From contig OZ241875.1 of assembly GCA_965203325.1 (NCBI GenBank), positions 1,760,001-1,824,000 on the forward strand: DNA of 64,000 nt. Reading direction: 5' to 3'. The first letter of the stretch is position 1. The number at the start of each line of letters is the position of its first letter. The notes under the pieces were generated by a model. The model worked only from the letters and a program-made list of their open reading frames with translations, did no database searches and had not been told where the DNA came from. Position numbers and translations under genes: made by a program. Source of the stretch: a bacterium. Lineage in GTDB: Bacteria > UBA8248. Positions 1 through 64,000 of the stretch are shown one piece after another.

Positions 1-1048
1 GGGCAGAATCCGGGTTTTGGACGTCCACCTCCACGATGAGCTGGCGCGAACTCGGGTCCACGCTCGGGAAAATCCGCGTCAACTTCCCCGAAAACGTGCG
101 CCCCCGGTAGGCGTCGAGTTCCACCCGCGCGCCCTGGCCTATCCTGATGAGCGGCAGATCCAGTTCGCTCACGCGTACCCGGGCGCGCAGTTCGTCGGTC
201 TGGGCGATGGTGAGCAGATGCGCCCGGTTCACCGCGAGGTCGCCGGGCTCGATTCTTCTCTCGGTGACGACACCCGAAATGGGGGAGCGGACGGTGAAGT
301 ATTCGAGTTCTACATTGAGCCGGCTCACCTGCTGTAGACGCTTGCGCACCTCCGCCCGCGCCATTGTCAGATCCTCGGCGCGCGCGCCGATTTTCACGAG
401 CTTGAGCTTCTCCTGTACAGCGCGTACCCGAGCTGCATCCTCGGCGAGGCGGGCGCGGCGCTCGGCCACGTCCGCGCGGGCGCGATTCGCCTCGGTCGTC
501 ACCTTGCGCCACTCCTGCGCGCTGATGACGCCCGTCTTGTGCAAAGCGCTCAAAGAACGCGCGTTGGCCTCCGCCTCCTCCTGCCTGGCGAGGGCGGAGG
601 TGATTTCCGCCTCGCTTCGTTTGCGCGTTGCCTCAGCCTGTGTGACGGCGGCCGCGGCGGCGGCGATTTCCTCAGGCCTGCTTCCTGATTTCAGTTTATC
701 GAGGTTCGCCCGCGCGGCGGCGAGTTCGCTCTCGGCGAGTCCCAAGTCGATTCGTTTGATGGTGGAATCGAGGCGCGCGAGGATTTGCCCCTTCACGACG
801 CGCGCTCCCTCGCGCACCAGGACTTCCTGCGCCTGGCCCTCGGCGCGGGACATGAGCTTCACCTCGCTTCGGGCCAGGAGCGTGCCCGTGGCCGCAACGC
901 GCCTGCCCAGACGGCCCACGGCGACTTGTTGCACCTGAACCGTGACGATGCGGTTTCTCCGCCCCCTGGGACGGCCCGCGTAGGCGCAGGTGAACTCACC
1001 CGCAACGAAGAACACCATGATGAGCACAGCGGCTGTTTTTACAGACAT
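1..1048 (-). CDS. Efflux RND transporter periplasmic adaptor (HlyD/MFP family), runs off window start
   Basis: Own translation of minus strand from ATG at 1048: N-terminal hydrophobic anchor, lipoyl-like motifs 'VLVREGARVVKGQILARLD' and 'VRSPISGVVTERRIEPGD' flanking a long Ala-rich coiled coil; not in ORF track because it is open at the edge. Confidence 0.85.
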   Translation of the reverse strand, partial: MSVKTAAVLIMVFFVAGEFTCAYAGRPRGRRNRIVTVQVQQVAVGRLGRRVAATGTLLARSEVKLMSRAEGQAQEVLVREGARVVKGQILARLDSTIKRIDLGLAESELAAARANLDKLKSGSRPEEIAAAAAAVTQAEATRKRSEAEITSALARQEEAEANARSLSALHKTGVISAQEWRKVTTEANRARADVAERRARLAEDAARVRAVQEKLKLVKIGARAEDLTMARAEVRKRLQQVSRLNVELEYFTVRSPISGVVTERRIEPGDLAVNRAHLLTIAQTDELRARVRVSELDLPLIRIGQGARVELDAYRGRTFSGKLTRIFPSVDPSSRQLIVEVDVQNPDSA

Positions 1049-1220
1049 CTTCTCGCGGCTCCCGAAAGAGAAACCCCGCGACGAACCATTCACACGGCGG
1101 GTGTTAATACGCGACGCAAACGATCTTATCACAAACCACGGGTGTTCTCTTTTGGACGCAGACGGGTTCCTGGGGGGAGCAAGTTTAGTGGCTGGGTGCG
1201 ATGTGAAAAACCGTTGTTCC

Positions 1221-2417
1221 TCAACAAGACGCCAGCCATTCATCTCCAGGCATGATTCGCCGCATGAATTCATCGAACATGGGCACGGTGAAAGCCGTAT
1301 CGCCGTGACTCGGGCTCCAAATCATACCCTTGTTGATCAGTTGACTGCGAGTGGGCGCCAAAGCTGTGACAGGACGGTTCAGTTTTTGGGCGATGTCCCC
1401 TGAACGATGAGGCCCGGCGCCAAGTTCGGCCATCGCCCGGAGATACTTTTTCTCCGTGGGGGACAGTCTGTCGAACCTGACCAAAAAGAAACTCTGATCA
1501 AGATCTGCGACGATCTGCCGGGTGGCGATTCCAACATCGGAAACCGTGATGGGAGAACGTTCGGCGACGTCCCATACGTGCTTGCCCCATACCTGAAGAA
1601 AATAGGGATAGCACCGAGTCTTGGAGACGATCTCATCAAGAGCGCGAGGCTCTATCTCCACGCCTTCGTCTCTAGCGGGTTTGTCCAGCGCGAGCCTGGC
1701 ATCTTCCGGCGACAATGGCCCTATTTCGGAAAAATCGAGTAGTCGTTCGGCGTAGGATTTCGCCTTTCCCATGCGGCCTCGCACCTGAGGCAATCCCGCC
1801 CCCAGCATGGTCACGGGAAGCCGTCGCTGGGAAATCCGGTGCAATGCAATGATCAAGGCCTCCAGTTGCTCTTTCGGCACGTACTGGAGTTCATCGAAGA
1901 AAAACGCCACGCAGGTTTCATCCGCCCGAGCCGCTGCGCCGATGGCCTCGAACAATTCCTGCAAGTCGCTTTCGAGATTCCCATTGTCCGCCAGCCCGGG
2001 TTCGGGGCTGACGTCCAAACCCACTTCTATATCCCGATAGGTGACTTTCAGGGCTTTCACGAATCCCGCGAGGCCTCTCAAGGCTCGTTGCGCCAGTTCC
2101 TTCGCCGCACTTCTTCGCGAGAGTTTCAGCAAAGCCGTATACAATCGAGGCGCCAAAATAGAGGGCAACGATTGGCTTTCGGGCGCTTCTATCGACAGAA
2201 CGTAGATACCGCTCTTCTCGGCTTGCTCCCGAATGAGGTTCAACAATACGGTTTTGCCGACCCCACGCAACCCGACCAACATGAAGCTCTTGGCCGAGCG
2301 TCCGATTCTAGTCCGCTCCAAAGCGATTTGCGCAGATTCAAGAATCGTATGCCGACCGGCCAACTCCGGCGGCTGAGTACCTGCTCCGGGCGCATATGGA
2401 TTGCGTATCGGATCCAT
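1221..2417 (-). CDS. AAA/STAND-like ATP-binding protein with C-terminal winged-helix domain
   Basis: N-terminal 'NPYAPGAG..PPELAGR', Walker A GLRGVGKT, Walker B FFFDELQ, 'YPYFLQ' motif, C-terminal wHTH-like 'SGDIAQKLNRPVTALAPTRSQLINKGMI'. Confidence 0.8.
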   Translation of the reverse strand: MDPIRNPYAPGAGTQPPELAGRHTILESAQIALERTRIGRSAKSFMLVGLRGVGKTVLLNLIREQAEKSGIYVLSIEAPESQSLPSILAPRLYTALLKLSRRSAAKELAQRALRGLAGFVKALKVTYRDIEVGLDVSPEPGLADNGNLESDLQELFEAIGAAARADETCVAFFFDELQYVPKEQLEALIIALHRISQRRLPVTMLGAGLPQVRGRMGKAKSYAERLLDFSEIGPLSPEDARLALDKPARDEGVEIEPRALDEIVSKTRCYPYFLQVWGKHVWDVAERSPITVSDVGIATRQIVADLDQSFFLVRFDRLSPTEKKYLRAMAELGAGPHRSGDIAQKLNRPVTALAPTRSQLINKGMIWSPSHGDTAFTVPMFDEFMRRIMPGDEWLASC

Positions 2418-2426
2418 GATGGGATG

Positions 2427-2806
2427 AGTTTATATTAAAATTAGCTAATTTACAATTATTTTATAAAATAGCTAATTTCACTATAAATCAAGGAACCCTT
2501 TTCTCAAAGTGTCAATGATCCTGGTGTAGAGATAACCCGGCCCGTCTGCACCCGTATGGATTGTGCGGTGGAGCCTTAGAAATAGTTTATAGCAAAATTA
2601 AAGAGTTTATGATTTTTTTATAAAATAACTAATTTCACTATAATTGAATAATGCCGCTGACGAGGTAGCGACCCCAGAAGCATCTCTCCCATTCCAATCT
2701 ACTTCATGTGTATACGAGTTGGCATAAGGTTCATCAAAGGAATTTATAGGTAAATTAGAGAGTTTATGGTTTTTTTATAAGATAGCTAATCTGGCGATAA
2801 TCAAGG
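2427..2806. repeat. Three imperfect ~65-bp AT-rich direct repeats with exact 157-bp period
   Basis: Units start 2427/2584/2741; core TTTATAA(A/G)ATA(G/A)CTAAT at 2460/2617/2774. Confidence 0.75.
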
Positions 2807-2865
2807 AATATCGGCTAAACTAACCATTCATCCTATCATGGACGCGCGAAAAGAGCGGCGAAGCC

Positions 2866-3735
2866 TCACTGCAAGGTGCGGAACCACTCGGCGATTGCGC
2901 GGCCGATTTCGTCGGGAGAATCCTCCTGGATGAAGTGAATCCCCGGAACGGTCACTTCGGTCTGGTTCGGCCAGGTGCGGCAGAATTCGCGCTGCTCGCC
3001 TACGAGGATGGCGCCGGGTTCTGCATTCACGAACAGCTTGGGAACGGGAGACTCGCTGAGCCAGGCGGCGTAACTGCCCACAATCTCGGTTACATCCGCA
3101 GGCTCGCCCTCAATGGGTATCTCGCGCGGCCATGTGAGGGTCGGGCGGCGGCCTTCCCCGGATTGCTCGAACGGGCGCCGGTACTCGGCCATCTCCTTCT
3201 CGCTGATCTCGCGCCTGATCGAGCCCGGCAGCACGCGCTCGACGAACACGTTCTTCTCGAGAATCATCGACTCCCCACTCTCCGAGCGAAACCCCTGGAA
3301 GACCCGCCGCGACGCTTCGGGCCATTGCGCCCAGGTGAGCGGCTTCACAATGGCTTCCATATAGGCCAGCCCCTTCACGGCATCCCGGTGCCGATTGGCC
3401 CAATCGAAGCCGAGCGCCGAGCCCCAGTCGTGGGTGACGAGCGTGACGCGCTCAGTGACGCCCAACGCCTCCAGAAGCGCGTCGAGATAGCGGCGATGCT
3501 CTATGAAGCGGTAACTGTCCGGGCCGCTGTCTTCGAGTTTCTCGGAATCACCCATGCCAATCAGGTCGGGCGCGATGCAGCGGCCCAGTGAAGCGAGGTG
3601 AGGGATAACCCTGCGCCAAAGGTAAGAGGAGGTCGGGTTACCGTGCAGAAAGACGACCGGCTCGCCCTCGCCGGTCTCGACGCAGGCCATCTTGCGGTCG
3701 AGCACTTCCATGTATTTCTTCTCAGTCCACGGCAA
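2866..3735 (-). CDS. dhaA: Haloalkane dehalogenase (alpha/beta hydrolase, DhaA/LinB type)
   Basis: [11 protein letters not shown], nucleophile motif HDWG, '[10 protein letters not shown]', catalytic His in 'GIHFIQED'. Confidence 0.9.
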
Positions 3736-3860
3736 AGCTGACCTCCTTGTTTTTTCCTCTGCGGGTCATCTTCAGGCTAACGAGTAACGCGCAGGCGCAC
3801 GTCACAAGAGTGTTTCTGTTGCAGCGACTGAGTGGTGGTGTATCGAAGAATCCCGAAAGA

Positions 3861-4844
3861 CTAGCCGCCGATGGAGCTCATGGTGCGCTCGGGCTGGACG
3901 AACTCCTCCTGGCCGATGAGGTGGCCCGGCGTCTTGGTGAGCACCACCTCGGCGAGCCAGGCCTTTATCTCATCATCCGGCGCACCGCCCCTGAGCAGCC
4001 TCTTGACGTCGTGCTCGACCGTGGAGAACAGGCAGGTCCGCACCATTCCGTCCGCCGTGAGGCGGATGCGGTTGCAATCCTGACAGAAAGGCCGCGTGAC
4101 CGAGGCGATGACGCCCACCTCGCCCTTGCCGTCCTTGTAGCGGTAGCGCGTCGCGGGGTCGGAGGGATGCCCGCTCACGAGTTCGAGTTCACCTTCCACC
4201 GACAGGCCTTCGAGAATCTCCTCCGCCGTCAAGACCTTCTCGTGCGCCCAGGTGCGGTCCGCATCGAGCGGCATGTATTCGATGAAGCGAACGACGTGGC
4301 CCGTCTCGCGCGACCATCTGGCGAAGCGCGGCAGTTCCTCCTCGCTCAACCCCTTGACCGCCACCGCGTTGATCTTGATGGGCGAAAAGCCCGCCGCCGC
4401 CGCCGCCTCGATGCCCTCCATCACCTGGCCGAACACGTCGCGGCGCGTCATGAACAGGAATTTGCCCGCGTCCATCGAATCGAGGCTGATGTTCACGCGC
4501 CTCAAGCCCGCCGCGTAGAGGTCTTTCGCCATCTTTGGGAGGAAGACGCCGTTGGTCGTCAGGGCCAGGTCCATGTCAGGCTGCACCGCCACCATCTGCT
4601 CGACAAGGCGGTGCAAGTCCTTGCGAAGGAGCGGTTCGCCTCCGGTCAGGTGATAGCCCGTGAAGCCCAGTTCGGTGGTGATGCGCACGACGCGGGTGAT
4701 CTCCTCGTAGTTGAGAACCTCATCGTGCGGCAGCCACGTCATGCCCTCTTCGGGCATGCAGTAGAAACACCGGAAGTTGCACCGGTCCGTCACCGAGATT
4801 CTCAAGTCATCATGCGCGCGCCCGTAGCGGTCGAATAACGCCAT
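3861..4844 (-). CDS. moaA: GTP 3',8-cyclase (molybdenum cofactor biosynthesis)
   Basis: LRISVTDRCNFRCFYCM radical SAM motif, LTGGEPL, C-terminal CxxCNRxRLTADG..C cluster, ends in IGG. Confidence 0.95.
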   Translation of the reverse strand: MALFDRYGRAHDDLRISVTDRCNFRCFYCMPEEGMTWLPHDEVLNYEEITRVVRITTELGFTGYHLTGGEPLLRKDLHRLVEQMVAVQPDMDLALTTNGVFLPKMAKDLYAAGLRRVNISLDSMDAGKFLFMTRRDVFGQVMEGIEAAAAAGFSPIKINAVAVKGLSEEELPRFARWSRETGHVVRFIEYMPLDADRTWAHEKVLTAEEILEGLSVEGELELVSGHPSDPATRYRYKDGKGEVGVIASVTRPFCQDCNRIRLTADGMVRTCLFSTVEHDVKRLLRGGAPDDEIKAWLAEVVLTKTPGHLIGQEEFVQPERTMSSIGG

Positions 4845-4847
4845 TTT

Positions 4848-6809
4848 CTAGATTTCCTTTGGAGGTGCGGCCATCACCTGGCCGGTCAACGCCGTATTAT
4901 ACCCCCCTAAAGCCTCTACGGCATCCCGAAAAGCCTTGTCGTTCAAAATATCCATCACCTTGCTTATCGCTGGCGTTTCCCAGTGTTCTTTGGGCACGAT
5001 AAAATCAAAACGCTCGCGCTCCAGCGGGATGAAATCGAGGTTCAGCATGTGCGCGGCGGCGAAAATCCCCAGGCCGCAATCCGCCCGTCCGGCCGCCACC
5101 GCCATGGCCACCGCCATGTGCGTGGTCTCCACCCGCTCATAGCCACGGATATCACCGGGCGAAAGGCCCTCGCGCGCCATCAGGTGATCGAGCAGCACCC
5201 GCGTGCCCGCCCCGCTCTGGCGGTTCACGATGACGACATCCTCACGGCCCAGGTCGGCTACGCCCGCAACCTCCTTGGGATTGCCTTTCGGCGTAAGGAT
5301 GCCCTGTTCTCTTTGCACGAAATTCACGACTATGACTTCGCGCCCTTTGAGATAGCGATCGATGTAGTACCAGTTGTACTCCCCGGTCTCGGGGTCGAGC
5401 AGGTGACTGCCCGCGATGTGCGCCTCGCCGTCGCGCACGGCGATGAGGCCCGCCAGCGAACCCACAGCCGAGGCGGAAAGACGCGCGTCGTGGTGGCGCG
5501 CTCTCAACTCATCCGCGAGCAGATCTAGAGCGTTATCATGGCTGCCCGCCATGAGCAGGTTGCCCCGTATATCGGCGAGCGGCCTCAAAAGCTCGACCGC
5601 CACCTCCTCGCCCGTCTCGATCCCCTCCGAATGGGCGGGAACGCGCACCACGCCGTCCGCCTCCACGAGCGAGCTGATAACGCTGGCCCCGCGCTTGGCG
5701 GGCAGGCAGACCATCCGCTCGCCCACCTGTCCGAGTTTCACGCGCAAGAACTCCTCCATCCCGAGCCGCGATGCGCTCTTTCTGCTCATGAAAGCCCTGA
5801 TGCGCTCTTCCTCGCCGGGGGCCGCGCCCGCCATGTGCGCCATGAGCGGACGCACGAACTCCTGGAGCGCCAGCACCGCCGAGACCGGATAGCCCGGAAT
5901 CCCGAGCACGGGCTTGCGCGCGCCCGACGCCGACGCACACACGCCCAGTATCGTGGGCTTGCCGGGGAAGATGGCTACGCCGTGCACGAGGAGCTCTCCC
6001 AGTTTCTCGACGACGGCGGCAGTGTGATCCTCGCGTCCTGCGGATGAGCCCGCATTCACCAGAACGATGTCGGCGCTCTCGAGCGCATCACGAACCGCAG
6101 TCTCGATGGCCTCGAACCTGTCTTCGAGAATCGGGCCGGGGAGCGCTTCTCCCCCCCATTCGGTGATGAAGGCGGACATGACGCTCGAATTGAACTCCAC
6201 CAGATCGCCCGGCTTCAGGTCGGCGCCCGCTTCCACGAGTTCATCTCCCGTGGGGATGACGGCGACCCGCGGACGCCGCCGCACCCACACCCTCGTGACC
6301 CCCGCTGCGAGCAGCGCGCCCAGATCGTAGGGCCTTAAAACGTGCCCCGCCGTAAGGATGAGTTGGCCCTCGACGACGTCTTCTCCCGCCACGCGCACGT
6401 TCTGCCAGGGGGAGAGCGCCGCCTCGACCCGGATGGCGCCGGGAGTCGCCTCGTGCACGTGCTCGATCATGACGACGCAGTCCATCCCCTCGGGCATGGG
6501 GTCGCCCGTGTCGAGGGGGTGGGCCTCCTTGTCCAGCAGGAACTCCTTGGGACTCACGGGCGTGGCGCCCGAGGTTTCCACCGAGGCGAGGGCGTACCCG
6601 TCCATGGCGGCGGCGTGAAAATGAGGACTGGAAACCTGCGCGTAAGCCGCGCGCGCCGTCACACGCCCTAAAGCCTCTGGCGTCGGAACTTCTTCCTCTC
6701 CCAAGCGGAAGTCGCCCACCTTCTCCAGAAGACGCGAGAGCGCCTCTTCGCGCGGGATGTTTTCGAGATAGATTTTCCGGCCGCCCTGGGCCAAAGGCAA
6801 ATCGTTCAT
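4848..6809 (-). CDS. moeA: Molybdopterin molybdotransferase MoeA fused to C-terminal periplasmic-binding-fold (PBP) domain
   Basis: AAMDGYA, TGDEL, GSSAGRED, PGKP, PGYPVS; C-terminal GSHD...GSLAGL...NRQSGAGTR PBP domain. Confidence 0.9.
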   Translation of the reverse strand: MNDLPLAQGGRKIYLENIPREEALSRLLEKVGDFRLGEEEVPTPEALGRVTARAAYAQVSSPHFHAAAMDGYALASVETSGATPVSPKEFLLDKEAHPLDTGDPMPEGMDCVVMIEHVHEATPGAIRVEAALSPWQNVRVAGEDVVEGQLILTAGHVLRPYDLGALLAAGVTRVWVRRRPRVAVIPTGDELVEAGADLKPGDLVEFNSSVMSAFITEWGGEALPGPILEDRFEAIETAVRDALESADIVLVNAGSSAGREDHTAAVVEKLGELLVHGVAIFPGKPTILGVCASASGARKPVLGIPGYPVSAVLALQEFVRPLMAHMAGAAPGEEERIRAFMSRKSASRLGMEEFLRVKLGQVGERMVCLPAKRGASVISSLVEADGVVRVPAHSEGIETGEEVAVELLRPLADIRGNLLMAGSHDNALDLLADELRARHHDARLSASAVGSLAGLIAVRDGEAHIAGSHLLDPETGEYNWYYIDRYLKGREVIVVNFVQREQGILTPKGNPKEVAGVADLGREDVVIVNRQSGAGTRVLLDHLMAREGLSPGDIRGYERVETTHMAVAMAVAAGRADCGLGIFAAAHMLNLDFIPLERERFDFIVPKEHWETPAISKVMDILNDKAFRDAVEALGGYNTALTGQVMAAPPKEI

Positions 6810-6852
6810 TCGCTATACCTGTTTCGATGAGAAAAACCGCTTCGAGGCGCGC

Positions 6853-8094
6853 TCAATAAAGATGCACGCGCACCTGCGTTCCCTCGCGCAGCCCCTCGGC
6901 TTCCAGCGGAATCGTGATGTAGCCGTCCGCCTTCGTCATGGTCGATATCATCGCGGAACTGCCCATGAGGGGATGGGCGAGCCGTCCATTCTCGCCCTCT
7001 TCCACCGCGACGCGGACCAAATCCTCGCGCCCGGGAGCGGAGGCCACGTTCCTCGACAGGGTGGCTGCAAGACCTTCCCTCTCCACATCGGGACGGGCTA
7101 CCTCCCCACTCAACTGCCTGATGACGGGCCGCACGAAAGCATGAAAGATCATGAGCGCTGATACCGGATGCCCCGGAATCCCGATGACGGCCTTATCTTC
7201 GCCGTCTCTCTCAATCCGGCCGATGATGGTCGGCTTGCCGGGCTTTATCGAGATGCCGTGCACCAGAACGCCCGGTTCTCCCAGAGAGTCGATGGCCTCG
7301 ACCGTATAGTCGCGAAGGCCCATGGAGCTTCCGCCCGAGATGAGCACGACGTCCGCGCGACTGACCGCTTGATGGAGGCGTTCTTTGATGATTGCGAGAT
7401 CATCGGGGAGGATGTCTTCGGTCTCGGGCTCCCCTCCCGCCTCGGTCACCCCCGCCGCGAGCGAGAAGCGGTTGATGTCGCGCACCTGGCCCGCGCGCGG
7501 CGTCTCGCGCGGGTCAACCAATTCATCGCCCGTAGGCAGTATCGCCACCCTGGGGCGGCGATGGACTTCCACCGACGTGACCCCCACGCCCGCGAGCGCG
7601 CCGACGTCCTGGCTTCTGAGACGAGCGCCCGCCCCAAGAATCAACTCGCTTTCTTTCATGTCATCGCCAACGCCAAGGACGTTCTCACCCACGGCAGCGG
7701 GGCGTCTGACCTCCAAAGTCTTCTCATCAGGAGCGGTAGTGAACTCCTCCATCACCACCGCGTCGGCGCCTTCCGGCACCATGCCGCCCGTCAGGATGCG
7801 CGCCGCCTCGCCCCGGCTCACCGAAAAGTCGGGCGCCGCCCCCATCGGCACCTGGCCGATGACGTCGAGATAGGCGGGAATGGCCTCGCTCGCACCGAAG
7901 GAATCCGAAGCCCGGAGCGCGTAGCCGTCCATCGTGGCGCGCGGGAAATCGGGCAGGTCGACGGGCGAGTGAACATCTTCGGCCAAGACACGGCCCACGG
8001 CGTCAAAAGAAGAAACGCGCTCCGCCCCCAAGGCGCGGAATCCCTGAAGTGCCTCTTTCGCTTCTTCGGGGGATACGACCTTGAAGAATTCCAT
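6853..8094 (-). CDS. moeA: Molybdopterin molybdotransferase MoeA (gephyrin-like)
   Basis: ATMDGYA, ILTGG, TGDEL, SGGSSMG, KPGKP, PGHPVS. Confidence 0.92.
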   Translation of the reverse strand: MEFFKVVSPEEAKEALQGFRALGAERVSSFDAVGRVLAEDVHSPVDLPDFPRATMDGYALRASDSFGASEAIPAYLDVIGQVPMGAAPDFSVSRGEAARILTGGMVPEGADAVVMEEFTTAPDEKTLEVRRPAAVGENVLGVGDDMKESELILGAGARLRSQDVGALAGVGVTSVEVHRRPRVAILPTGDELVDPRETPRAGQVRDINRFSLAAGVTEAGGEPETEDILPDDLAIIKERLHQAVSRADVVLISGGSSMGLRDYTVEAIDSLGEPGVLVHGISIKPGKPTIIGRIERDGEDKAVIGIPGHPVSALMIFHAFVRPVIRQLSGEVARPDVEREGLAATLSRNVASAPGREDLVRVAVEEGENGRLAHPLMGSSAMISTMTKADGYITIPLEAEGLREGTQVRVHLY

Positions 8095-8127
8095 CGGGCT
8101 TCTCCGTCTTCAAAATGAAAAAACCAA

Positions 8128-8332
8128 CCGCTGCGCGCGCAGGGCTGGCCGCAAAATTCGGAGTCGTTCAGGGGAGTTCGCCCGGCATCCCCTGTAAGGC
8201 GAAAGACCGCGCTGCCCCTCACGGCCTGTTTCCCGCAACGATGTAAAGGCGCGGCTGCGTAATCGCCTTCATTGAGAAACGACCAGCCGCGACGAGGAGC
8301 GCCAAGCCTCGAAACTCAGGCGCGGACAGCGG
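8128..8332 (-). ncRNA. Candidate structured RNA / cis-regulatory leader upstream of moeA-moeA-moaA (unassigned family)
   Basis: Nested complementary pairs: CCGCTG/CAGCGG, GGCTGG/CCAGCC, GTCGTT/AACGAC, AAGGCGA/TCGCCTT, CCGCGC/GCGCGG, hairpin CAGGGGA..TCCCCTG; strand assumed from the flanking genes. Confidence 0.3.
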
Positions 8333-8343
8333 CGAGCCGGCTT

Positions 8344-8544
8344 TTAGCCCTTCTCGCCCTCTCCGGTGGCGGACGCCTCTTTCTTGTCGGGCAGTTCCGG
8401 GTCGTCGCTCATCCCCTTCTTGAAGCTCTTGATGCCGCGAGCGAGGCCCGAGCCGATCTCGGGCAGGCGCTTCGCGCCGAAGACCAGCACGCATATCGCG
8501 AGAATCACCAATAGCTCGGGAATGCCCATATTCATCGGAAACAT
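8344..8544 (-). CDS. tatA: Twin-arginine translocase subunit TatA/E
   Basis: [38 protein letters not shown]; start chosen at MFPMNMG. Confidence 0.93.
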
Positions 8545-8569
8545 CGGTAAAACTCCTATGGATGACCGA

Positions 8570-9751
8570 TCAGGAAGCCGCGTCCGCGTAGACCTGCGAA
8601 GCGGCTCCGACACCATCTCCAGCCTTTGTAATATACCCCAATTTGGAGAAAATTACCTCCAGCGCCGAAAGAAGGTAGACCACGTTCGCCTGGGTGGCCC
8701 CGTGGCCCATCATGCCGACCCGCCATATCTTGCCGGCCACCGCGCCCAGTCCGCCGCCGATCTCGATGTTGAAATCGTTGAGCAGGCTCTTGCGAACGGC
8801 GCCGTCGTCCATGCCGTCTTGAAGAACGACTGTATTGAGCGTGGGCGTGCGCGCGCCTTCCTGGGCGAACATGGAAAGCCCGAGCGCTTCCACACCCGCC
8901 TGGAGCGCCTTGCTCGCCAGGGCGTGCCTCGCAAAGCGCGCTTCCAGGCCTTCCTCGAAGATGATACGGAGCGCTTCTCTGATCGCGTAGTTCATGGAAA
9001 TCGGGCCGGTATGGTGATAGACGCGCTCGTTGCCCCAGTATTTCTCAACCATGCTCACGTCGAAATACCAGCTCGTGACCTTGGATTTGCGCTCGCGCAC
9101 CTTGCCGAGCGCACGCTCGCTGAAGGTGATGGGCGCGACGCCCGGCGGACAGGCCAGGCACTTCTGCGTGCCGCTGTAGGCGACCTCCACCCCCCATTTG
9201 TCGAGTTCCACGGGCACGCCGCCCAGGGAGGTGACGCAATCGAGCAGCAAGAGCGCGCCGTGCTCGCGGCACATCGCGCCGATCTCTTCCATCGGCTGGA
9301 GAACACCCGTGCTGGTCTCCGCATGGACGAGCCCCACCATCACGGCGTCAGCATTGGCGTCGAGGGCGGCCTTCACGTCCTGGGGGTCGATGGGCTGCCC
9401 CCAGGGGGCTTCCACGGTGACGACGTCCGCCCCGTAGCGCGACGCCACGTCGCTCATGCGTCCGCCGAACACGCCGTTCACGCAGATGATGGCCTTATCG
9501 CCCGGCTCGATGATGTTGCAGACAGACGCTTCCATCGCCGCGCTTCCCGTGCCCGATACCGGGAACGTCACCTGGTTTTCGGTGTTGAACAGATCGCGCA
9601 GCATCGTTTGGCAGTCGTCCATGACCGACAGGAAATCAGGGTCCAGATGGCCCACCACATGGGTGCTCATGGCTTTCAGGATTCTCGGGTGAACCGGGCT
9701 CGGCCCCGGCCCCAGCAGCAAACGCAGATGCGGATTCAGCTCTTCAGACAA
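8570..9751 (-). CDS. Alanine-glyoxylate / serine-pyruvate aminotransferase family (class V PLP enzyme)
   Basis: [32 protein letters not shown] lysine in SGTQKCL; probable TTG start at 9751. Confidence 0.9.
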
Positions 9752-10023
9752 GACTTTTCCCTCGCTCGAATCAGGTGTTTGGAATGGATGAGAAGCCTTT
9801 GACCTTCGCACTAAGCCCCTCGTTCCTAAATACGACCGCGAGATACTACCACACGCCCCGAGGGCCGCAAAGGGTGTGGGGGTGCTGTTTTTTCTAAAAG
9901 AGGCGGGATGCAACAAACAATTCAAACCAGAAGAGTTGACAGGTGTTCTTCTGAGAACCCAGTATGGGGTTGGGTAACCGGCATACAATCTGGAAGAAAT
10001 GAAAACTTTATGGGGAAAAAACG

Positions 10024-10260
10024 ATGACCGAATTCGAAGTAGCGACCTTGGAACTACAAAGAGCAATGCTCACGGCGCAATACGCCGCCGTATGGATGGC
10101 CGGCGCGGTGGGTTTTGCGCAGTGCGCGCTCATCGGCTTGGGTCTTTTTTTCATGCGTCGCGCTGCGATCGCGCGGGACAAGGCGCTGGACATACTCATG
10201 AAGCGAGCGGAGGAGGACAGCCTCGCGCTGCGAACCCTCATCGAACGAACGAGTAAATAG
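10024..10260 (+). CDS. Small hypothetical membrane protein (one or two TM helices plus short coiled coil)
   Basis: ATG with purine-rich upstream sequence, hydrophobic stretch then 'DSLALRTLIERT'; fills an intergenic gap. Confidence 0.55.
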   Translation: MTEFEVATLELQRAMLTAQYAAVWMAGAVGFAQCALIGLGLFFMRRAAIARDKALDILMKRAEEDSLALRTLIERTSK

Positions 10261-10302
10261 AAGCGACTAAATCGCCCAACCAGTAATTCCGATGAGTGTC
10301 CC

Positions 10303-10806
10303 CTACTCCCCGTCCAGTTCGATGTTGTCGTAATCGGGAATGGCGCCCATGCCCTTCTTGGCGGCCATGGACTTGCGCTCGTATTCCATCACCAACTCTC
10401 CGCGCTGGTTGTAGGCGCGCGTCTTGATGGTGACGATCCCGCGGTCGGGCCGGCTCTTCGATTCGCGCTTGTCCAGAATCTCCGATTCCGAATAGAGCGT
10501 ATCGCCCGCGAAGACGGGGGCGGGCATCTTGATGTAGGTCCACTCCAGGTTCGCCACCGAGCGGTAGGAGGTGTCGGTGACCGTCATGCCGGCCACGACG
10601 GCCAACGTGAGGGCGGAATTGACGAGCGGCTTACCGAACTGGGTCTTGGACGCATAGTGGGCGTCGAAATGAATCGGGTGGGTGTTGTTCGTCAGCAGGG
10701 TGAACCAGGTGTTGTCCGATTCGAGAATGGTGCGGCCCGGCCTGTGCTTGATGACCTCGCCCACCACGAAATCCTCAAACCAGCGTCCCATCTGAAATTC
10801 CGGCAT
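10303..10806 (-). CDS. MaoC-family (hot-dog fold) dehydratase
   Basis: GRWFEDF.VG, RTI.E.DN, HPIHFD, PVFAGDTL. Confidence 0.9.
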   Translation of the reverse strand: MPEFQMGRWFEDFVVGEVIKHRPGRTILESDNTWFTLLTNNTHPIHFDAHYASKTQFGKPLVNSALTLAVVAGMTVTDTSYRSVANLEWTYIKMPAPVFAGDTLYSESEILDKRESKSRPDRGIVTIKTRAYNQRGELVMEYERKSMAAKKGMGAIPDYDNIELDGE

Positions 10807-10904
10807 TTGAATTCTCCTCGTTATGCTATCGTCCACCATCAAGGCACGCTATCCGGCAATGCGCCCTCTCTGCGCGGACGATGAATCTTCTTTCTCATCC
10901 AACT

Positions 10905-12056
10905 CTAGGCGGGGTATTGCTCCAGAAGCCTCTTGGCGATGATGAGGCGCTGAATCTCGTTCGAGCCCTCGCCCACCACGAGGAGTTTCGAGTCCCTGAA
11001 ATAGCGCTCCACGGGCAACTCCTGGATGTAGCCCATACCGCCGTGCACCTGAATGGCCTCGCTCGCGCAGAACTCCGCTGTCTCCGAAGCGAAGAACTTG
11101 GCCATGCCGGCTTCCAGGTCGCACCGCTTGCCCTGGGCCTTCAGGTTCGCGGCGTGATACGTCATGAGCTTCGCCGCGTGGATGCGCGTTCCCATCTCGG
11201 CGAGTTTCGCCTGGATCAGCTGATGCCCCGCCAGCGGCTTGCCGAAGGTCTCGCGCTGCTGGGAATAGCGCATCGAATCCTCAAAGGCCGCGCGGGCGAG
11301 CCCCACGCTGCGCGCCGCCACGTTCACGCGGCCGCCCTCGAGCCCGCTCATGATCATCGGAAAGCCCTCGTTCTCCTCGCCCAGCAGGTTCTCGAGCGGC
11401 ACGCGCGCGTCCTCGAACACGAGTTCGCTCGTGCGGATGCCCCGGTAGCCCATCTTCTTGAGATGCCTGCTCACCTGAAAGCCGGGCGTTCCCTTGTGGA
11501 CGAGGATGCAGGAGATCCCCTTCGCCTTGGGTTTTTCCGGATCGGTGCGAGCGAACACGCTGAACATCGTGCCGTGCTCGGCGTTCGAGATGAACATCTT
11601 GGAGCCATTCATCACCCACTGGTCGTCTTCTCGCACCGCGCGCGTCTTGAGGGCGGCGGCGTCTGAGCCCGAACCAGGCTCGGTGAGCGCCATGCCCGAG
11701 TGCCACTCGCCGGTGGCCATTTTCGGCAGGTAGGTCTTTTTCTGCTCATCCGTTCCGTAGTTGAGCAGCATCCAGGCGGTCATCATGTGCGTGCCCAAAA
11801 TGCCGGCCACGCTCATCCAGCCCACGGAGAGCTCCTCCATGGCGATGGCGTAGCAAACCTCGTCCATGCCGCTCCCGCCGTATTCCTCGGGTATCGTGAA
11901 GCCGAAAAAACCCAGTTCCTGCATCTTCTCCACGACGGGCGTGGGGTATTTGTCGGCGAGTTCGTACTCCATGGCGATGGGCATGACCTCGCGGTCCACG
12001 AATTCCTTCATCATCCGCTGAACGCTCGTCTGTAGCTCGGTGAACTGGAAATGCAA
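10905..12056 (-). CDS. Acyl-CoA dehydrogenase
   Basis: PEEYGG, ALTEPGSGSD, NGSKMFISN, KMG.RG, QVHGGMGY, EG.NEIQR. Confidence 0.95.
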   Translation of the reverse strand: MHFQFTELQTSVQRMMKEFVDREVMPIAMEYELADKYPTPVVEKMQELGFFGFTIPEEYGGSGMDEVCYAIAMEELSVGWMSVAGILGTHMMTAWMLLNYGTDEQKKTYLPKMATGEWHSGMALTEPGSGSDAAALKTRAVREDDQWVMNGSKMFISNAEHGTMFSVFARTDPEKPKAKGISCILVHKGTPGFQVSRHLKKMGYRGIRTSELVFEDARVPLENLLGEENEGFPMIMSGLEGGRVNVAARSVGLARAAFEDSMRYSQQRETFGKPLAGHQLIQAKLAEMGTRIHAAKLMTYHAANLKAQGKRCDLEAGMAKFFASETAEFCASEAIQVHGGMGYIQELPVERYFRDSKLLVVGEGSNEIQRLIIAKRLLEQYPA

Positions 12057-12102
12057 GGGATGTTTCCTCCTGAAATTGAATAACCGGAATTTTCGCCAAG
12101 TA

Positions 12103-13281
12103 TTAAATCACACCGTCGTTGCGCAAGTCCGCCACGTCGTCCGGGGTGTAGCCGAGACTCTCCAGCACCTCTTCCGTATGGGCGCTCAGGCCCGGCGGGT
12201 GTTCGAGCCTGGGCGTCATCTCGCTGAACTTCACCGGAAAGCGGCACATCTTCAAGTTTCCGTATTCGCCCTCCACCTCGGGGAAAATCTCACGGTGCGC
12301 CGTCTGGGGATGATCGCACACCTCGCCCAGATCGTTCACCGCCCCGCAGGGGACGCCCGCTTCCAGAAAAATCCGGCGCCACTCCTCGCGTTCTTTCGTG
12401 GCGAGAATCGGCAGCACCTGTTCGAGCAGGGCGTCCTTGTTCTCGTGCCTGTCGGCGTTGGTCGCGAAGCGCGGGTCCTCCACCCATTCGGGATGCCCGA
12501 GCACCTCGGCGAACAGCCGCCAGGTGTTCTCATTGCCGCACGCGACGCCGATGAGCTTCCCCCCCTTGGCGGGGTATGCCCCGTAAGGCGCGAGGAAGTG
12601 ATGCCCCACCCCCACGCGGCTGGGTTTGGTTCCGTGCAAATAGTAGTGAAAGTGGAAGTAGCCCTGCATGCTTACCATGCAGTCGAACATCGAAACATCC
12701 AGCTCCTGGCCCTCGCCCGTCATGTCGCGCTGCCTGAGTGCCATCATCGCGCCCAGGGCCACGAAAAGCCCCGTCACGCCGTCGCAGATGGAGTGGGCCA
12801 TCTTGGCGGGCGATTCGGGAGGTCCCGTCATCTCCATGATGCCCGCTTCCGCCTGGATGAGGCCGTCGAACGCCTTCATGTCGCGGTAGGGGCCGTCCTG
12901 CCCGTAGCCCGAGGTGTGGATGTAGATGATGTCGGGCTTTATCTTCTTCACTTCCTCGTACCCGAAACCGAGCCTGTCGATCGCACCGGGGCTGAAGTTC
13001 TCGAGAAAAACGTCCGCGCTCTCAAGCATCTCCCGGAGAATTTTCTTGCCGCGCTCGTCTTTCAGGTTCAGCGTCACGCTCTTCTTGTTGGGGTTCACCC
13101 AGAAGTGCACCGCCCCCTCGCCGAAGACCGCATCGTCCCATAGACGCACCATGTCGCCCGTGCCGGGCACCTCGACCTTCAGGACCTCCGCACCGAAATC
13201 GGCCAGATGGCGCAGCCCCACCGGCCCGCTGATGGAAACTCCCAGCGAAACGATTCGAACGCCATCGAGCGGAAGCGCCAC
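12103..13281 (-). CDS. Family III CoA-transferase (CaiB/BaiF)
   Basis: PLDGVRI, LADFGAEVLKVE, NKKSVTLNLK, ENFSPG, GYGQDGPY; GTG start assumed. Confidence 0.93.
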   Translation of the reverse strand: MALPLDGVRIVSLGVSISGPVGLRHLADFGAEVLKVEVPGTGDMVRLWDDAVFGEGAVHFWVNPNKKSVTLNLKDERGKKILREMLESADVFLENFSPGAIDRLGFGYEEVKKIKPDIIYIHTSGYGQDGPYRDMKAFDGLIQAEAGIMEMTGPPESPAKMAHSICDGVTGLFVALGAMMALRQRDMTGEGQELDVSMFDCMVSMQGYFHFHYYLHGTKPSRVGVGHHFLAPYGAYPAKGGKLIGVACGNENTWRLFAEVLGHPEWVEDPRFATNADRHENKDALLEQVLPILATKEREEWRRIFLEAGVPCGAVNDLGEVCDHPQTAHREIFPEVEGEYGNLKMCRFPVKFSEMTPRLEHPPGLSAHTEEVLESLGYTPDDVADLRNDGVI

Positions 13282-13504
13282 GTTATGACTCCTCGAAAAG
13301 TTGCGTCTTTTCAAACGAGGCGATGACCGGCCAACGCCTCACTGCTCAAGCGGTTTCCCGACGAATGGGTCCATGCGAAACCACGAAAGGAGACATGACA
13401 ATACACCAGCGATTTTATGGATGACAAGGTGGGGTGGGGTCAATCGCGGCCAAGGATGGAGAGATTTCCGATTGGGGAGGGGGATATACTGCGAACGAAG
13501 AGGG

Positions 13505-13936
13505 TCACCCCAGTTCCACCTCCAAGTCCGCGAGGGTCATTACCGCGCCGCCATGCTCGGTCGCCGCCACGGCGTTCACGAATCGCTCGTCCGCCGTCAC
13601 CAGCTTTGCGCTAACGCGATGCGCGAGCGCAAGGTAGACACAATCGTAAACCGGCGCATCGAGTGCGATCGCTATACGAACTGCGTCCGCACAGACTTTT
13701 TCATCATCCGCCCAGAGGAGAGGCAATTCAGGAACAACGGAAGCCAGTTCACTCGCCTCGCCAAGCTGCACATCGCCCATCCGGGTCCTGCGCCGCAGTG
13801 CGTTGGCGATCTCGGACACCATCAAACGCGGCGCATGTAGCTCATGCTCGTCTTCGAGCAACCATTTCGCCGATTCAGAACCTTCTTCCTCGATCAGCCA
13901 CTTTACCGCGACGCTGGCGTCCACAACGAAACGCAT
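13505..13936 (-). CDS. vapC: Type II TA toxin, PIN-domain (VapC)
   Basis: VVDASVAVKW...E..NA...YD..YLALA....LVTAD PIN acidic residues. Confidence 0.9.
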   Translation of the reverse strand: MRFVVDASVAVKWLIEEEGSESAKWLLEDEHELHAPRLMVSEIANALRRRTRMGDVQLGEASELASVVPELPLLWADDEKVCADAVRIAIALDAPVYDCVYLALAHRVSAKLVTADERFVNAVAATEHGGAVMTLADLEVELG

Positions 13937-14193
13937 CAGATATTCCGATATCCACTCTCGCGATCTTCACGAATGAGAACTTCCGAAGGTATCCGCACGC
14001 GGCCTTTCGTCTTCTCCCGGAGTCTTAAGGACAACTCCCTGAAGGACTTACGCTTCGCCGGCATATTATCCTCGACAGCAGTGGCGAGAATGTGACGCAC
14101 CTCGCTCTCCAAGGAGCGATTATGCGCCTTCGCACGCTTTTTGAGACGCCGTATTACATCTTCATCGAGTTGCCGAACATTGACAGTCGCCAT
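13936..14193 (-). CDS. Ribbon-helix-helix antitoxin (FitA/Arc-like)
   Basis: MATVNVRQLDEDVIRRLKKRAKAHNRSLESEVRHIL; stop overlaps vapC start. Confidence 0.85.
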   Translation of the reverse strand: MATVNVRQLDEDVIRRLKKRAKAHNRSLESEVRHILATAVEDNMPAKRKSFRELSLRLREKTKGRVRIPSEVLIREDRESGYRNI

Positions 14194-14297
14194 GATTTCT
14201 CCTGTTCCATACCTAAAAATACCTAAAACCAAATGCCATCAAAATGATAGCATTCATTGAGGAGGCATGCAAGCCGGATCGCCGGCGACGAGTGCGC

Positions 14298-14645
14298 TCA
14301 CTCCCCCGCCTCATTGAGATAGGCCTGAAAATCGCCGCTGGTCTGCGAGATGAAGGCCACGGCCCGGTCGAGGGCGATGAACTCCATGTCTTCCGGGTCG
14401 TCCGCGACTTCTTCTCTCAGTTCGGTGAGGACGTCGAGATATTCTTCGGCTTCGGGGCCGGGAGCGGTGTCTTTCTTCTCGCCCGGTGCCTTGTCCTGTT
14501 CCACAAAATCCGCGAACGGACCCACCTCATAAGAGATGAAACAGAACATGTGATAGAGCGCCTTCTCCTCGACGCCGCCCTCGCCCTGCGCGTCTTTTCT
14601 CAGTTCGTTCAGCTTCGCCAAAACGGGTTCGTGCTTCAACGGCAT
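14298..14645 (-). CDS. Hypothetical acidic protein with two-fold internal repeat
   Basis: ATG with GGAG upstream; repeated 'L.ELR.....D...AL.....FIS.....F..YL' pattern. Confidence 0.6.
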   Translation of the reverse strand: MPLKHEPVLAKLNELRKDAQGEGGVEEKALYHMFCFISYEVGPFADFVEQDKAPGEKKDTAPGPEAEEYLDVLTELREEVADDPEDMEFIALDRAVAFISQTSGDFQAYLNEAGE

Positions 14646-14762
14646 CTCCTCATTTCTTCATCCTGCTCAATCAAGCGGTATTTTATATGCGTTTCAGATA
14701 AAACTATCGGGGGTCTGATTCAAACAGCCTCACACCACTGGCAAGGCGCGTCCTCAGATGCT

Positions 14763-15662
14763 TCATCGCGCCCGCGCTTCCACGCCCGCCATGCGCTCGA
14801 GCACCTTCACGATGGCGATGTGGTCGAGTTCCCCCTCCCCGTTCGCCACGAGGGAGTTGAATATCTGCGCGACGAGCGATGCGCCCGGCAGCGCGACTTC
14901 GCGCTCGCGCGCCTGCTCCAGCGCATAACGCAAATCCTTCACGTGGCTCGTTATCTTCCCGCCGGGGGAGAAATCGCCCGAGAGGATTTTCGGCGCCTTG
15001 ACCTCCAGCCCCCCGCAGCGAGCGAGGCCCGCGCCCATCACGTCCACCAAAGCGGCGGGGTCGAGGCCGGCCTTGGCCCCGAACACGAGCGCCTCGCCCA
15101 CGCCCAGGAAAGTGACGGCCACCAGAATCTGGTTCGCGAGCTTGGCAATGCACCCCGAACCCGCTGGCTCGCCCACGTGCACTACTTTCGCGCCCAGAAC
15201 GTCGAGCAGGGGCTTGCAGCGCGCGAAGACGTCCTCGGGACCCCCGGCCATGATGGCGAGCGTGCCCCCGGCCGCCCCCTCGGGCGCGCCCGATACCGGC
15301 GCGTCGAGCATACCGACTCCCTTGCCGGAAAGAGCTTCGGCGACCTCGGCGGAGAAGGCCGGGTCGTTGCTCGTGCAATCCACCAGAACGCTGCCTGACT
15401 TCATAGCTTGAAAAAGCCCGTTTTCCGAATAAACCACGTCTTTCAGGTTGGGTGCGTCGGGCAGCATGGTGAAGACGACTTCCGAATGCGCCGCCACCTC
15501 GGCGGGCGAATCGCACGCCCTTGCGCCCTCCGCCGCGATCTCATCCACCGGCGGGCGGCTGCGGCTCGATACCGCCAGCGGATACCCCGCCGCCAGAAAA
15601 CGCCGCGCCATCGGCTTTCCCATCAGACCCAGTCCCACGAAACCAACCGCCGTCTTGGCCAT
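14763..15662 (-). CDS. 3-hydroxyisobutyrate dehydrogenase / tartronate semialdehyde reductase family
   Basis: VGFVGLGLMGKPMA, LDAPVSG, GTLAIMAGG, KLANQ, KDL. Confidence 0.9.
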   Translation of the reverse strand: MAKTAVGFVGLGLMGKPMARRFLAAGYPLAVSSRSRPPVDEIAAEGARACDSPAEVAAHSEVVFTMLPDAPNLKDVVYSENGLFQAMKSGSVLVDCTSNDPAFSAEVAEALSGKGVGMLDAPVSGAPEGAAGGTLAIMAGGPEDVFARCKPLLDVLGAKVVHVGEPAGSGCIAKLANQILVAVTFLGVGEALVFGAKAGLDPAALVDVMGAGLARCGGLEVKAPKILSGDFSPGGKITSHVKDLRYALEQAREREVALPGASLVAQIFNSLVANGEGELDHIAIVKVLERMAGVEARAR

Positions 15663-15897
15663 CTCTTCCTCCCTGACGATGCGCAACCGCTCTTTCGGGG
15701 ATAATAGGGCAACCGCATGGGCGAGACAAACGAGGGTCAAACCCGATCGAGGAGGATTCGCCCGGCACGAAAAATCCGGCCTCCGGCGCACAAGAACCGG
15801 GCCGCGAATTGACAGACTCCCCGAACCTTCCTACTTTGCGCGCAATTGCCCTCAACCGAAATGCGACACTACCCAAATCAACAGAGGACCCCAATCC

Positions 15898-16380
15898 ATG
15901 AAAAACTATTTTCTCTCAAAGAGCGTGATCATCCTCTCTTTGCTGCTCCTCGCCTCACCTGCCTTGGCCGACAAGCACGCGCAAAAACGCGGCACGCCCG
16001 CGGAGGCGCAGGCCATGGTGGCGAAAGCCGTCGCCCTGTTCGAGGAGGTAGGCGCCAAGGCGGCCTTCGACCGCTTCACGAACCGCCCTGGCGCCGACTT
16101 CAAACACTTGGATCTATACATCTTCGTACTCAAAGCGGAAGAAGGCGCGCGCATCGTCGCCCACGCCCAGACCCGCTCGCTCATCGGCACGAAAGCGACC
16201 ACACTCATCGACCCGAACGGCCTCAACATCGGGCGCGCCGCTCTGGAGAAAGCCACGGCAAAGGGCGCATGGGTGGACTACGGATGGAAAGACCCGCTCA
16301 CGGGCAAGACCGTGCCCAAGTCCTCGTGGGCCGTCCGCCACAAGGGATTCATCTTCGGCTGCGGCATCCACAAGCCGTGA
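15898..16380 (+). CDS. Secreted stand-alone single Cache-domain protein
   Basis: Signal peptide, 'TPAEAQAMVAKAV', 'DLYIFV', 'D.NG', 'GAWVDY.W.DP.TGK...K.S', 'GCGI'. Confidence 0.8.
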   Translation: MKNYFLSKSVIILSLLLLASPALADKHAQKRGTPAEAQAMVAKAVALFEEVGAKAAFDRFTNRPGADFKHLDLYIFVLKAEEGARIVAHAQTRSLIGTKATTLIDPNGLNIGRAALEKATAKGAWVDYGWKDPLTGKTVPKSSWAVRHKGFIFGCGIHKP

Positions 16381-16839
16381 GTCGAGCCTGACCTGGGAGG
16401 GGGTTGCGCTTCCGTAGGGTCAATCCAACATACCTGCCATCCGCGTGTTCCCGACCACGCGCGTCTGCAAATTTGGTTTGATCGTCATTCTCGTAGATGC
16501 TTATCTGTAGAGACGGGTCGAGACCTGTGGGACAGCCCCGAGGAGGGGCTGTCACTACGGATTATTTCCATGGAAGGTGAGAGGAATTCCCAACGGGCTT
16601 GGTTTTTCCCTCATCCTGACGAAAGTGCACCGGGCGGACAGGCGCGGAGGCCTGTCCCTACACGACTGCAGAAGAAGAATTTGCCGGAATCTGGCAGGGG
16701 CCGTTCGCGAACGTGGGCCGTTCACAAGAACGGTCCACTACAGATCAAACTCGACCAAGACGGGAAATCGGCTTCCAGGCAGCGCGACTAAAGCCCCTCC
16801 TCGGTTTCCCCCCCAAACCCCTCGCCGACGCCTTGCGTA

Positions 16840-18222
16840 TCAGAACTGCCGCACGAAGCGAAGCTCGGCCCGGGTGCGCTTGTAGTCGTAGAGCTGGGCA
16901 TTGGACTCGCGCTCTTCCTCCACGACGATGAGCTGCGGACTGAAGCCGAAAGTCGTGAAACCCCGGTTGAATATGGAAACGCTGAAGATGCGCACATCGT
17001 CCTCGCGCGATGAATTGTCGGAGACGAAGGGAAACCACCCGCCCGAGTAATCCGTAGAGCGAAGCTCCGCATTCGCTCCCACGGTGAAACCGAAGGGAAG
17101 AGCGATCGAGGCGCCCAGGCGTCCCCACCGACTGCGGTTGCGCCAGGTGCGCGATTCGGGGTTTTCGGCCGCGTAGCCGAGCCCGCCCCGGACCTGGAGC
17201 GTCGGCGTGAGCACCCATGAACCCACCAGCGCTAGATCCAGTTGCGAACCGTCGAAATGCTTGTCGCGCTCATAGTCGCGCTCGTGTATGGAGGCGCGCC
17301 CGCTCAGGCGGATGCGGCGCGTGAGGCGGCGTTCGAGTTCGAAGCGCGCGCCGATCTCGTGGCTGTGGACGAGACCGCCGCTTCTGCGCTGGCGCGCGCT
17401 GGCGAGCAGGCTCATCTCGGTGTTGGGGCTGATCCACCAGCGCGGCCCGGCGTGGAGGGAAATCGTCATTTGATCGAAGTTGCTGCCCTCATACTCCCGG
17501 CGGGAGACGTCCGCGCCCAAACGCAGGCGCAGGCGCTTGTCCAAGGGATGCTGGTATTCCCACCCGCCCCAGAAGACGAAGCCGAGTCCCGAGCTTTCAC
17601 CTTCGAAATTGTTGCGGCGGAAGGGCAGATCGTAGATGTAGATGACCTCCGAATCCGACACCGCGCCGATGTTCGTGTCCGGCGCCAGGGAAAAGCCGAA
17701 ATGCGCGCTCCAGCGCCTGCGCGCGCGCATGATGCGCAGGAAGCGGTTGATGTTGGCGACCATCGCCTTGGGCGGCTTTCCGGCGAGGACGCGATCGAAG
17801 TGGAGGCGGGACAGGTCGTCCTCTCTCTTGTAGAAGAACGCACGCGCGAGTTCGAGCCGCACACGCACGAGACCAGGCTGCGCGACGAGGATGGCCCTGA
17901 GCGCGGCGATGGCTTCATCGAGAAGGGCGAGCTTCTCCTTCGCCCTGTCCGGAGGCAGGCGCCTCGATGCCTCGATGGCCGAAAGTCCGAAAAGAAAAAG
18001 CACGTCCGTCCTGTCGGCGCGGCCCTTCGACTCCCTTGCAATGGGACCCAGAAGTTTGAGCGCCCCGAAGTAGCGGCGCTGCTTGATAAGTCCGCGCGCG
18101 GCCTGGACCTTCGGGTCCCTGGAGAGATGAGACTGCGAGGGCGCGGCAACGGCGTCCCCCGCCGCGAAATGCGCGAGCGCGACGAGCGTGATGCAGGCCA
18201 TGAGCAGGATGATTTTTTTCAT
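16840..18222 (-). CDS. Surface lipoprotein assembly modifier (Slam/DUF560; type XI secretion translocon)
   Basis: Signal peptide, TPR segment with 'RVRLELARAFF', 'DTNI' at barrel start, alternating beta strands, 'SNAQLYDYKR', C-terminal F. Confidence 0.85.
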   Translation of the reverse strand: MKKIILLMACITLVALAHFAAGDAVAAPSQSHLSRDPKVQAARGLIKQRRYFGALKLLGPIARESKGRADRTDVLFLFGLSAIEASRRLPPDRAKEKLALLDEAIAALRAILVAQPGLVRVRLELARAFFYKREDDLSRLHFDRVLAGKPPKAMVANINRFLRIMRARRRWSAHFGFSLAPDTNIGAVSDSEVIYIYDLPFRRNNFEGESSGLGFVFWGGWEYQHPLDKRLRLRLGADVSRREYEGSNFDQMTISLHAGPRWWISPNTEMSLLASARQRRSGGLVHSHEIGARFELERRLTRRIRLSGRASIHERDYERDKHFDGSQLDLALVGSWVLTPTLQVRGGLGYAAENPESRTWRNRSRWGRLGASIALPFGFTVGANAELRSTDYSGGWFPFVSDNSSREDDVRIFSVSIFNRGFTTFGFSPQLIVVEEERESNAQLYDYKRTRAELRFVRQF

Positions 18223-18600
18223 GGTTTGCGGCGTGAGACGAGCGTATCCGCCCCTCGTCCGTTTCCTCCTTCGGCGACGAAATTCGCATTTGCGCCGCCC
18301 GGGCGAGGAGAACCCCATCCGAACGGACGATGCCGAAGTCTGCTACATCGGCCTCCTAAAAGCAACTCCCCCGCCCCTTGGCTCGAAACCGAGGCCCCTT
18401 GTCAGGGAGTAGAGGGGACACCCCTCCCGAACGAAAAACCAACCCCCCTGGCCCCCCTTGTCAGGGGGGTAAAGGCGATGCGTCCAACCGGGGGAGTAAA
18501 AGAAAAACTCCCCGGACAAGTGGGGTTGGTGGTTGAACCCGACCGGGGAGGAAGGGTTCACGGCCGAAACCGGCCCCGCTCGGCTCCCGACAAAATAAAG

Positions 18601-18622
18601 AGGGCGGCCCTTAGGCCGCCCT
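18601..18622 (-). terminator. Probable intrinsic terminator after the lipoprotein gene
   Basis: AGGGCGGCC-CTTA-GGCCGCCCT hairpin, followed on the minus strand by CTTTATTTT. Confidence 0.55.
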
Positions 18623-18683
18623 CCCTTTGCTGCGCATTGCTCCGCCCCGGAACGCGGGGCGCACTTCCCGGCGCCGCAGGCTC

Positions 18684-20426
18684 TTACTGCTTCCTTGCGC
18701 CGAACCCGCCGGCCACGGAGCCGTTCGTGAACTCGGCGTTGAACTCGCCGACCACGGAACCGGGCTGGGGAACCGTTCCATCAGCCGCGGCCGTCACGTC
18801 CCCATGGAAAGTAGCGCTGAACGAGCCGTCACCAACTCCCCCCTTGGCCGTGCCGGACGCGGTTCCGTCACCGGGAGTAATAGCTCCCTGCAAAGCCACG
18901 CTCCACTCGTTCTCCTCGTCGCCGGACAACATGAAGTTGTCGATGGTTCCACTGACGGTGTTGAGCAAGTTGGGCGCGATTGTGCCCGTGGTGTCTGTCG
19001 CGGAGACCGGCACCTGACCGAAGGTCGCCATCAGGCTGACGTCCGCCGTGAAGTGGCCGGAGGTGGCCACGTCGAGCGTGCGGTCGGAGTTGTACACGTT
19101 TTTCACGTACACGCCCACGGCGCCTCCTTCATACGTCGCGCTTCCTAAAACGGCATTGACATCGCCGCTCGCGGCGACCGAAGAGCCCGCGAAGGTCTCG
19201 ACCTCGTTGTAGGTGACCGCGCCGTCAGCGTCCGTCGTCTTCTTCAGCCAGAAGCCGTAATGGAGGTAATCGGAATCCGGCACGTCGGAGGTGGCCCCCG
19301 CAGCGGGAGTGAAAACCCAGTCGCCGGTGATGGCGGTTATTTCACCGTCCCCATCAAGCGTCACAGTACAAGCAGCGGCGCCATTACACCTGTAGGTGCC
19401 CATGGCGCCGTTGTAGGTGCCCGCGACCTCGTCAGCCTCGTCTTCGTCTGCGTCAGTCGTCGCGGGGTCGTCGAAATCGAAGGTGTGCGTGACAGTATCG
19501 CCAGTTGCAGCAACAAACGCCGGCGACATGATCTTCGGCAGGTTCACATCGTCGGCGCCTGCCGCGATGGTGAGAGCGGTAAAGTCGTTGCCCGGGGTGC
19601 CGTCCCCGTCGGCGTCCTCGGTGTCATCGAGGTCACGCGCATTCAGCGCCTGACCCGTCACCATAGCGAACGCCGTGGGCGAGGGCGCTTCGATGTCGGT
19701 GCTGACTATCACGACTTCTTCCATCACGTTGCCGTCATCATCCGCCGCCATCGCGCGCGTGTGCATGGTGCGTCCGCTGCCCAGATCCATAGCCTGCATG
19801 AATTTAGGAGCATCGTCAGCCGCCCCGGCGACGGTGATATTGACTTCCGTGCCGTCACGATCACGGCTGATGGCGATCGTATGATCGGTAGTGGCATCCT
19901 CACCGCCGGCTCCATCGTCGGTCGCCTGAGCGGCTTCGGCCGCAATGGCCGTTTCTTTCGTCCCGGCCTCCTTGTTCTTCGCCTCTTGCACCACCCGATC
20001 AGCGGCCTTCGTTGCCGCCGCCGTCACCATCCCGGCGTACATCACGACTTTGTCTCTTGCGGTCTCGACGCTCGCCTGGGCGTCTTCCGCCACAGTGGAG
20101 GTCGTTGCCGCTTGGGCGATGGCGTTCGCCGCCTTCGCTTCGGCTAAGGCTTCTTCGGCCTTGCTGTAGGAATCCATGTCATGGCTCGCGTCGTCCATGA
20201 CGGCGGCCAGCGCCATTTTCGCGGCTTCGTACGCCGTCATCGCCGCGGTTTTCGCGGCGGCGAGCTTCTGGGCTTCCGTCGGTTCCGGCGTCGTCATGGT
20301 GTCACCATCGCCGTTACTTGCCGATCCGCCGCCCCCGCCGCCGCAGCCGGCCAGCGTCGCCGCGAGCAGGAGCGCCATTCCGAATACATACAACTTGTTG
20401 ATGGGTGTTTTTACGCAGAACAACAT
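18684..20426 (-). CDS. Surface lipoprotein with TbpB-like C-terminal beta-barrel (probable Slam cargo)
   Basis: Lipobox LAGC plus poly-Gly linker, Ala-rich helical stalk, 'ATYEGGAVG', 'F.ADVSL.A.F', 'VSGTIDNF', 'GEFNA....GSVAGGFGARK'; start set at ATG 20426 behind GAGGAGG. Confidence 0.85.
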   Translation of the reverse strand: MLFCVKTPINKLYVFGMALLLAATLAGCGGGGGGSASNGDGDTMTTPEPTEAQKLAAAKTAAMTAYEAAKMALAAVMDDASHDMDSYSKAEEALAEAKAANAIAQAATTSTVAEDAQASVETARDKVVMYAGMVTAAATKAADRVVQEAKNKEAGTKETAIAAEAAQATDDGAGGEDATTDHTIAISRDRDGTEVNITVAGAADDAPKFMQAMDLGSGRTMHTRAMAADDDGNVMEEVVIVSTDIEAPSPTAFAMVTGQALNARDLDDTEDADGDGTPGNDFTALTIAAGADDVNLPKIMSPAFVAATGDTVTHTFDFDDPATTDADEDEADEVAGTYNGAMGTYRCNGAAACTVTLDGDGEITAITGDWVFTPAAGATSDVPDSDYLHYGFWLKKTTDADGAVTYNEVETFAGSSVAASGDVNAVLGSATYEGGAVGVYVKNVYNSDRTLDVATSGHFTADVSLMATFGQVPVSATDTTGTIAPNLLNTVSGTIDNFMLSGDEENEWSVALQGAITPGDGTASGTAKGGVGDGSFSATFHGDVTAAADGTVPQPGSVVGEFNAEFTNGSVAGGFGARKQ

Positions 20427-20755
20427 TGAGTGAGTCCTCCTCATCGTCGTGATAAGGCCTCCATGAGAAGGCCCCCGTATGAGGCCTCCCGAAAGAAGGC
20501 CTCCCGTGTGAAACTAGAGAATCAAATCGCCATCCTTCCGATCATAGAGTCAGAATCCACCCTGGCCCCGACGGCCACGCGAACGGAAAAGTCATCCGAA
20601 AACATACAATTTGTCGGTGGGTGTTTTGGTGCAGAACAACATTTGGCGCAAAACAGCATTGAGTGAGTCCTCCGCATCGTCGTGATAAGGCCCTCATGAG
20701 AAGGCCTCCCGTGCTACCGGAAAATCAAATTTACACCTTTCCGATCATAGAGTCA
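20379..20755. repeat. Tandem imperfect duplication of the lipoprotein 5' leader and first codons (20379-20552 / 20595-20755)
   Basis: Shared blocks CATTGAGTGAGTCCTCC.CATCGTCGTGATAAGGCC, GAAGGCCTCCCGTG, TTCCGATCATAGAGTCA. Confidence 0.85.
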
Positions 20756-21225
20756 AAGTCTGTTTCGACCTCTATGGTCATGATGCCGGCACTGCCTGAA
20801 GTAAAACATGCGTCTTTCCAGGCCTGCTGCAACCTTTTCCGATATTCAACCTCCTTTCTTTCTCCCGTGTTTCCGACTTTCCGGTGTTATCCGACTCTCA
20901 TGATCACGTTGTCCGAAACCACTCGCGCGCAAGCGTTTCGCGCGAAAGTTCACCTCGCAACAGAATCATGAAATCCCTTTTGATTTACCACATCCGCCTC
21001 GCGCGTTCAAGCCTCTTTTTACCTGTCATTCACAAACGGGACGAGAGTGGCGAGGCAAAACGAGACACGCCGGATCACTCCCGATTCCGAAAGGAGGAGC
21101 AATTCGAAATCCGCATCTCCGCGCGTCTTTTGTTTCGTGATTCCCGCGCGTTAATGATATAGTCTCCCGACACGATACATTCCGGTGGTCATGCGGCGAC
21201 CCCTGCGGTGCGAACGGAGAACCCG

Positions 21226-22002
21226 ATGGACAATCCAGAATATGAGAAGAAACTGAATCAATACCTGCGCCTCGCCTCGTTTCCCGTCGCGGTGAAGTTC
21301 CTGGAATCATGGGAAGAAGTTCCGCCCCGCACGAAGCGTCCCAAGGAGCACCTGGGAAATCAATTCACCACCTGCCAGGCGGTCTCCATGGCGCGGCGCT
21401 ACGGGTGGGCGCTCGCCCTGGGCCGCGAAGACAGCAGCTGCGTGCTGGGCGCGATGGCGCTGGGTCTGGAGAAGCGCCTGCCGCACTACACCGAGGGCAA
21501 CCTGTGCATCGACCTCTATACGGAGAATATAGAAGCCGGCCGCCTGAGCGAAGAGAGCGTGCCCCGGCTTCCCGAGGGGAAATACGTGGGCGTGCTCGTG
21601 GCGCCGCTCCACCGCGCGGCGTTCAGGCCGGACTCGATAATCATCTATGGAAACGGGGCGCAGATCATGCGGCTGGGCCAGGCGTGGCTCTGGAAGCGCG
21701 GCGGGACGCTCGACAGCGCGTTTCGGGGCAGAATCGACTGCGCGGACCTGGCCATCGCGCCGCATACGGAGGCCAAACCGCAGATGGTCGTGCCTTGTAC
21801 GGGAGATCGCATCTTCGGGCAGGTGCAGGACCACGAGGTGGCCTTTTCGTTTCCCTTCTCGGCGACCGAGGAAATTCTCGAAGGCCTCGAGGCGACTCAT
21901 AAAGCGGGGGCGGCGCGCTATCCGGTGACGAACTGGCTCAACTACTCGGGCGGCTTTCCGCCTTCCTACGAGAAATACCGCGAGATGCTGGAGGAGGAAT
22001 AA
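21226..22002 (+). CDS. DUF169-family protein
   Basis: L.L..FPVAVKF, CQAVSMARRYG, C..GA.ALG, APL, PC.GDR.FG. Confidence 0.8.
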   Translation: MDNPEYEKKLNQYLRLASFPVAVKFLESWEEVPPRTKRPKEHLGNQFTTCQAVSMARRYGWALALGREDSSCVLGAMALGLEKRLPHYTEGNLCIDLYTENIEAGRLSEESVPRLPEGKYVGVLVAPLHRAAFRPDSIIIYGNGAQIMRLGQAWLWKRGGTLDSAFRGRIDCADLAIAPHTEAKPQMVVPCTGDRIFGQVQDHEVAFSFPFSATEEILEGLEATHKAGAARYPVTNWLNYSGGFPPSYEKYREMLEEE

Positions 22003-22080
22003 AGGCCTCACAAACCCTCCCTCCCCGGAGCTGTTGAAAAAACCCCAGAAGCAGTGCTCTAAATTTCACTCCCCCCTTGA

Positions 22081-23598
22081 GGGGGCTGTTGAAAAACCCC
22101 GTTTTGAAGCGGGAGGTATGGCGTCTCACGCGGCTTGGGAGAGGGAGCCCAATCGGCGCGTGAGGCCGCGGGGAACGCGCATTCGGCGTCTCAAGGCGGC
22201 GCAGGCTCTCCACAGAGCGAACAAACGCGCCGCAACAGCGGCGGCGAGCCGCTTGAGGTTCACCGCAGTCGCCGTCAGGTAGGCCTGGATCCTTATGTTC
22301 GCAAGACCCCGGCGCACCGCCCGCGCCAGGCCGTGCCAACTCTTCGCCTCGCCGTGATAGCCTTCGGAGCGACCCATGTGCCGGCGCCACAGCCGACCCT
22401 CCTCCTCCCCACGGCGCGCGTGGCGACGGCGCGCGCGCAACAGCGCCGGATACTCGTGCGGAACCAGCACCGTCCGGCTCGTGCGGGACTTCGACAGACA
22501 ATCGGCCCTGAGCGCGCAGCCCGCGCAATCGCGCGTCCTCGATACATAGTAGCGACCCCGCTCCGTCTCCTTCCGGGGGCGCAGCGTCTTGCCCCCCGGA
22601 CACTTCACCACCTTGTGACGCTCATCGTAGCGGAACAGCTGCAACGGCACCCGGCTCTGGGAAGGCTCCTTCTTCGCCGGTATCACCGCGTCCACCCCCC
22701 GACGCTCCAATGCGCCGTACACCTTCGAGTACGCATAGCCCGAATCCGCCGTCACCACCGCGGGCGCGCGCCCCGTGAGTTCGCAAACCGCATCCAACTG
22801 CGGCTCCATCATCTCCCGCTCGTTCAACGTCCCCTCCGTCACCTCTACGTCGAGGACAACGCCCCGCTCATCGTCCACCACCGCGTGGTGCTTGTAGCTC
22901 GGCTCGAACCCCGCCCGAGCGCTCTTGCGCGCCAGGCGAGCGTCGGGGTCCGTTCGGCTCACAGGACCCGAACCACCGCCGCCGCCCTTCTTCCCGCCCT
23001 CATCCTCCGAGTCGTTCTCCCGCACCACCTTCTCCGCGTGGCGCTCCGCCAGACTCTCCCAGCTCACGTCCGCACGTATCAAAGAGGCGTCCATGTGCAC
23101 CACCTCTCCCGTCGCCACCTTCGCCTCCACGCAAGACTGAACCGTGCGGCGCAATATCTCCTTGAAGCGCTCCTCCCCCCAGCGCTGACGGATACGCGTC
23201 AGGCTCGAATGGTCCGGCAACTCCTCGTCCAGCCTGTACCCGATGAACCACCGGATCGCCAGGTGCGCCTGCGCCTCGCGCAACAGACGCCGGTCGTGGG
23301 CGTAGCCCAGCAGCAGGCCCGCCAGCATCAACCGAACCACCACCTCGGGGTCCAGGCCCGGACGACCGTTGTCCGCGCAATAGCACTCCGCCACTTCCTC
23401 GCGAAGCCAGCTCAAATCCAGTACGCGGTCCACCTGCCGCAATATGTGATCTTCGGGAATCAACTTCTCCAGCGGGCCGGCCACGAACAAGTCCATCTGC
23501 TCGCGCCTCTTGCGATCCAGCATCGAGGGAACTCCCATCTCGGGCGAGGGGGGATACATCCATACGATCACAAAACCAGGGGTTTTTCAACAGCCCCT
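22081..23598 (-). mobile_element. IS1182-family insertion sequence
   Basis: Terminal IRs GGGGCTGTTGAAAAACCCC (22082-22100) / GGGGTTTTTCAACAGCCCC (23579-23597), TTGA direct repeat on both sides, single transposase. Confidence 0.9.
22126..23523 (-). CDS. IS1182-family DDE transposase
   Basis: LIPEDH.LR, NGRPG.DP, LPDHSSLTRIRQRWG, DAS, TDPDA, ADSGY, CxxC insertion, E....EAK..HG..RA..RGL. Confidence 0.92.
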   Translation of the reverse strand: MLDRKRREQMDLFVAGPLEKLIPEDHILRQVDRVLDLSWLREEVAECYCADNGRPGLDPEVVVRLMLAGLLLGYAHDRRLLREAQAHLAIRWFIGYRLDEELPDHSSLTRIRQRWGEERFKEILRRTVQSCVEAKVATGEVVHMDASLIRADVSWESLAERHAEKVVRENDSEDEGGKKGGGGGSGPVSRTDPDARLARKSARAGFEPSYKHHAVVDDERGVVLDVEVTEGTLNEREMMEPQLDAVCELTGRAPAVVTADSGYAYSKVYGALERRGVDAVIPAKKEPSQSRVPLQLFRYDERHKVVKCPGGKTLRPRKETERGRYYVSRTRDCAGCALRADCLSKSRTSRTVLVPHEYPALLRARRRHARRGEEEGRLWRRHMGRSEGYHGEAKSWHGLARAVRRGLANIRIQAYLTATAVNLKRLAAAVAARLFALWRACAALRRRMRVPRGLTRRLGSLSQAA

Positions 23599-23769
23599 TT
23601 GAGGGTCTGGCTTCCCGAGGGGAAAGCCAGACGATGAGGTGAGGGTGTAAACCCGAAGCCGAATCGGTGGGGGGACAAGCCACAGGGCAAACCTCCCCCC
23701 ACCGCAGCCTTCGCACAAATCGCTCGGCTTTATCGTCGGGCTTTCCCCTCGGGAAGCCAGACCCTCAAT
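23599..23769. repeat. REP/MITE-like element with ~37-bp terminal inverted repeats
   Basis: TTGAGGGTCTGGCTTCCCGAGGGGAAAGCC.GACGAT ... ATCGTC.GGCTTTCCCCTCGGGAAGCCAGACCCTCAA. Confidence 0.8.
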
Positions 23770-24196
23770 AGGCGAGTTGATTTAAAATTCTCTTTGGTGA
23801 ATAGAGATCTCCATAGGTGACATACAACAGTTTTTCAACAGCCCCTCCTCGGTCGGAATCGATCCACAGGCGGGGGCGGCGTCGAACCCTCCCTCTTCGG
23901 TCGGGTCCGACCAGTGACGAACTGGCTCAACTACTCGGGTGGCTTTCCGCCTTCCTACGAGAAATACCGCGAGATGCTAGAGGAGGAATAAAGGCCTCGC
24001 AAACCCTCCCTCAAGGGGTTGTTGAAAAAGCCTTTATCAAAGGAGCAACCCCCTCTACCCCTGGAAATCCGGCGCGCGGCGCAAGCCGGCGCGCATGGGC
24101 CGATTTCACATGCGCCGGAACGATGGTAGAATCGGGCGGCAAGGCCGAAAATCACGAACCAGGCAAACGACCATTCCCGGAGGAGGAAAAGCGGGA

Positions 24197-25075
24197 ATGA
24201 CTCTTCGCATCAGGGCGCGCCGGGCGGTGCTCGCGCTCGCGCTCGCCACAGGCATGATTCCGGGATTCGCGGGCGCGGCGTCCGTATCGTGCGCGTACTG
24301 GAACACGCTCGTTTTCTTCATCCGCGCCGACGCAGCGGACGTCGCCCTCTGCCTCGAGACGAAAAACGCGAACGCGCGCGACGCGGCCGGCCTCACCCCC
24401 ATGCACCGCGCGGCGGGGTTCGGGAAGACACCCGCCCTGGTGAGGACCCTGGCGGAGGCGGGCGCTCGGCCGAACGCGCGCGATGCGAACGGGATGACGC
24501 CGCTGCACCTGGCGGTGAACTTCAACAAGAAGCCCGCGGTCGTAGCCGCGCTCATCGCCGCCGGCTCCCGGACCGAGGCGAGAGAACGGCGCGGGTGGAC
24601 GCCGCTCCACCTCGCGGCGGCCTTCGGCAAAACGCCCGCCGTCGTGCGCGCGCTCGCGAAGGGGGGCGCGAAGCTCGATGCGAAGACGGGGGTCGGGCGC
24701 ACGCCGCTCCATCTGGCCGTGCAGGCGGGCGCAGCCGCCACCGTGACCGCTCTCGCGAAAGCGGGCGCAAAGGCGGACGCGCGCGACAGGTTTGGACGCA
24801 CGCCGCTCCATCTGGCCGCGCAGGGAAGTTCTCCCGCCGTCGTGCGCGCGCTCGCGAAGGCAAAGGCGAAGGTGAACGCGCGCGACACGCGCGGGAAGTG
24901 GACGCCGCTTCACCTCGCGGCGTGGTTCGGCAAGAGCCCCGCCGTCGTCCGCGCCCTCATCCAGGCGGGCGCCGACGCGCGCCTGAAGGACAAATCGGGC
25001 CGCAAGCCGCCCGATTACGCGAGGCGGAACAAGGCGCTTCAGGGGAGCACCTCCCTCTTCAAGCGGAGGAAGTGA
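24197..25075 (+). CDS. Secreted ankyrin-repeat protein (about 7 repeats)
   Basis: Signal peptide then repeated G.TP(L/M)H.AA...P.VV.AL..AGA..(N/D)ARD. Confidence 0.92.
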   Translation: MTLRIRARRAVLALALATGMIPGFAGAASVSCAYWNTLVFFIRADAADVALCLETKNANARDAAGLTPMHRAAGFGKTPALVRTLAEAGARPNARDANGMTPLHLAVNFNKKPAVVAALIAAGSRTEARERRGWTPLHLAAAFGKTPAVVRALAKGGAKLDAKTGVGRTPLHLAVQAGAAATVTALAKAGAKADARDRFGRTPLHLAAQGSSPAVVRALAKAKAKVNARDTRGKWTPLHLAAWFGKSPAVVRALIQAGADARLKDKSGRKPPDYARRNKALQGSTSLFKRRK

Positions 25076-25647
25076 ACGCCCCCCGCCCCGGATGCGGCGG
25101 CCGGGGGGCGGGAGAGCCGCTCTCACCGGTCGCAAACCCGAAGAGGGAGCGAAGACAGTTTGCGCTTCTTTGAGCAGGGGACGATCACATCTACTGTTTA
25201 AGTAAGAAGGTATTGCTCAGAGGTTCGGTTTCGCCGTCATACCGGAGAGGTTTTATCAGGCATCCAGCGTCTTTGCGGATGTGGTAAATCACCTTCCCGA
25301 TGCGCCGTCTTCTGCCGAAATCGCGTGCGTATGTCCTTACCGCGTACTTCCTTCTCCATGACAATGGACAGACCGAAGTTATCAATTTCCTAAGGCTCGT
25401 TCACAACTATTATGGATAAATCCACATATCAACCAAAACAATTATATAAGGCATAACTTTAACAGGCAGTATCTAAACAGAGGATAATTAAGCTCAAGAA
25501 TACAATTATATTTTCAATATATACTTAAATATCTAATGATATTTGCATCAATATATTGATATATATCATATATATTGACAATAATTAATAAATATACAAT
25601 AATATAGTCGAATTTACTTAGAATATCCTTTCGTGGGGGGAAGTATC

Positions 25648-25872
25648 ATGAAGAATAACAGAGAAAAATTCGTTGACTTGGCGAATAAGCGAGTTAATCG
25701 GACCCTTAAATGCATCAAGTTAATAGGAAATCTATCGAACCGCTCCAATTACCAATATACAGAGCAGGATATAGAGAAAATTTTTGACGCTTTGCAGAGC
25801 GAGATAAAAATTTGCCGGAACAGATTTCGAAGTAATGGAAAAGATAATGAAAAGGAATTTATACTTGAATAA
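25648..25872 (+). CDS. Small conserved-looking helical protein at the head of the AT-rich island
   Basis: MKNNREKFVDLANKRVNRTLKCIKLIGNLSNRSNYQY...; ends ~30 bp upstream of the ATPase. Confidence 0.7.
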   Translation: MKNNREKFVDLANKRVNRTLKCIKLIGNLSNRSNYQYTEQDIEKIFDALQSEIKICRNRFRSNGKDNEKEFILE

Positions 25873-25902
25873 TTCTTAATATCCCTACACGAGGACATAT
25901 AG

Positions 25903-28356
25903 ATGAATAATAAAGACCCTAAAGATTTATGCTTGAACCTACTGAAAGCTGATTCAGAAGAAAAAGTAATTCAAATTCTTAGAAACGAAAATTATTGGGA
26001 TGACCCAGATTGTTGGCGTTATTTCGATGATAACCCAGGCAACTTTAGCACTTGTGGAAATCAGCAGAGTAGGCCGGACTACGCCCTGGTTGAAAAAGTC
26101 GTAAATTCACTGGACGCTATATTGATAAGAAAGTGTCTTGAAGAGGGTATTAACCCCGAGGACAAAACTTCACCTCGCTCAGTCAGGGAAGCTGTTGCTA
26201 CATTTATTGAAAACTCTCCAAATCCTAAGGGTTCCAGAGCCGGTCTGATTTCTGAATGGGGAAATAAAAAAATAGCTGAAGAATCTCGGCATATTACCAT
26301 TGCCACTACCGGATTTATACCTTCGGATAAGCGGCAACCCTGCATAACAATCACCGATGCAGGCGAAGGACAAACTCCTGCGGAAATGCCAAATACATTC
26401 TTATCAAATACAGGTAACAACAAGGCAAAAATTCAGTTTGTGCAAGGCAAATGGAAAATGGGTGGTACAGGCGTATTAGTATTTAGTGGCCATCACAACT
26501 TCCAATTCATATTGAGTAAAAGATGTCCAGCTATAATGGAAGACAAAAAGAATGAATCAGATAACTAATGGGGTTTTACTATTATCAGAAGGCGAGATCC
26601 TCGGGATGATGAGCGGGTTTCAGTATATGAATATTTAGCTCCATTAAGAGTCACAAATCAGAAAAATGGAGTTTTGAGATTTGCAGCTAGTTCCCTTCCG
26701 ATTTTTCCTGAGGGACGCGAGGCGTATAAAAGAAAGGCCGAATGGGGCAGTGTCGTAAAAGTATACGAGTACGCCACCCAAGGTTTTGGGAGGTCTCATA
26801 TCTTAAGGTCGGACGGGCTTTTCGATAGGATGAATCTTCTTTTACCTGATATAGCTTTACCTATTAGGTTGCACGAATGCAGAAAAAAATACCGAGGGCA
26901 CAGCGCTAGCTTTGACACGTCATTAACTGGGCTAACGGCAAATATTGAATCAAAAAAGGATGAAAATCTCGAAGACATTTTCACATGTCCGATCGATGCC
27001 ACAGGTGAAAAACTAAATGTAAAAATTTACGTGTTCAAAAAAGACAAAGCGAAAACTTACAAAAAAAGTGAAGGAATTCTTTTTTGCGTCAACGGTCAAA
27101 CACACGCACACGTGAGTAAAAGTTTTTTTAGAAGCGAAAAAGTTGGCCTTAGCTATCTGGCTGATTCTATTTTGATAGTTCTTGACTGTAGCAACATGAA
27201 TAAAAGAAGTAGAGAAGACCTTTTTATGAACAGCAGAGACAGACTAAATAAAGGTTTGCCTATATACAAAGAGATTATAGATGCTCTGGTCGACATGCTG
27301 AAAAATCATAAGAGCATTAGAGCTCTTAACGATAAAAGGCGTGATGAAAAATTAGGGGACCAATTAAAAGATAACAAACCTTTAGAAAATATTTTAGAGG
27401 ATTTAGTCAAAAAGAATAATATGTTGTCGAACTTGTTTCGCTCAGGTAGAGCTATACCCACTAACAAAAACAAACCAGGGCCAATCCCCAAACAGGAATT
27501 CATAGGGAAAAAATTTCCCACATTTTTTAGGTTTAAGAACAAGAAAGATGGGGATTCTCTAATAAAACCATGCCCTTTTAACTCAAGATTTAGAGTTACC
27601 TTTGAGACTGACGCCACAAACGAATATTTCAAGCGTGATATTGATCCAGGAATGTTTAACCTAAAAGTCATTTCCAATGGGGTAGGAACTCCCGCGCATA
27701 ATTTTATTGGGCCAAACTTAAGTGATGGCGAAGCAACCCTCAGTGTCAAATTACCTGACAATTTTGATGTGGGAGACCGCTTCGAGATGCGGGCTGAAAT
27801 AGACGACATTAATTGTGTAGAACCTTTTCAAAATACCATAGAAGTAATCGTAGAGAAGGAAATTCCTAAACCAACTAATCCTAATCCTTCACCACGATCT
27901 AAAAAGGAGAAAGGAGGAATAGCACTACCTAAAATTAAAAAGGTAAAGAGAGCGGAATGGGGAGAGTATGACTTCGACGAAAATTCGGCACTTCGAATAG
28001 AACGAGCTGGTGCGGAAGAAAATGAAACCTATGACTTCTTCATTAACGTAGACAATCAATATCTCCTGAGCGAGATGAGAATGACAAAAGACAATCCTGA
28101 ACTGAAACAAGCGCGATATGTTTTCGGGCAAGTTATCCTTGCTTTAGGTCTTATACAAAACCACTCCCAACGCGATAAAAGAAAAAGTGCGGAACAAGAA
28201 ACCGAATACAATGCAGAAGACAATGGAATAGAAAGCTCAGTTGCACAGGTTGGGCAAGCCATATCACCGGTAATTATTCCAATGATCGAATCGTTAGGCA
28301 CTTTAGACTTAGAATCCATTCAGGCGTTTGCGTCCGATATCTATGATGACGATTGA
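25903..28356 (+). pseudogene. Large GHKL (HATPase_c/MORC-like) ATPase protein interrupted by one in-frame TAA at 26566-26568
   Basis: EKVVNSLDA, ITDAGEG, QGKWKMGGTG boxes; ORFs 25903-26568 and 26674-28356 are in the same frame and the intervening bases read open as *WGFTIIRRRDP...EYLAP. Confidence 0.75.
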
Positions 28357-29555
28357 AAATTAGACTTGAGTCTATGAAATAGAACGACTTCTTGGCTGGA
28401 ACGAAGCTTGCCTTTTGAATGTGCGTACCATTTTCTATTTGGCACAATTCGCCACGCTCTTTGGTCTTTAGTATTCGCGAGAGAAGGATATTTGATTTCT
28501 TTAAATCCACAAACACGCATTTCATTAAGATATTTAGGTAGCTGCCACTCAGGGTCAGAAAAGGCTACAAGTTGCACAACTATTGTTTCACTGTCTGAAA
28601 TCTTTGCAAGCGAAGAAAAAGAAGAGCGCAGATTTTTGAAATAATCTACTAGGTATTTCTGCTCACGATTCCCCAATGTGTAATAAGTTTCCCCATTTCC
28701 ATCCAAGGTTCCTGTGATCCAGTACGGTGCGGGAGTTTCTCTCCGACCTTGTATTTGCCATCGATGATATAGGACATGGACTCCAGGGTATGGTGGTGAA
28801 GTTAGAATTAGCTTTGGGGCTTCAACTTTGTTTTTGGAAAAAAAAGTTTTCAGATTAGAGGCGGGCAGACATAAGCAAACAGGATTGATACTCGATTTTG
28901 ACAACCAACTAGGCTTTGTTTCTTTTGCGGATTCTTTGAGAATGGTGGCTCCTGAAACCATTCTCTTGAAATAAAAAATCAGTTTTTCACGAAACTCTTT
29001 TGCTGATGGGATAGCTATTCGAGAATCCAGCGCCCATTGACCTGTCTTAAGAAGGACGCAACGTGCAAAGTTTCTTTGGCGTTGCGTTTTAAGAGAATTT
29101 AACTCAGAAATTGCGAGTGCCAAAAGTTTTCGTATCGGCCAAGTTTGCTTTCCGTTGATATTACGAAGGTATCCATTCTTTTCCCAAGTTGTTTGCAGGC
29201 TTGAAGGTTGACGAAGATTTAATTTGCTTGTGAGTGTCGCAGCCCAAGCGGACAAATCAGAAGCATCATTTTTTGACAACGTAGTTGTCTTCACCTTAGA
29301 TACGAAAATCGACAATTCATTTATATCAGAACCGATTGATTTTCTTCCCAAAGATTGTGCTTCCACTAAAGCTGTTCCGCCCCCCATAAATGGATCAAGG
29401 ATTAAGTCTCCTGGCTCCGTGAACATTTTGATGGCAACTCTAGCAAAGCTTGGTGAACATCGCGCGGGGTAACGATAAAAATCATGAGTCAATCCCGAGA
29501 CCCACGAATGATCATGGATGGCTTTAAGAAAGTCATCCTTGAGTCCATGCTTCAT
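28341..29555 (-). CDS. DNA amino-methyltransferase (probably m4C, alpha-class order)
   Basis: TH.FYRYPAR, SAM motif DPFMGGGT near N-terminus, catalytic TSPPY downstream. Confidence 0.88.
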   Translation of the reverse strand: MKHGLKDDFLKAIHDHSWVSGLTHDFYRYPARCSPSFARVAIKMFTEPGDLILDPFMGGGTALVEAQSLGRKSIGSDINELSIFVSKVKTTTLSKNDASDLSAWAATLTSKLNLRQPSSLQTTWEKNGYLRNINGKQTWPIRKLLALAISELNSLKTQRQRNFARCVLLKTGQWALDSRIAIPSAKEFREKLIFYFKRMVSGATILKESAKETKPSWLSKSSINPVCLCLPASNLKTFFSKNKVEAPKLILTSPPYPGVHVLYHRWQIQGRRETPAPYWITGTLDGNGETYYTLGNREQKYLVDYFKNLRSSFSSLAKISDSETIVVQLVAFSDPEWQLPKYLNEMRVCGFKEIKYPSLANTKDQRAWRIVPNRKWYAHSKGKLRSSQEVVLFHRLKSNFQSSS

Positions 29556-29812
29556 GTAGCTATCTCGCTCTGGACGGAGATGAGATAAACAGAGTTTACA
29601 AGTTTAAAGGTTGTGAATATGAAACTCCACTAGCGACCATCCATTTCCAATAACATTGTAAACAAACGAAATTATTTATAGTTATGCCCGACTCCGAAAT
29701 CAACCACTAACCTCCCGTTTGACACCCCCCTCTCAACTCCCCCCTTCCCTCCTCACGCATTCGCGTTTATCCTTATCCCCATCGTTAACCGGAAGCCATC
29801 GGGTGGGCGGCG

Positions 29813-31171
29813 ATGCCGAGAAGAGTTGCCATTATCGGTGCGGGGGTCTCGGGACTGGGGGCGGCCTGGGCGCTGAACCGCCACCCCGAGCGGTTCGATT
29901 TCAGGCTCTTCGAGGCGCAGGAACAGGTGGGCGGCAACGCCGTCACCGCCGACATGCCGCAGGACGACGGCACCTCGATCCCCTTCGATATCTCCGTCAC
30001 CGCCTGCATCCCCTCGGTGTACCACCACATTCTTCTGCTGATGCAGATGTACGGAATCGAGCTGCTCGATACCCGGTTCAGCTACAGCGTGAAGTACCGG
30101 GGCGGCGTCTACGCGCACGATTTCGACTCCGACATCAGGCGGCAGCTGAGGCCCGAGATCGAGAAATTCCAGAAACTCTTAAGACGCCTGCAGTGGTTCG
30201 GCGTGCTCAGCCGCTCCCGCTCGCGGCTCCTGGGCGCGCTCAACCCGTTCAACTACGTGAGCATGGGCGCGGTCCTGAACCTGGGAAGATTTTCGGCTGA
30301 TTTCAGATACAAGATATTAAAACCCATGTTCGTCAACTTCCTCATGGCCACGAACGTGTTCGACATGCCCGCATCGCTGTTCTCGCGGTATCTGGAGTTC
30401 TTCGACATCGAATCCGCCACGCCGATGCAGACCTGGGACCGGGGCACGCGCCGCATCTACGAGGCGCTCTCGGCGGATTTCCGCGAAAAAATATATCTGG
30501 GCCGTCCGGTGCGGAAGGTGTACCGGGGCGCATCCGAGGTCGTCGTAGAGGATGAAGCGGGGAATAAGGAGACGTTCGATGCCGTCGTCTTCGCGTGCAA
30601 CGCGAACCAGACGCTGATGATGCTGGATGGGGCGACGAGGTTCGAGAACTGGCTGCTCTCCTCGATACGGTATGAGAGCGAACTGCACAACCACACGGTC
30701 GTCCATTCGGACGCCTCGGTGCTGCCGGATAACGACGTCCGGGCGCTCGCTACCCGCAGCAACCACATCGAACAATACGGCGCGCGGCCCGACAACTACG
30801 AGATCACCTACATCATGCACAACCAGCAGCCCTGGGCGAAGCGCTCGGACAAGCCGTGCCTGGTGACCTACAACCCCGTCAGCCGAATCGATGAGGACAA
30901 GATCATCAAGCGGTGGTGGTTTCAGCACATCGTCCACGACGTGCCCCACATCGCCTTGCTCATCCACCTGTTCCGCTTCGCGCAGGGGAGGAGGCGGACG
31001 TGGCACTGCGGCGCCCACACGCTCATCAACAGCCAGGAGACCTGTTTCGTCACCGGCCTCGCCGCGGCGAGGCAGCTGGGGGCGGACTATCCGTTTCAAG
31101 ATTCAGAAGCCAGGAAGTGGTTCAACTTCTACGGGCGCACGATGTACGGCCGGCGCTTCAAAAAGGCGTGA
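29813..31171 (+). CDS. FAD-dependent oxidoreductase (amine-oxidase fold, COG2907-like lipid desaturase/reductase type)
   Basis: RVAIIGAGVSGLGAAW, FEA...VGGNA, VHSD.SVLP, ITY.M, LVTYNP, QGRRRTWHCGA. Confidence 0.75.
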   Translation: MPRRVAIIGAGVSGLGAAWALNRHPERFDFRLFEAQEQVGGNAVTADMPQDDGTSIPFDISVTACIPSVYHHILLLMQMYGIELLDTRFSYSVKYRGGVYAHDFDSDIRRQLRPEIEKFQKLLRRLQWFGVLSRSRSRLLGALNPFNYVSMGAVLNLGRFSADFRYKILKPMFVNFLMATNVFDMPASLFSRYLEFFDIESATPMQTWDRGTRRIYEALSADFREKIYLGRPVRKVYRGASEVVVEDEAGNKETFDAVVFACNANQTLMMLDGATRFENWLLSSIRYESELHNHTVVHSDASVLPDNDVRALATRSNHIEQYGARPDNYEITYIMHNQQPWAKRSDKPCLVTYNPVSRIDEDKIIKRWWFQHIVHDVPHIALLIHLFRFAQGRRRTWHCGAHTLINSQETCFVTGLAAARQLGADYPFQDSEARKWFNFYGRTMYGRRFKKA

Positions 31172-31383
31172 GGCGGGGCTCCCCTGGCGCGGACGCTCCG
31201 GCGAAGCGCGGCGGCGCAAGGGGAGCCCGGCATCGCGGGTTATTTCAACAATCCCGCGAACCGCGGGTTCGATTCCGGGAAGAATTATATGCCGCAAACT
31301 GGTAATATAATCGCGGAAGAACACGATGCGCTCCGCTTTCTGCTTTTGCCGGCTCTGCCGATGACTTTCGACCGGAGGGAACC

Positions 31384-32202
31384 ATGATGCACGCTCATCT
31401 CGTCCGCACCGCTTTCCTTGTTCTCGCGCTCTGCGCTTTCTTTCTGGCTCATCCGCCTGCGCCGCCGCACGCGGAGGGCGCGACGCCCGAGGAAAAAGGG
31501 CTTCAGATCGCGCGCGATACCCGCGAGAGAGCCAAGGGCTTCGGAAACTTCACGGCCGAGCAGTCCATGGTGCTGCGCAACAAGCACGGTCAGGAGAGCC
31601 GGCGCCAACTGCGCGTGAAGGTGCTCGAGACGGACGGAGGCGGCAACAAGAGCCTGTTCGTCTTCGATCGCCCGCGCGACGTGAGGGGAACCGCGCTGCT
31701 CGTCCACGCCCACAAGAAGAAGAACGACGACCAGTGGCTCTACCTGCCCGCTCTGAAACGCGTCAAGCGCATCAGTTCGTCGAACCAGTCGGGCTCGTTC
31801 ATGGGCAGCGAATTCGCCTATGAGGACATGGGCACCCAGGAGGTGGAGAAATTCACCTACCGCTACCTGCGCGACGAGCCCTGCGGCAAGCTGACGTGCA
31901 CGGTCGTCGAGCGCTTCCCGACGAACAGGCGCTCGGGCTATCGCCGCCAAATCGTCTGGCAGGACAAGGGCGAGCTTCGCGCCTGGAAAGTGCAGTACTA
32001 CGACCGGAAGAACTCGCACTTGAAGACGCTCACGGTGAAGAAGTACAAGCAGTATCTGGGCAAGTACTGGCAGGCGCACGAGATGAACATGGTGAACCAC
32101 CTCACAGGCAAGAGCACCGTGCTGAGTTGGAAGGACTTCAAGTTCCGCACCAGGCTCAAAGCCAGCGAATTCACGCGAACCGGCCTGAAGCGGGTGCGCT
32201 GA
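31384..32202 (+). CDS. LolA-like outer-membrane lipoprotein-sorting / periplasmic lipid carrier
   Basis: Signal peptide; F..P.DVRGT.LL, DDQWLYLPALKRVKRIS, SFMGSEF.YED, YYDR....LKTL. Confidence 0.85.
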   Translation: MMHAHLVRTAFLVLALCAFFLAHPPAPPHAEGATPEEKGLQIARDTRERAKGFGNFTAEQSMVLRNKHGQESRRQLRVKVLETDGGGNKSLFVFDRPRDVRGTALLVHAHKKKNDDQWLYLPALKRVKRISSSNQSGSFMGSEFAYEDMGTQEVEKFTYRYLRDEPCGKLTCTVVERFPTNRRSGYRRQIVWQDKGELRAWKVQYYDRKNSHLKTLTVKKYKQYLGKYWQAHEMNMVNHLTGKSTVLSWKDFKFRTRLKASEFTRTGLKRVR

Positions 32203-33458
32203 TGCCGCCCCGCGCCGCTTTTCCCCGCGCGGTGCTGGCCGCCGTCCCCATCCTGGCCGTTTTCCTTTTCATCGGGACGAGCCTCGGGGCCGAAAGCATC
32301 GAGCACGAACTCTCCGGCAGCCTGGACGTCGACGGCCGGTGGTATCCCCAAACAGGCGCCCATCCCGAACAGCGCGCGCACGCGAGCGGCTTCGCAGCGG
32401 AGCCGAAGCTCCATCTCGAAGGCGGGGGGAACTGGAGTTTCACGATCTCGCCGTTTTTCCGCTACGACGGCGCGGACTCACGCCGCACCCACGCCGATTT
32501 GCGCGAGGCCTATCTTCTCATGTTCGGTGAAGCCGGCGACGGGGAATGGGAGTTGCGCCTGGGTGTGGACCGCGTGTTCTGGGGCGTCACCGAATCGCAG
32601 CACCTGGTCGACATCATCAACCAGACCGACCTCGTCGAGCATCCCAACAAGGAAAGCAAGCTGGGCCAGCCCATGGCCCACCTCACCTGGTCGGCGGAGT
32701 GGGGCATCCTGGAGTTTTTCGCCCTGACCTATCACCGCGCGCGCACCTATCCGGGCCGCCACGGCCGCCTGCGCTCCTCGATTCCCATAGACGACGAGCA
32801 CGTCTCATACGAGAACGCCGCCGGGGAGTGGCGCGTGGACCTCGCCGCCCGCTACAGCCACAGTTTCGGGCCTTTCGATTTAGGCCTCAGCGTATTCGAC
32901 GGCACCAGCCGGGATCCCTTTATCACCCCGCACCTGGACGAGCGCGGCGCGCTGACCCTGCGCCAGCACTACGAACCAATCCTTCAGTTCAGCGTGGACG
33001 CCCAGCTCACAATCGAGTCGTGGCTGCTCAAGCTCGAAGCCCTTCACCGCGAAGGCGCGCGGAACCTCCTGGGAATGGAAGAGGACTACGCCGCTTTCGT
33101 CATGGGCGGGGAGTACACCTTCAATTCCATCTGGGGCTCGGCCGCCGACCTCGGCCTCCTCGCCGAATGGAATTACGACGAGCGGCGCGAGCGTTCGAAC
33201 TCCGAGTTCCAGAACGACCTCTTCTACGCCGTGCGCCTGGGACTCAACGACGCCCAGAGCACGGAGATCATCGCCGGCGTTCTCGCGGACGCGGATCATT
33301 CCACGCGCACCATGAGCTTCGAACTGAGGCGCCGCCTCTCGGACCAGTGGTCCATGAAGCTCGAAGCGATTGTGCTGATGGACGTGGATGAGGAAGACAT
33401 CATCTACGACACGAGGCGGGACAGCTTCGTGGCCCTGAACGTGACGTACAATTTCTAG
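32202..33458 (+). CDS. Outer-membrane beta-barrel protein of the type accompanying RND/LolA-like pairs
   Basis: Translationally coupled (TGATG); signal peptide, 'DLREAY', 'G...VFWG..E....VDIIN', C-terminal 'VTYNF'. Confidence 0.75.
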   Translation: MPPRAAFPRAVLAAVPILAVFLFIGTSLGAESIEHELSGSLDVDGRWYPQTGAHPEQRAHASGFAAEPKLHLEGGGNWSFTISPFFRYDGADSRRTHADLREAYLLMFGEAGDGEWELRLGVDRVFWGVTESQHLVDIINQTDLVEHPNKESKLGQPMAHLTWSAEWGILEFFALTYHRARTYPGRHGRLRSSIPIDDEHVSYENAAGEWRVDLAARYSHSFGPFDLGLSVFDGTSRDPFITPHLDERGALTLRQHYEPILQFSVDAQLTIESWLLKLEALHREGARNLLGMEEDYAAFVMGGEYTFNSIWGSAADLGLLAEWNYDERRERSNSEFQNDLFYAVRLGLNDAQSTEIIAGVLADADHSTRTMSFELRRRLSDQWSMKLEAIVLMDVDEEDIIYDTRRDSFVALNVTYNF

Positions 33459-33538
33459 ATCGAATTTTCTTGTCTCTGCGCCCGTTGGAGTGCCCGCGTT
33501 TCGGGATGCGCGGGAGACGCCGCGCCGGCCGTTGCCGG

Positions 33539-35587
33539 TCAGGAAGTGAGGGCGACCGCCCGTTGGTCGCTTTCCGCCCGGTCACCCACCGCCCGATCAG
33601 ATGAGAAGATCGGGCGCTTCGACTTGATTCGGAGCTTGAGGCTCTTGCGAGGGGTGCAGGTCGGGAACGGATTGATTTTGACCGGGTAGCTCGATGGCAG
33701 CACTTCAAGCTCGAAGTAGTAGGCGATCATCAAAAGGTTGAGCGTCATTTGATATTCCGCCACTCTCGGGCCGAGGCAGGTGTGCGTACCGAAACCGAAC
33801 GCCCCGTAAGCCCCGTGTTTCTTGTGCTCCTCGCGCCCGGGAAGATACCGGTCGATGTCGAACTTCTGCGGATCCGGATAGTTCTCCTCCATGTAGTGCA
33901 CGGCGGTGGACGCCAGCACGACGCGAGCATCGAGGGGTAGTTCATAACCCTCCACGATGCAGCTGTTCATGACGGTTCTCAACTGCAACGGCACGCTAGG
34001 GTAGATCCGAAGGGTTTCGAGAATCAGCCGGTGGGCGGTGTCGATGGCCTCAGGCGTGATGTCCTCCGGATCGGGGTCTCCTTCGGCGAACAGCGCCTCG
34101 GCTTCCCTGCGCACGCGCTGAAAGACGTCCGGATGGGAGACCATCAAATAGAGCCCGAACGCGACGGCGGTGCCCATATACATGGCCGCGACGAACGGTA
34201 TGATCATCATGAACCTGGTATCGGTATCCGGAAAGTACTGCGGGTCGCTGGCGTGCAGGCTGAGCAGGTCGTCGATCAGGTCGCGGGGCTGGTTTTCACG
34301 CTGCGCCGGGGTGTGCGAGTTCCGGATCATGGAATAGACGTGGTCGATTCGCCGCCGGATGGCTTGCATTCGCGGCGTTCGCATGAAGAACTTCGGCAAA
34401 ATCTTCTGCGCGTAGGTGATCAACATGCGGTTCTTGTATTTGTGGATGTCGTCCACGTATTCTGAAAAGTCCATGCTGAACAGGAGCCGGGATACCTGGC
34501 CGGACATGAGGGTGCGGCTTGCGTCCTTGGCGACGAGCACGTCGCCCACGTTCCACGAATCAAGCGCAAGCCGTATCTCTTCGAACAGATCTCCGAGACG
34601 GTCGTTCAGGCGGCTCCGGGAGGAGGCCATCTGGAACGCCTTGCGCATACGGAAGTGTTCGGCCCCGTCCATGCCCGGCAGGCTTCTCGACGCGCCGAGC
34701 ACGGTCTCCATCCCCTCCATGGTTTCCTTCGATCGCAGGTGCATCCGACCATTCCGGTTGACCCAGATGTTCGCATCGTTCCCGGCGATGACGAAAACTC
34801 TCTTCTTGGAAAAGGGAGCCTTGATCACGAAGACCGGGCCGTAGTCGCGGTAAAGGTCGGCCAGCAGTCTGGACGTATTCCCTTGCCAAAGTGAATCTTT
34901 GCGGAGCATTTTCAACAGGCTCACGTTGGGAATGGGTTTCGTCGCTATCGCGATGGAGCGACTGACCGATGTCTCCGCGACGGCGGTGGCGACGGATCGA
35001 CTGATGCGGTCCAGCATGCCCAGCAGTTCGATACGCTCGCGTGAAGCCTCGTAGTCGCGCGGTTGCAGAAGAAACCTGAATGCGTCGCAGGCATCGGCAA
35101 GTCCGATGATGATGGCGTCACGGGGATAGGGTATGTCGTCCCCCAAGATCGTCTCGACGATCCGCTGGCGGACTATCGACCGGGACTCGCCATTGGACAT
35201 GCCGTTGTCCGCTTTCGCCGCGTCTCGCGAGAGAGACCAGAAACCGCCGTTCGTATAGTACAGGACCCCGTTTTTCGACAACCGTTCGAGAGAATGATAC
35301 AGGATATCATCCGACGTACCGGCGATTTTCTCGACCCAGTAACTGACGGTGCGTGGCTCCGGATCGGCGGCAATGGTCGCCAGAACGGGGTCGAGGAGAT
35401 CGTCTCCCATAGGTGATGGATCGTCCAACGAAAGCATCTCTTGAGCGGTGTCGATACGGGACTCGAGGTCGAGGTCCGCCAGCGCGGCGCCGGCGAGAAC
35501 GCACGAGAGATTCCAGCCCGCCACCTGTTCGAGATAGCCGCTCTCTTCGTTCAGCAACAGGAGTATGATTTCTTCCGTCAGCCTCAT
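33539..35587 (-). CDS. GPP34/GOLPH3-like domain fused to cytochrome P450
   Basis: N-terminal 'LTEEIILLLL...G....LAGA.LADL.LE.RI......P.GDDLLD..L..I' GPP34-like segment; P450 ETLR (ExxR), F.IDR, heme motif FGFGTHTCLG. Confidence 0.85.
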   Translation of the reverse strand: MRLTEEIILLLLNEESGYLEQVAGWNLSCVLAGAALADLDLESRIDTAQEMLSLDDPSPMGDDLLDPVLATIAADPEPRTVSYWVEKIAGTSDDILYHSLERLSKNGVLYYTNGGFWSLSRDAAKADNGMSNGESRSIVRQRIVETILGDDIPYPRDAIIIGLADACDAFRFLLQPRDYEASRERIELLGMLDRISRSVATAVAETSVSRSIAIATKPIPNVSLLKMLRKDSLWQGNTSRLLADLYRDYGPVFVIKAPFSKKRVFVIAGNDANIWVNRNGRMHLRSKETMEGMETVLGASRSLPGMDGAEHFRMRKAFQMASSRSRLNDRLGDLFEEIRLALDSWNVGDVLVAKDASRTLMSGQVSRLLFSMDFSEYVDDIHKYKNRMLITYAQKILPKFFMRTPRMQAIRRRIDHVYSMIRNSHTPAQRENQPRDLIDDLLSLHASDPQYFPDTDTRFMMIIPFVAAMYMGTAVAFGLYLMVSHPDVFQRVRREAEALFAEGDPDPEDITPEAIDTAHRLILETLRIYPSVPLQLRTVMNSCIVEGYELPLDARVVLASTAVHYMEENYPDPQKFDIDRYLPGREEHKKHGAYGAFGFGTHTCLGPRVAEYQMTLNLLMIAYYFELEVLPSSYPVKINPFPTCTPRKSLKLRIKSKRPIFSSDRAVGDRAESDQRAVALTS

Positions 35588-35686
35588 CCGAAATCGCCTC
35601 TCAAGATTTGGTGAAGGAGTATTCTGCTCCTCGCGGCTTCCAAAGGACAGGACTACGCCGTTCCGGCGCCCACGGCAGGAAGCCGA

Positions 35687-35730
35687 TGGGGCCATTATGG
35701 CCCAGTAAAACGATTGATTTCAAGTATTTT
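35687..35730 (-). promoter_or_regulatory. Putative sigma70-like promoter shared with the RND gene
   Basis: Minus strand TTGAAA-N18-CATAAT; TGGGGCCATTATGGC is identical at 39344-39358. Confidence 0.5.
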
Positions 35731-35774
35731 GTTCCGTATCCATCGCTCCGACAACCGCATGAAGCCGCGCCTGT

Positions 35775-35959
35775 GAGGTCGTTGAAACAGTCCCGATTTT
35801 CAGGGGGTGGAGGGGCAATCAAATCGACCGGGGAGGCGCCGCCCCGTAGGGACAGGCCTCCGTGCCTGTCCTGATTCGAACCATCCCGCACCTGATTCGA
35901 ACCATCCCGCAAAAGGACAACCACAACACCGACCAACCACGGGTTTTTCAACAGCCCCC
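35775..35959. mobile_element. MITE with IS1182-like ends, internal GTAG-REP and 21-bp tandem duplication
   Basis: GAGGTCGTTGAAA ... TTTTTCAACAGCCCC; GTAGGGACAGGC..GCCTGTCC; CCTGATTCGAACCATCCCGCA x2 (35870-35911). Confidence 0.65.
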
Positions 35960-36699
35960 TATCCGCCGCCCATGGCCGCGAGCCGCTCGACCGCTTTTTG
36001 GTGAATCAGCCGCTCCAAGGCGTCTTCGGGCGGTAATTTTACCGCGCGCTCGAGCAGGCCGCGCGCCCTTGCGCGGTTCTTATCGGCATCCAGGCTCAGA
36101 AGACCGAGCGCGTACTCGAACAGCGCCGATTTGTCCCGAGGCACCAGTTCGAGCGCCCGCCCGAAATGGGCGAGCGCCTCCTCTTCGCTCGCCCCGTAGA
36201 GCAGACCGGCGAAGAATCCCCCTGCGCCGACGGCACCCGCATGCCAAGCGGCCAGGCTGACGTGGGCGGCCGCCATTTTCGGGTCCAGGCGAAGCGCCTC
36301 CTGAATCGCATCGCGCACTTTGGTTGCGTAACCCTCCTTGAGCGCCTTAAGCGCGCCGCCCACCTGCGCCTGGCGGCCCATGGCGTGGGCCAATTGGAGA
36401 TGGGCCTCGGGGTTGGCCGCGTCCAGCCGAACCGCCTCCCGCGCGAGTTTCTCGGCCCGCTTGAACAAGCCTGCTTTTTCACCCTCCGGCGCGATGTAGT
36501 AGCCGTGAATCGCCAGTGAATCGGCGGCCAAGGCATAGCCCTCCGAGGTTGCGATAACCCGGGCGAGATCGGCGGCATCCACGAAGCGGCCCTCGGCATA
36601 CGCGGCGCGCGCCTCTTCGATCGACTGCGCGCAGGCATTCCCCGCAAACAAGAACGTGCAGGCAATTGTCAGGTAGATACGGAATAGGGACTTGTACAT
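35959..36699 (-). CDS. Exported TPR-like helical protein
   Basis: Signal peptide; repeats 'A.RLD..NPEAH', 'ALRLDP...AAH', 'F.RALEL.P'. Confidence 0.75.
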   Translation of the reverse strand: MYKSLFRIYLTIACTFLFAGNACAQSIEEARAAYAEGRFVDAADLARVIATSEGYALAADSLAIHGYYIAPEGEKAGLFKRAEKLAREAVRLDAANPEAHLQLAHAMGRQAQVGGALKALKEGYATKVRDAIQEALRLDPKMAAAHVSLAAWHAGAVGAGGFFAGLLYGASEEEALAHFGRALELVPRDKSALFEYALGLLSLDADKNRARARGLLERAVKLPPEDALERLIHQKAVERLAAMGGG

Positions 36700-36906
36700 T
36701 ATATACTTCCTGCGGACCGGCGGACTCCATGGCCGTTTCGGTTCAGGAGGGTATTATACGAAAATCGCAAGAGGCGTCCGTTTCGCAAAAAAGTCGTCTG
36801 CCCTGCTCCGGCTTGCGGGCGAGTATGAAATACATCGGGATGAAAATGCCGAGGCGGCCGGCTTCGCTGATGACCGCAGCGGCAAGGTTCATTCGGTGAG
36901 CATGGA

Positions 36907-39222
36907 TCATTGCGTCTTTCGGTCGAGGGCTATCAGCAGGGGCGGCAGGAGCAGCAAATCCAGGATCAGCGCGAAGCTGAGCGTGAGCGCCACCAGGAGG
37001 CCGAGCATCCAGGTGATCGCGAATCCCGACGTGGCGAACACCAGGAAGCCCAGCACCAGGATCGAGGTCGTGGAGAACAGCGCAAAACCTACCGAACGGA
37101 AGGTGGTGCGCACCGCCTCGGGTGAGGAAAGGCCCTCGCGGCGCCCCTTCAGATACTTGCTCATGAAGTGAATCGTGTCGTCGACGACGATCCCGAAGGC
37201 GATCGCGGTCACGAGAGAACCGGCGGGCCCCACCTCGCTGTAGAGATAACCCCAGACGCCGAAGGCCATGGCAGCGGGGATGAGGTTGGGCATGAGGCTG
37301 ATGAGGCCGAGGCGCAGGCTCTTGAAAATCCCGATCAGGATCAGCGAAATGAGGACCATGCCGGTAAGCGTGCCCCACAACATGCTCAAGGTGTTCCGAA
37401 TGGCCAGATGGGCGAAGATGAGGCTGTACCCCGACGCCCCTTTCGCGAGGCCGGGCGCGTTGGCGCTGAGCCATTTCTGCCCGCGCGCTTCGAGCGCGCG
37501 CAACTCCTCGGACTTGAGTCTTTTGAGTGTGACGGTCATGCGCGTGGCGGATTTGGCGACGTTGATGCGATTGTTGAGGTCCATGCCGAAGGGAACCGAA
37601 AACTCGTAGAGCAGCAGATACTGCGCGGCAAGCCGGGAGTTTTCCGGCAGCCGGTAGAAGGCGGGATTATCGCCGTTCATGTTCTTGTTGAGGCGCTTCA
37701 TGATGTCCGTAAACACCTGGACATGCGCCACTTCCGGCTGGGCGCGGTACCATCCGGCGAAAGCCTCGACTTTTTTCAGGTACGCAGGATCGGTGATTCC
37801 GGCTTCGCGCCCGGAGTCGAGGGAGTACTCCAGGGTTTCCACGCCGGTCAGGTTCTCGATGACGAAGTCCGTGTCGCGCCGGAACTCGTAACGCTCATCC
37901 AGATGCTGCGTCCAGTTGTCCGTCAGCTCGACGCGGGGCACACCCGCCACGAGCGCGATCGCAACGACGGCCGCAGACCAGAGCAGGAACGTGCGGCGCG
38001 CGACGACGAAGGCGCCGAGCCGATCGAAGAGGCCGGAACCCCCGGCGCCCGCCTGTCGCGCGCGCAATGGCAGGACCGACAGCAGCGCCGGCAGAAGCGT
38101 CATGGAATAGGCGTAGGCGCACAGCATGCCGAACGCCACCAGGTTGCCGAGTATCCGAAAAGGCGGAGAGTCCGAGGCGTTCATGCTGAGGAACCCGATG
38201 ATCGTCGTGGCCGTCGTCAGGAACACGGGCCAGGCATTGTGGCGCAGCGATTCGGCAATCGCCGCGTCCCTGTCCAGACCTCCCCGCATGCCTGAAACGA
38301 TCGAATCGACGACGTGGACCGAGTGCGCGATGGCGAGCGTCATGATGATGAGGGGAACGCTGGAGTTGGCTGCGTTGAGCACCAGGCCGATCCAGCCGAT
38401 GACGCCCATGGCCGAGATGACGGTGAAGATGACGACGGCGATGAGGGACAGCGTGCCGAACAGGGAGCGCAGGAGGATGGCGGCGACGAACACGATGACG
38501 AGGAATGCCGCGGGCGCGAGAATCCCCATATCGTCCTGGGCCGCTTCCGTCAGGACCTGGTTCACGAAGACGTTGCCGGTAACGTGATATTCGATGTCCG
38601 GGTGCTTCGCCCGGGCCTTGGCCAGGAGGCCGCGGATATGGTTGTAAATCCGTATCTCCGCGGCGTCGGAACGCTCGGGCAAGGCGAAAATGACGACCAG
38701 ACCGGCGACGCGCCCGTCTCCCGAGACGAGACGGCCTACGACACTGCTCTCGCTCAGCGCAATCTTCTTGATCCGCGCGAGGTCTTCGTCGCCGAGCGAG
38801 CCCGCGTCGTCCACGAGGCGCTCCACGATCAAGTCGTCCCCTTCCGCCTCGGTGTGGTTATAGTTGACGAGGGAGTCGACCCGCGTGGCCCTAGGCACGC
38901 GCCACAAGTCCTCGGTCAACTCTTCGATGGCGCCGAGCGCCTGCCGCGTGAATACCGACCCGCCCTTGGGCGCGACCGCGACCACCGCCGCATTGGTCGC
39001 CGAATAAGTGGCTTCCATGGCGTCGAATGCGACGAGTTCGGGATTGCCCTCGTCCAGCATGTCGCGCCAGTCGTTGGAGATAACGATGGTGCGGAGGCCG
39101 ACCGCCAGAACCAGCATGACGCCCAGGGCCGCCGCGAGGAAGAGCCATCGGCGCCGCAACAAGAACGCAATGTAGCGGTTTAGAGGTGCGGACATCAGGG
39201 GCCTCGCTATCCGGCGGCTCAT
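36907..39222 (-). CDS. MMPL/RND-family (sterol-sensing-like) lipid transporter
   Basis: Two-fold repeat with ~12 TM; 'LT..TT..GF.S...SD.PPF', 'GIVVDDTIHF', periplasmic loops. Confidence 0.9.
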   Translation of the reverse strand: MSRRIARPLMSAPLNRYIAFLLRRRWLFLAAALGVMLVLAVGLRTIVISNDWRDMLDEGNPELVAFDAMEATYSATNAAVVAVAPKGGSVFTRQALGAIEELTEDLWRVPRATRVDSLVNYNHTEAEGDDLIVERLVDDAGSLGDEDLARIKKIALSESSVVGRLVSGDGRVAGLVVIFALPERSDAAEIRIYNHIRGLLAKARAKHPDIEYHVTGNVFVNQVLTEAAQDDMGILAPAAFLVIVFVAAILLRSLFGTLSLIAVVIFTVISAMGVIGWIGLVLNAANSSVPLIIMTLAIAHSVHVVDSIVSGMRGGLDRDAAIAESLRHNAWPVFLTTATTIIGFLSMNASDSPPFRILGNLVAFGMLCAYAYSMTLLPALLSVLPLRARQAGAGGSGLFDRLGAFVVARRTFLLWSAAVVAIALVAGVPRVELTDNWTQHLDERYEFRRDTDFVIENLTGVETLEYSLDSGREAGITDPAYLKKVEAFAGWYRAQPEVAHVQVFTDIMKRLNKNMNGDNPAFYRLPENSRLAAQYLLLYEFSVPFGMDLNNRINVAKSATRMTVTLKRLKSEELRALEARGQKWLSANAPGLAKGASGYSLIFAHLAIRNTLSMLWGTLTGMVLISLILIGIFKSLRLGLISLMPNLIPAAMAFGVWGYLYSEVGPAGSLVTAIAFGIVVDDTIHFMSKYLKGRREGLSSPEAVRTTFRSVGFALFSTTSILVLGFLVFATSGFAITWMLGLLVALTLSFALILDLLLLPPLLIALDRKTQ

Positions 39223-39343
39223 GGCCGCGGCAAACCCGCCGGTTCCATGGGCGGTTGCTTACTGGATACGAATCCCGATCATCGCAACGCGGCTTGCGCG
39301 GTGAAAATCCATGACGCTCGGGCCGCTGCAACAGTGAGCCAAG

Positions 39344-39387
39344 TGGGGCCATTATGGCTTAGCGGATCGATGGATTCAAGCTTTTTG
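39344..39387 (-). promoter_or_regulatory. Putative sigma70-like promoter, copy of the P450 upstream motif
   Basis: Minus strand TTGAAT-N17-CATAAT followed by GGCCCCA. Confidence 0.5.
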
Positions 39388-39424
39388 TCCTGCGCCGTAT
39401 TCTCCGGACGGCGCGCGGGAACCA

Positions 39425-39712
39425 GGGGTTGTTGGAAAAGCCCCCTCATCAGGGGATGAAGGCACCCCCCCCTACCCCCCCTTGTCAGGGGTCAAACGCG
39501 AGTGATGAACGAGCGTTTGCATAAGCCATTGACGAGAAACACATCGTCTTGCAAAACCTCCCTCTTCGGTCGGTTTTGACCCCTGACAAGGGGGGGTAGG
39601 GGGGGGTGGTTTTCAGGGCGAGGAGAGCGTGCCGAATCCGCCTTTGGCCGTCATTCCGGCGAAAGCCGAAATGACGGTGAACTCTGTTGCATTGGGCTTT
39701 TTCAACAAGCCC
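39425..39712. mobile_element. MITE with IS1182-like ends containing nested palindromes
   Basis: GGGGTTGTTGGAAAAGCCC ... GGGCTTTTTCAACAAGCCC; internal IR CCCTACCCCCCCTTGTCAGGGGTCAAA / TTTGACCCCTGACAAGGGGGGGTAGGG and hairpin CCGTCATTCCGGC-GAAA-GCCGAAATGACGG. Confidence 0.7.
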
Positions 39713-39898
39713 GATCTACCGCGTCCTTGCCGCCTCAAAAAAAACTTGACAAAGGTGAGGCGTCTTTGAGTATATCTATAATACAGATTCCGTAAGGCTT
39801 TATCGCCCTTATTCCGTTCTGGGGAAGAAACCGGATGATATCGTCCGTCGAGCGATTACCGAGATACGTGCGAGTCGACCTGAAAGCGAGGAGAGGAC

Positions 39899-40831
39899 AT
39901 GAAACTGATTTCAAAACGGGAAAACACTTATAAACAAATGATCGTTGCGGCGGTCGCTTTAGCCGTGTTTCTTCTCCCGGCGTTCGCACCCGATGCGCGC
40001 GCGGCGGATTCGAATGCGCAAGCTGAGGGTTCGAGATGGTACTTCGGCCTGAACGTGCCGGTCATGTTCATCGACGACTCGGACAGCGTCGAGAGCGGAG
40101 CAGCGCAAGCACAAGGAGCCCCCCTGCCAGTCCCATACAGGGCGAACGCCCTCACGGAATACGCTACGGGGTACAGGATCAGCGGCGTGGTGGGCCGTGA
40201 ATTCGGCGCGGGCCTGCGCGCCGACGCCGAGCTCTTCTTCGCGAGGGCCGAGGTCGACAAGCTGATCTACAAGGGACGGACCACAACCGTGCCGCAACTA
40301 GGCACTTTTGATATCGCTGGCGACCATTCCATCCCCGTCTCCGGCTCGGCGAGCCAGTTGGGCGCCATGGTGAACGTCTGGTACGACTTTAACGCGGGCT
40401 CCAAATGGAGGCCTTACATCGGCGGCGGCTTAGGACTCGTCCGGGTCGACTGGGGCGACGTGAAGTATGACCGCAACGAGGTCGCGCAGGGGGCTGCGAA
40501 CCAGCTTGCGCTCATCGGTGCGTGTGCGCAGCTTATGCAACCTCCGGGCTGCACTCTGCCTCCACCGGTCGAACAAGGAGCCCTGGCCCTGGCCACCCTG
40601 CCCCCGGGGACCGTGCCGGACCTTTCCGACACGGATACGGTGCTCGCCTTTCAACTCGGCGCGGGGGTGGGCTACCAGTATTCTGACGCCATTACCATTC
40701 AGTTGGGCTACCGCATGCTGAAAGCCGGCGATTTGGAGTTCAGCGGCAGTAGCGCCATGGGTTCAACGGCCACGGCGACGACGGAAATGCTGGTCCATCT
40801 CTTCGAGATAGGGATACGCTATCGGTTCTAG
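39899..40831 (+). CDS. Small outer-membrane beta-barrel (OmpA-like/opacity/P44-Msp2 type) with long loops
   Basis: Signal peptide, 'MVNVWYDF', 'PYIGGGLG', 'AFQLGAGVGY', C-terminal 'GIRYRF'. Confidence 0.8.
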   Translation: MKLISKRENTYKQMIVAAVALAVFLLPAFAPDARAADSNAQAEGSRWYFGLNVPVMFIDDSDSVESGAAQAQGAPLPVPYRANALTEYATGYRISGVVGREFGAGLRADAELFFARAEVDKLIYKGRTTTVPQLGTFDIAGDHSIPVSGSASQLGAMVNVWYDFNAGSKWRPYIGGGLGLVRVDWGDVKYDRNEVAQGAANQLALIGACAQLMQPPGCTLPPPVEQGALALATLPPGTVPDLSDTDTVLAFQLGAGVGYQYSDAITIQLGYRMLKAGDLEFSGSSAMGSTATATTEMLVHLFEIGIRYRF

Positions 40832-40969
40832 GCGTCGCGTGGCTCCTGAGCGTCCCGCCGGGACGAGGAACACGATTACGCGCGCCTCATACGGTTGCCG
40901 GCCGGGCATGACGCCGGCCGAACCCGCAGGCGAAGCCGCAGCCTTGGAACCGGGGGATGGCGGATACCG

Positions 40970-42001
40970 ATGAAAACCGAGCGAATCGAACGCAGAGAAA
41001 CAGCCTCGCTTTACCCATTCCCGGAAGGCTGGTACTTCATCGCCACCCGAAAAACGATAGAGAAGAAGAAGCTGATCCAAAGAACCTGGATGGGCGAGCA
41101 GATCGTCGTCTGGTGCGACGATGAGGGGCGCATCTGCGTGGCCGAGGACCTCTGCCCGCACCTGGGTTCCGAACTCGGGCCCGAAGTCGGCGGCGTGGTG
41201 CGGGACGGCTGCCTCGTTTGTCCTTTTCACGGGTTCGAGTACGACGCCACCGGTCAATGCGTGGCCACGCCCTACGCGCCGGCGCCCAGAACCGCCAGGC
41301 TTAAGGTTTTCGAAACCCGCGAAATCCTGGGTCTCGTCTTCGCCTGGTGGGGGCTGGGCGGACGCCCGCCGCAATGGCGTCTCCCCGAAGAGCCGAGCGG
41401 AGACGACTGGAGCGACCTCGAAACCTGGAGCGTGCGGTTCTCGGGGCATCCCCAGGAAACGACCGAGAACTCCGTCGACGACGGACACCTGCGCTACGTG
41501 CACGGCTTCGGCAGCGTGAACCGGGTCGGAACGATAGAGGTGGAGGGTTCCTACCTCAAGAGCTGCTTCGACTTCACGCGAAGCCAGACCCTCGCCGGGA
41601 TGAACATCTACACATACGACGTTTCCGCCGTCACCCACGTGCACGGGCTGGGCTATTCGTTCGTCGAGGTTCACGAGGACGGCATCGGCATGGATACGCG
41701 CCTGTGGGTGCTCGCGACGCCTATCGACGGCGAGGTCATCGAAATGGTGCTGGTCAGCCAGCTAAAGCGAATACGGAAGCCGAAGCGGCCGATCTTCGGC
41801 ATGCGCTTTCTGCCGTCCGGTCTTCGCACCCGGCTCATGAACAAAATCATCATAGCGGCCCAGAAGCGCGACGTTTTATCGGACGTCGTCATATGGGACC
41901 GGAAACATTACGTGCCGCGCCCCCGCCTGTGCAGTTCCGACGGGGAGATTGGCGTCTTTCGGCGCTATTGCGAGCAGTTCTATCCGGATCGGACGGATTG
42001 A
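40970..42001 (+). CDS. Rieske non-heme iron oxygenase (KshA/Neverland-like sterol oxygenase type)
   Basis: FPEGWY, CPHLG...CPFHG Rieske cluster, ENSVDDGHLRYVH iron site, 'D..IW..K.Y...P.L...DG.I..FRR...QFY' C-terminus. Confidence 0.85.
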   Translation: MKTERIERRETASLYPFPEGWYFIATRKTIEKKKLIQRTWMGEQIVVWCDDEGRICVAEDLCPHLGSELGPEVGGVVRDGCLVCPFHGFEYDATGQCVATPYAPAPRTARLKVFETREILGLVFAWWGLGGRPPQWRLPEEPSGDDWSDLETWSVRFSGHPQETTENSVDDGHLRYVHGFGSVNRVGTIEVEGSYLKSCFDFTRSQTLAGMNIYTYDVSAVTHVHGLGYSFVEVHEDGIGMDTRLWVLATPIDGEVIEMVLVSQLKRIRKPKRPIFGMRFLPSGLRTRLMNKIIIAAQKRDVLSDVVIWDRKHYVPRPRLCSSDGEIGVFRRYCEQFYPDRTD

Positions 42002-42092
42002 GTTCGGAGGGGCGAGGCCGGCGGGAGAGCCGTCCGCGCCATCGCCCGCGCGGGTTTCGCCGGACACGAAGAGAGAAAGGACACGCCACGCC

Positions 42093-43124
42093 ATGGAAAT
42101 AGGCAAACTATCGAAAGAGCTCAAGGATGCCTATCAAGAGGGGAACGTCACCCGCCGCGTGCAAGACTTCGAGGGCTGGATCGACCGGGCGGCGGAGTCC
42201 GACGGCGCGAGCGGGTACGACCACACCGAAACGGTGAAGGCCTACTACGACCTTTGCAGCGGTTTCATGGTGTGGGGTTGGGGCGAATCCCTGCATTTCG
42301 CGCCCCTCTCGCCGAACGAGAGTCTGGAGGACTCGAAAGTCCGGCATCAGCGGCTGATGATCGACAAACTGGAGTTGCAGAGGGGCATGACGGTGATCGA
42401 CGTCGGCTGCGGCATCGGCGGCCCGATGCGCCGCGTCGTCCGTGAGGCCGGCGTCCGGGTCGTCGGGATCAACATCAACAAAATCCAGCTGGAGAGGGCG
42501 AAGAGGTTGAACGCCGAGGCGGGGCTCGACCACATGATCGATTACGAGGCGTGCAGCTTCATGGATATGAGCACCATCGGGGACGAGGCGTTCGACCGGG
42601 GCTACGCCATCGAGTCGACGTGCCACGCGCCGGACAAACAACGCGCCTTCGCGGAGATATTCCGCGTCCTGAAACCCGGCGCCCTGTTCTGGGGCCAGGA
42701 GATGTGCCTGACGGAGAAGTTCGACCCGAACGACGCCCGGCACCGGACCATCAAGCGGGAGCTCATGCGCGGCATTGCGCTCAAGGAGGTCGCGACGTTC
42801 GGGGAAGTGAACCAGGCGCTCGAAGCGGCGGGATTCCAAGTCGTCGAAGGGATGGACCGGGAGGTCCGGGAGGGGCCGTCCACACCGTGGTATCAACCCA
42901 TGGAGAGTCGGCACGGGACGCTGGGCAACGCCTTGCGCAGGCTTCCGCAGGGCCGCAGGGCGGTCCTCGCGGGCTCGAAGCTGGCCGAGGTGGTCCGGCT
43001 GTTTCCGAAGGGTTCCGCGGAAGTCGTCCGGCTCCTGGATCGGACCGCGGACGCCTATGTCGCGGGCGGCAAATCGGGCATCTTCACGCCGCTGTACTGC
43101 TTCCTGGCCCGCAAACCCCTTTAG
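42093..43124 (+). CDS. Sterol C24-methyltransferase (SMT/ERG6 family)
   Basis: YYD....F..WGWGESLHFA, DVGCGIGGP, YAIESTCHAP, EIFRVLKPG, PWYQP, C-terminal GGKSGIFTPLY.FLARKP matching the ERG6/SMT layout. Confidence 0.88.
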   Translation: MEIGKLSKELKDAYQEGNVTRRVQDFEGWIDRAAESDGASGYDHTETVKAYYDLCSGFMVWGWGESLHFAPLSPNESLEDSKVRHQRLMIDKLELQRGMTVIDVGCGIGGPMRRVVREAGVRVVGININKIQLERAKRLNAEAGLDHMIDYEACSFMDMSTIGDEAFDRGYAIESTCHAPDKQRAFAEIFRVLKPGALFWGQEMCLTEKFDPNDARHRTIKRELMRGIALKEVATFGEVNQALEAAGFQVVEGMDREVREGPSTPWYQPMESRHGTLGNALRRLPQGRRAVLAGSKLAEVVRLFPKGSAEVVRLLDRTADAYVAGGKSGIFTPLYCFLARKPL

Positions 43125-43205
43125 CCTCGATCCGCGCCGCACGCGGAAAAACGCCCGCCGACGCAGCCGGACAGAACTTGCAAATATCTGGAAATAAGGG
43201 AGTTG

Positions 43206-43466
43206 CTAGAGGGCGCGCTCGCGCTTTTTGATGTCGGCCATCACCTTCGTGATGCCGCGCTTGGCGATGATCTTGAGGCCCTTCGCCGATACGCGCAGCT
43301 TCACCCAGCGCTTCTCCTCGGGCAGGTAGAAGCGCTTCACGTGCAGGTTCGCCTCGAAGCGCCGCCTCGTCTTCTTGTGCGAGTGCGAGACGTTGTTGCC
43401 GTACATCACGCTCTTGCCGGTGACGGCGCATCGCTTGCGCGCCACGGTGTTCTTATAGGTTTTCAT
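43206..43466 (-). CDS. rpmB: 50S ribosomal protein L28
   Basis: RCAVTGK...GNNVSHSHKKTRRRFEANL; start may be GTG at 43445. Confidence 0.95.
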   Translation of the reverse strand: MKTYKNTVARKRCAVTGKSVMYGNNVSHSHKKTRRRFEANLHVKRFYLPEEKRWVKLRVSAKGLKIIAKRGITKVMADIKKRERAL

Positions 43467-43616
43467 CTATTTCGTCTCCCGAAACGGCTCGTGGCTTCGG
43501 CACAATTTACAGTACTTCCTGAATTCGAGCCGATCCGGCGTGTTGCGCTTGTTCTTGGTGCTCGTGTAGCGGATCTTCTTGCAAGTCGTGCATTCGAGTT
43601 GAATGTTCTCGCGCAT
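43467..43616 (-). CDS. rpmG: 50S ribosomal protein L33 (zinc-binding C+ form)
   Basis: Own translation: [49 protein letters not shown]. Confidence 0.95.
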
Positions 43617-43850
43617 CTCGAAACCTCAACGAAAATCAACGTCTTGGGACGCATCGGCGCATCCCCGGTCCACAAAGAAGCGAAACCATAGCCAACCACA
43701 GGAAAAAAGGCAAGTCGCGCGCGAGGTATTTTGTTCGTCTCTTATGCGCTAGAATCACGTGTTCCAATTCATCGAGAAGCGGATAAGGCGCAAGGCGTTT
43801 TTTCGAGGCCCGCGCCATCCCGAAATCCAAACGTCGAAGGAGAGAGCACA

Positions 43851-44732
43851 GTGGCTAAAATCGTCGCATACCTGGGGCTCGGCACCATGGGCGGAGCCAT
43901 GACCAACAATCTTCTCAAAGCGGGATTCGTGGTTCACGGATACGATCCGTCGCCGGAGGCGCGCGCACGGGCGGAGGAGGCGGGAGCGAAAACCTTCGAC
44001 TCCCCGGCCGAGGCGGCTTCTGAAGCCGAGGTCATCTGTTCATCCGTACCCGAAACCAGGGACGTGCACGAAACCTATCTCGGAGAAAAAGGCGCGCTCC
44101 TCACCTCGAAGGATGGCGTCGTCTGTTTTGATTTCTCCACCATCGCTCCCAGCGGCAGCCAAGACATTGCGCAGCAAGCGGCGGAAAAGGGCGCGATTTT
44201 CCTCGATACGCCCGTGAGCGGCAGTGCTCCCAGCGCCATTAGTGCGGAGCTCAACGTGATGGTCGGCGGCGATGAAGCGGCGATGAACGCACACCGCGAC
44301 GTTCTCGAGGCGGTGTCGGAGTCCGTCAACTATTTCGGGCCGAACGGCGCGGGCCTGCACATGAAGCTCGTGGCCAACCAAATCGTCTCGGTGTTTTTCT
44401 CCGTGGTGTCCGAAGGACTCACCTTGGGCGAACGCTCGGGCCTCGACCCCGTCGAGATGATGGAATACCTGAAAAACGCCTCGATTCCGAAGATTCTGGG
44501 CATCAAGGGCTCCGCCCTGGCGAGCCGGGACTACACGCCGTTTTTCAGGATCGACTTGATGTGCAAGGACCTGCGCCTCATCTCCGAGATGGCCGAGGCC
44601 GCGACGACGCCGACGCCCTTCGCAGCACTTGCGAGGCAGGTATACATCGCCACGTCGGCCATGGGCTTCGGCGATGTGGACCAAAACGCCGTGCGCGAGT
44701 TTTTCGATAAAACCGCCGGGCTCAGCGCTTGA
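43851..44732 (+). CDS. NAD(P)-dependent 3-hydroxyisobutyrate dehydrogenase family oxidoreductase
   Basis: YLGLGTMGGAM, DFSTI.P, LDTPVSG, MVGG, KLVAN, KDL; GTG start after AAGGAG. Confidence 0.88.
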   Translation: MAKIVAYLGLGTMGGAMTNNLLKAGFVVHGYDPSPEARARAEEAGAKTFDSPAEAASEAEVICSSVPETRDVHETYLGEKGALLTSKDGVVCFDFSTIAPSGSQDIAQQAAEKGAIFLDTPVSGSAPSAISAELNVMVGGDEAAMNAHRDVLEAVSESVNYFGPNGAGLHMKLVANQIVSVFFSVVSEGLTLGERSGLDPVEMMEYLKNASIPKILGIKGSALASRDYTPFFRIDLMCKDLRLISEMAEAATTPTPFAALARQVYIATSAMGFGDVDQNAVREFFDKTAGLSA

Positions 44733-44746
44733 TATTTCGCGACTGA

Positions 44747-44867
44747 AGGGGCTGTTGAAAAAGTCCGCACAGGATCCTGTAAGTAGAGGGTTTGTAGGGA
44801 CAGGTCGCGACCTGTCCCTACGGCGAACGATCTCGAAAGTCAGGCAAAGGCTTTTTCAACAGCCCCC
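44747..44867. mobile_element. ~120-bp MITE with IS1182-like ends and GTAG-REP core
   Basis: GGGGCTGTTGAAAAAG ... CTTTTTCAACAGCCCC, flanking (C)TGA repeat, internal perfect palindrome GTAGGGACAGGTCGCGACCTGTCCCTAC. Confidence 0.8.
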
Positions 44868-44873
44868 TGAAGT

Positions 44874-45863
44874 CTAAGTCGCTCTCTTGAAAAACCCCTC
44901 GACGGGGAGTGGCGCGCCCACGCCCTGCGCCTTGGCGCGCCGGTAGAGTTCCGCGCCCAGGGCCACGTCTTCTATCGCGACGCCCTGGCTCAGGAACAGG
45001 TTGATCTCGTCATCGGACGCGCGTCCCGGCATGACGCCCGCCGCGATCAGCCCGAGCTCCGACACCTGTCCCCACTGGATGGCGTTCGCCCGCACCGCGC
45101 CGACCAAGTCGCCGCTCTCGAATTCGGCGCCCTCCAAATTATCCGTCACGATACGTCCCGCCGCCGCGCGGCGGAAAGTCTCGTCGTCCACCTCGCGGTT
45201 CGTGATGCGGTTCGAGCCCGCCGCGATGACCGTCGCGCCCGGCTCCAGGTCGCCCCCGTCGAAAACCGGTTCGCGCGCCGTGGTGATGGTGCAGACAATC
45301 TGCGAGCCTCTCACCGCCTCGCTCGCAGATTCCACCGGAACGAGTTCCGCGCTCACCCTACCCTGCATCGCGCTAATGAATTTTTCTCTTTTCTCGGAAC
45401 GGCGGCTGTGGACTTTCACGGTTTTGAGGTCGCGCGCGCAGCAAATGGCTTCGAGTTGCGATCTCGCCTGCCACCCCGTGCCGATCAGCCCGGCCACCTC
45501 GGCGTCTTCTCTCGCCATGTATTTCACGGCGACCCCGCTCGCCGCCCCCGTGCGCATCTGGCCCTGCACATTGGCCTCCATGAGCGAGAGCATCTCAGAG
45601 GTGTTCGCATCCCACAGCAGGAAGATGAAGCGCACGCCGATGCCCGGAAACGTGGTATAGGCCTTGAGACCCAGATAGCCCTCGTTCTCATCCACCATGC
45701 CGCCGAACATGACGTGCATCGTTCCCTTGGGGAGAAAAACCCGCCGCCTCGGTTGATTCGGCGCGCGCCCCTCCCCCTGGGCCTTGAAGCATTTCTCCAC
45801 CACGTCCATGACATCGGACATGTTCACCAGACTCTTGACGTCGGACTCACTCAGATAAAGCAA
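44874..45863 (-). CDS. Ornithine cyclodeaminase / mu-crystallin family protein
   Basis: RTGAASGVA, IGTGWQA..QL, T.T.A..PV, S.G.A.ED. Confidence 0.9.
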   Translation of the reverse strand: MLYLSESDVKSLVNMSDVMDVVEKCFKAQGEGRAPNQPRRRVFLPKGTMHVMFGGMVDENEGYLGLKAYTTFPGIGVRFIFLLWDANTSEMLSLMEANVQGQMRTGAASGVAVKYMAREDAEVAGLIGTGWQARSQLEAICCARDLKTVKVHSRRSEKREKFISAMQGRVSAELVPVESASEAVRGSQIVCTITTAREPVFDGGDLEPGATVIAAGSNRITNREVDDETFRRAAAGRIVTDNLEGAEFESGDLVGAVRANAIQWGQVSELGLIAAGVMPGRASDDEINLFLSQGVAIEDVALGAELYRRAKAQGVGAPLPVEGFFKRAT

Positions 45864-45910
45864 CGATCCTCTCTCCTCTGTGATTCAAGATTCCCAGAAA
45901 CCAAGACATC

Positions 45911-47152
45911 TCAGGTCAAAGCGACGCTCGAAAAAGTGACCGTCCCGTTCGGGTCCGGCCATTGAGAATAGCGCAGCACCTCTCCCTCGCAGCCATCCAA
46001 AACGCGCAGCATGGTGTAGATGGGCGCCAAGCCGCACACGTTCCTCGCATCCCCATCCTCCGCCACGCTCCAGTAGAACGCCTCCGCATCCCCGCGGCAC
46101 ACCGCCTCCAGGGATTTCCCGTCCGCACCCGCGAGTTCTTCCAATCGCGCCTCGTCCACGGGCCTTTCATCGCCGAACTGGGGGCCGACGTGAGCGAAAT
46201 CCACACTCGCCATCAGGCAGACCTTTCCCCCGTTTCGCCGGTGCGCCGCCATCGTCTCTCTCAGCGCAGTGATGAAAGTCTCCACCTGCGCATCGCCCCG
46301 GGGAGATTCCCCTCGGGCAACAAAGGGGTGGAACGAACCCACCAGAACGGGGACGAACCGGACCGGACGAACGCCCGCAAAGAGATACTGGAGAAAAACC
46401 GCCTGGAACTCGATGGAGTGCTCACCGCGATGCGCGAATTCATCCTGAAAGGAATTCACCTCCAGACTGCCGGATAGTTCCTCCACGAATCCTGCGTCCG
46501 CCTCCAAAACCCCGAACGGCGTCTCGAAAGACTTGGCCGTGAGGTTATAGATGTATTTTGTCGGGGCGTGGACCGTTCCGAGGACGACGAACAGATCGGC
46601 GTCGGCTCGTTCTGCGATGAACTTGTACGCCCATGCGAAAGTGGCGCCGCCGCGATGAAAATCGATATGCGGCGCGACCACGCCCCGAAGCGGTTTGGCC
46701 GGAGCCCGGGAGTTCTTCGCGGGCATCCCGGGGCCGTCAGCCCCGGTGAAAAAACCATCGATGTGGGACCGCAGACGCGCCGGGTCCGCGTCGTAGCTTT
46801 TGCCCGCCAGAAAATTCGGCCGCACCGGAGCGCTCAGGTAGGCATCCTTGAGCGATGCGCTCCAGGAGACGAAACCGTCTCCTTCGAGGAAATGCGCCTC
46901 TTCGAGACTCGATACCATCGCCCGGTAGCTTTCTTCCGTGACATCCATCCCGTGGCGGGACTTACACTGTTGCCGGATGTCTTCAAACGTGTGGCGCCCG
47001 TCGAGCAGGCTCAGCACGGGAACCAGCGCCATGGGCGCAAAAAGGACCGCCTCGCTGAGACGTAGCGGGTCGCTCAGCCTCAGCATCCTTTGGCCCTGAT
47101 GCTCCGCAGGGGCGGCCTCGACGGGCCTCAGCTTCAATCGCTCAGATGCCAT
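45911..47152 (-). CDS. AmmeMemoRadiSam system protein B (MEMO1 family) with N-terminal extension
   Basis: AG.SY, APHID, LGT.H, TPFG, H..EHSIE.Q, SVDF.H.G, NVCG..P. Confidence 0.85.
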   Translation of the reverse strand: MASERLKLRPVEAAPAEHQGQRMLRLSDPLRLSEAVLFAPMALVPVLSLLDGRHTFEDIRQQCKSRHGMDVTEESYRAMVSSLEEAHFLEGDGFVSWSASLKDAYLSAPVRPNFLAGKSYDADPARLRSHIDGFFTGADGPGMPAKNSRAPAKPLRGVVAPHIDFHRGGATFAWAYKFIAERADADLFVVLGTVHAPTKYIYNLTAKSFETPFGVLEADAGFVEELSGSLEVNSFQDEFAHRGEHSIEFQAVFLQYLFAGVRPVRFVPVLVGSFHPFVARGESPRGDAQVETFITALRETMAAHRRNGGKVCLMASVDFAHVGPQFGDERPVDEARLEELAGADGKSLEAVCRGDAEAFYWSVAEDGDARNVCGLAPIYTMLRVLDGCEGEVLRYSQWPDPNGTVTFSSVALT

Positions 47153-47164
47153 ATCCAAAATTCT

Positions 47165-48373
47165 TCATCCTCCGCCTTGCTCGGCATGTCGTCCAAAAAA
47201 CGGAGCGCAGGATATCCCGATGAGCGACATGATCGCCAGCGTATAAAAACCCGGGCCGAACGACCCGGCCCAGTCCCTTATCGCGCCGACCATCCAGGGC
47301 CCGACGAAACCGCCCAGATATCCCATCCCGATGATCAAACCACCCGCCCGGCCCACCTGGCTTTTCTCCACGTACTGCGCGGGATACGCCAGACAGAACA
47401 AAAACCAGCAGTTCGTGGTCAAACCCAAAAAGGCTGTCCCCATCGCCGCGACCCAGGCGTTTCCCGCCGGCATCAGCGCGAGCGCAGCGGCCGTGAACAA
47501 CCCGCATAAAACCATCATCACCCGTTCGCCGCCTACGGCCAACGCCATTTTATGCGCTGTCAGGGAAACAAAAATCCCGAGCAAAGGCAAACTCGAAACG
47601 ATAAGCGCGGCGCTCGCCTGCGGCCAGCCTTTCGTCATCAGAACCGTGGCCAGCCAGCCCAGACTCGTATAAAAGACGACGTTGTTGAAGAACAAGGAGG
47701 CGGCGACCCCCCATACGCCGAGGAGCCGGTACACCGCCCCGCTTTTGGCCGAGGCGGATTCGGAGCCTGAGTCTACCGCGATCGAGGCGGAGTTCCTCAG
47801 CCAGACGACGAACGCCGCGACCAGAATGAGCGCCCAGCCCAGATAGCCGCCGCGCCAGACGCTCCCTCCCCATGAGGCGGGCAAAATGGCTGCGGCCGGC
47901 GTCATGTAGTGCGAAGCCGCGACGCCCAGGCCCGCCCCTGCGATGATGGAAGCCGTATAAACGGCGGAGCCGAACGCGTTGCGCTCGGACGGCACTATCG
48001 TGCCCACCACTTTCGGCATGACGGGAAACACCAGGCCCAGGCCCGCGCCCACGAGCGCGATTCCCGTAGCGAGCGACCAGAAATCTCCGCTGCAAAAGCG
48101 GACGGCGCCTCCCAGCAGAGTGAGGAAAACGCCGCAAAGGACCATCTTCTTCACACCCAGCCGATCGACCAGCCGGCCCCCTGCGATCGCGAAAAACGCT
48201 ATCAACGGAAACGGCGCGGAGAGCAGAAAACCGCCCGCGCCGAAGGACAGGTCCAGGTCATCGCGGAGGAAGCCGATGAGCCCGCTCGTCGACACCAACG
48301 AGCCGAAAACGGCGAAGATGATGAAGCAGGCCGCCCCTAATACGGAGCGCCAACCCGGGTTTTCTTCGGTCAT
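47165..48373 (-). CDS. MFS transporter (CynX-like)
   Basis: 12 hydrophobic segments, G.L.DRLG motif, 'GP..VG.IRD..G.F'. Confidence 0.85.
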   Translation of the reverse strand: MTEENPGWRSVLGAACFIIFAVFGSLVSTSGLIGFLRDDLDLSFGAGGFLLSAPFPLIAFFAIAGGRLVDRLGVKKMVLCGVFLTLLGGAVRFCSGDFWSLATGIALVGAGLGLVFPVMPKVVGTIVPSERNAFGSAVYTASIIAGAGLGVAASHYMTPAAAILPASWGGSVWRGGYLGWALILVAAFVVWLRNSASIAVDSGSESASAKSGAVYRLLGVWGVAASLFFNNVVFYTSLGWLATVLMTKGWPQASAALIVSSLPLLGIFVSLTAHKMALAVGGERVMMVLCGLFTAAALALMPAGNAWVAAMGTAFLGLTTNCWFLFCLAYPAQYVEKSQVGRAGGLIIGMGYLGGFVGPWMVGAIRDWAGSFGPGFYTLAIMSLIGISCAPFFGRHAEQGGG

Positions 48374-49323
48374 TCATCCAGCCCCAGCAAGCGCGCCGCG
48401 TTCCCGCCCAGCCACTTTTCCATGACGGCCGGCTTCAGGGGAAGATTCCGCGCTTCTTCGAGGATTTCGCCCAAGGATATCGGCAGAAGCGGCCAATCGG
48501 TCCCGAACAGAATTTTATCCTGTATCGTGGAATTCCCGAAATGAAGGAGCATCTCCCAGCCCGAATGCGGCGTCGTGAAATACTTCCACCGGTGGCCCGA
48601 GGGGTCGATGTAGAGATTCGGGTGCCGCCAGGCGGCGGCGACCATCTCCGGCACCCAGGGCCAGCCGCCGTGGCCCGCGATTACCTTGAGATCGGGCATC
48701 TCGCCGCACAGGCGATCGAGAGCCAGGGGTCTGCCGAGCTCCATGGGGTGAGCGGGCGCCCAGTTCACCGACGTGTGGATCCATGCGGGCACGTCCAGCT
48801 CGACGCACTTTTGATATATGGGGCGGTACTCGGGCGCGTCGGCGGGCAGACGATGAAGAAAAGGAACGAGAAACGCCCCGTGCAGGCCGAGTTCGCGCAC
48901 GCCTTCTTCCAACGCGGCCGCCGCATCGTCCTTATTGGGGTCGACGCCCTGAAAGGCCAGAATCCGCTCAGGACAGGAATCCACCGCATGGGCGAGAACA
49001 TTCGGGTCGAGCGGCGAGACGCCGGTGGTGCTCTCCTGGTCGATGCTGAAGACGACCGCCTTGTCATAGCCTGCCGCATCCAGAAGCGCGATGAATTCTT
49101 CCAGGGGCCGCCCGAGACTCGCCGATACCTCATCGATGAAGCCGTGGATTTCCGCTCGCGTCGTCCCCACCGTCCTGCGGCGAAACTCCGCTTCGGTCAC
49201 GCCGCAAAAAGCGCTCAAGCCCTTCGCGAACATCTTCAGATAGCCGGGGATCGAGGCCCAGCCCGCCAGGCGGGCGCGGTAACACTCCGCGACGGGCAGG
49301 AAGCTGCAGATATCGACGATCAA
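48370..49323 (-). CDS. Amidohydrolase-2 family protein
   Basis: PIY..C.ELD.P..IH, P.LK.I.GHGG.PW, HPN.Y.D, ILFGTDWP. Confidence 0.85.
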   Translation of the reverse strand: MIVDICSFLPVAECYRARLAGWASIPGYLKMFAKGLSAFCGVTEAEFRRRTVGTTRAEIHGFIDEVSASLGRPLEEFIALLDAAGYDKAVVFSIDQESTTGVSPLDPNVLAHAVDSCPERILAFQGVDPNKDDAAAALEEGVRELGLHGAFLVPFLHRLPADAPEYRPIYQKCVELDVPAWIHTSVNWAPAHPMELGRPLALDRLCGEMPDLKVIAGHGGWPWVPEMVAAAWRHPNLYIDPSGHRWKYFTTPHSGWEMLLHFGNSTIQDKILFGTDWPLLPISLGEILEEARNLPLKPAVMEKWLGGNAARLLGLDE

Positions 49324-50318
49324 CGCGATCGCCCCCGGGCCTGCCCGGCAGATGGGTCCGGCCGGAAAATGGAGAAATCATTCTGGTTCAAGGTCAATCG
49401 CGCCGAATTCACGGACACCGCCAGGATGAAAACGAGGAAGATGGCGAAAAAAGTGGTCATTCGGGCGTTCCCGCCCCGTCTGAGCGCGCCGAGAAGCAAC
49501 TCGAACAAGGATACGGCGCAAACGGCGCCGATGATGAGGAGCGTCACGAAAGTCGAGCCGCCCGACGCCAGCATGCCGCCCAGGAAACCAGACCCCCGGA
49601 AGAAGAGCCATGCGCCCGCCAATCCCGTCTGGATCATCAGAAACCACAAGGAGAACTTCGCGCCGAGACGAACCCACCGCGCGCCGTTCGACACCGAAGC
49701 GGAACTCTCCCACCTGAAAGCCTGTCCCCCCAGAAACATGAGGAAGAGGCCGCCGGCCGAAAACGCCGAAAGATAAAAATGCGCGACGGGCCACCAAAAA
49801 GAGGAATACGCCCAAAAGCGCCGATTCCACCCCACTTCCAAATCAAGCAGGTGCGGATTCATGCAAGAAAGCGCGAATACCCAGACCACTCCGGCGCATA
49901 ACCCCATCAAGACGCCTGCTGGAACCATCATCAGGTGCGCGAACCGGTATTTCAGGCGCCGTTCCCAATCCCCCGAATGCGCAGAGGCGAGAACCATGAA
50001 AAGGAGCAACAAAAGCAGCAAGGCGCCCAACGGGCGAATCAACGCTATCACGGAGGTGAAAAAAACGGCCGGCTGGGTCGTGGACGCGAGCAAGGAGAGC
50101 GCCGCCCCGATGAGGAATACGGGAACGAGAGAAGCTAGGCACAGGCCCGAAAGGCGGCGGGCGAATTCCACGTCGGCGGCGTTGTTCTCCCGACGGCCCC
50201 AGAAAACGAGATGCGCGGAAAACCACGGAAGCGAGACGCTCACGCCGGCGCACAGCCATAAGACGGAGCCCAGCGCGACGATAAGCCACTCGCTCGATTC
50301 GGTCACCATCACGTTCAT
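49320..50318 (-). CDS. Polytopic membrane protein, paralogue-like partner of the neighbouring cytochrome c membrane protein
   Basis: About 8 TM helices; coupled (4-bp overlaps) to neighbours. Confidence 0.6.
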   Translation of the reverse strand: MNVMVTESSEWLIVALGSVLWLCAGVSVSLPWFSAHLVFWGRRENNAADVEFARRLSGLCLASLVPVFLIGAALSLLASTTQPAVFFTSVIALIRPLGALLLLLLLFMVLASAHSGDWERRLKYRFAHLMMVPAGVLMGLCAGVVWVFALSCMNPHLLDLEVGWNRRFWAYSSFWWPVAHFYLSAFSAGGLFLMFLGGQAFRWESSASVSNGARWVRLGAKFSLWFLMIQTGLAGAWLFFRGSGFLGGMLASGGSTFVTLLIIGAVCAVSLFELLLGALRRGGNARMTTFFAIFLVFILAVSVNSARLTLNQNDFSIFRPDPSAGQARGRSR

Positions 50319-51883
50319 GGCGAATTCTTCTCTTCTGTTTTTTCCGTGTCTGACGCAGCGGCAGGGGGGGCGGGAGAACCCAGGGGGTGATCCTCCTTCT
50401 CCGGCACATCCGCCTCTCGTGTTCTCCCGGGGGCCTGCGCCGCGCCGGGGGGCGGGAGAACAGGGACGGCGGCGCCCTTCTCCACCGCTTCCGGTTTGCC
50501 CGCCTCCGGGTTTTCAGAGCGTTTTTCCGCATCCCCGGTAGAGGGTTTCGAGACCATCGCCGGAGGAGCCGCCGGTTTCGATCCGACGGGCGGCGGCTCG
50601 GGGCGCGATGCGAGGGTCCGGCCCGATTTCGCGATCAGCGTTTCCAGATACGCCGCCAGGGCGCGGCGTTCTTCGGGCGTACCCGCCAAAAGAGGATACG
50701 GGGGGTGTTTGGCGCGCATTTCCCCGAGAAACAGAAGCGCGTCTCCTTTGAGCCTGAATCGGGGCAGCCGGGCCGGGTCTTGCGGCTTCACCCAATCCGC
50801 ATGGCAGGCCATACACTGCGCGTGGAAGCCGAACGCGCCGAGTTCGGTCTGCGCAGGCGCGGGCTCGCCCAGGTTCACGATGTTCCACAGGCCCGTTCGT
50901 TTGGAATCCTCGGCTTCATCGATGATGATTCCGTTGCCATACATATACCGGTGGATCTGGAAATTCCCCTTCGCTTCCACGTAGGTCCACCCGCATACCG
51001 CCGTTAGAAGAACAACCAGCGCCGAAGCCGCGCCCGCATGCAATCCATACCAACTGTCGGGTTCGCGGACGCCCCACCTGTATGCGATGCCCCCCAGGGC
51101 GGCCGTCGCCGCCACCGCGACCGCCACCAACCAGAACACCAGTTTCTGATTCGCGCTTTCCGGCAGACTGATTCCCCACCATAACCATCCGAGAACGCCG
51201 GCGGCGGCTCCCCCCACCATCCACCTGCCCAGTTCATGCGCCAGAGCGGCGCGCCATGCGCCGTCCTTCCGGGCCGCGGCGTAGAGCAGGCCGAAAGCGC
51301 CGAAGATCGACATCGCAACCGCCGTCCACGTCAAGAGCGCGGGGGGAAAGGCGGGATTCCAGAGAGCGTTCCAGAGGGTGGGCCTCGCCACCCACGCGCC
51401 CGTGTGCATCGTAAAAGCGCAGACCGAAACCAAAACGGCCGCCGCGCACCAAAAGCCGACCGCCGAGATGAGCCCCCACGCCGAATGAAGCCGGCTTTCA
51501 TGGCGGTCTCTCCCCCATGAGGTGATATATTGATGCGAACAACAAAGGCCCACCGCGAAGAGCAACAAACCGAACAGGGCGGGCGCCAGAAAAATCGAAT
51601 GGAGTTGCTCCATCATGCGGGGCCGCTGGGCCATCATGACGACCCAAAGGGCAAGGGCCAGGGGAAATGCCGCCCCCGCCGCAAGAGCCCGCGTCGTCTT
51701 CGCGCAAGATAGAGCCAAGCCGTCCCACCTGGGGTCCATGCTCTCCGAAGCGCGCGACCCGGCGATCAGGGTGAAAACCGAACCGCCGCAGACGCACGCG
51801 CCCGCCAGGGCGAAGAGAAAATAAAGCCCCGCCGCCAGAAAATGGTCGGAGAATGACAGCGCTTCCTGAAATGGAAATGGCAC
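50315..51883 (-). CDS. Polytopic membrane protein with C-terminal c-type heme (cytochrome bd subunit I-like scaffold)
   Basis: About 9 TM, 'FTMHTG.W.....W.A.WNP.F.P', 'F.I..YMYGNGI', CMACH heme motif, Pro/Glu-rich tail. Confidence 0.65.
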   Translation of the reverse strand: MPFPFQEALSFSDHFLAAGLYFLFALAGACVCGGSVFTLIAGSRASESMDPRWDGLALSCAKTTRALAAGAAFPLALALWVVMMAQRPRMMEQLHSIFLAPALFGLLLFAVGLCCSHQYITSWGRDRHESRLHSAWGLISAVGFWCAAAVLVSVCAFTMHTGAWVARPTLWNALWNPAFPPALLTWTAVAMSIFGAFGLLYAAARKDGAWRAALAHELGRWMVGGAAAGVLGWLWWGISLPESANQKLVFWLVAVAVAATAALGGIAYRWGVREPDSWYGLHAGAASALVVLLTAVCGWTYVEAKGNFQIHRYMYGNGIIIDEAEDSKRTGLWNIVNLGEPAPAQTELGAFGFHAQCMACHADWVKPQDPARLPRFRLKGDALLFLGEMRAKHPPYPLLAGTPEERRALAAYLETLIAKSGRTLASRPEPPPVGSKPAAPPAMVSKPSTGDAEKRSENPEAGKPEAVEKGAAVPVLPPPGAAQAPGRTREADVPEKEDHPLGSPAPPAAASDTEKTEEKNSP

Positions 51884-51953
51884 CGGAGTTACCTGCTCGA
51901 AATGATGAAAGACGCCCCGGAATCGAAACCGGAGAAACCGATCCCGCGAATAC

Positions 51954-53072
51954 TTACACCCTGACGACTTCGCGCGTCAGATACTTCTCCATCCTGTCCT
52001 CGTCCAGGGCGACGCCCAGCCCGGGGGCGTCGGATATCGTATGCCGCCCCGTGCTCATATCGACCGGAGAATCCACGACGTCGTCCAGCATCTTCTCGGG
52101 GCCGACGGACTCTATCGCCGCCAGGAAAGCGTTCGAAGTCGCCGCCACGTGAATCTCGCCCAGCGTGTAGGGCGACAACCCGAACCCGTGGCCGATGACC
52201 AGCTTCATGCCGGCGGCCTCCGCCGTGCCGACCATATCCCTGACGCGAAGGGGGCCGCCTTGCTTCATGATCTTGACCTTGACGATGTCGGCGGCCTCGG
52301 CCCGGATGATCTCCAGCAGACTCTCCGGCCCGAACACGCACTCATCCGCCATGACGGGTATGTTGATGGAGCGGCGCACGCGGGCGAGCCCCTCGATGTC
52401 GGTTCTGGGAACGGGCTGCTCGAAGTGCTGGATATCCGCCCCTTCCACCTCGCGCGCGAGGGCGATGGCGTCTTCCACGTTCCCGTAGGACTCGTTGGCG
52501 TCGATCCGTATCTCGAAATCATCTCCCGTCGATTCCCGCACGGCCAGCACCCGCGCCGCATCGGACGCCACGTCTCCCCCCGTCTTCACCTTGCAGGCCC
52601 GCCAGCCGCGCTCATAAAAACCCCGCGCTTCGCGCCCCGCCTCATCGGGCGCCTTGATGCCGATCCAGGCGTTGAAGCGCACCTCGCGTTTCACGGCGCC
52701 GCCGAGAAGTTCATAAAGCGGGACGCCCAGGTATTTCGCATGGAGGTCCGCCATGGCGAGCGACAAGGCGCCCTTTCCGCCGTCGAAGCCGTCGCAGGCC
52801 TCATCCATCTTCCGCGTAATCTCGCGCGACGCTCTCGGGTTCGCGCCGATGAGCGCGGGCGCGAGCTTGCGCTCCACCGCGTCCGCGATATCGTCGCGGC
52901 TCAAGCCCGAATACCCCGCCACGGGTTCGACGTCGCCGATGCCTGTGAAACCGTCGTCCGAGGTCACCCGAACGACGACCGAGGGCTGGACGTTGTGGTT
53001 GTGGTTCGCGTTCTTGAAAAAATCCCGCATCGGCATGTCGACGCGGAACACCTCGATGGATTCGACCTTCAC
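51954..53072 (-). CDS. Mandelate racemase / muconate-lactonizing enzyme (enolase superfamily)
   Basis: PLYELLGG, K.K motif, IDANE, EQP, ADE, K.K..K.GG, PGLG. Confidence 0.9.
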   Translation of the reverse strand: MKVESIEVFRVDMPMRDFFKNANHNHNVQPSVVVRVTSDDGFTGIGDVEPVAGYSGLSRDDIADAVERKLAPALIGANPRASREITRKMDEACDGFDGGKGALSLAMADLHAKYLGVPLYELLGGAVKREVRFNAWIGIKAPDEAGREARGFYERGWRACKVKTGGDVASDAARVLAVRESTGDDFEIRIDANESYGNVEDAIALAREVEGADIQHFEQPVPRTDIEGLARVRRSINIPVMADECVFGPESLLEIIRAEAADIVKVKIMKQGGPLRVRDMVGTAEAAGMKLVIGHGFGLSPYTLGEIHVAATSNAFLAAIESVGPEKMLDDVVDSPVDMSTGRHTISDAPGLGVALDEDRMEKYLTREVVRV

Positions 53073-53121
53073 GGCAATCCCCCTCTATTCATATAGAACA
53101 GATCGAAGCCCGGTGAAGCCC

Positions 53122-56100
53122 CTACCCCGCTCCCGCCACGGCCTCTCTTACGCGCTGTCTTAACACATCATCCACGGGGCGGGAAACATCGACGCCCGGA
53201 CGCAGAAAGGAAAACACGAGTTCGCTCGCTTCGAGACCCGTCGCCGCCTCCAGCCCCAAGACGTAGGCGGCCCCCTGGTTCTCATAAAACGTGGCCTTAT
53301 CCTCCGCTTCGCCCGCCGCGACGTTATCCGTCTTGAAATCCACGACCACGAGCTTGCCCTCTTCTTCGAACACCAGGTCGATGAATCCCCGGATCACCCT
53401 GCCCTCCAGTTCGAAGGTGAAGGGAAGCTCCCGCCGACGCTTCGATGCCGCCGCCGCGCGCGCCAGAATCCTCCCCGTCTCCATCGAGTCTCGAATCAAC
53501 TCCATGGCGTAATCGACATCTTCTTCTTTCAATTCCAGCGCGCTCGCGAACGCGACGCCCTCTTCCCGCAGACTCTCCAGACACTCGGCCGTCAGCGGCT
53601 CCAGCCGCGCGAGGATCGCATGAACCAGGTTCCCGAAATCCGTCCCGCCCGCATGAACCTCTCGCTCCTCCGGCGCATCTTCATCGTCAAGCGTCCGTGA
53701 GGCTACAGGCTCTTCCTCGTCGAATCCTTTCACGAGACCGCTGGGCGCCAGGGGCTTTCTCGTCTCAACCGGCTTCTTCAGCCGCTTCAGTTTCTCATCC
53801 AGGGCGGCGCGCCGGTCGAGGACGCCCGCCGAGCCCCCGTTCACCGGACGGAACACATCGTCTCTGATGCGAAGAATGGGTTCCGGCTCCCCGGGCTCTT
53901 CCGGCGAAACTTCCCGGCGGAAAGCCGACGCCGCCTGAATCACCTCGTCCATCACGTGATCCGTCTTCTGCTCGATTTCTTCTTTCTTTTTCCTGATCTC
54001 CTGCTCCATTGCCTTCTCGTCCAGACCCGCACCTCTCATCTTCTTTCTCATCTCGTCTTTCACCGCATCCTGCATGAACGAGCGAAAACCCGATTCCGGC
54101 CAGAGTAGACAGTCCCGCGCCCGCGTCGCGCCCACATACCAAAGACGTTTTGTTTCGGCCTCCCGGAACTCTTTTTCGCGCCCGAGCGCATCCGCATAGC
54201 CCAGCGTATCGAGCCGCCTGGAGCCTGAACCCAGATGCAGATCGACCGCTTCGCCTCCTTTTTCGTGGTTCCCAATCCACGCCTCCGAATGCTGTCCGCT
54301 TCCCCCCTCCAGATCGGCGAGGGCGACGACGGGGAATTCCAGCCCCTTGGCCTGGTGGACGCTCATGAAGCGAACCGCCTCGGCTCCCCGATCATCCAGA
54401 AACGCCTCCGGTTCATCGGCGTCGCGCCCACGCTCATATTCCGCCAGCAGGTGCGCGGCGAACGCATCCACGCCCCGCCTCCCGTTCCCGGCGAATTCAT
54501 GCGCCAAGTCCAGGAGCTTGTTCAGGTTGGCGACGCGCTGTTCTCCGTTTGATGACGCCAGGAACAACTCGAACGCCCGCGTGCGGCGGTATATCTCCTC
54601 CAGAAGGGCGCGCGCGCTCGAATCTCTCTTCATGCCGTGGAGACAGCGAATCTCGCAAACCGCCTCGCGCAATTCCTCGGGCGGGTCTTCTATTTCCTTT
54701 TCGGATGGGTCTTGCGTTTTCAGGAACCAGCGGGCGATATCCACATCCGAAAACCCGTACAAGGGAGAGCGCAGGGCGGCGGCAAGTGCTAACGGATCGC
54801 CAGGCCGCGCGACGGCGGATAATACCGAGACGACCGCGCCGACCTCGAACTTGTCGTAAAACCCGCGCCCGCCGTCGGTGACGAACGGAACGCCCGCAGC
54901 GCGAAAGGCGTCCTCGAATTGGGCGTAGCCCGTGCGTGCGCGGAACAGGACGGCGACGTCGCCGTAACCGACGGGGCGGCGCGCGTTCTTCTCTTTATCG
55001 TGAACCTCTACTTTCCTCTCCACCAGCTCGCGGATCGCGGCGGCGAGGCAGGCGGCCTCGGCTTTGCGCCTGTCTTCTTCTTTCACTTTGCCGCCGTCCT
55101 CGGGCTCATCCCCGTCTTGTTGCTTCTTGATAAGGAAAACGGCGAGACCTGCGGATTCGCGGTGCGCTTCCAGGGGGACATATTCGGGTTGAACCCCTGT
55201 TTCCGGGCGGATGACGCGCGAGAACGCCTCGTTCACGAAATCGACCACGCCGGGCGTGCTGCGGAAGTTCTCGGTGATATGCAGCACGCGGCCATCCGGG
55301 AGAGCCTCGATCCTCTCACTCACTTCGTGATAGATGGCGATGTCCGCCCGGCGGAAGCGGTAGACGGATTGTTTGGGATCGCCCACGAGAAACAGCCCGG
55401 CGGCCTCCAGCAGCACCTCGCGCCAGTCGGAGGCGTCCCCCTCACCCGCGAGCAGGAATATCAACTCGACTTGTAAGGGATCGGTATCCTGAAACTCATC
55501 GACCAGAAAATGCCGGATGCTCTCGCGGATTCTCCCCCGCACGGAAGCGTTCTCCCGAACGAGCTGCGCCGCCAGGAAGAGCATGTCCTGATAGGACAAC
55601 AGCCCCGCTTCGCGCATTTCCTCCTCGAAGGACTCGACGAAATCCCGGACGAGGGGAACCAGACCGGCGAGTGCGTCGTGGGCGAGCATCGAGGCGCCTT
55701 TCTCAACTTCCGCCCACAACAGATCGTGTGCCTCCCGGAATAAATCGAGATTTGCTTTCCCGGCTTCTTTGCCACCCCAATTCTTTTGTGAACCCACATT
55801 TTTGTTCAGCTTGAAGCCGGGACTCCATAACTCGCGTAGTAGTTCCGTTTGCGACAACCACGAAAGACCCTCCAGCCAGCCTCTCGCTTTTTCGAGTTGC
55901 TGAAACGCCTTGTCCGCTTTATCGCTGCAATAGCGCTCGCCCACCTCCGCCCAAGCCTCGAACGCCTCTGTTATGGATGCGCGGATTTCATCGGGAGACG
56001 CGCCCCCCGAGCGGGGGAAATGTTCCCTGAGTTCCGGCAGGACGAGCAGGGCGTCCCGGATTTTCTCCAGATCGGCGACCGAAAAACCAAGCTCCAGGAA

Positions 56101-56583
56101 ATCGCTCAACCGCTCATCGTCACCATCCAGTTCAATGGCCAGCCAGTCGCGCCAGGCCGCGTCGCGCCGCTCGTCATACTCGATTTCATCCACGTCTCCC
56201 AAGTCGGGCCGAAGCCGCGCTTCCACGGAGAAGCCCCGCAGGATATCGAGGGCGAAGCCGTGGATGGTGGAGATGCGCGCGGATTCGAGATTATCCAGCG
56301 CGTCCTGCAGTCGCGCTTTCGCCTCATCGTCGTCTTCTTCTTTTCCGACCGCCGAGAGAATTTCACTACGAATCCTGTCCTTGAGCTCCGCCGTCGCCTT
56401 TCGCGTGAAGGTGATGGCGGCTATCTCGTCGAGACGCGCGCCCTCGTTCCGAATCAGGTGCAGGATTCGCTCGACGAGCAGGGTCGTCTTGCCCGTGCCC
56501 GCGGCCGCTTCGACCAGAACAGGGCCGCGCGTCCAGGTCGCAGCCTCAACCCTTTGCTCCTGATCGCGGGGATTCGCGTTCAT
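53122..56583 (-). CDS. addA: AddA-type UvrD helicase/RecB-like nuclease
   Basis: EAAAGTGKT, TFT.KA, TIH.F, VDEFQDT, VGDPKQS.Y.FR, NFRS, H.AKGLEF, YV..TRA, G.IDL...VVDFKT. Confidence 0.9.
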   Translation of the reverse strand: MNANPRDQEQRVEAATWTRGPVLVEAAAGTGKTTLLVERILHLIRNEGARLDEIAAITFTRKATAELKDRIRSEILSAVGKEEDDDEAKARLQDALDNLESARISTIHGFALDILRGFSVEARLRPDLGDVDEIEYDERRDAAWRDWLAIELDGDDERLSDFLELGFSVADLEKIRDALLVLPELREHFPRSGGASPDEIRASITEAFEAWAEVGERYCSDKADKAFQQLEKARGWLEGLSWLSQTELLRELWSPGFKLNKNVGSQKNWGGKEAGKANLDLFREAHDLLWAEVEKGASMLAHDALAGLVPLVRDFVESFEEEMREAGLLSYQDMLFLAAQLVRENASVRGRIRESIRHFLVDEFQDTDPLQVELIFLLAGEGDASDWREVLLEAAGLFLVGDPKQSVYRFRRADIAIYHEVSERIEALPDGRVLHITENFRSTPGVVDFVNEAFSRVIRPETGVQPEYVPLEAHRESAGLAVFLIKKQQDGDEPEDGGKVKEEDRRKAEAACLAAAIRELVERKVEVHDKEKNARRPVGYGDVAVLFRARTGYAQFEDAFRAAGVPFVTDGGRGFYDKFEVGAVVSVLSAVARPGDPLALAAALRSPLYGFSDVDIARWFLKTQDPSEKEIEDPPEELREAVCEIRCLHGMKRDSSARALLEEIYRRTRAFELFLASSNGEQRVANLNKLLDLAHEFAGNGRRGVDAFAAHLLAEYERGRDADEPEAFLDDRGAEAVRFMSVHQAKGLEFPVVALADLEGGSGQHSEAWIGNHEKGGEAVDLHLGSGSRRLDTLGYADALGREKEFREAETKRLWYVGATRARDCLLWPESGFRSFMQDAVKDEMRKKMRGAGLDEKAMEQEIRKKKEEIEQKTDHVMDEVIQAASAFRREVSPEEPGEPEPILRIRDDVFRPVNGGSAGVLDRRAALDEKLKRLKKPVETRKPLAPSGLVKGFDEEEPVASRTLDDEDAPEEREVHAGGTDFGNLVHAILARLEPLTAECLESLREEGVAFASALELKEEDVDYAMELIRDSMETGRILARAAAASKRRRELPFTFELEGRVIRGFIDLVFEEEGKLVVVDFKTDNVAAGEAEDKATFYENQGAAYVLGLEAATGLEASELVFSFLRPGVDVSRPVDDVLRQRVREAVAGAG

Positions 56584-59500
56584 ACAGCCCTCTCCCGCAA
56601 GGCCAGAAGCTCGCTCATCCGCGAATCTCTCTCCTTTCGCGCCGCGCGCTCGGCCCTGTCGGGTCCGCAGAGCGTCTTGTAATCGCAATACCGGCACCCG
56701 GCATCCGAGGGCGTCGGGAAAAACCGTCCCGCTCCGGCCGAGGCGAGGAAATAGTCCAAAAGCGCATCCACGTCCGCCATGCGTTCCTCGACCTCCTCAC
56801 AGGTACGCACCCGTTCGACGACGCCCTCCTCCTCGGTGACGTAGACGTATGCGCCGCTCACCCGGGCGTCCTCCGGCAAGGCGCCGGGCCGCGCGCGCAG
56901 ACCCCTCGCGTAGAGATGAAGCTGCAGGATCGCGCCGCCGTCCAGGATTGTCCCCCTCGAAGGAATCGAACTCCTTCTTCCCACCGTCTTGAAATCGACG
57001 ACACGGTATTCCCCCGCATCGTTCCGCTCGAGCAGGTCCATCCGCCCGCTGAGGGAAAGCTCTCCCGCTTCCAGGGATATCCGCAAAGACTCGGAATCCC
57101 GGCCCCCGAACCTCTCTTCCACGCTCACCGGGAGCCGGCCCGATGCGTCCGCGCGCCTCAGCTCAAAATAGCCCACCAGGCGCCGGTAGAGCGCGTCTTC
57201 GAGTACCGCCCAGGGCAGCGCGGGCAGGGGCGGCGACTCGGCTGTTTCCTCCTCCTCGGCCATCGCCTCTCGGATCGCATCGCGGAGCCCGTCCTGCGCC
57301 GTCGATTCATCAAGCGAATGAAGCGGCCTGTTCGTCTCTTGAAGCCAGAGGTGGAAGAATTGGAGAATCCGGTGCGTCAATTGTCCCCTGAGCAAACCGT
57401 CCAGGGCGAAGGGAGGCGCCGGCTCCTCGCGCTTTTCCATGCGCGGGTGCAGGCGGTCGTTCACGAAGCGGTACGGGCAGCCGAAGAAAACCTCCACCGA
57501 GGTGACGCCGAGGGGCCAGACGGGCGTATGGACCTTCTCCCGGATGATCTTTTGCAAGTCGTGGTCCTGGAACATCCCGTCGTGCTCGGTCAAAACACTC
57601 GGCCGCCACCGCTCGCTCAAGGCGTCCCGCCTTCTGAGAAACCCCGGAAAATCGTTCATCCAGGAGAGGCCGCCCGCCTCGGGCCGGCCGATCTGCTCCG
57701 CCATCAGCGCCAGATCGTACTCGCGAAGGTGAGCGGGATTCCCGGCGATGGCCCCGGCGTCCAGCGTCGCGGCGGCGGTGCGGCTGCGCGAGCCCGCGAA
57801 AAGCCCCCACGCGCCGTCTGTCTCCTCCCCCAGCGCGTCGGCCAGATAATGGCAGAACATGCTCGGGAAAGACGCCGCATTATCCCCCAAACCATCCTCG
57901 GCGCTCGTCGCCGTGAGGATGAGGCGCTTGCGCGCCGATTGGAAAATCGTCCACAACTGAAACCGCGCTTCGCTCTCCCTGGATTTCTTGAGCGGAAGCG
58001 CCACCTCCCTATCCGGGAAGGTCTTCTGCGCGGCGCGGTTCAACGCCTCGCGGGCCGAATCGGGCAGGAGCGGGTCTTCGCTCCCTGCGGGCGGAAACAG
58101 GCCCTCGCCCATACCCGAGAGGGCGACGGCGTCGAAGGAAAGACCGCGCGCACTCTGGATGGAAGAGAGACTCGCCAGGTGACCGTCGTCCGGCTCGTTC
58201 CTGCTCAAAGTGGCCTTCTCGAAAAACCGTTCGCAAAGATCATGGAACCGCTTGCGATTCATCTCGCCGGTCATCTCATCCAATTCCGGCAGGGAGGAGA
58301 CCACTTTTTTCACATCTTCCTGATGAGCCAAACCGCTCGTCGTCTCAGAGAAAGCCGCCAGGGCAGACTCGGCGAAAGCCGAGGGCAGCCCCTCTTCGGG
58401 AATCTTCTCAAGCAGATCGAAAACATCACTCATCGCCATCGCGAAAGAATACGCGGCGGTATATTCCTCATCCCCTGTCCCCAACCTCACCAGGACGTCA
58501 TCGAGTTCTGAGAACCAGGCGTCCGCGCCTCTCAGATAGGGCAGGCTTCTCGAGAAGAACTCCCATTTGGACGCAAGGATGGGGTCATCGGCAATGTCTT
58601 CAAATTCGTATTGCCGCGCCAACTCCCGGAACATCTGCGAAGCCGTGAAGCCTCCCTCATCCAGAAAGCGCATCAACTCCGCGCGCGGGTAGCCGTCGAC
58701 GGCCATGCGAAGCATGAGGAGGAACAAGCGGGCGGCGGGCGCATCGGATAAGGTATTTCTCTCTTCCGCCCGGCCGGGAATCTCCAGGGTATGGAGCGTC
58801 TCCTCGAACAAATCCTGGTAGCCCTCCCGAGCGCTCATCAGGACGCATACTTCCTCATCGCTCTCAAAATCCTCTCGCGCCCGCAGTATTTCGCGGCATG
58901 CTTCCCAGACCTCCCGGCCTCTCGTGGGAGCTGCCACGACGCGCAGGGCGTCTTCCGCCACAGGCTCGGCCTGCGCCTTATCGCGCGAGAAGAGCACTTC
59001 CGCCAGACCGGTGAGCGGCCTCGGCGCAATCGGTCCGGCTTCTTCGCGCTGAAAATCCATCCCCTCGAACCAGTCGATTAAAGGCTGCGCGTGCGCGCAC
59101 GCGGGCGCGTCCGTTTGCGCGGGCACGAGTGCCTGGGAGTGGGCCTCGCGGCAGACGGCCGCCGTCAGCCTGCGCTGGAGCGCGTTCATCTCGGCGAAGC
59201 CGTAGAAGACGGTGGGAACGCGCGGCGGCGCGGCTTCCGCCCTCTCGCACGCCGCCAGAAAAAGCGAGGAACGGTCGTAGAATTCCCGCTCGCGCATCGA
59301 GATATGGAAACGCTCGGCCAGAAGCGCCAGATCGCGGAGGCGCGCCGCGTCGGGACCCGAAATCTTCCCGGAAAGTTCTCTCAGGGCTTCGGGCGAGAGG
59401 TTCGCCTCGGCGAGGTCGGTCAGCGTCGCGCAGAGGCTCTCGCCGTATCCTCTGGAGTCTGGGCGAAAAAAGACGAACTCCCCCCGCGCGCTTTCGAACG

Positions 59501-59807
59501 TCTTTTCCGCCAGGATTTCGGCCAAGGCCGGATGGGGGCGCGTGTATCCCGCCAGGGCGCGCTCGGGTTCCGCAACTTCGCGCGCCAGGTCGATCATGCT
59601 CAGAACCTCTACGCCTGCGAAGCCGCCCGCCCGTGCGAGCACCCCCTGGACGTGATCGCGAAGCCGGTTCGAGATGACGACGACGCGCCTGTGCGCCAGC
59701 GGGTCTCCATCGCCCAGGCTGCGCACGCGCGAAGCGAGGGATGGTTCGAGGTGGTGAAAAGGAGCGGTCACCAGGATTTTTAGGGCCTGCGCCATGGGGA
59801 GTTCCAT
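56580..59807 (-). CDS. addB: AddB-type partner with Fe-S PD-(D/E)XK nuclease domain
   Basis: Degenerate helicase N-terminus, 'CPYRF', G...H..L, GR.D..E...VVDFKT, LQL.LY, CRYCDYKTLC; 4-bp overlap with addA; start uncertain. Confidence 0.85.
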   Translation of the reverse strand: MELPMAQALKILVTAPFHHLEPSLASRVRSLGDGDPLAHRRVVVISNRLRDHVQGVLARAGGFAGVEVLSMIDLAREVAEPERALAGYTRPHPALAEILAEKTFESARGEFVFFRPDSRGYGESLCATLTDLAEANLSPEALRELSGKISGPDAARLRDLALLAERFHISMREREFYDRSSLFLAACERAEAAPPRVPTVFYGFAEMNALQRRLTAAVCREAHSQALVPAQTDAPACAHAQPLIDWFEGMDFQREEAGPIAPRPLTGLAEVLFSRDKAQAEPVAEDALRVVAAPTRGREVWEACREILRAREDFESDEEVCVLMSAREGYQDLFEETLHTLEIPGRAEERNTLSDAPAARLFLLMLRMAVDGYPRAELMRFLDEGGFTASQMFRELARQYEFEDIADDPILASKWEFFSRSLPYLRGADAWFSELDDVLVRLGTGDEEYTAAYSFAMAMSDVFDLLEKIPEEGLPSAFAESALAAFSETTSGLAHQEDVKKVVSSLPELDEMTGEMNRKRFHDLCERFFEKATLSRNEPDDGHLASLSSIQSARGLSFDAVALSGMGEGLFPPAGSEDPLLPDSAREALNRAAQKTFPDREVALPLKKSRESEARFQLWTIFQSARKRLILTATSAEDGLGDNAASFPSMFCHYLADALGEETDGAWGLFAGSRSRTAAATLDAGAIAGNPAHLREYDLALMAEQIGRPEAGGLSWMNDFPGFLRRRDALSERWRPSVLTEHDGMFQDHDLQKIIREKVHTPVWPLGVTSVEVFFGCPYRFVNDRLHPRMEKREEPAPPFALDGLLRGQLTHRILQFFHLWLQETNRPLHSLDESTAQDGLRDAIREAMAEEEETAESPPLPALPWAVLEDALYRRLVGYFELRRADASGRLPVSVEERFGGRDSESLRISLEAGELSLSGRMDLLERNDAGEYRVVDFKTVGRRSSIPSRGTILDGGAILQLHLYARGLRARPGALPEDARVSGAYVYVTEEEGVVERVRTCEEVEERMADVDALLDYFLASAGAGRFFPTPSDAGCRYCDYKTLCGPDRAERAARKERDSRMSELLALRERAV

Positions 59808-59857
59808 ATCAACGGTGGCGGGCGGTTCCGCCGGATAAAGCAAATCCGAACGCTCGA

Positions 59858-60823
59858 TCAGGTGTCCAGCACGCTCTCGCCGAACAGATCCGCCACATCG
59901 AGGGGGCCGGGCGTGAGGCCCTGCGCGTGGGCGTAGGAGAGGAGTTTTTCGAGCGACGCGCGGTTCGCCTCCACCCCGTAGGACCAGAAATCATCGCCGA
60001 AAATCTCGCGGGTCTCGTCCATTACCGCGGGCAGGAACGGGATCATGGCCGAGAGCGCGCCGTTGTCGCTCAGAAGTTCCATCGTCTTCTCCCGCGCCTC
60101 GCACATGGCCTGATAGATGGAGCCGAGTGCCCAGGGGTTTTGCGCGTGAACATCTTTGCGCAAAACGACGCAGTGCATCATGGGATGTACGCCCGTTCTG
60201 CGGTAATACGCCGTCTCGGCGGCCTTGTAATCGGGGAACAGGCGCTTCACGCGCGGCGAACCCTTGGCGAAGCACTCGGGCACCTGGTGGATCAGCGCGC
60301 CGTCCACCTCGCCCGAATCGAGCATGTTCGAGACCGTCTGGCCGGGCTTCATGTAGCGGATGCGCGCGCCGGGCGGCATCGGAATCGGCACGCGCGGCTC
60401 GATGGCCGCCACCCAGTCCACCGAACTTACGTCGAGGCCGTACTCTTCGGTGAGAATGCCCACGATCCACACCACCGCCGTCATCCCCCATTCGCGGATC
60501 GCGACCCGCTTGCCGTTCAGGCCGGCCACCTCATCGACGCCGGAATCCGTGTTGGCGTAGACCATCGAATGCCGGAAGACGCGGCTCGGAAAGGCGGGCA
60601 TCCCCACGAAGGGGCTGTTCCCCTCACCCAGCAGGAACATGTGCGCGCCCATCGACATTTCCGAGAGGTCGAACTCTTGGTATCGGCACATGCGGAAGAA
60701 TATCTCGGTGGGCGGCAGGGAGAGCACCCGGAGGTTCACCCCCTCCGGGCGAACCGAGCCCATCTTGAGAATGTTGGTGCGATCGTAATCGCCGAACGCC
60801 GCCGTCAACTCCAGATCCGGCAT
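59858..60823 (-). CDS. 4,5-dihydroxyphthalate decarboxylase-like / NMT1-fold substrate-binding family protein
   Basis: YDRT, EIF.RM, FD.SEMS, FPSR.FRHS, T...W..GIL, TG..P.MH, YG...NR. Confidence 0.8.
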   Translation of the reverse strand: MPDLELTAAFGDYDRTNILKMGSVRPEGVNLRVLSLPPTEIFFRMCRYQEFDLSEMSMGAHMFLLGEGNSPFVGMPAFPSRVFRHSMVYANTDSGVDEVAGLNGKRVAIREWGMTAVVWIVGILTEEYGLDVSSVDWVAAIEPRVPIPMPPGARIRYMKPGQTVSNMLDSGEVDGALIHQVPECFAKGSPRVKRLFPDYKAAETAYYRRTGVHPMMHCVVLRKDVHAQNPWALGSIYQAMCEAREKTMELLSDNGALSAMIPFLPAVMDETREIFGDDFWSYGVEANRASLEKLLSYAHAQGLTPGPLDVADLFGESVLDT

Positions 60824-61188
60824 CTTCTCCCCTTTCGCGTCATAAGTCTTGAAAGCGCATCATCATGATGAAAATGGAACGAGCAAAAGGTTTCTCATAG
60901 TTTTCCCCGCTCGGCAACGAGGCGAGTCTTTCGGCGCTTGAAAGCCCCCGAGTTGACCACCCGCCTTCCGGTTAAGAAAAGGAAACAAGAGACGAAACGG
61001 GTATAAGTCAACGCGCTAGAGACAATAGAGGAGGGCATACGTTTCGCAGATGAAGTCCAGGACAGTTTCGGGAGAGGTCACACAGGCACGGTCGAAGACT
61101 GCGCCCGAAATCCGCACCTGCCCGCTCTCAAGCCAGCGTGCTTCGATAGCGGTCTCGAATGCGGTTGCGCCAGTCTTCTTCATGGTCT

Positions 61189-61407
61189 TCATTCGAACTC
61201 TGAACGGAACAAACCAGACTGACGGATAATCGACCTCAGCGTGCCGGCACGCAACTCTCCGTGATCCGGCACCGGTACGGTGATCGTGCCGTCATCGTCG
61301 GCCTTCTGCATCACTACATGACTGCCGTGTCGCCTCACCTCCACGAAACCATGCGATACGAGAATCCGGCAGACGTCCCGGCCGGAAAGAACGCGCAACC
61401 TAGCCAA
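61189..61407 (-). CDS. hicA: HicA toxin (dsRBD-like mRNase)
   Basis: LSG.DV..IL..HGF..VR..GSH......VP.H.EL..GTL.SI..Q; TTG start overlapping hicB end. Confidence 0.9.
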   Translation of the reverse strand: MARLRVLSGRDVCRILVSHGFVEVRRHGSHVVMQKADDDGTITVPVPDHGELRAGTLRSIIRQSGLFRSEFE

Positions 61408-61621
61408 CGGCGACCTCGACATGGGTCACATAGACTTCGCTGCGTAGGCGTCTGTCGATTTCCCCGGAGGAAGCCGTCTCGAAGAACAAGGTGAGCGCTT
61501 CGGCCAAGTTGTCGCGCGCCTCGGACACGGTGTTTCCCTGGCTGGCGACATCCACTTCCGGGCACAGGGCGACGTATCCATTGCCCTCGCGTTCGACGAT
61601 AGCGGTCAACCGTCTGTTCAT
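61400..61621 (-). CDS. hicB: Short HicB antitoxin (no DNA-binding domain)
   Basis: E..GYVALCPE.DVASQG.T..EA..NL.EAL.LF. Confidence 0.9.
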   Translation of the reverse strand: MNRRLTAIVEREGNGYVALCPEVDVASQGNTVSEARDNLAEALTLFFETASSGEIDRRLRSEVYVTHVEVAVG

Positions 61622-62055
61622 GTCGTGTCTCCTTGTCTGAATTTCACATGACGATCCTTGTGACGGGAGATGTCAGGTGCATTTCGACGACGGTACTGAA
61701 AACCGTATTGTACCCTCACAATCAATGATGGAGCGCATAAGTCGTTATCAAACAGACGACCTTTAATCCTTGATGCAATCTCCATTCAATGTCTGCAACA
61801 TCGCAGACAACTCCGCCAAGGACCAAGACGAAGAAATATTATCAGCTTATTTCCCCTTTCGCGTCATCGGTTCGTGAAAGCGCATCTTTGCGATGATGGT
61901 GAAACGAGCAAAAGGTTTCTCATAGTTTTCCCCGCTCGGCAACGAGGCGAACCTTTCGGCGCTTGAAAGCCCCCGTGTTGACCGCCCGCCGTTCGGCGTG
62001 GCATGAAGGGGCGGGAAATCTTCGGCTCCTCATCAACAACCGAAAAGGACGGCGC

Positions 62056-63093
62056 TTGGACAGAAGAATAAAAGTGATCGTATGCGGATTCGGGCGCGTC
62101 GGGCGTGAATTCGCGAGACTCGTCCACGATAAAGCGGAACGCTTGCGGGCGGCCTACGGCATGGACGCGGTCATCGTCGGCGTGGGCGAGTTGAACGGCA
62201 GCCTGCACCGCCCCGGCGGACTCGACGCGGCGAAGACGGCGGACGCCTTCGAGCGGGACGGCGGCTTCGCGGATCATCCGAACCTGGAGGCGGACTGGCA
62301 AGGCCTCGATCTGGTTCGCTCCGCACAGGCCGACGTCCTCATCGAGACGACGCCCACCGAGGTCCGCACGGGCGAGCCCGCCTTGAGCCACATACGCGAG
62401 GCGCTCGATAGGGGTATTCACGTCGTGAGCGCGAACAAGGGGCCCTTCATCCGCGCCTACCGCGAACTGACCGGGTTGGCGAAGGAGAAAAACGCGTCGC
62501 TTAAAATCTCCGCTGCCGCTGCGGCCGCCCTCCCGACCATCGACGTGGCCGAGACCTGCCTAGCGGGCGCGGAGATTCTCAATATCGAGGGCGTATTGAA
62601 CGGGACGACGAATTTCATACTATCTCAAATGAGGACAAACGACCGGAGCTACGAGGAGGCGCTCGCAGAGGCGCAGGTGCTCGGCATCGCGGAGACGGAC
62701 CCCACGCTCGACGTGGAGGGTTTCGACACGGCGAACAAGCTCGCCCTCATCGCGAACGTCTGCATGGGAGCGGACTTGACGCAAGAAGACGTGGAGCGGA
62801 CGGGCATCGCCGGGATTTCGCTCGCCGAGGTGCAAAGCGCGAGCGCAGCGGGCAAGATCATGCGCCTGGTGGGCGTCGCGAGGCGGGATGAGACCGGGCG
62901 CGTCTCGGCCCGCGTCGCGCCGGAGTTGCTCCCGCTCGATCATCCCCTGGCGGGCGTGGAGGGGGCGGAGAAGGGAATCACCTATACGAGCGACACGATG
63001 GATCGCGTCACCGTCGCGGGCGGCAAGAGCGACCCGCGCGGCGCCGCCGCCGCATTGCTGAAAGACCTCATCAACACTTATCGTCATTCATAA
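62056..63093 (+). CDS. hom: Homoserine dehydrogenase (no ACT domain)
   Basis: G.G.VG, HVVSANKGP, GVLNGTTNFIL, AQ.LG.AE.DP..DVEG.D.A.K; TTG start assumed. Confidence 0.9.
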   Translation: MDRRIKVIVCGFGRVGREFARLVHDKAERLRAAYGMDAVIVGVGELNGSLHRPGGLDAAKTADAFERDGGFADHPNLEADWQGLDLVRSAQADVLIETTPTEVRTGEPALSHIREALDRGIHVVSANKGPFIRAYRELTGLAKEKNASLKISAAAAAALPTIDVAETCLAGAEILNIEGVLNGTTNFILSQMRTNDRSYEEALAEAQVLGIAETDPTLDVEGFDTANKLALIANVCMGADLTQEDVERTGIAGISLAEVQSASAAGKIMRLVGVARRDETGRVSARVAPELLPLDHPLAGVEGAEKGITYTSDTMDRVTVAGGKSDPRGAAAALLKDLINTYRHS

Positions 63094-63115
63094 TTCCAAG
63101 CCGGAGACATTCCAC

Positions 63116-64000
63116 ATGAACAACGCGGACCTGATCGTCAAAACCATGAAGGAAGCGGGCGTCACGCACTGCTTCGGCATCCCGAGCGGAAACGTCCTGC
63201 CCATGCTCGAAGCCATGCGCAAGGGGGGGCTCACCTTCGTCCTGACCGCGCACGAGGGCTCGGCGAGCTTCGCCGCCGACGTGATGGGCCGCCTGACGGG
63301 CGCGCCCGGCTTTTGCATCGCCACCCTGGGGCCGGGAGCGACCAACCTCTCGACCGGCGTGGGCAACGCCTACCTGGACCGCTCCCCGCTCATCGCGCTG
63401 ACCTGCAACCTGCACACGCACCAGTTGGGACGCCGCATCCAGATGTACATCGACCATCACACCCTCTACCGGCCCATATCCAAGGCGAGTCTCCCGCTCA
63501 GAAAAGGCCGCGTCGCCTCCATACTCGAAGATGCGATGGGCCTCGCCTTGAGCGAACCGCACGGCCCGGTTCATCTCGATTTGCCCGAAGACGTATCGCT
63601 CGCGCCCGCCACCGAGAATTTGCCGCCGACTCCAAAGGGAAAGCGCCACAGGCCCGCGCCCGAGAGCGCATTCGGCAAACTCGAAACCCTGCTTCAAAAC
63701 GCCAGGCGGCCCATCGCCGTCCTGGGCTCCACCACCATGCGGATGGAAAACGCAAGCCTTCTGCGCGCCTTCATCGACCGCCACCAGCTTCCCTTCGCCA
63801 CGACCACCATGGCCAAGGGGATGATAGACGAGGATCACCCGCTTTCCGTCGGCTGCATCGAGCGCGGCAAGCGGCAGGTGCAGCGCGAGTTCTTAAGAAG
63901 CGCCGACCTGATCCTCGGGGTCGGCTACGATGTCGTCGAGGTGGAATACGAGCAATGGATCAAGGACGTGCCGCTCGTGAGCGTGGACATCGACCCGGTG
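63116..64000 (+). CDS. Thiamine-diphosphate enzyme (acetolactate synthase large subunit-like), runs off window end
   Basis: Own translation: MNNADLIVK...FGIPSG...HEGSASFAAD..GRLTG..G....TLGPGATN...A.LDRSP, GPVHLDLPEDV. Confidence 0.9.
   Translation, partial: MNNADLIVKTMKEAGVTHCFGIPSGNVLPMLEAMRKGGLTFVLTAHEGSASFAADVMGRLTGAPGFCIATLGPGATNLSTGVGNAYLDRSPLIALTCNLHTHQLGRRIQMYIDHHTLYRPISKASLPLRKGRVASILEDAMGLALSEPHGPVHLDLPEDVSLAPATENLPPTPKGKRHRPAPESAFGKLETLLQNARRPIAVLGSTTMRMENASLLRAFIDRHQLPFATTTMAKGMIDEDHPLSVGCIERGKRQVQREFLRSADLILGVGYDVVEVEYEQWIKDVPLVSVDIDPV

Follow-up and report, generated by a model that had tools for sequence, protein, structure and literature searches.

In HpnN- and BstABC-type systems, a polycyclic lipid leaves the inner membrane for the outer one with the help of an RND pump, a periplasmic carrier and an outer-membrane-associated TPR protein. 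Brown et al. (2023; PMC10070321) described, from sponge symbionts and MAGs, bacterial sterol gene clusters that contain sterol methyltransferases (SMTs). The available part of that paper lists SMT homologues marked '2 of 2', 34.5–35.6% identical to ERG6, from A. aerophoba (JGIcombinedJ30088_100008359), a Nitrospira MAG (2682229270) and a Chromatiales of T. swinhoei (2690456335). The accessible text of another study presents GPP34_L, a GPP34 domain joined to a cytochrome P450, as exclusive to sponge symbionts; 656 of 663 long GPP34 forms are fused to P450, and a fusion to a Rieske domain occurs in two genomes (Microbiome 2025; PMC11706023). A two-step logic for methyl branching is given by BfaB/BfaA, in which a SAM methyltransferase acts on the C=C of a lipid to give an exomethylene, which is then reduced by an FAD enzyme encoded by the neighbouring gene (PMC5660069).

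Here, we analyse a locus in a window of 64,000 nucleotides, the whole stretch of contig OZ241875.1 under study. Its complete genome, G000, is a single contig of 4.39 Mb (95.5% completeness). We favour, at slightly better than even chances, the reading that this is the Nitrospinota form of a sponge-symbiont cassette, passed on by horizontal exchange, which tailors a sterol-type lipid and moves it through the envelope. Pfam matched in place all nine genes that the original prediction had named in the window, and its account of the gene content therefore holds. After the Pfam scan the gene boundaries were refined, and the starts of the P450, the Rieske enzyme, the methyltransferase and a 418-residue protein were re-set. 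An ankyrin-repeat protein is also encoded near the locus.

The methyltransferase (42093..43124, plus strand, 343 aa) is a divergent SAM-dependent C-methyltransferase of the SMT family. The ORF proposed at first, 41949–43124, is too long, as homologues have 344 aa and the start is the ATG at 42093. The protein matches Pfam CMAS (67 bits), Methyltransf_11 and Sterol_MT_C (60 bits; cut-off 21.7), and carries the motifs DVGCGIGGP and GWGESLHF. Among named proteins, fungal sterol 24-C-methyltransferases come closest, with 35–38% identity, and an Atlas lead agrees with this. At the pocket motif GWGESLHF, M and W replace Y81 and Y83 of ERG6, and two residues common to all functional SMTs are changed (F89 to L and T78 to S, ERG6 numbering). 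In the tree, the homologues form a separate long-stemmed clade (SH-aLRT 100), which lies inside none of the functional SMT groups. The predicted SMT/ERG6-type identity thus stands at the level of the family, whereas an ordinary C-24 SMT does not fit the separate clade and the altered pocket. For these two reasons C-24 alkylation is unproven, and the remodelled pocket makes it likely that the site or the substrate differs from standard delta-24 sterols. Species genomes contain at least 559 matched stretches with copies that are 73–98% identical to this enzyme.

A second trace of sterol methylation lies between the pump and TPR genes. The last 28 codons of a canonical SMT gene (36809..36892, minus strand; Sterol_MT_C 30.8 bits) are 71–79% identical to the C-termini of intact canonical SMTs at the same position in two related loci, L091 with two copies and L093 with one. 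Such genes lie inside the locus in two of the five genus relatives fetched. The stub indicates that a canonical SMT gene has been deleted from the window.

Two oxygenases accompany the methyltransferase. The Rieske non-heme-iron oxygenase (40970..42001, plus strand, 343 aa; Rieske 1.4e-18, KshA_C 5.2e-22) retains the CPH...CPFH and HLRYVH motifs and is the sole KshA_C gene of G000. From the proposed KshA/Neverland/SdmA-type assignment, the likeness to KshA survives, with KshA as the best solved relatives (9e-24 to 4e-22, the latter over full length); SdmA identity was rejected (39 bits versus a cut-off of 600). The other oxygenase is a fusion of a GOLPH3-like GPP34 domain to a P450 (33539..35587, minus strand), and both predicted domains are confirmed (GPP34 3.8e-27, 96 bits; p450 1.1e-41). 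Its ORF is open to 35695, and the likely start is M37 at 35587. The heme motif FGFGTHTCLG and the ExxR motif are intact, CYP51 is among the best solved relatives of the P450 domain, and the fusion is predicted to be cytoplasmic, with neither a signal peptide nor a TM segment. The GPP34 part is also spanned by 71 of the 73 matches in related loci. The fourth core enzyme is a flavoenzyme of the FAD amine-oxidase family (29813..31171, plus strand, 452 aa; Amino_oxidase 7.3e-17), whose best solved relative is LkcE (1.6e-26, full length), followed by 2b9w. Its orthologues, at 75–87% identity, are found in 34 of 80 loci from many phyla and in 12 of 22 genus genomes, with dN/dS of 0.12–0.17. The Pfam scan of the window detected no redox partner (KshB-type reductase or ferredoxin) in the locus.

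The transport genes include an RND transporter of the MMPL/HAE3 type (36907..39222, minus strand, 771 aa, about 12 hydrophobic segments; MMPL 2.1e-32, Sterol-sensing 6.9e-08). HAE3 is its best NCBIfam subfamily, at 144 bits and below the cut-off of 352. The predicted RND pump is therefore real, but it is not an HpnN orthologue, as HpnN models reach 35–63 bits against cut-offs of 752–1100. RND pumps are exporters, and 'capture' or import by the machinery of the locus consequently proved the weakest part of the first reading; going by known RND pumps, transport is most likely outward. The periplasmic LolA-like lipid carrier (31384..32202, plus strand, 272 aa; LolA_like 6e-61) has an N-terminal signal peptide and matches PDB 3bk5 (1.7e-80). 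Its stop codon overlaps the ATG at 32202 of the 418-residue protein (TGATG), and the two genes are translationally coupled. This DUF1302-like putative outer-membrane protein (32202..33458, plus strand) has a signal peptide and the C-terminus ...VTYNF; an Atlas lead of 0.98 points to a DUF1302 cluster, the DUF1302 match lies below cut-off (E 0.0033), and the fold prediction has a pLDDT of 30. The other outer-membrane protein, a beta-barrel (39899..40831, plus strand, 310 aa, signal peptide, ending in ...IRYRF), matches OMP_b-brl at 4.5e-12. Thus one of the two barrels proposed is well founded, while the DUF1302-like one is weakly supported. Finally, the periplasmic TPR protein (35959..36699, minus strand, 246 aa, signal peptide; TPR_11, TPR_14) gave no solved relative of note in a sequence search.

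To follow these genes across genomes, we examined 80 related loci, each to ±10 kb around the methyltransferase; 63 of them have full 10-kb flanks. Of these 63, 59 carry the GPP34-P450, 52 the Rieske gene and 49 an RND pump of one type or the other; methyltransferase, P450 and Rieske gene occur together in 50. The combination is far from chance. Across phyla, the GPP34-P450 gene lies at a median of 100 bp from the methyltransferase. The four enzymes and the RND pump recur in MAGs of sponge symbionts whose labels span about 12 phyla; the methyltransferases are 73–98% identical, and the cassette has been exchanged horizontally across these phyla. The envelope genes vary. The LolA-like gene is found in all five genus relatives fetched and in none of the 80 loci within ±10 kb of the methyltransferase; the TPR gene is found in the same five relatives and in 14 of the loci, and the OMP_b-brl gene in nine loci, all Nitrospinota or Nitrospirales. 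Carrier, barrels and TPR protein are confined to the Nitrospinota/Nitrospirales version, whereas in other phyla AcrB, HlyD and OEP take their place. Within the genus of the window, the four enzymes come and go as a set, with at least two of the four orthologues in 13 of 22 genomes and none in the other nine. Co-conservation, on which the original prediction had staked itself, is thus seen both in the genus and in the cross-phylum loci. The cassette is maintained under purifying selection, with intact motifs and dN/dS near 0.2 (0.19 against G076, a relative likewise lacking a cyclase, and 0.19–0.26 against four others). Eight sequencing runs contain half or more of the sampled words of the locus, and four of them, from two studies, are labelled sponge metagenome.

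The absence of a cyclase and a squalene epoxidase, noted at first for the window, extends to the whole genome. Pfam searches of G000 returned no match to SQHop_cyclase_C, SQHop_cyclase_N or SE, and tblastn with the fused SE-OSC of a relative gave no match at E<=1e-5; the suggested genome-wide check for osc, smo and shc thus found none in G000. Among 50 methyltransferase-bearing genomes, reached through the loci and without stated completeness, an OSC-type cyclase is found in just six and no cyclase of any type in 36. Because 44 of the 50 have no OSC, the cyclase-less state is the rule among cassette carriers and not a recent accident. Squalene itself is made by G000 via HpnCDE, as it encodes an HpnC-HpnD fusion (456 and 429 bits; cut-offs 250 and 279) and HpnE (302 bits; equivalog cut-off 283). 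Of the 22 genus genomes, 21 have HpnCD, among them eight of the nine that lack the cassette, and SQS_PSY genes occur in 48 of the 50 methyltransferase-bearing genomes. An endogenous triterpene is therefore available as a live rival substrate, which the first, exogenous-sterol-only reading overlooked.

Genomic context backs the proposed link to sterols, with sterol as the probable substrate. In Nitrospirales the cassette adjoins full sterol pathways; in L019 it lies next to ERG24, an SdmA-type Rieske gene and a canonical SMT, and its genes follow the order of IDs 2682229270-79 from the MAG 'Nitrospira sp., coral reef' (PMC10070321). Genus relatives carry a paralogous GPP34-P450 (39% identity) and an MMPL gene next to a gene that fuses squalene epoxidase with OSC. 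Five of 13 cassette-bearing genus genomes have this fused OSC versus none of nine cassette-less ones, and an ERG4/ERG24-type reductase is found in 10 of 13 versus none of nine. The best PDB match of this reductase is the delta14-sterol reductase 4quv (5.7e-33). ERG4_ERG24 is above cut-off in 31 of the 50 methyltransferase-bearing genomes against none of 14 control genomes, and the gene lies inside the methyltransferase locus in L071, L060 and L055.

Based on these data, we propose that four cytoplasmic or membrane-face enzymes would act on a sterol-type lipid. The methyltransferase would add a carbon at an isoprenoid C=C, the Rieske oxygenase and the P450 would hydroxylate or desaturate the lipid using O2, and the LkcE/isomerase-like flavoenzyme would reduce, desaturate or shift a double bond. 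The GPP34 domain may hold the P450 at the membrane or at its substrate, and the ERG4/ERG24-type reductase, unlinked elsewhere in the genome, may functionally belong to the set. Transport of the lipid between the inner membrane and either the outer membrane or the exterior would fall to the pump, assisted by the LolA-like carrier, one or two outer-membrane proteins and the TPR protein. With cyclase and epoxidase absent and the canonical SMT lost, any sterol substrate would have to be supplied by the sponge host or by neighbours that make sterols. The cassette thus suggests that sponge symbionts unable to make sterols rework those made by host or neighbours.

Among other explanations, the one that we take most seriously, while still holding it unlikely, is that the cassette acts on an endogenous acyclic triterpene, squalene from HpnCDE or a derivative, with no need of exogenous sterol. 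An SMT-like C-methylation at the terminal double bond would be followed by P450 and Rieske oxidation, the flavoenzyme and RND export. Chemically, the terminal isoprene unit of squalene is equivalent to the delta-24 sterol side chain, and Botryococcus triterpene methyltransferases, which reportedly resemble SMTs and methylate squalene, offer an SMT-like precedent. The remodelled methyltransferase pocket, the squalene genes of G000 without a cyclase and the wide occurrence of HpnCD and SQS_PSY fit this idea. However, HpnCD does not co-vary with the cassette, since it is core in the genus, cassette-less genomes included. What does co-vary is OSC and the ERG4/ERG24-type sterol reductase; the cassette adjoins complete sterol pathways, and the closest solved relatives of the Rieske enzyme act on the steroid nucleus. 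Loss of a former de novo sterol pathway, leaving the cassette in G000 without a substrate, would account for the SMT stub, for the missing SE-OSC island of the relatives and for a genome rich in IS elements. We give this the least credence of all, as the nine genes are intact with their catalytic motifs, the dN/dS of 0.19 was obtained against a genome also lacking a cyclase, and most methyltransferase genomes have no OSC either.

A steroid-catabolic or detoxifying module, with KshA-like ring hydroxylation, P450 side-chain oxidation and a pump that expels the products, is hardly more credible. KshA as best solved relative and the efflux pump that accompanies the cassette in 49 of the 63 full-flank loci are in its favour; yet we know of no role for a C-methyltransferase in steroid catabolism by the 9,10-seco pathway, the Pfam scan of the window revealed neither KstD nor Hsa nor beta-oxidation genes within the locus or next to it, and the sterol genes that neighbour the cassette are biosynthetic, not catabolic. 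Quite improbable, too, is the published view (PMC11706023) of GPP34-P450 as a secreted effector whose binding of host PI4P blocks phagosome maturation, with its neighbours being an unrelated or loosely related lipid-efflux island. The clear GPP34 match and a stand-alone GPP34 gene elsewhere in G000 are compatible with such a role, as is the long GPP34 form being reported, in the available text, from sponge symbionts only (PMC11706023). Against it, the protein has no signal peptide or TM segment, although signal-peptide-independent secretion may apply, and because the heme and ExxR motifs are intact it is an enzyme that is being conserved. Moreover, the gene keeps its place close to the methyltransferase across phyla, in 59 of 63 full-flank loci, its paralogue adjoins SE-OSC, and sterols and methyltransferases have no mention in the available part of PMC11706023.

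Returning to the sterol-type cassette, the combination as a whole is not known as a described system, as first stated, while parts of it are already in print separately (PMC10070321, PMC11706023). Judged by gene order (L019 versus 2682229270-79), the '2 of 2' homologues belong to the same clade as the methyltransferase of the window. As far as the accessible text of PMC10070321 goes, its clusters are defined by SMO/OSC, CYP51, ERG24 and SdmAB and read as de novo synthesis, in contrast to G000, which has none of these defining genes (searched: cyclase and SE). The Rieske enzyme, GPP34-P450, flavoenzyme and pump are undiscussed there, and the word 'Rieske' is absent from that text. The GPP34-P450 shares with GPP34_L the two-domain architecture and the restriction to sponge symbionts, and the fusions reported in PMC11706023 join GPP34 to either of the oxygenase types of the cassette. 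GPP34_L is proposed there as a secreted PI4P-binding anti-phagocytosis factor, whereas the gene of the window sits in a conserved enzyme-plus-pump cassette, a context suggesting that GPP34 serves to dock the protein at the membrane or on its substrate. Following the same logic as BfaB/BfaA, the methyltransferase and flavoenzyme may form a methyl-branching pair, although the substrate in that model is a fatty acid and its methyltransferase is of another family (available part of PMC5660069). KshA (3-ketosteroid 9alpha-hydroxylase oxygenase) has the Rieske plus KshA_C architecture and metal-binding motifs in common with our Rieske enzyme; the similarity is modest (82–87 bits to PDB 2zyl and 4qdc), and the locus is without a KshB partner or catabolic context. 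The pump, carrier and TPR protein resemble HpnN/BstA-type systems in component logic, but differ from them in that the pump is closest to HAE3, the carrier is LolA-like and the TPR protein lacks a solved sequence relative of note.

Every gene named in the original prediction is present in the window, as judged from the ORF listing and Pfam matches, and the cassette genes are arranged as three transcription units on the plus, minus and again plus strands (window ORFs). The first plus-strand unit comprises a flavin amine-oxidase-family enzyme (29813-31171), a LolA_like protein (31384-32202; Pfam, E 6e-61) and a DUF1302-like protein of 418 aa, whose ATG at 32202 overlaps the stop codon of the LolA-like gene (TGATG). 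The minus strand encodes an MMPL/RND transporter (39222-36907), a TPR protein (36699-35959) and a fusion of GPP34 and P450, which starts at 35695 or, more likely, at 35587 and ends at 33539. Returning to the plus strand, an OMP_b-brl protein (39899-40831) is followed by a Rieske oxygenase with a KshA_C domain (true start 40970, to 42001) and by the methyltransferase (MT, 42093-43124), which matches CMAS, Methyltransf_11 and Sterol_MT_C. N-terminal signal peptides were found in the LolA-like, DUF1302-like, TPR and OMP proteins, and none of the four enzymes (MT, Rieske oxygenase, GPP34-P450 and flavoenzyme) has a signal peptide or a transmembrane segment. Two outer-membrane barrels had been proposed. 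The OMP_b-brl protein bears this out, whereas the DUF1302-like protein is weakly backed, as its Pfam match (E 0.0033) lies below the cut-off; the hints of an outer-membrane location are its signal peptide, a C-terminal ...TYNF and an Atlas lead, and a fold prediction from a 6-row alignment (pLDDT 30) did not confirm a barrel. The LolA-like carrier resembles PDB 3bk5, the best solved relatives of the flavoenzyme are LkcE and 2b9w, and none of the solved lipid-binding TPR proteins matches the TPR protein in sequence.

The cassette is immediately preceded by a low-GC island (25903-29555; 39-44% GC versus ~62% elsewhere), which encodes an N6/N4 DNA methylase (404 aa) next to two ORFs of 221 and 560 aa that match no Pfam family, and which was probably acquired as a restriction-modification or defence island. 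Upstream of this island, at 22126-25075, are two genes of kinds typical of sponge symbionts, one for an IS transposase (DDE_Tnp_1/DUF772, 481 aa) and the other for an ankyrin-repeat protein (326 aa). At 16840-20444, a gene for SlipAM (surface lipoprotein assembly modifier) adjoins a 586-aa ORF without a Pfam family, possibly its surface-lipoprotein cargo. An AddA/AddB-type helicase-nuclease pair (53122-59843; 1191 and 1087 aa) is ordinary.

The catalytic motifs are intact in the Rieske enzyme (CPH...CPFH and HLRYVH), the P450 (FGFGTHTCLG and ETLR) and the SAM-binding site of the MT (DVGCGIGGP). The Rieske enzyme had been likened to sterol-acting enzymes of the KshA/Neverland/SdmA type, and the KshA part of this comparison held: the spacing CPH-17 residues-CPFH, the mononuclear-iron HX4H motif and a KshA_C score of 79 bits against a cut-off of 23.3 are KshA-type features, and KshA steroid hydroxylases are its best solved relatives. 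It did not reach the SdmA equivalog NF052579 (sterol C-4 methyl oxidase), with 39.1 bits against a cut-off of 600. Neither steroid-catabolic genes nor a KshB reductase were found among the 45 window ORFs scanned with Pfam. Likewise, the RND pump did not reach the HpnN equivalog models (TIGR03480, 63 bits versus 752; NF052374, 35 bits versus 1100).

The P450 gene shows the GPP34_L architecture, with GPP34 at residues 39-241 and p450 at residues 255-679 in one reading frame, and sponge-metagenome runs contain the locus. The best solved relatives of its P450 domain include CYP51. In the available part of PMC11706023, 656 of 663 GPP34 long forms are fused to a P450 and two genomes carry a fusion to a Rieske domain, so that GPP34 is joined to one or the other of the oxygenase types in the cassette. 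The complete genome containing the window (G000) also encodes a stand-alone short GPP34 protein (G000:C1:682277-682930, L100:6277-6930; 217 aa, 166 bits), which neighbours a STAS-domain protein and an EamA transporter, with the squalene-making HpnCDE genes 15 kb away. Elsewhere in G000 (G000:C1:3711963-3724872, L101:3963-16872), the gene for another, unrelated P450 (459 aa) immediately precedes that for a class I methyltransferase (317 aa, without Sterol_MT_C), and HlyD and AcrB genes follow at a distance of 6 kb; this region may be another lipid-tailoring and efflux set.

Is the MT a sterol methyltransferase (SMT)? Its DVGCGIGGP matches the class I SAM-binding Region II motif DXGXGXXGP, as listed for SMTs (preprint 10.64898/2025.12.19.695621). 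Sterol_MT_C (PF08498) scores 60.1 bits against a cut-off of 21.7, and named fungal sterol 24-C-methyltransferases share 35-38% identity with the MT. The Region I sterol-binding motif, 84-GWGXXFHF-91 with aromatics at 81 and 83, is not matched. Region I of the MT reads ...GFMVWGWGESLHF, with the core GWGESLHF, L instead of F at 89, and M and W in place of Y81 and Y83, the ERG6 residue numbers being inferred from the published motif. The 25 residues conserved in all functional SMTs include GWGXXFHF, and residue 81 belongs to the side-chain pocket (preprint 10.64898/2025.12.19.695621). In a tree of 121 rows the MT clade is separate (SH-aLRT 100, stem 0.61), although the outgroups, two G000 paralogues with long branches, did not root it cleanly, one of them falling inside the ingroup. 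The clade stands in an unresolved polytomy with the canonical bacterial SMTs and the group holding the named fungal and eukaryotic SMTs. One MT homologue of 477 aa (P0012) has an additional KshA_C Pfam match, being either a fusion or a miscall.

A link to published enzymes comes from a Nitrospirales locus (L019), where the cassette lies next to ERG24, an SdmA-type Rieske gene, which carries a VanA_C rather than a KshA_C domain, and a canonical SMT. Its gene order equals that of IDs 2682229270 to 2682229279 of the 'Nitrospira sp., coral reef' MAG (supplement of PMC10070321). In the available part of that paper, 2682229270 is the SMT homologue '2 of 2', 35.6% identical to ERG6, 2682229274 is the active '1 of 2', and 4 of the 24 homologues tested were inactive. 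From the matching gene order we assign the window MT to the '2 of 2' type.

Relatives of the MT were found in at least 559 stretches of species-representative genomes, and the best 80 of these, 73-98% identical to the window MT, were analysed. Their titles name Nitrospinota, Dehalococcoidia/Chloroflexota, Nitrospirales, Latescibacterota, Gemmatimonadota, Actinomycetes, Thermodesulfobacteriota, Rhodothermales/Bacteroidota, Binatia, Acidobacteria, Dadabacteria, and Alpha- and Gammaproteobacteria. Such identity across phyla implies horizontal transfer. Neighbours were counted at the 63 of the best 80 loci that have full 10-kb flanks: GPP34-P450 occurs at 59, the Rieske gene at 52, an RND pump of either type at 49 and the flavoenzyme at 26, the last being an undercount because the window's own flavoenzyme lies 11 kb from the MT. 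The original prediction had staked itself on co-conservation in related genomes, and this was borne out, with MT, P450 and Rieske together at 50 of the 63 loci. Over all best 80 loci, the P450 match extends over the GPP34 part in 71 of 73 cases, and the median gap between the P450 gene and the MT is 100 bp. Pfam analysis of 56 ORFs from five loci confirmed the fusion architecture and showed that AcrB, HlyD and OEP replace MMPL in other phyla. The LolA-like, barrel and TPR genes are confined to the Nitrospinota/Nitrospirales version of the cassette. The closest MT homologues among the matches listed bear source names of Nitrospinota MAGs. Among public runs with DNA nearly identical to the locus, eight contain at least half of the sampled words, four of them labelled sponge metagenome (two studies), and no RNA run is listed among the runs containing the locus.

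The original prediction described a locus without a cyclase in the window, and this description extends to the whole genome. G000 is a single contig of 4,392,711 bp, 95.5% complete by marker genes. A genome-wide profile search found no match to PF13243 (SQHop_cyclase_C), PF13249 (SQHop_cyclase_N) or PF08491 (squalene epoxidase), and tblastn with a congener's fused squalene epoxidase-oxidosqualene cyclase (SE-OSC) gave no match at E<=1e-5; this check for osc, smo and shc came back empty. Neither an SdmA orthologue nor a canonical SMT was found in G000 by tblastn. With OSC and SE both absent from G000, the cassette in this genome is not part of a de novo bacterial sterol cluster. In 50 MT-bearing genomes, whose completeness is not reported, an OSC-type cyclase is present in six (720-738 bits on TIGR03463), and 11 have cyclases of 670-780 aa (224-293 bits on TIGR03463), which are probably of the squalene-hopene type. 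A cyclase of either kind is absent from 36 of the 50, of unreported completeness but many titled as single chromosomes. The cyclase-less state is the rule among MT carriers.

Within the phylum (51 genomes, G000 and 50 others), the MT is confined to the window's genus. Two or more orthologues of the four enzymes occur in 13 of the 22 other genus genomes, and none in the remaining nine, all of which are 94-100% complete. Exceptions among the 13 are the absence of the MT orthologue (G065, G081 and G085), of the Rieske and P450 genes (G070, 79% complete) or of the flavoenzyme (G072), and the replacement of the P450 by a 44-45% paralogue (G068 and G085). The enzyme and envelope genes are present in all five relatives compared, with two exceptions: the L092 stretch lacks the flavoenzyme, and in L093 a 44% paralogue takes the place of the P450. 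Pairwise dN/dS of the cassette is 0.19-0.26, with 0.19 against the likewise cyclase-less G076, and ranges from 0.06 to 0.32 for single enzymes. These ratios indicate that the cassette is under purifying selection in cyclase-less genomes. Signs of turnover were also seen: a duplicated piece of the Rieske gene, containing a stop codon and located after the MT (L093:18529-19002), and a flavoenzyme copy with five stop codons (G067:C23:2772-4123).

Several genes link the cassette to sterol chemistry. The cyclase matches of ~1200 aa in congeners are fused SE-OSC proteins (721 bits on osq_cycl versus 265 on hopene_cyclase), present in 5 of the 13 cassette-bearing genus genomes versus 0 of the 9 others. 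They lie on an IS-flanked island (L081:5218-13390 and L082, from G064 and G077) of SE-OSC (1184 aa), a paralogous GPP34-P450 (776 aa, 39% identity) and MMPL, with neither CYP51 nor ERG24 beside it in these two stretches. The island is absent from G000, where no deletion scar is definable by synteny because its flanks in the relatives are multi-copy IS elements. G000 is IS-rich, with more than 10 copies related to those elements. An ERG4/ERG24-family reductase is encoded in G000 466 kb from the locus, its best PDB match being the delta14-sterol reductase 4quv (5.7e-33). Within the genus, 10 of the 13 cassette genomes have an orthologue, versus 0 of the 9 others; more widely, the family exceeds its cut-off in 31 of the 50 MT genomes versus 0 of 14 control genomes, including, by our own count, 26 of the 44 OSC-less ones, and lies within the MT locus in L071, L060 and L055. 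The final 28 codons of a canonical SMT gene persist in the window between MMPL and TPR (36809-36892, minus strand). Intact canonical SMTs occupy this position in L091 (two copies) and L093 (one), which indicates that the gene was lost from the window lineage.

The substrate may, on the other hand, be squalene made by the bacterium itself. A NUDIX-HpnC-HpnD fusion (719 aa) and HpnE, located outside the window at G000:C1:696137-699652 (L099:8137-11652), exceed the NCBIfam equivalog cut-offs, HpnCD, a core feature of the genus, occurs in 21 of the 22 genus genomes, and SQS_PSY genes are found in 48 of the 50 MT genomes, which makes squalene a possible endogenous substrate. The distribution of the genes speaks against this reading: OSC and the sterol-type reductase co-vary with the cassette, and HpnCD does not. 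Only five of these genus genomes have a cyclase, and G000 has neither a squalene cyclase nor an epoxidase. The separate MT clade, the altered Region I and the availability of squalene weaken the sterol reading. If the substrate is nevertheless a sterol, most carriers lack the means to produce it, since 44 of the 50 MT genomes have no OSC.

We propose that the cytoplasmic enzymes would act on a probable membrane lipid, with the GPP34 domain as a putative peripheral-membrane or lipid-docking module for the P450. The MT would add a carbon at an isoprenoid double bond, and the flavoenzyme or the ERG4/24-type reductase may then handle the resulting double bond. The RND pump, LolA-like carrier, TPR protein and outer-membrane proteins would move the lipid through the envelope, probably outward, following RND precedent. 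With a sterol as substrate, the cassette would be a route for cross-kingdom sterol remodelling, bearing on the makers of unusual sponge sterols (the 24-isopropyl / 26-methyl sterane biomarker debate), on symbiont membrane adaptation or signalling inside an animal, and on the bacterial role of the GPP34 domain. A far-reaching version, which we consider quite unlikely, is that a cyclase-independent pathway, common to sponge symbionts of a dozen phyla, turns sterols of hosts or neighbouring bacteria into unconventional sponge sterols (e.g., ring-oxygenated, or with non-standard side-chain methylation such as 26-methyl) and exports the products back, GPP34 serving as membrane docking for oxygenases and not as a host effector. 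In that case, some of the sterol biomarker record ascribed to sponges would stem jointly from hosts and their bacteria.

The proposed succession of MT and flavoenzyme or reductase would follow a logic parallel to that of BfaB/BfaA, as described in the available part of PMC5660069. Enrichment of SMTs and sterol clusters in sponge MAGs is known (PMC9531527), and the MT clade is already in print as an SMT homologue, as seen in the available part of PMC10070321. GPP34-P450 was published with an effector hypothesis, and the available part of that paper mentions neither sterols nor methyltransferases (PMC11706023). Our full-text literature search found no paper that links GPP34 with sterols in sponges or joins SMT-type genes with GPP34-P450 in one cassette. 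SMT-type gene enrichment and GPP34-P450, two separately published hallmarks of sponge symbionts, are neighbours in one conserved, mobile cassette.

Follow-up and report, generated by a model that had tools for sequence, protein, structure and literature searches.

What does a bacterial enzyme do that joins a domain of the GOLPH3/Vps74 family to a P450, and does it act on the membranes of a host or in the lipid metabolism of the bacterium itself? We addressed this question for one such gene and its surroundings, in which the window is the whole analysed stretch of 64,000 nucleotides. The features of the window are collected in Table 1.

Reading frame and GPP34 domain

The initial annotation had described a GPP34-like domain and a P450 in one continuous ORF, and it turned out that the frame is indeed single and free of internal stops. 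Its product matches Pfam GPP34 at residues 3-205 (E 3.3e-27), the outcome of the Pfam check that had been proposed for the N-terminus, and p450 at residues 219-644 (E 9.9e-42), both above the curated cut-offs. The two P450 motifs already pointed out are residues 524-527 (ETLR) and 597-606 (FGFGTHTCLG). Both domains occur together in 118 of the best 120 homologues (from 929 proteins at E <= 1e-10, with 7997 candidates scored), so the fusion is no artefact. The full-chain model has pLDDT 83.6 and pTM 0.77, and the packing between the two domains was judged from the latter value.

The start at 35587 is the correct one: homologues begin at the same place, and GAGAGG stands 9 nt upstream. The ORF finder gave an alternative upstream start at 35695 (718 aa), which was rejected because an extra G behind 35687, present in all four sequencing runs compared, puts the upstream ATG out of frame and would break the extension. 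No indel was found inside the fusion gene among the 12 listed of 16 (sequencing runs against assembly). As for the origin of the reads, 14 runs hold at least half of the query words, of which seven (2 studies) are labelled sponge metagenome and the other seven carry coded organism names; two were compared with the assembly. By these labels the bacterium is sponge-associated.

Table 1. Features of the window around the GPP34-P450 fusion gene, with strand and supporting evidence
Feature	Position	Strand	Evidence
FAD oxidoreductase (Amino_oxidase family), cassette member	29813..31171	+	best solved relatives LkcE (E 1.6e-26) and 2b9w (E 7e-7)
LolA-like periplasmic carrier	31384..32202	+	domain match
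Probable outer-membrane barrel, start uncertain	32274..33458	+	weak DUF1302 match (E 0.0015)
GPP34-P450 fusion gene, Tyr-type, 682 aa (P0001)	33539..35587	-	Pfam, homologues, model
P450 domain, residues 215-660, pI 9.2	33608..34945	-	Pfam, fold match, alignment
Cys604 codon, predicted heme thiolate ligand	33776..33778	-	alignment
I-helix, residues 454-484, one residue shorter than in acid-Thr relatives	34136..34228	-	model and alignment
Tyr470 codon, at the acid-alcohol position	34178..34180	-	Tyr in 95 of 96 aligned homologues
GPP34/GOLPH3-fold domain, residues 1-210, pI 4.3; PI4P arginines absent, GxFW hairpin kept	34958..35587	-	Pfam, model, alignment
Sigma-70-like consensus match TTGAAA-18-CATAAT, upstream of the fusion gene	35694..35723	-	weak: 2 found, 1.0 expected
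TPR protein, signal-like N-terminus; lies upstream of the fusion also in congeners	35959..36699	-	domain match, congener loci
29-codon C-terminal remnant of a conventional-type sterol methyltransferase, intact here in relatives	36806..36892	-	comparison with relatives
MMPL/RND permease with sterol-sensing-domain match	36907..39222	-	domain match
Small outer-membrane beta-barrel	39899..40831	+	domain match
Rieske oxygenase, KshA_C domain; the partner most closely tied to the fusion	40970..42001	+	best solved relative KshA (E 8e-24)
Divergent sterol-methyltransferase-like gene	42087..43124	+	Sterol_MT_C (E 1.7e-16); Region I GWGESLHF

The architecture is already published. GPP34_L (Ferreira et al. 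2025, PMC11706023) likewise combines GPP34 and P450 in about 680 aa and is sponge-associated; 656 of its 663 long forms are GPP34-P450 fusions, and it is present in most of 16 phyla of sponge symbionts. That paper treats the family as one class and proposes a PI4P effector, whereas we find two types with different neighbours and a lost PI4P pocket; its main text gave no matches for sterol, helix or heme, and its searchable text does not discuss the active site. No tie between GPP34-P450 and sterols was found in the open-access literature, subscription journals being mostly outside this search, and the flanking-gene figure S11 of PMC11706023 could show some neighbours. Beyond the print that was found, the present analysis thus adds the variant active site, the division into two types, the loss of the PI4P pocket and the company of sterol genes. 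Relative to the initial annotation, the new points are the published architecture, a near-invariant Tyr with a one-residue deletion, and an acid-alcohol pair kept in sister fusions.

In the model, the GOLPH3 fold of the N-terminal domain (pLDDT 87.3) is real. It matches Vps74 with Z 18.4 and GOLPH3 with Z 18.3 (PDB 3kn1, 2zih; PMC2806290) at rmsd 2.3-2.4 A over 188-191 aligned residues, while the next match reaches only Z 4.4; winged-helix matches (Z up to 4.4) were set aside as weak and of a common arrangement. GOLPH3 binds PI4P via W81, R90, R171 and R174 beside a hydrophobic hairpin (PMC2806290), and membrane targeting of this kind had been suggested for the fusion.

To compare these residues, we built a profile from 77 bacterial domains, two of them stand-alone and 75 parts of fusions; it aligns to GOLPH3 at E 6e-10. 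The R90 slot is never Arg (Ala in 30 domains, Val in 25, Ile in 17, Thr in 4 and Met in 1), the R171 slot is Glu or Asp in 74 of the 77 with about ten residues deleted ahead of it, and the R174 slot is Arg in only two; the fusion protein has Ala32, Asp93 and Leu96 at these slots. Unlike GOLPH3/Vps74, the bacterial domain is also strongly acidic (median net charge -19, range -26 to -9) and fused to an enzyme. The residues of the hairpin are kept, with Phe116 in 74 and Trp117 in 72 of the domains; Trp25, conserved in 75, falls on W81 by phmmer, but is shifted in the profile alignment. With the equivalents of R90, R171 and R174 lost and the charge strongly negative, the alignment makes eukaryotic-type PI4P binding unlikely, and targeting through PI4P is not supported. 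General membrane contact may be possible, since the hydrophobic GxFW hairpin is kept. Besides, other proteins join GPP34 to a patatin domain or, by consensus in about 45 of the 50 that were aligned (380-460 aa), to a membrane domain in which four His are conserved. This would fit GPP34 as a module that docks lipid or redox enzymes.

P450 domain and shortened I-helix

The P450 domain has the P450 fold, the cysteine of FxxGxxxCxG, ExxR and the propionate-binding basic residues. Among 96 aligned homologues H311, R315, E524, R527, R537, H602 and C604 are invariant, and as Tyr470 is almost equally constant (Table 1), the active site appears to be maintained. The domain model matches known structures with Z up to 36.9. 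CYP184A1 (Z 36.9) and CYP51 (Z 36.0) match equally well, so the structure matches favour no sterol P450; the fold searches gave generic P450 matches only. The folds of CYP51 and of the CYP184A1/CYP46A1-like enzymes are alike (Z 35-37, rmsd about 3 A), but the identity is 15-20% and the I-helix is another one.

The absence of the acid-alcohol pair, claimed in the initial annotation, stands. Residues 463-476 of the fusion protein are IPFVAAMYMGTAVA, and in the alignment with CYP184A1 this stretch falls on IFLLAGHETTATALAF (the AGHETT region), where Tyr470 pairs with the conserved Thr and the Glu faces a one-residue gap. Counted in the N-terminal register Tyr470 takes the acid slot, and in the C-terminal register the Thr slot. 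AAMYMG is found instead of the canonical (A/G)Gx(D/E)T. The structural model, proposed earlier as the means of placing the I-helix, has residues 454-462 and 464-484 helical with a break at 463. None of the best 120 homologues (of 929) has the acid-Thr pair.

In a profile search over 50%-identity representatives, many GPP34-P450 fusions and unfused relatives carry AG(L/I)DT, the Thr being invariant in 25 fusions of this kind. From anchor to anchor the helix measures 28 residues in 126 proteins, of which 104 were scored Tyr and 22 other, and 29 residues in 32 proteins, of which 28 are acid-Thr and 4 other; these counts cover 159 of 271 proteins parsed, one of them mis-anchored. In the survey of loci described below, 12 fusions were unparsed by the motif pattern, and 11 of these were read by eye (10 Tyr, 1 acid-Thr). 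A quick tree of 99 P450 domains, which has a midpoint root only and two rows (P0204, P0255) mislabelled by the motif pattern, sets the Tyr group apart by a branch with SH-aLRT 100. By sequence, GPP34-P450 fusions are of two types, an acid-Thr type and a Tyr type with shortened I-helix. The Tyr state is probably derived, as the canonical motif occurs in all the other P450s.

Replacement of the acid and/or the alcohol with the heme thiolate kept is found in CYP7A1, CYP8B1, P450cin, CYP710/ERG5, CYP74 and CYP152, and the first three hydroxylate without the pair. CYP51 has a His-Thr motif in the I-helix and the C-22 desaturase CYP710/ERG5 an AQDAS-type one, while the signatures of partner-free P450s are a Cys-loop insertion (CYP74), Arg-Pro in the I-helix (CYP152) and a conserved I-helix Asn. 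The fusion's motif differs from the AQDAS type by motif comparison, and its sequence and the 96-row alignment contain none of the three partner-free signatures. To our knowledge, no P450 without the canonical Thr combines a Tyr with a one-residue I-helix deletion, nor was such a case found in the open-access literature. EryF has Ala instead of the Thr (PMC12937128) and keeps the heme thiolate, as predicted for the fusion. Proton delivery and stabilisation of the hydroperoxy intermediate are normally the task of the acid-alcohol pair (PMC12937128); its loss calls for a replacement, for which the hydroxyl of the conserved Tyr would be the natural candidate. In view of EryF and the hydroxylases named above, loss of the pair does not imply the non-hydroxylation chemistry that the initial annotation had associated with it.

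Gene company of the fusion

The genes around the fusion make up a cassette with several sterol-type members (Table 1). The solved relatives of its FAD enzyme, LkcE and 2b9w, act on a polyketide or on fatty acids. No redox-partner gene was found in the cassette by a motif scan, and the 10 Fer2 matches of the genome all lie outside the locus. The source genome (95.5% complete) contains two P450s, one short GPP34 and one ERG4/24-like gene, and gave no match to a sterol cyclase. A 244-aa membrane neighbour had no match in Pfam, NCBIfam or PDB; its homologue in the source genome reaches EBP at E 0.14, which is a lead only.

We surveyed the best 80 of at least 496 confirmed GTDB stretches, whose records span about ten phyla, a number that binning errors may inflate. 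Partner genes in these other loci are mostly 55-90% identical to those of the window, and the linkage persists over 59 gene orders in the best 80 of at least 496 loci. The commonest immediate neighbour of the fusion is the divergent SMT (within 500 bp in 31 of 80 loci), and no regulator gene recurs among the neighbours.

Most loci with a short-helix fusion (83 of 92) have a sterol-type enzyme gene, in a sample that consists of kin with some duplicated loci, in which the genes lie in physical linkage and the baits were the window's own genes. The tally is Rieske 66, divergent SMT 47, FAD enzyme 42, conventional SMT 13, ERG4/24 7 and squalene epoxidase-cyclase 5; an MMPL gene is present in 45, and nine loci are devoid of partner genes. 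Such genes were found in none of eight acid-Thr fusion loci, which have shorter flanks (8 kb) and contigs than the Tyr-type ones, and in none of 22 loci of unfused acid-Thr P450 relatives; four acid-Thr fusions adjoin an MFS transporter and a kinase-like gene.

At seven loci (L018, L023, L043, L071, L106, L098 and L099) the fusion lies inside or beside a de novo sterol cluster. A second P450, ERG4/24 and SdmA/B-like genes are near the fusion in L018, L023, L043, L071 and L106, together with an epoxidase-cyclase fusion in all of these except L023. For instance, the L106 orthologue (94% identical) sits between an epoxidase-cyclase/P450/ERG24/SdmAB-like block and an SMT, so the fusion P450 would come on top of the CYP51-like gene. 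Because of this separate gene within the same clusters, and of an identity of 17-20%, we rejected a role as CYP51. The symbiont sterol clusters of Brown et al. 2023 (PMC10070321) resemble these loci, as epoxidase-cyclase, CYP51, ERG24, SdmAB and SMT flank the fusion in several of them, and L023, with two SMTs three genes apart, agrees in gene order with their Nitrospira cluster. They differ in that the published table has no GPP34-P450, KshA-like Rieske or FAD gene, and in comparison with them the source genome has the tailoring set with the cyclase match absent.

Among 18 congeners, nine have the full fusion, and G007 has a fragment only. The Rieske gene occurs in exactly the same nine, SMT and FAD enzyme each in eight of the nine plus G017 (79% complete), and a cyclase in four, all among the nine. 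The other eight gave no full fusion, Rieske, SMT, FAD enzyme or cyclase with these queries; six of them have short-GPP34-only matches, and G007 has one short-GPP34 match. GPP34 matches in long congener frames proved to be short GPP34 genes in extended frames and no new fusions.

The cassette-type SMT forms its own group in a quick tree (44 rows against 13 conventional rows, SH-aLRT 100). GWGxxFHF is shared by all functional 24-SMTs, whereas of 11 SMTs that do not act on desmosterol and 24-methylenecholesterol, seven differ in residues of this kind (bioRxiv 10.64898/2025.12.19.695621). With GWGxxLHF and a Ser in the Thr78 slot, the cassette SMT likewise differs from the functional enzymes, and it may act at another position such as C-26 or on a non-sterol substrate. 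Conventional symbiont SMTs methylate sterols in vitro, SMTs require an isolated side-chain double bond, and C-26 methylation, which bears on the oldest animal biomarkers, is still without an enzyme (PMC10070321). By elimination, the inactive clustered SMTs of Brown et al. 2023 should be the '2 of 2' genes, whose likeness to the SMT type of the window lies in gene order only.

Proposed function and alternatives

The initial annotation had named a membrane lipid or sterol as substrate, and the gene context supports a sterol as the likely one: 83 of 92 Tyr-type loci have sterol-type genes, against none of the acid-Thr fusion or unfused loci. With a probability of roughly 60%, the Tyr-type fusion is a P450 that depends on O2 and ferredoxin and acts at the inner membrane, tailoring an imported sterol as one step of the cassette, where substrate and reaction are drawn from context. 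The fusion thus likely modifies sterols rather than diverting host membranes. The bacterium would take the sterol from its host or neighbours and move it in and out through the MMPL/LolA/barrel system. The acidic GPP34 domain would attach the enzyme either to the inner membrane, through the hydrophobic hairpin, or to a partner protein, and the electrons would come from a ferredoxin encoded elsewhere in the genome. Tyr470, or a hydroxyl of the substrate, may take over the role of the Thr in protonating Fe-O2, and the P450 would work alongside the Rieske, methyltransferase and FAD enzymes and the MMPL permease.

If a sterol is tailored, the single most probable reaction is side-chain desaturation, making or moving an olefin for the neighbouring SMT, with plain hydroxylation close behind. 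Desaturation is narrowly preferred because SMTs need a side-chain double bond, the SMT is the commonest neighbour and the hydroxylase pair is gone. Against the sterol reading, the deviating residues of the cassette SMT make a sterol less certain as its substrate. The non-sterol relatives of the FAD enzyme, the tied fold matches of the P450 and the nine loci without partners also point away from it.

An alternative is that cassette and P450 tailor a non-sterol lipid, a fatty acid or other terpenoid, with repurposed sterol-like genes. It would fit the divergent Region I of the SMT, LkcE and 2b9w, an oleate-bound P450 as top fold match, and the cyclase found neither in the source genome nor in five of nine fusion-bearing congeners. 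It is nevertheless unlikely, given the seven loci in or beside de novo sterol clusters, the Sterol_MT_C and KshA_C domains of the cassette and the conventional SMTs or their remnant at the same locus.

It is more doubtful still that the P450 binds heme and a ligand without oxygenating, Tyr470 ligating or blocking the iron, and serves the cassette as sterol or gas sensor or as carrier. Loss of both proton-delivery residues, the shortened helix and the cassette without a redox-partner gene in the motif scan would agree with this; no regulator recurs among the neighbours, however, the D-T pair is kept in sister fusions, and the Rieske neighbour likewise has no linked reductase. About as doubtful is a redox-partner-free P450, a peroxygenase or an isomerase of hydroperoxides or epoxides, acting on the product of the Rieske or FAD enzyme. 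The missing pair, the Rieske gene co-occurring in all nine congeners and the locus without ferredoxin would suit such an enzyme, but the CYP74-type insertion, the CYP152 Arg-Pro and the conserved Asn are all lacking. Very improbable is the secreted effector of Ferreira et al. 2025, whose GPP34 would bind host PI4P and divert phagosome maturation while the P450 acts on the host membrane: the GOLPH3 fold is true, a Trp near the pocket is kept in 75 of 77 domains and the family is reported only in sponge symbionts and expressed there (PMC11706023), but the three arginine equivalents are lost, all 77 domains are negatively charged, the neighbours are metabolic, GPP34 is fused to patatin and His-containing membrane domains as well, and hydrophobicity indicates no transmembrane or signal-like segment, the only hydrophobic peak being the I-helix.

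In conclusion, one active-site signature defines the two-type split of GPP34-P450 fusions, and an oxygen-activation site based on Tyr would be unusual P450 chemistry. Few marker genes of sponge symbionts are as widespread as GPP34_L. Tailoring of sterols offers a directly testable replacement for the PI4P-effector idea. The cassette also provides candidates for the undiscovered C-26 sterol methylation, a gap stated in PMC10070321. A bolder version, to which we give little weight, is that a P450 clade found across the symbionts has an oxygen-activation site rebuilt around a Tyr and, together with the divergent SMT, provides missing steps towards the hallmark sponge sterol side chains, the P450 desaturating or cyclising the side chain and its SMT partner methylating C-26, with GPP34 as an enzyme-docking module and not a PI4P effector. 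If this were true, symbionts, not sponges, would make aplysterol-type, 26-methylstigmastane-precursor or cyclopropyl sterols.

Fusion variants and other GPP34 proteins

Besides the GPP34-P450 fusion of the window, a paralogous fusion was found at two fetched loci (L098 and L099), in which the heme loop reads NGLDTHSCAG, an unusual form, and the Tyr helix is 29 residues long. In a sub-group of the fusions (L114, L115, L116, L118, L119, L124, L126 and L030), a His precedes the Tyr (AGHY), which would give the distal side a further polar residue. Two proteins (P0127 and P0273) carry two GPP34 domains ahead of the P450, and P0370 is a GPP34-patatin fusion.

In a family of about 392 aa (P0274-P0319 and L104:7901-9076), the partner of GPP34 is a membrane domain that conserves four His; this domain has a cytochrome-b-like pattern and only weak matches to DUF4405/DUF4079. 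The gene next to the L104 member contains a CxxCH motif. This architecture is absent from those listed in PMC11706023. Short GPP34 genes like the stand-alone one in the source genome exist in congeners both with and without the cassette.

Location of features in the window, its source genome (G000) and fetched loci
Feature	Location	Strand	Remark
Paralogous GPP34-P450 fusion	L098:8458-10485; L099:8422-10431		flanked by epoxidase-cyclase gene and MMPL gene
Stand-alone GPP34 gene	G000:C1:682277-682930 (= L001:10278-10931)		context unrelated
Two further MMPL paralogues	G000:C1:2942890-2949012 (L189)		either side of MpaB/Lcp-like oxygenase gene
244-aa membrane protein	L043:13831-14562		homologue G000:C1:334782-335513
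Low-GC island	window 25903-29555		GC 0.40-0.44
Conventional-type SMT remnant	window 36806-36892	-	last 29 codons only
Divergent SMT	window 42087-43124	+	Region I altered

Low-GC island and repeats

The low-GC island holds an N6/N4 DNA methylase and two ORFs without annotation (221 and 560 aa), which may be one split gene. The intergenic DNA at about 35800-35960 and 39400-39650 is repeat-like; its contig depth is very high, it shows cross-joints, and it has further matches at 18405-18481 and 22069-22100. The TPR-MMPL block may be surrounded by small mobile repeats.

Cassette neighbours and sterol methyltransferases

The two MMPL paralogues elsewhere in the genome are 57-60% identical. The 244-aa membrane protein, close to the cassette in 6 loci, is possibly a sterol isomerase; its homologue in the source genome gives a weak EBP/EXPERA match (E 0.14). 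At the position of the conventional-type sterol methyltransferase (SMT) remnant, the gene is intact in L002, L101, L105 and L163. The other SMT of the window belongs to a divergent clade, which is a candidate for the missing C-26 methyltransferase.

What the first reader, a model, noticed from the sequence alone, without database searches (positions are those of the whole stretch)
42093..43124. Bacterial sterol C24-methyltransferase with rewritten substrate-binding motifs
Seen: full SMT architecture, but Region I reads FMVWGWGESLHF versus the canonical FYE(Y/W)GWG.SFHF, the YEW motif reads QEM, and the IE.GDG segment reads LMRGIA. Known: Region I aromatic and acidic residues steer product outcome in fungal and plant SMTs. 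Inference: altered chemistry such as iterative methylation, different olefin products, cyclopropanation or a non-standard sterol substrate. This bears on who makes the unusual alkylated sterols used as biomarkers.
Basis: partly seen in the sequence, partly recalled or inferred. Interest (0 to 1): 0.72.

Follow-up and report, generated by a model that had tools for sequence, protein, structure and literature searches.

The report
Sponge-symbiont remodelled sterol methyltransferase clade
The odd motifs are real and are shared by a whole family of sterol-methyltransferase relatives from bacteria that live in sponges; two close relatives were very likely tested and inactive on the standard sterols, so this enzyme likely adds one methyl group to a different, still unknown steroid, together with the oxidising enzymes and transporter encoded beside it.

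Summary
Observation confirmed. 42093-43124 is an intact sterol-methyltransferase (SMT) homologue, 34% identical to a fungal Erg6. The rewritten motifs mark a long-stemmed clade spanning 12 phylum labels of sponge-type bacteria: M81, L89, Q223 and M225 are in 200 of 200 aligned members, and SAM and catalytic residues are kept; dN/dS is 0.12-0.22. Position 249 is Ile, and G249I abolishes C29/C30 products. Two members 81-83% identical are very likely Brown et al.'s '2 of 2' SMTs; they break the residue rule of all functional SMTs, so are inferred inactive on desmosterol and 24-methylenecholesterol (I could not see the figure). The gene travels with a GPP34-P450 (74 of 80 loci), an RND/MMPL transporter (67), a Rieske oxygenase (65) and a flavoprotein (36). 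This genome has no cyclase and only a remnant of its canonical SMT. Both oxygenases have relatives in a Planktothrix sterol cluster. Best reading: single methylation of a non-standard, probably oxidised, steroid (0.5). A C26 methylase is the bold case (0.15). This scan found the clade and cassette before on other genomes.

The parts
42093..43124 (+). Divergent SMT-family methyltransferase (343 aa), member of the M81/L89/Q223/M225/I249 clade
   Evidence: AlphaFold model pLDDT 93.1, class I methyltransferase fold
42264..42299 (+). Region I, FMVWGWGESLHF: Y81M, E82V, Y83W, F89L; H90 kept
42696..42704 (+). Region IV QEM (Y223Q, W225M; E224 kept). A clade-fixed Trp two residues upstream (W200, 200/200)
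42762..42779 (+). LMRGIA segment: E246M, position 249 = Ile
40970..42001 (+). Rieske oxygenase with KshA_C domain, directly upstream; cassette member in 65 of 80 loci
39899..40831 (+). Outer-membrane beta-barrel protein (9 of 80 loci; lineage-restricted)
36907..39222 (-). MMPL-type RND transporter (some RND/MMPL gene in 67 of 80 loci)
36806..36892 (-). C-terminal remnant (about 29 codons) of a deleted canonical-type SMT; the gene is intact at this position in L002 (two copies), L003 and L005
35959..36699 (-). TPR protein (14 of 80 loci)
33539..35584 (-). GPP34-cytochrome P450 fusion; heme cysteine kept, I-helix lacks the usual acid-threonine pair (textbook motif, recalled); 74 of 80 loci
32202..33458 (+). 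Predicted outer-membrane protein, no Pfam or NCBIfam hit; local neighbour
31384..32202 (+). LolA-like protein; local neighbour
29813..31171 (+). Flavoprotein related to LkcE and, at 29% identity, to oxidoreductases encoded beside DUF1365 and a CFA-synthase-family gene (UfaD-type arrangement); 36 of 80 loci

Best explanation
This gene belongs to a distinct clade of sterol-methyltransferase relatives in sponge-associated bacteria, and it likely transfers a single methyl group from SAM to a steroid other than the usual delta-24 membrane sterols, probably a host- or community-derived sterol that the neighbouring oxygenases and flavoprotein would modify and the RND/MMPL pump would move. Shown: clade membership, fixed pocket changes, intact SAM-binding and catalytic residues, purifying selection, cassette linkage, and absence of a cyclase and of an intact canonical SMT in this genome. 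Inferred: inactivity on desmosterol and 24-methylenecholesterol (from the published residue rule). Inferred: C-methylation chemistry is retained (H90, E195 and E224 kept), while the cation-stabilising aromatic cage is moved (Y81, F89, Y223 and W225 lost; W200, Y322 and F236 gained), which would put the methyl at a different acceptor position. Inferred: the substrate is a steroid, and it comes from outside the cell. The order of steps and the product are unknown.
For: (1) SMT ancestry and function. Sterol_MT_C is above its cut-off. The clade plus three sister proteins sit on a 0.84 substitutions/site stem (SH-aLRT 100) among canonical-type SMT rows. D125, G127, G129, P133, H90, E195 and G217 are in 200/200 rows. 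dN/dS is 0.12-0.22 in 7 of 7 pairs. (2) Published members. L085 has the gene order of the A. aerophoba 10000835 cluster, and its canonical SMT has Gly at 225 as stated for Ap_sym_SMT; its second SMT is 82.8% identical to ours. The preprint says T78 and F89 are conserved in all functional SMTs; both members have S78 and L89 (21/25 and 23/25), and no clade row of 200 reaches 25/25. (3) Cassette. Within 10 kb in 80 GTDB loci: P450 74 (adjacent in 62), RND/MMPL 67, Rieske 65, flavoprotein 36; P450+Rieske+RND together in 58. (4) Steroid link. The cassette lies within about 12 kb of an oxidosqualene-cyclase-type gene in 3 of the 7 carriers that have one. Canonical-type SMTs lie within the locus in 7 of 80 loci. 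The P450 domain's only plasmid match at E<=1e-25 among 72,556 records is in a Planktothrix cluster with an OSC-type cyclase, squalene synthase, ERG24 and SdmB homologues, a ketosteroid-dehydrogenase-like gene and an emopamil-binding protein. That cluster's three Rieske proteins match ours at 121-139 bits versus 64-70 for SdmA. (5) External substrate. No cyclase in this 95.5%-complete single-contig genome, none in 36 of 50 carrier genomes, and a second canonical-type SMT in only 13 of 50. The canonical SMT was deleted in this genome and L001, and by a different junction in L007, while the divergent gene stayed.
Against: No assay has shown any activity for this clade. The inactivity of the two tested members is my inference: Figs 2-3 and the preprint supplements were not visible. 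A negative in E. coli lysate can be an expression failure, and L012's member carries two further deviations (N189, M341). The residue rule is imperfect: only 36 of 94 outgroup rows score 25/25. The oxygenase links are distant (27-29% identity). Streptomyces Rieske proteins score slightly higher (148-152 bits), one of them beside a PKS, outside any sterol context. The flavoprotein's nearest annotated plasmid context is fatty-acid modification. Several more distant clade members have no cassette gene nearby (P450 in 21 of 32 metagenome loci of at least 15 kb). Carrier MAGs may be incomplete, so missing cyclases are not proven absent.
Confidence: 0.5

Rival explanations
1. It is the missing sterol C26-methyltransferase: it would methylate the terminal delta-25(26) olefin of (epi)codisterol or (epi)clerosterol, giving aplysterol-type and 26-methylstigmastane-precursor side chains.
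For: Brown 2023 states that 26-SMTs are undiscovered and that (epi)codisterol is their expected substrate; only desmosterol and 24-methylenecholesterol were screened. In both tested clusters the clade gene sits beside a canonical SMT that makes delta-25 products ('Nitrospira 1 of 2' gave codisterol; Ap_sym_SMT gave epiclerosterol and a 25-ene C30 sterol). A. aerophoba's major sterol is 26-methylated. The relocated aromatic cage fits a shifted acceptor.
Against: 37 of 50 carriers lack a canonical-type SMT to make the substrate, and the canonical gene was lost repeatedly while this one stayed. Tight coupling to two oxygenases and a pump is not needed for a membrane sterol. The clade also occurs in Sarcotragus data sets, for which Brown's table lists no 26-methyl major sterol. 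Dictyoceratid sponges mostly have conventional side chains (recalled).
Confidence: 0.15
2. It methylates a non-steroid olefin made by the bacterium itself, such as squalene (as Botryococcus triterpene methyltransferases do) or an unsaturated acyl chain (as UfaM does), which the flavoprotein and oxygenases then modify.
For: 48 of 50 carriers and this genome have squalene/phytoene-synthase-family genes, mostly without a cyclase. TMT-1 and TMT-2 methylate squalene (their SMT ancestry is recalled). The flavoprotein's relatives lie beside DUF1365 and a CFA-family methylase, the UfaD/UfaO/UfaM arrangement. No import of substrate would be needed.
Against: The synthase family is just as common in the window's phylum regardless of the cassette (45 of 51 genomes), so it does not discriminate. 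The flavoprotein is in only 36 of 80 loci. The physical links to sterol clusters and the Planktothrix matches point to steroids.
Confidence: 0.15
3. It is an ordinary C24 SMT with a narrow ring preference (for example 4,4-dimethyl, delta-7 or delta-8 sterols), or the published negatives were expression failures.
For: 23 of 25 residues of functional SMTs are kept, including all five that the preprint lists as essential in yeast. The authors themselves allow for other substrates. Four inactive SMTs keep all the conserved residues, so lysate negatives are common.
Against: Four cage aromatics and E82 are replaced and fixed across the clade; there is a long stem branch; and it co-occurs with canonical paralogues that already do this job.
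Confidence: 0.12
4. It performs O-methylation or enol C-methylation on the steroid ring (as the nematode 4-SMT STRM-1 does on 3-oxo sterols), or it only binds sterol.
For: 4-SMT also lacks the Region I aromatics. KshA-type Rieske enzymes act on 3-ketosteroids. The nearest solved folds include O- and N-methyltransferases. The published chromatograms tracked TMS-sterol ions, where a 3-O-methyl ether would not show (inference).
Against: GWG and HF are retained, and so is the SMT-type TCH stretch. No conserved ketosteroid-forming dehydrogenase was seen in the cassette. Full conservation of the SAM motifs argues against a binding-only role.
Confidence: 0.08

Closest known systems
'Nitrospira sp., coral reef 2 of 2' (IMG 2682229270) and 'Aplysina aerophoba JGIcombinedJ30088_10000835 2 of 2' of Brown et al. 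2023 (PMC10070321)
   Same: Same clade: 81% and 82.8% identity, same M81/L89/Q223/M225/I249 states, same P450 neighbour (L012, L085).
   Different: Those copies adjoin complete sterol-biosynthesis clusters, while this genome has no cyclase. In the text I read they are not described as a separate family.
Canonical sterol C24-methyltransferases (fungal Erg6, plant SMT1, functional bacterial SMTs including the propylating Ap_sym_SMT and Chl_SMT)
   Same: Domain architecture, SAM motifs, H90, E195, G217; 34% to Cladosporium Erg6 and 45% to the L085 canonical SMT.
   Different: T78, Y81, E82, F89, Y223, W225 and E246 are replaced; Ile at 249; no G249 or F81/F83 propylation signature; linked to oxygenases and a transporter rather than to a cyclase.
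GPP34-P450 fusion of sponge symbionts (Ferreira et al. 2025, PMC11706023)
   Same: The cassette P450 has this architecture, reported as exclusive to sponge symbionts (656 proteins) and expressed in situ.
   Different: That paper proposes phagocytosis modulation; its main text has 0 hits for 'methyltransferase' and 'sterol'. The linkage found here points instead to a small-molecule pathway.
Clusters of steroid genes in Ircinia symbionts (Kelly et al. 2022, PMC9531527)
   Same: SMT1/ERG6 annotations enriched in symbiont MAGs of about 10 phyla, with transfer between them.
   Different: Those clusters are ERG24-CYP51-LSS. This cassette mostly occurs without them, so part of the reported SMT enrichment may be this clade (inference).
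Repurposed SMT-family enzymes: nematode 4-SMT STRM-1 (PMC6997595) and Botryococcus TMT-1/2/3 (PMC5978867)
   Same: Precedent for related methyltransferases acting on other positions or other triterpenes; 4-SMT has a changed Region I.

Membership tests
SMT protein family (sequence) | Class I methyltransferase domain plus Sterol_MT_C domain | tested here: met
   model and fold search
SMT protein family (sequence) | Groups with SMTs by sequence and tree | tested here: met
   All named full-length hits checked among the representatives are SMT-type or methyltransferases; long-stem clade among canonical-type rows. No non-SMT outgroup was in the trees.
Functional sterol C24-methyltransferase | SAM-binding Region II DxGxGxxGP and the yeast-essential H90, D125, G129, P133, E195 | tested here: met
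   200/200 for each of the five
Functional sterol C24-methyltransferase | All 25 residues conserved in assayed functional SMTs (Brown & Welander 2025) | tested here: not met
   23 of 25 (S78, L89); 0 of 200 clade rows reach 25; controls Erg6 and L012's canonical SMT score 25
Functional sterol C24-methyltransferase | Region I aromatic signature Y81-E-Y-G-W-G86 | tested here: not met
   M-V-W-G-W-G
Functional sterol C24-methyltransferase | Methylates desmosterol or 24-methylenecholesterol | not testable with these tools
   Inferred negative for two members at 81-83% identity; result figures not visible
Propylating (iterative) bacterial SMT | Gly at 249 (necessary) | tested here: not met
   Ile 198/200, Val 2/200; G249I and G249V lose C29 and C30 products
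Propylating (iterative) bacterial SMT | Phe at 81 and/or 83 | tested here: not met
   This protein has M81/W83. F83 is in 8 of 200 close members and in 35 of 68 metagenome rows, never with G249.
De novo bacterial sterol pathway | Oxidosqualene cyclase, CYP51, SdmAB and canonical SMT in the genome | tested here: not met
   No cyclase; two P450s only, neither in a sterol cluster; SdmA query hits only the cassette Rieske weakly, and the SdmB query nothing at 1e-8; canonical SMT only as a remnant; one ERG24-family gene at 30% elsewhere
Sterol C26-methyltransferase (hypothetical) | Methylates delta-25(26) sterols | not testable with these tools
   No known member to compare
4-SMT / triterpene methyltransferases | Sequence relationship to STRM-1 or TMT-1/2/3 | not tested
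   No named sequences obtained; the TMT paper was not held

The most novel reading that the evidence does not exclude
This clade is the long-sought sterol C26 (terminal side-chain) methyltransferase, carried on a cassette shared by sponge symbionts of about a dozen phyla. Bacteria would then extend host or community sterols into aplysterol-type and 26-methylstigmastane-precursor side chains, and the second 'sponge biomarker' would have a bacterial enzyme behind it.
Probability: 0.15. Interest if true: 0.85.

Novelty: new variant of a known kind. Interest (0 to 1): 0.45.

Why it matters
The cassette is one of the more widely shared accessory modules of sponge symbionts, and its chemistry is unknown. 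It gives the published symbiont-only GPP34-P450 a candidate metabolic role. It also warns that ERG6 annotations in symbiont genomes overcount C24 methylation capacity. And it supplies a short, cheap list of enzymes and substrates to test for the undiscovered C26 methylation behind 26-methylstigmastane, a marker used for the earliest animals. It does not look like a source of 24-isopropyl sterols.

Tried and rejected
Iterative C24 alkylation: rejected on I249 and M81 and on the preprint's mutants. Pseudogene or relaxed drift: rejected, since the ORF is intact, the states are fixed and dN/dS is 0.12-0.22. Eukaryotic contamination: rejected, as the gene lies among bacterial genes, with orthologues at 88-98% in the same genus. 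A first fold with 20 close homologues failed (pLDDT 38.9); the deeper alignment worked, but the coordinates could not be inspected, so no pocket geometry or docking was done. Fold search and PDB sequence search found only generic class I methyltransferases; the PDB chain labelled '24-sterol C-methyltransferase' (6f5z) is a weak, 231-aa match. Fusions with oxygenases: none among 8 long hits, which is weak evidence. P0019 joins a Rieske C-terminal piece to the SMT and looks like read-through of a truncated Rieske, as in L085 (inference). Squalene-synthase co-occurrence was uninformative against the phylum control. Expression: contigs of one sponge metatranscriptome cover relatives of the gene, but the run had a small word share and RNA libraries can hold DNA, so expression is not shown. 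The promoter and terminator scan was at chance level. No plasmid homologue at E<=1e-20. The protein atlas gave no result. No text statement of which SMTs were inactive was found in the paper, the first preprint or the peer-review file. Two reviews gave nothing on the cyclopropyl-sterol precursor; that petrosterol derives from 24-methylenecholesterol is recalled only. Cyclase, canonical-SMT and synthase counts cover 50 of the 80 GTDB loci (L004, L006, L028 and L054-L080 not searched).

Full report
Observation. The ORF at 42093-43124 encodes an intact 343-aa protein with a class I methyltransferase domain and a Sterol_MT_C domain above Pfam cut-offs. It is 34% identical to a Cladosporium Erg6. 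With a 111-sequence alignment it folds confidently (pLDDT 93.1); its nearest solved structures are generic class I methyltransferases at 15-25% identity.

The changes define a clade. The protein search listed 120 relatives at 77-92% identity. Their titles cover 12 phylum labels, among them Gemmatimonadota, Chloroflexota, Latescibacterota, Rhodothermota, Nitrospirota and Nitrospinota; the labels need 22 changes on the tree against a minimum of 11, which fits transfer but does not prove it. In the window's own phylum the gene is in 11 of 23 genomes of its genus (one partial) and 0 of 28 others. An IQ-TREE run on 45 rows puts the clade (SH-aLRT 99) and three sister proteins on a 0.84 stem (100) among canonical-type SMTs. 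In 200 clade rows M81, L89, Q223 and M225 are invariant and I249 is in 198, while H90, D125, G129, P133, E195 and G217 are invariant too. Aromatic residues are lost at 81, 89, 223 and 225 and gained at own positions 200, 236 and 322. dN/dS against 7 orthologues is 0.12-0.22. The rows are partly redundant, so the counts show fixation, not independent events.

Habitat. Of 16 runs that hold at least a fifth of the gene's words, 8 are labelled sponge metagenome (3 studies), 1 coral reef, and 7 carry coded organism names. All 76 loci from the JGI collection of 241 million records come from 10 record sets; 31 carry prefixes that Brown's Supplementary Table 4 lists as sponge metagenomes, and the other 45 I did not identify.

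Members appear to have been assayed. Brown et al. 2023 (PMC10070321; parts 1-4 of 7 read, supplementary file 4 whole, files 1, 2 and 6 in part, figures not seen) tested 'Nitrospira sp., coral reef' SMTs 1 and 2 on a 70,077-bp contig. L012 lies on a 70,077-bp contig. Its order ERG24, sdmA, sdmB, SMT, three genes, SMT matches gene numbers 277 to 270, so '2 of 2' is the clade gene, 81% identical to ours. L085 shows sdmA, ERG24, CYP51, SMO-OSC, SMT, a Rieske fragment, SMT (L084 adds sdmB), matching the A. aerophoba 10000835 numbering. Its first SMT has Gly at 225, as the preprint gives for Ap_sym_SMT; its second is 82.8% identical to ours. Brown & Welander 2025 (bioRxiv 10.64898/2025.12.19.695621; parts 1-4 of 5 read, figures and supplements not seen) list 25 residues conserved in all functional SMTs, including T78 and F89. 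Both members lack these two. The 2023 paper reports 2 of 10 symbiont and 2 of 14 environmental SMTs as inactive and marks inactive SMTs inside gene clusters. I infer that both were inactive on desmosterol and 24-methylenecholesterol; no sentence naming them was found. The preprint also shows that Gly249 is needed for C30 products and that G249I gives only C28, which counts directly against iterative alkylation by this clade.

The cassette. Within 10 kb in the 80 loci: GPP34-P450 74 (adjacent in 62), RND or MMPL 67, KshA-like Rieske 65, flavoprotein 36; 3 loci have none of the four. Order and strand are shuffled. In the more divergent metagenome set linkage is looser: P450 in 21 and Rieske in 16 of the 32 loci of at least 15 kb. 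In the window the Rieske is directly upstream, and the MMPL, TPR, P450 and flavoprotein genes lie within 13 kb. The GPP34-P450 is the symbiont-only fusion of Ferreira et al. 2025 (PMC11706023; abstract, passages and part of the Results read; the spreadsheet supplement searched; the PDF supplement with the flanking-gene figure not held). Its main text never mentions a methyltransferase or sterols.

Uncoupled from sterol synthesis, yet tied to steroids. This genome (95.5% complete, one contig) has no triterpene cyclase. Of 50 carrier genomes searched, 7 have an OSC-type cyclase domain (called from the score pattern and gene context), 10 a hopene-type domain, 36 neither, and 13 a second, canonical-type SMT. 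At 36806-36892 a 29-codon remnant shows that a canonical-type SMT was deleted here. L001 shares the lesion, L007 has a different internal deletion, L011 has no clear trace, and L002, L003 and L005 keep intact copies. The divergent gene is thus kept when the canonical one goes. On the other side, in 3 of the 7 OSC-bearing carriers (two Nitrospirales, one from the window's genus) the clade gene is within about 12 kb of the cyclase. The P450 domain's only plasmid hit at E<=1e-25 is in a Planktothrix agardhii cluster with an OSC-type cyclase (741 bits on TIGR03463, below its cut-off of 851, like the L085 cyclase at 720), squalene synthase, ERG24 and SdmB homologues, a ketosteroid-dehydrogenase-like gene, an emopamil-binding protein and three Rieske proteins related to ours. 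These links are distant (27-29%), Streptomyces Rieske proteins score slightly higher, and the flavoprotein's relatives sit in furan-fatty-acid-type operons.

Mechanism. The enzyme most likely still binds SAM and delivers a methyl group to an electron-rich carbon, with H90 as base (roles from the preprint). The moved aromatic cage and the bulky Ile249 would shift the acceptor position and block repeat rounds. The acceptor is most likely a steroid from the host or community that the P450, Rieske protein or flavoprotein have changed, with the pump moving substrate or product (0.5). Rivals: C26 methylation of delta-25 sterols (0.15), a self-made olefin such as squalene or an acyl chain (0.15), an ordinary C24 SMT missed by the assay (0.12), ring or O-methylation (0.08).

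Novelty. Bacterial SMTs, their enrichment in sponge symbionts (Kelly 2022, PMC9531527, passages) and the GPP34-P450 are published. Nine literature searches found no paper that describes this clade or the cassette as such; subscription journals and the first author's thesis are outside the library. PMC12541326 (passages) says the origin of the side-chain-elongating SMTs is still open. Earlier agents of this scan reached the same clade-and-cassette reading on other genomes. I had the L012 match and the cassette before that look-up. Not seen in the eight summaries shown: the deleted canonical SMT, the I249 argument and the Planktothrix link. Verdict: a real new variant of the SMT family with unknown substrate; interest 0.45.

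Noticed in passing
L163 (NZ_LR882940.1, 36.5-59.1 kb): A Planktothrix agardhii plasmid carries a sterol-tailoring-type cluster: OSC-type cyclase, squalene synthase, FAD monooxygenase, ERG24 and SdmB homologues, four P450 ORFs, three Rieske proteins, a ketosteroid-dehydrogenase-like gene, a carbamoyltransferase and an emopamil-binding protein. It suggests an undescribed cyanobacterial steroid natural product in a culturable host.
   Followed up: partly
window 36806-36892 (-); L001 about 4750-4835; L007 about 1765-1890: Separate deletions of the canonical-type SMT between the MMPL and TPR genes within one genus; L002 instead has a tandem pair.
   Followed up: yes
window 33539-35584 (-): The window's GPP34-P450 is a second subfamily, only about 43% identical to the form in most cassettes; L005, from the same genus, has the common form at the same position, which suggests replacement. 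The I-helix lacks the usual acid-threonine pair in the variants listed.
   Followed up: partly
L164 4964-7421 (G000:C1 about 3.712-3.714 Mb): A second P450 plus methyltransferase pair (30% to the SMT-like protein, no Sterol_MT_C hit) lies near peptide-export-like genes and an RND pump.
   Followed up: no
L165 2278-2931 and 16138-19653: A stand-alone short GPP34 gene; 13 kb away, a gene fusing a NUDIX-like N-terminus (by eye) to two squalene/phytoene-synthase domains beside an HpnE-like gene, in a genome with no cyclase.
   Followed up: no
window 25903-29555: Low-GC island (about 40-44%) with a large ATPase-like gene split in two ORFs and a DNA-methyltransferase-like gene (by eye), plus a transposase at 22126-23571 and an ankyrin-repeat gene at 24095-25075, just left of the cassette.
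   Followed up: no
P0123, P0124, P0126: Three sister proteins (42-57% identity) share L89 and Q223 but differ at 81-83 and 249; they are intermediates of the pocket remodelling, and their gene context was not seen.
   Followed up: partly
L136, L145, L146: Three divergent clade members have Gln in place of the proposed base H90.
   Followed up: no
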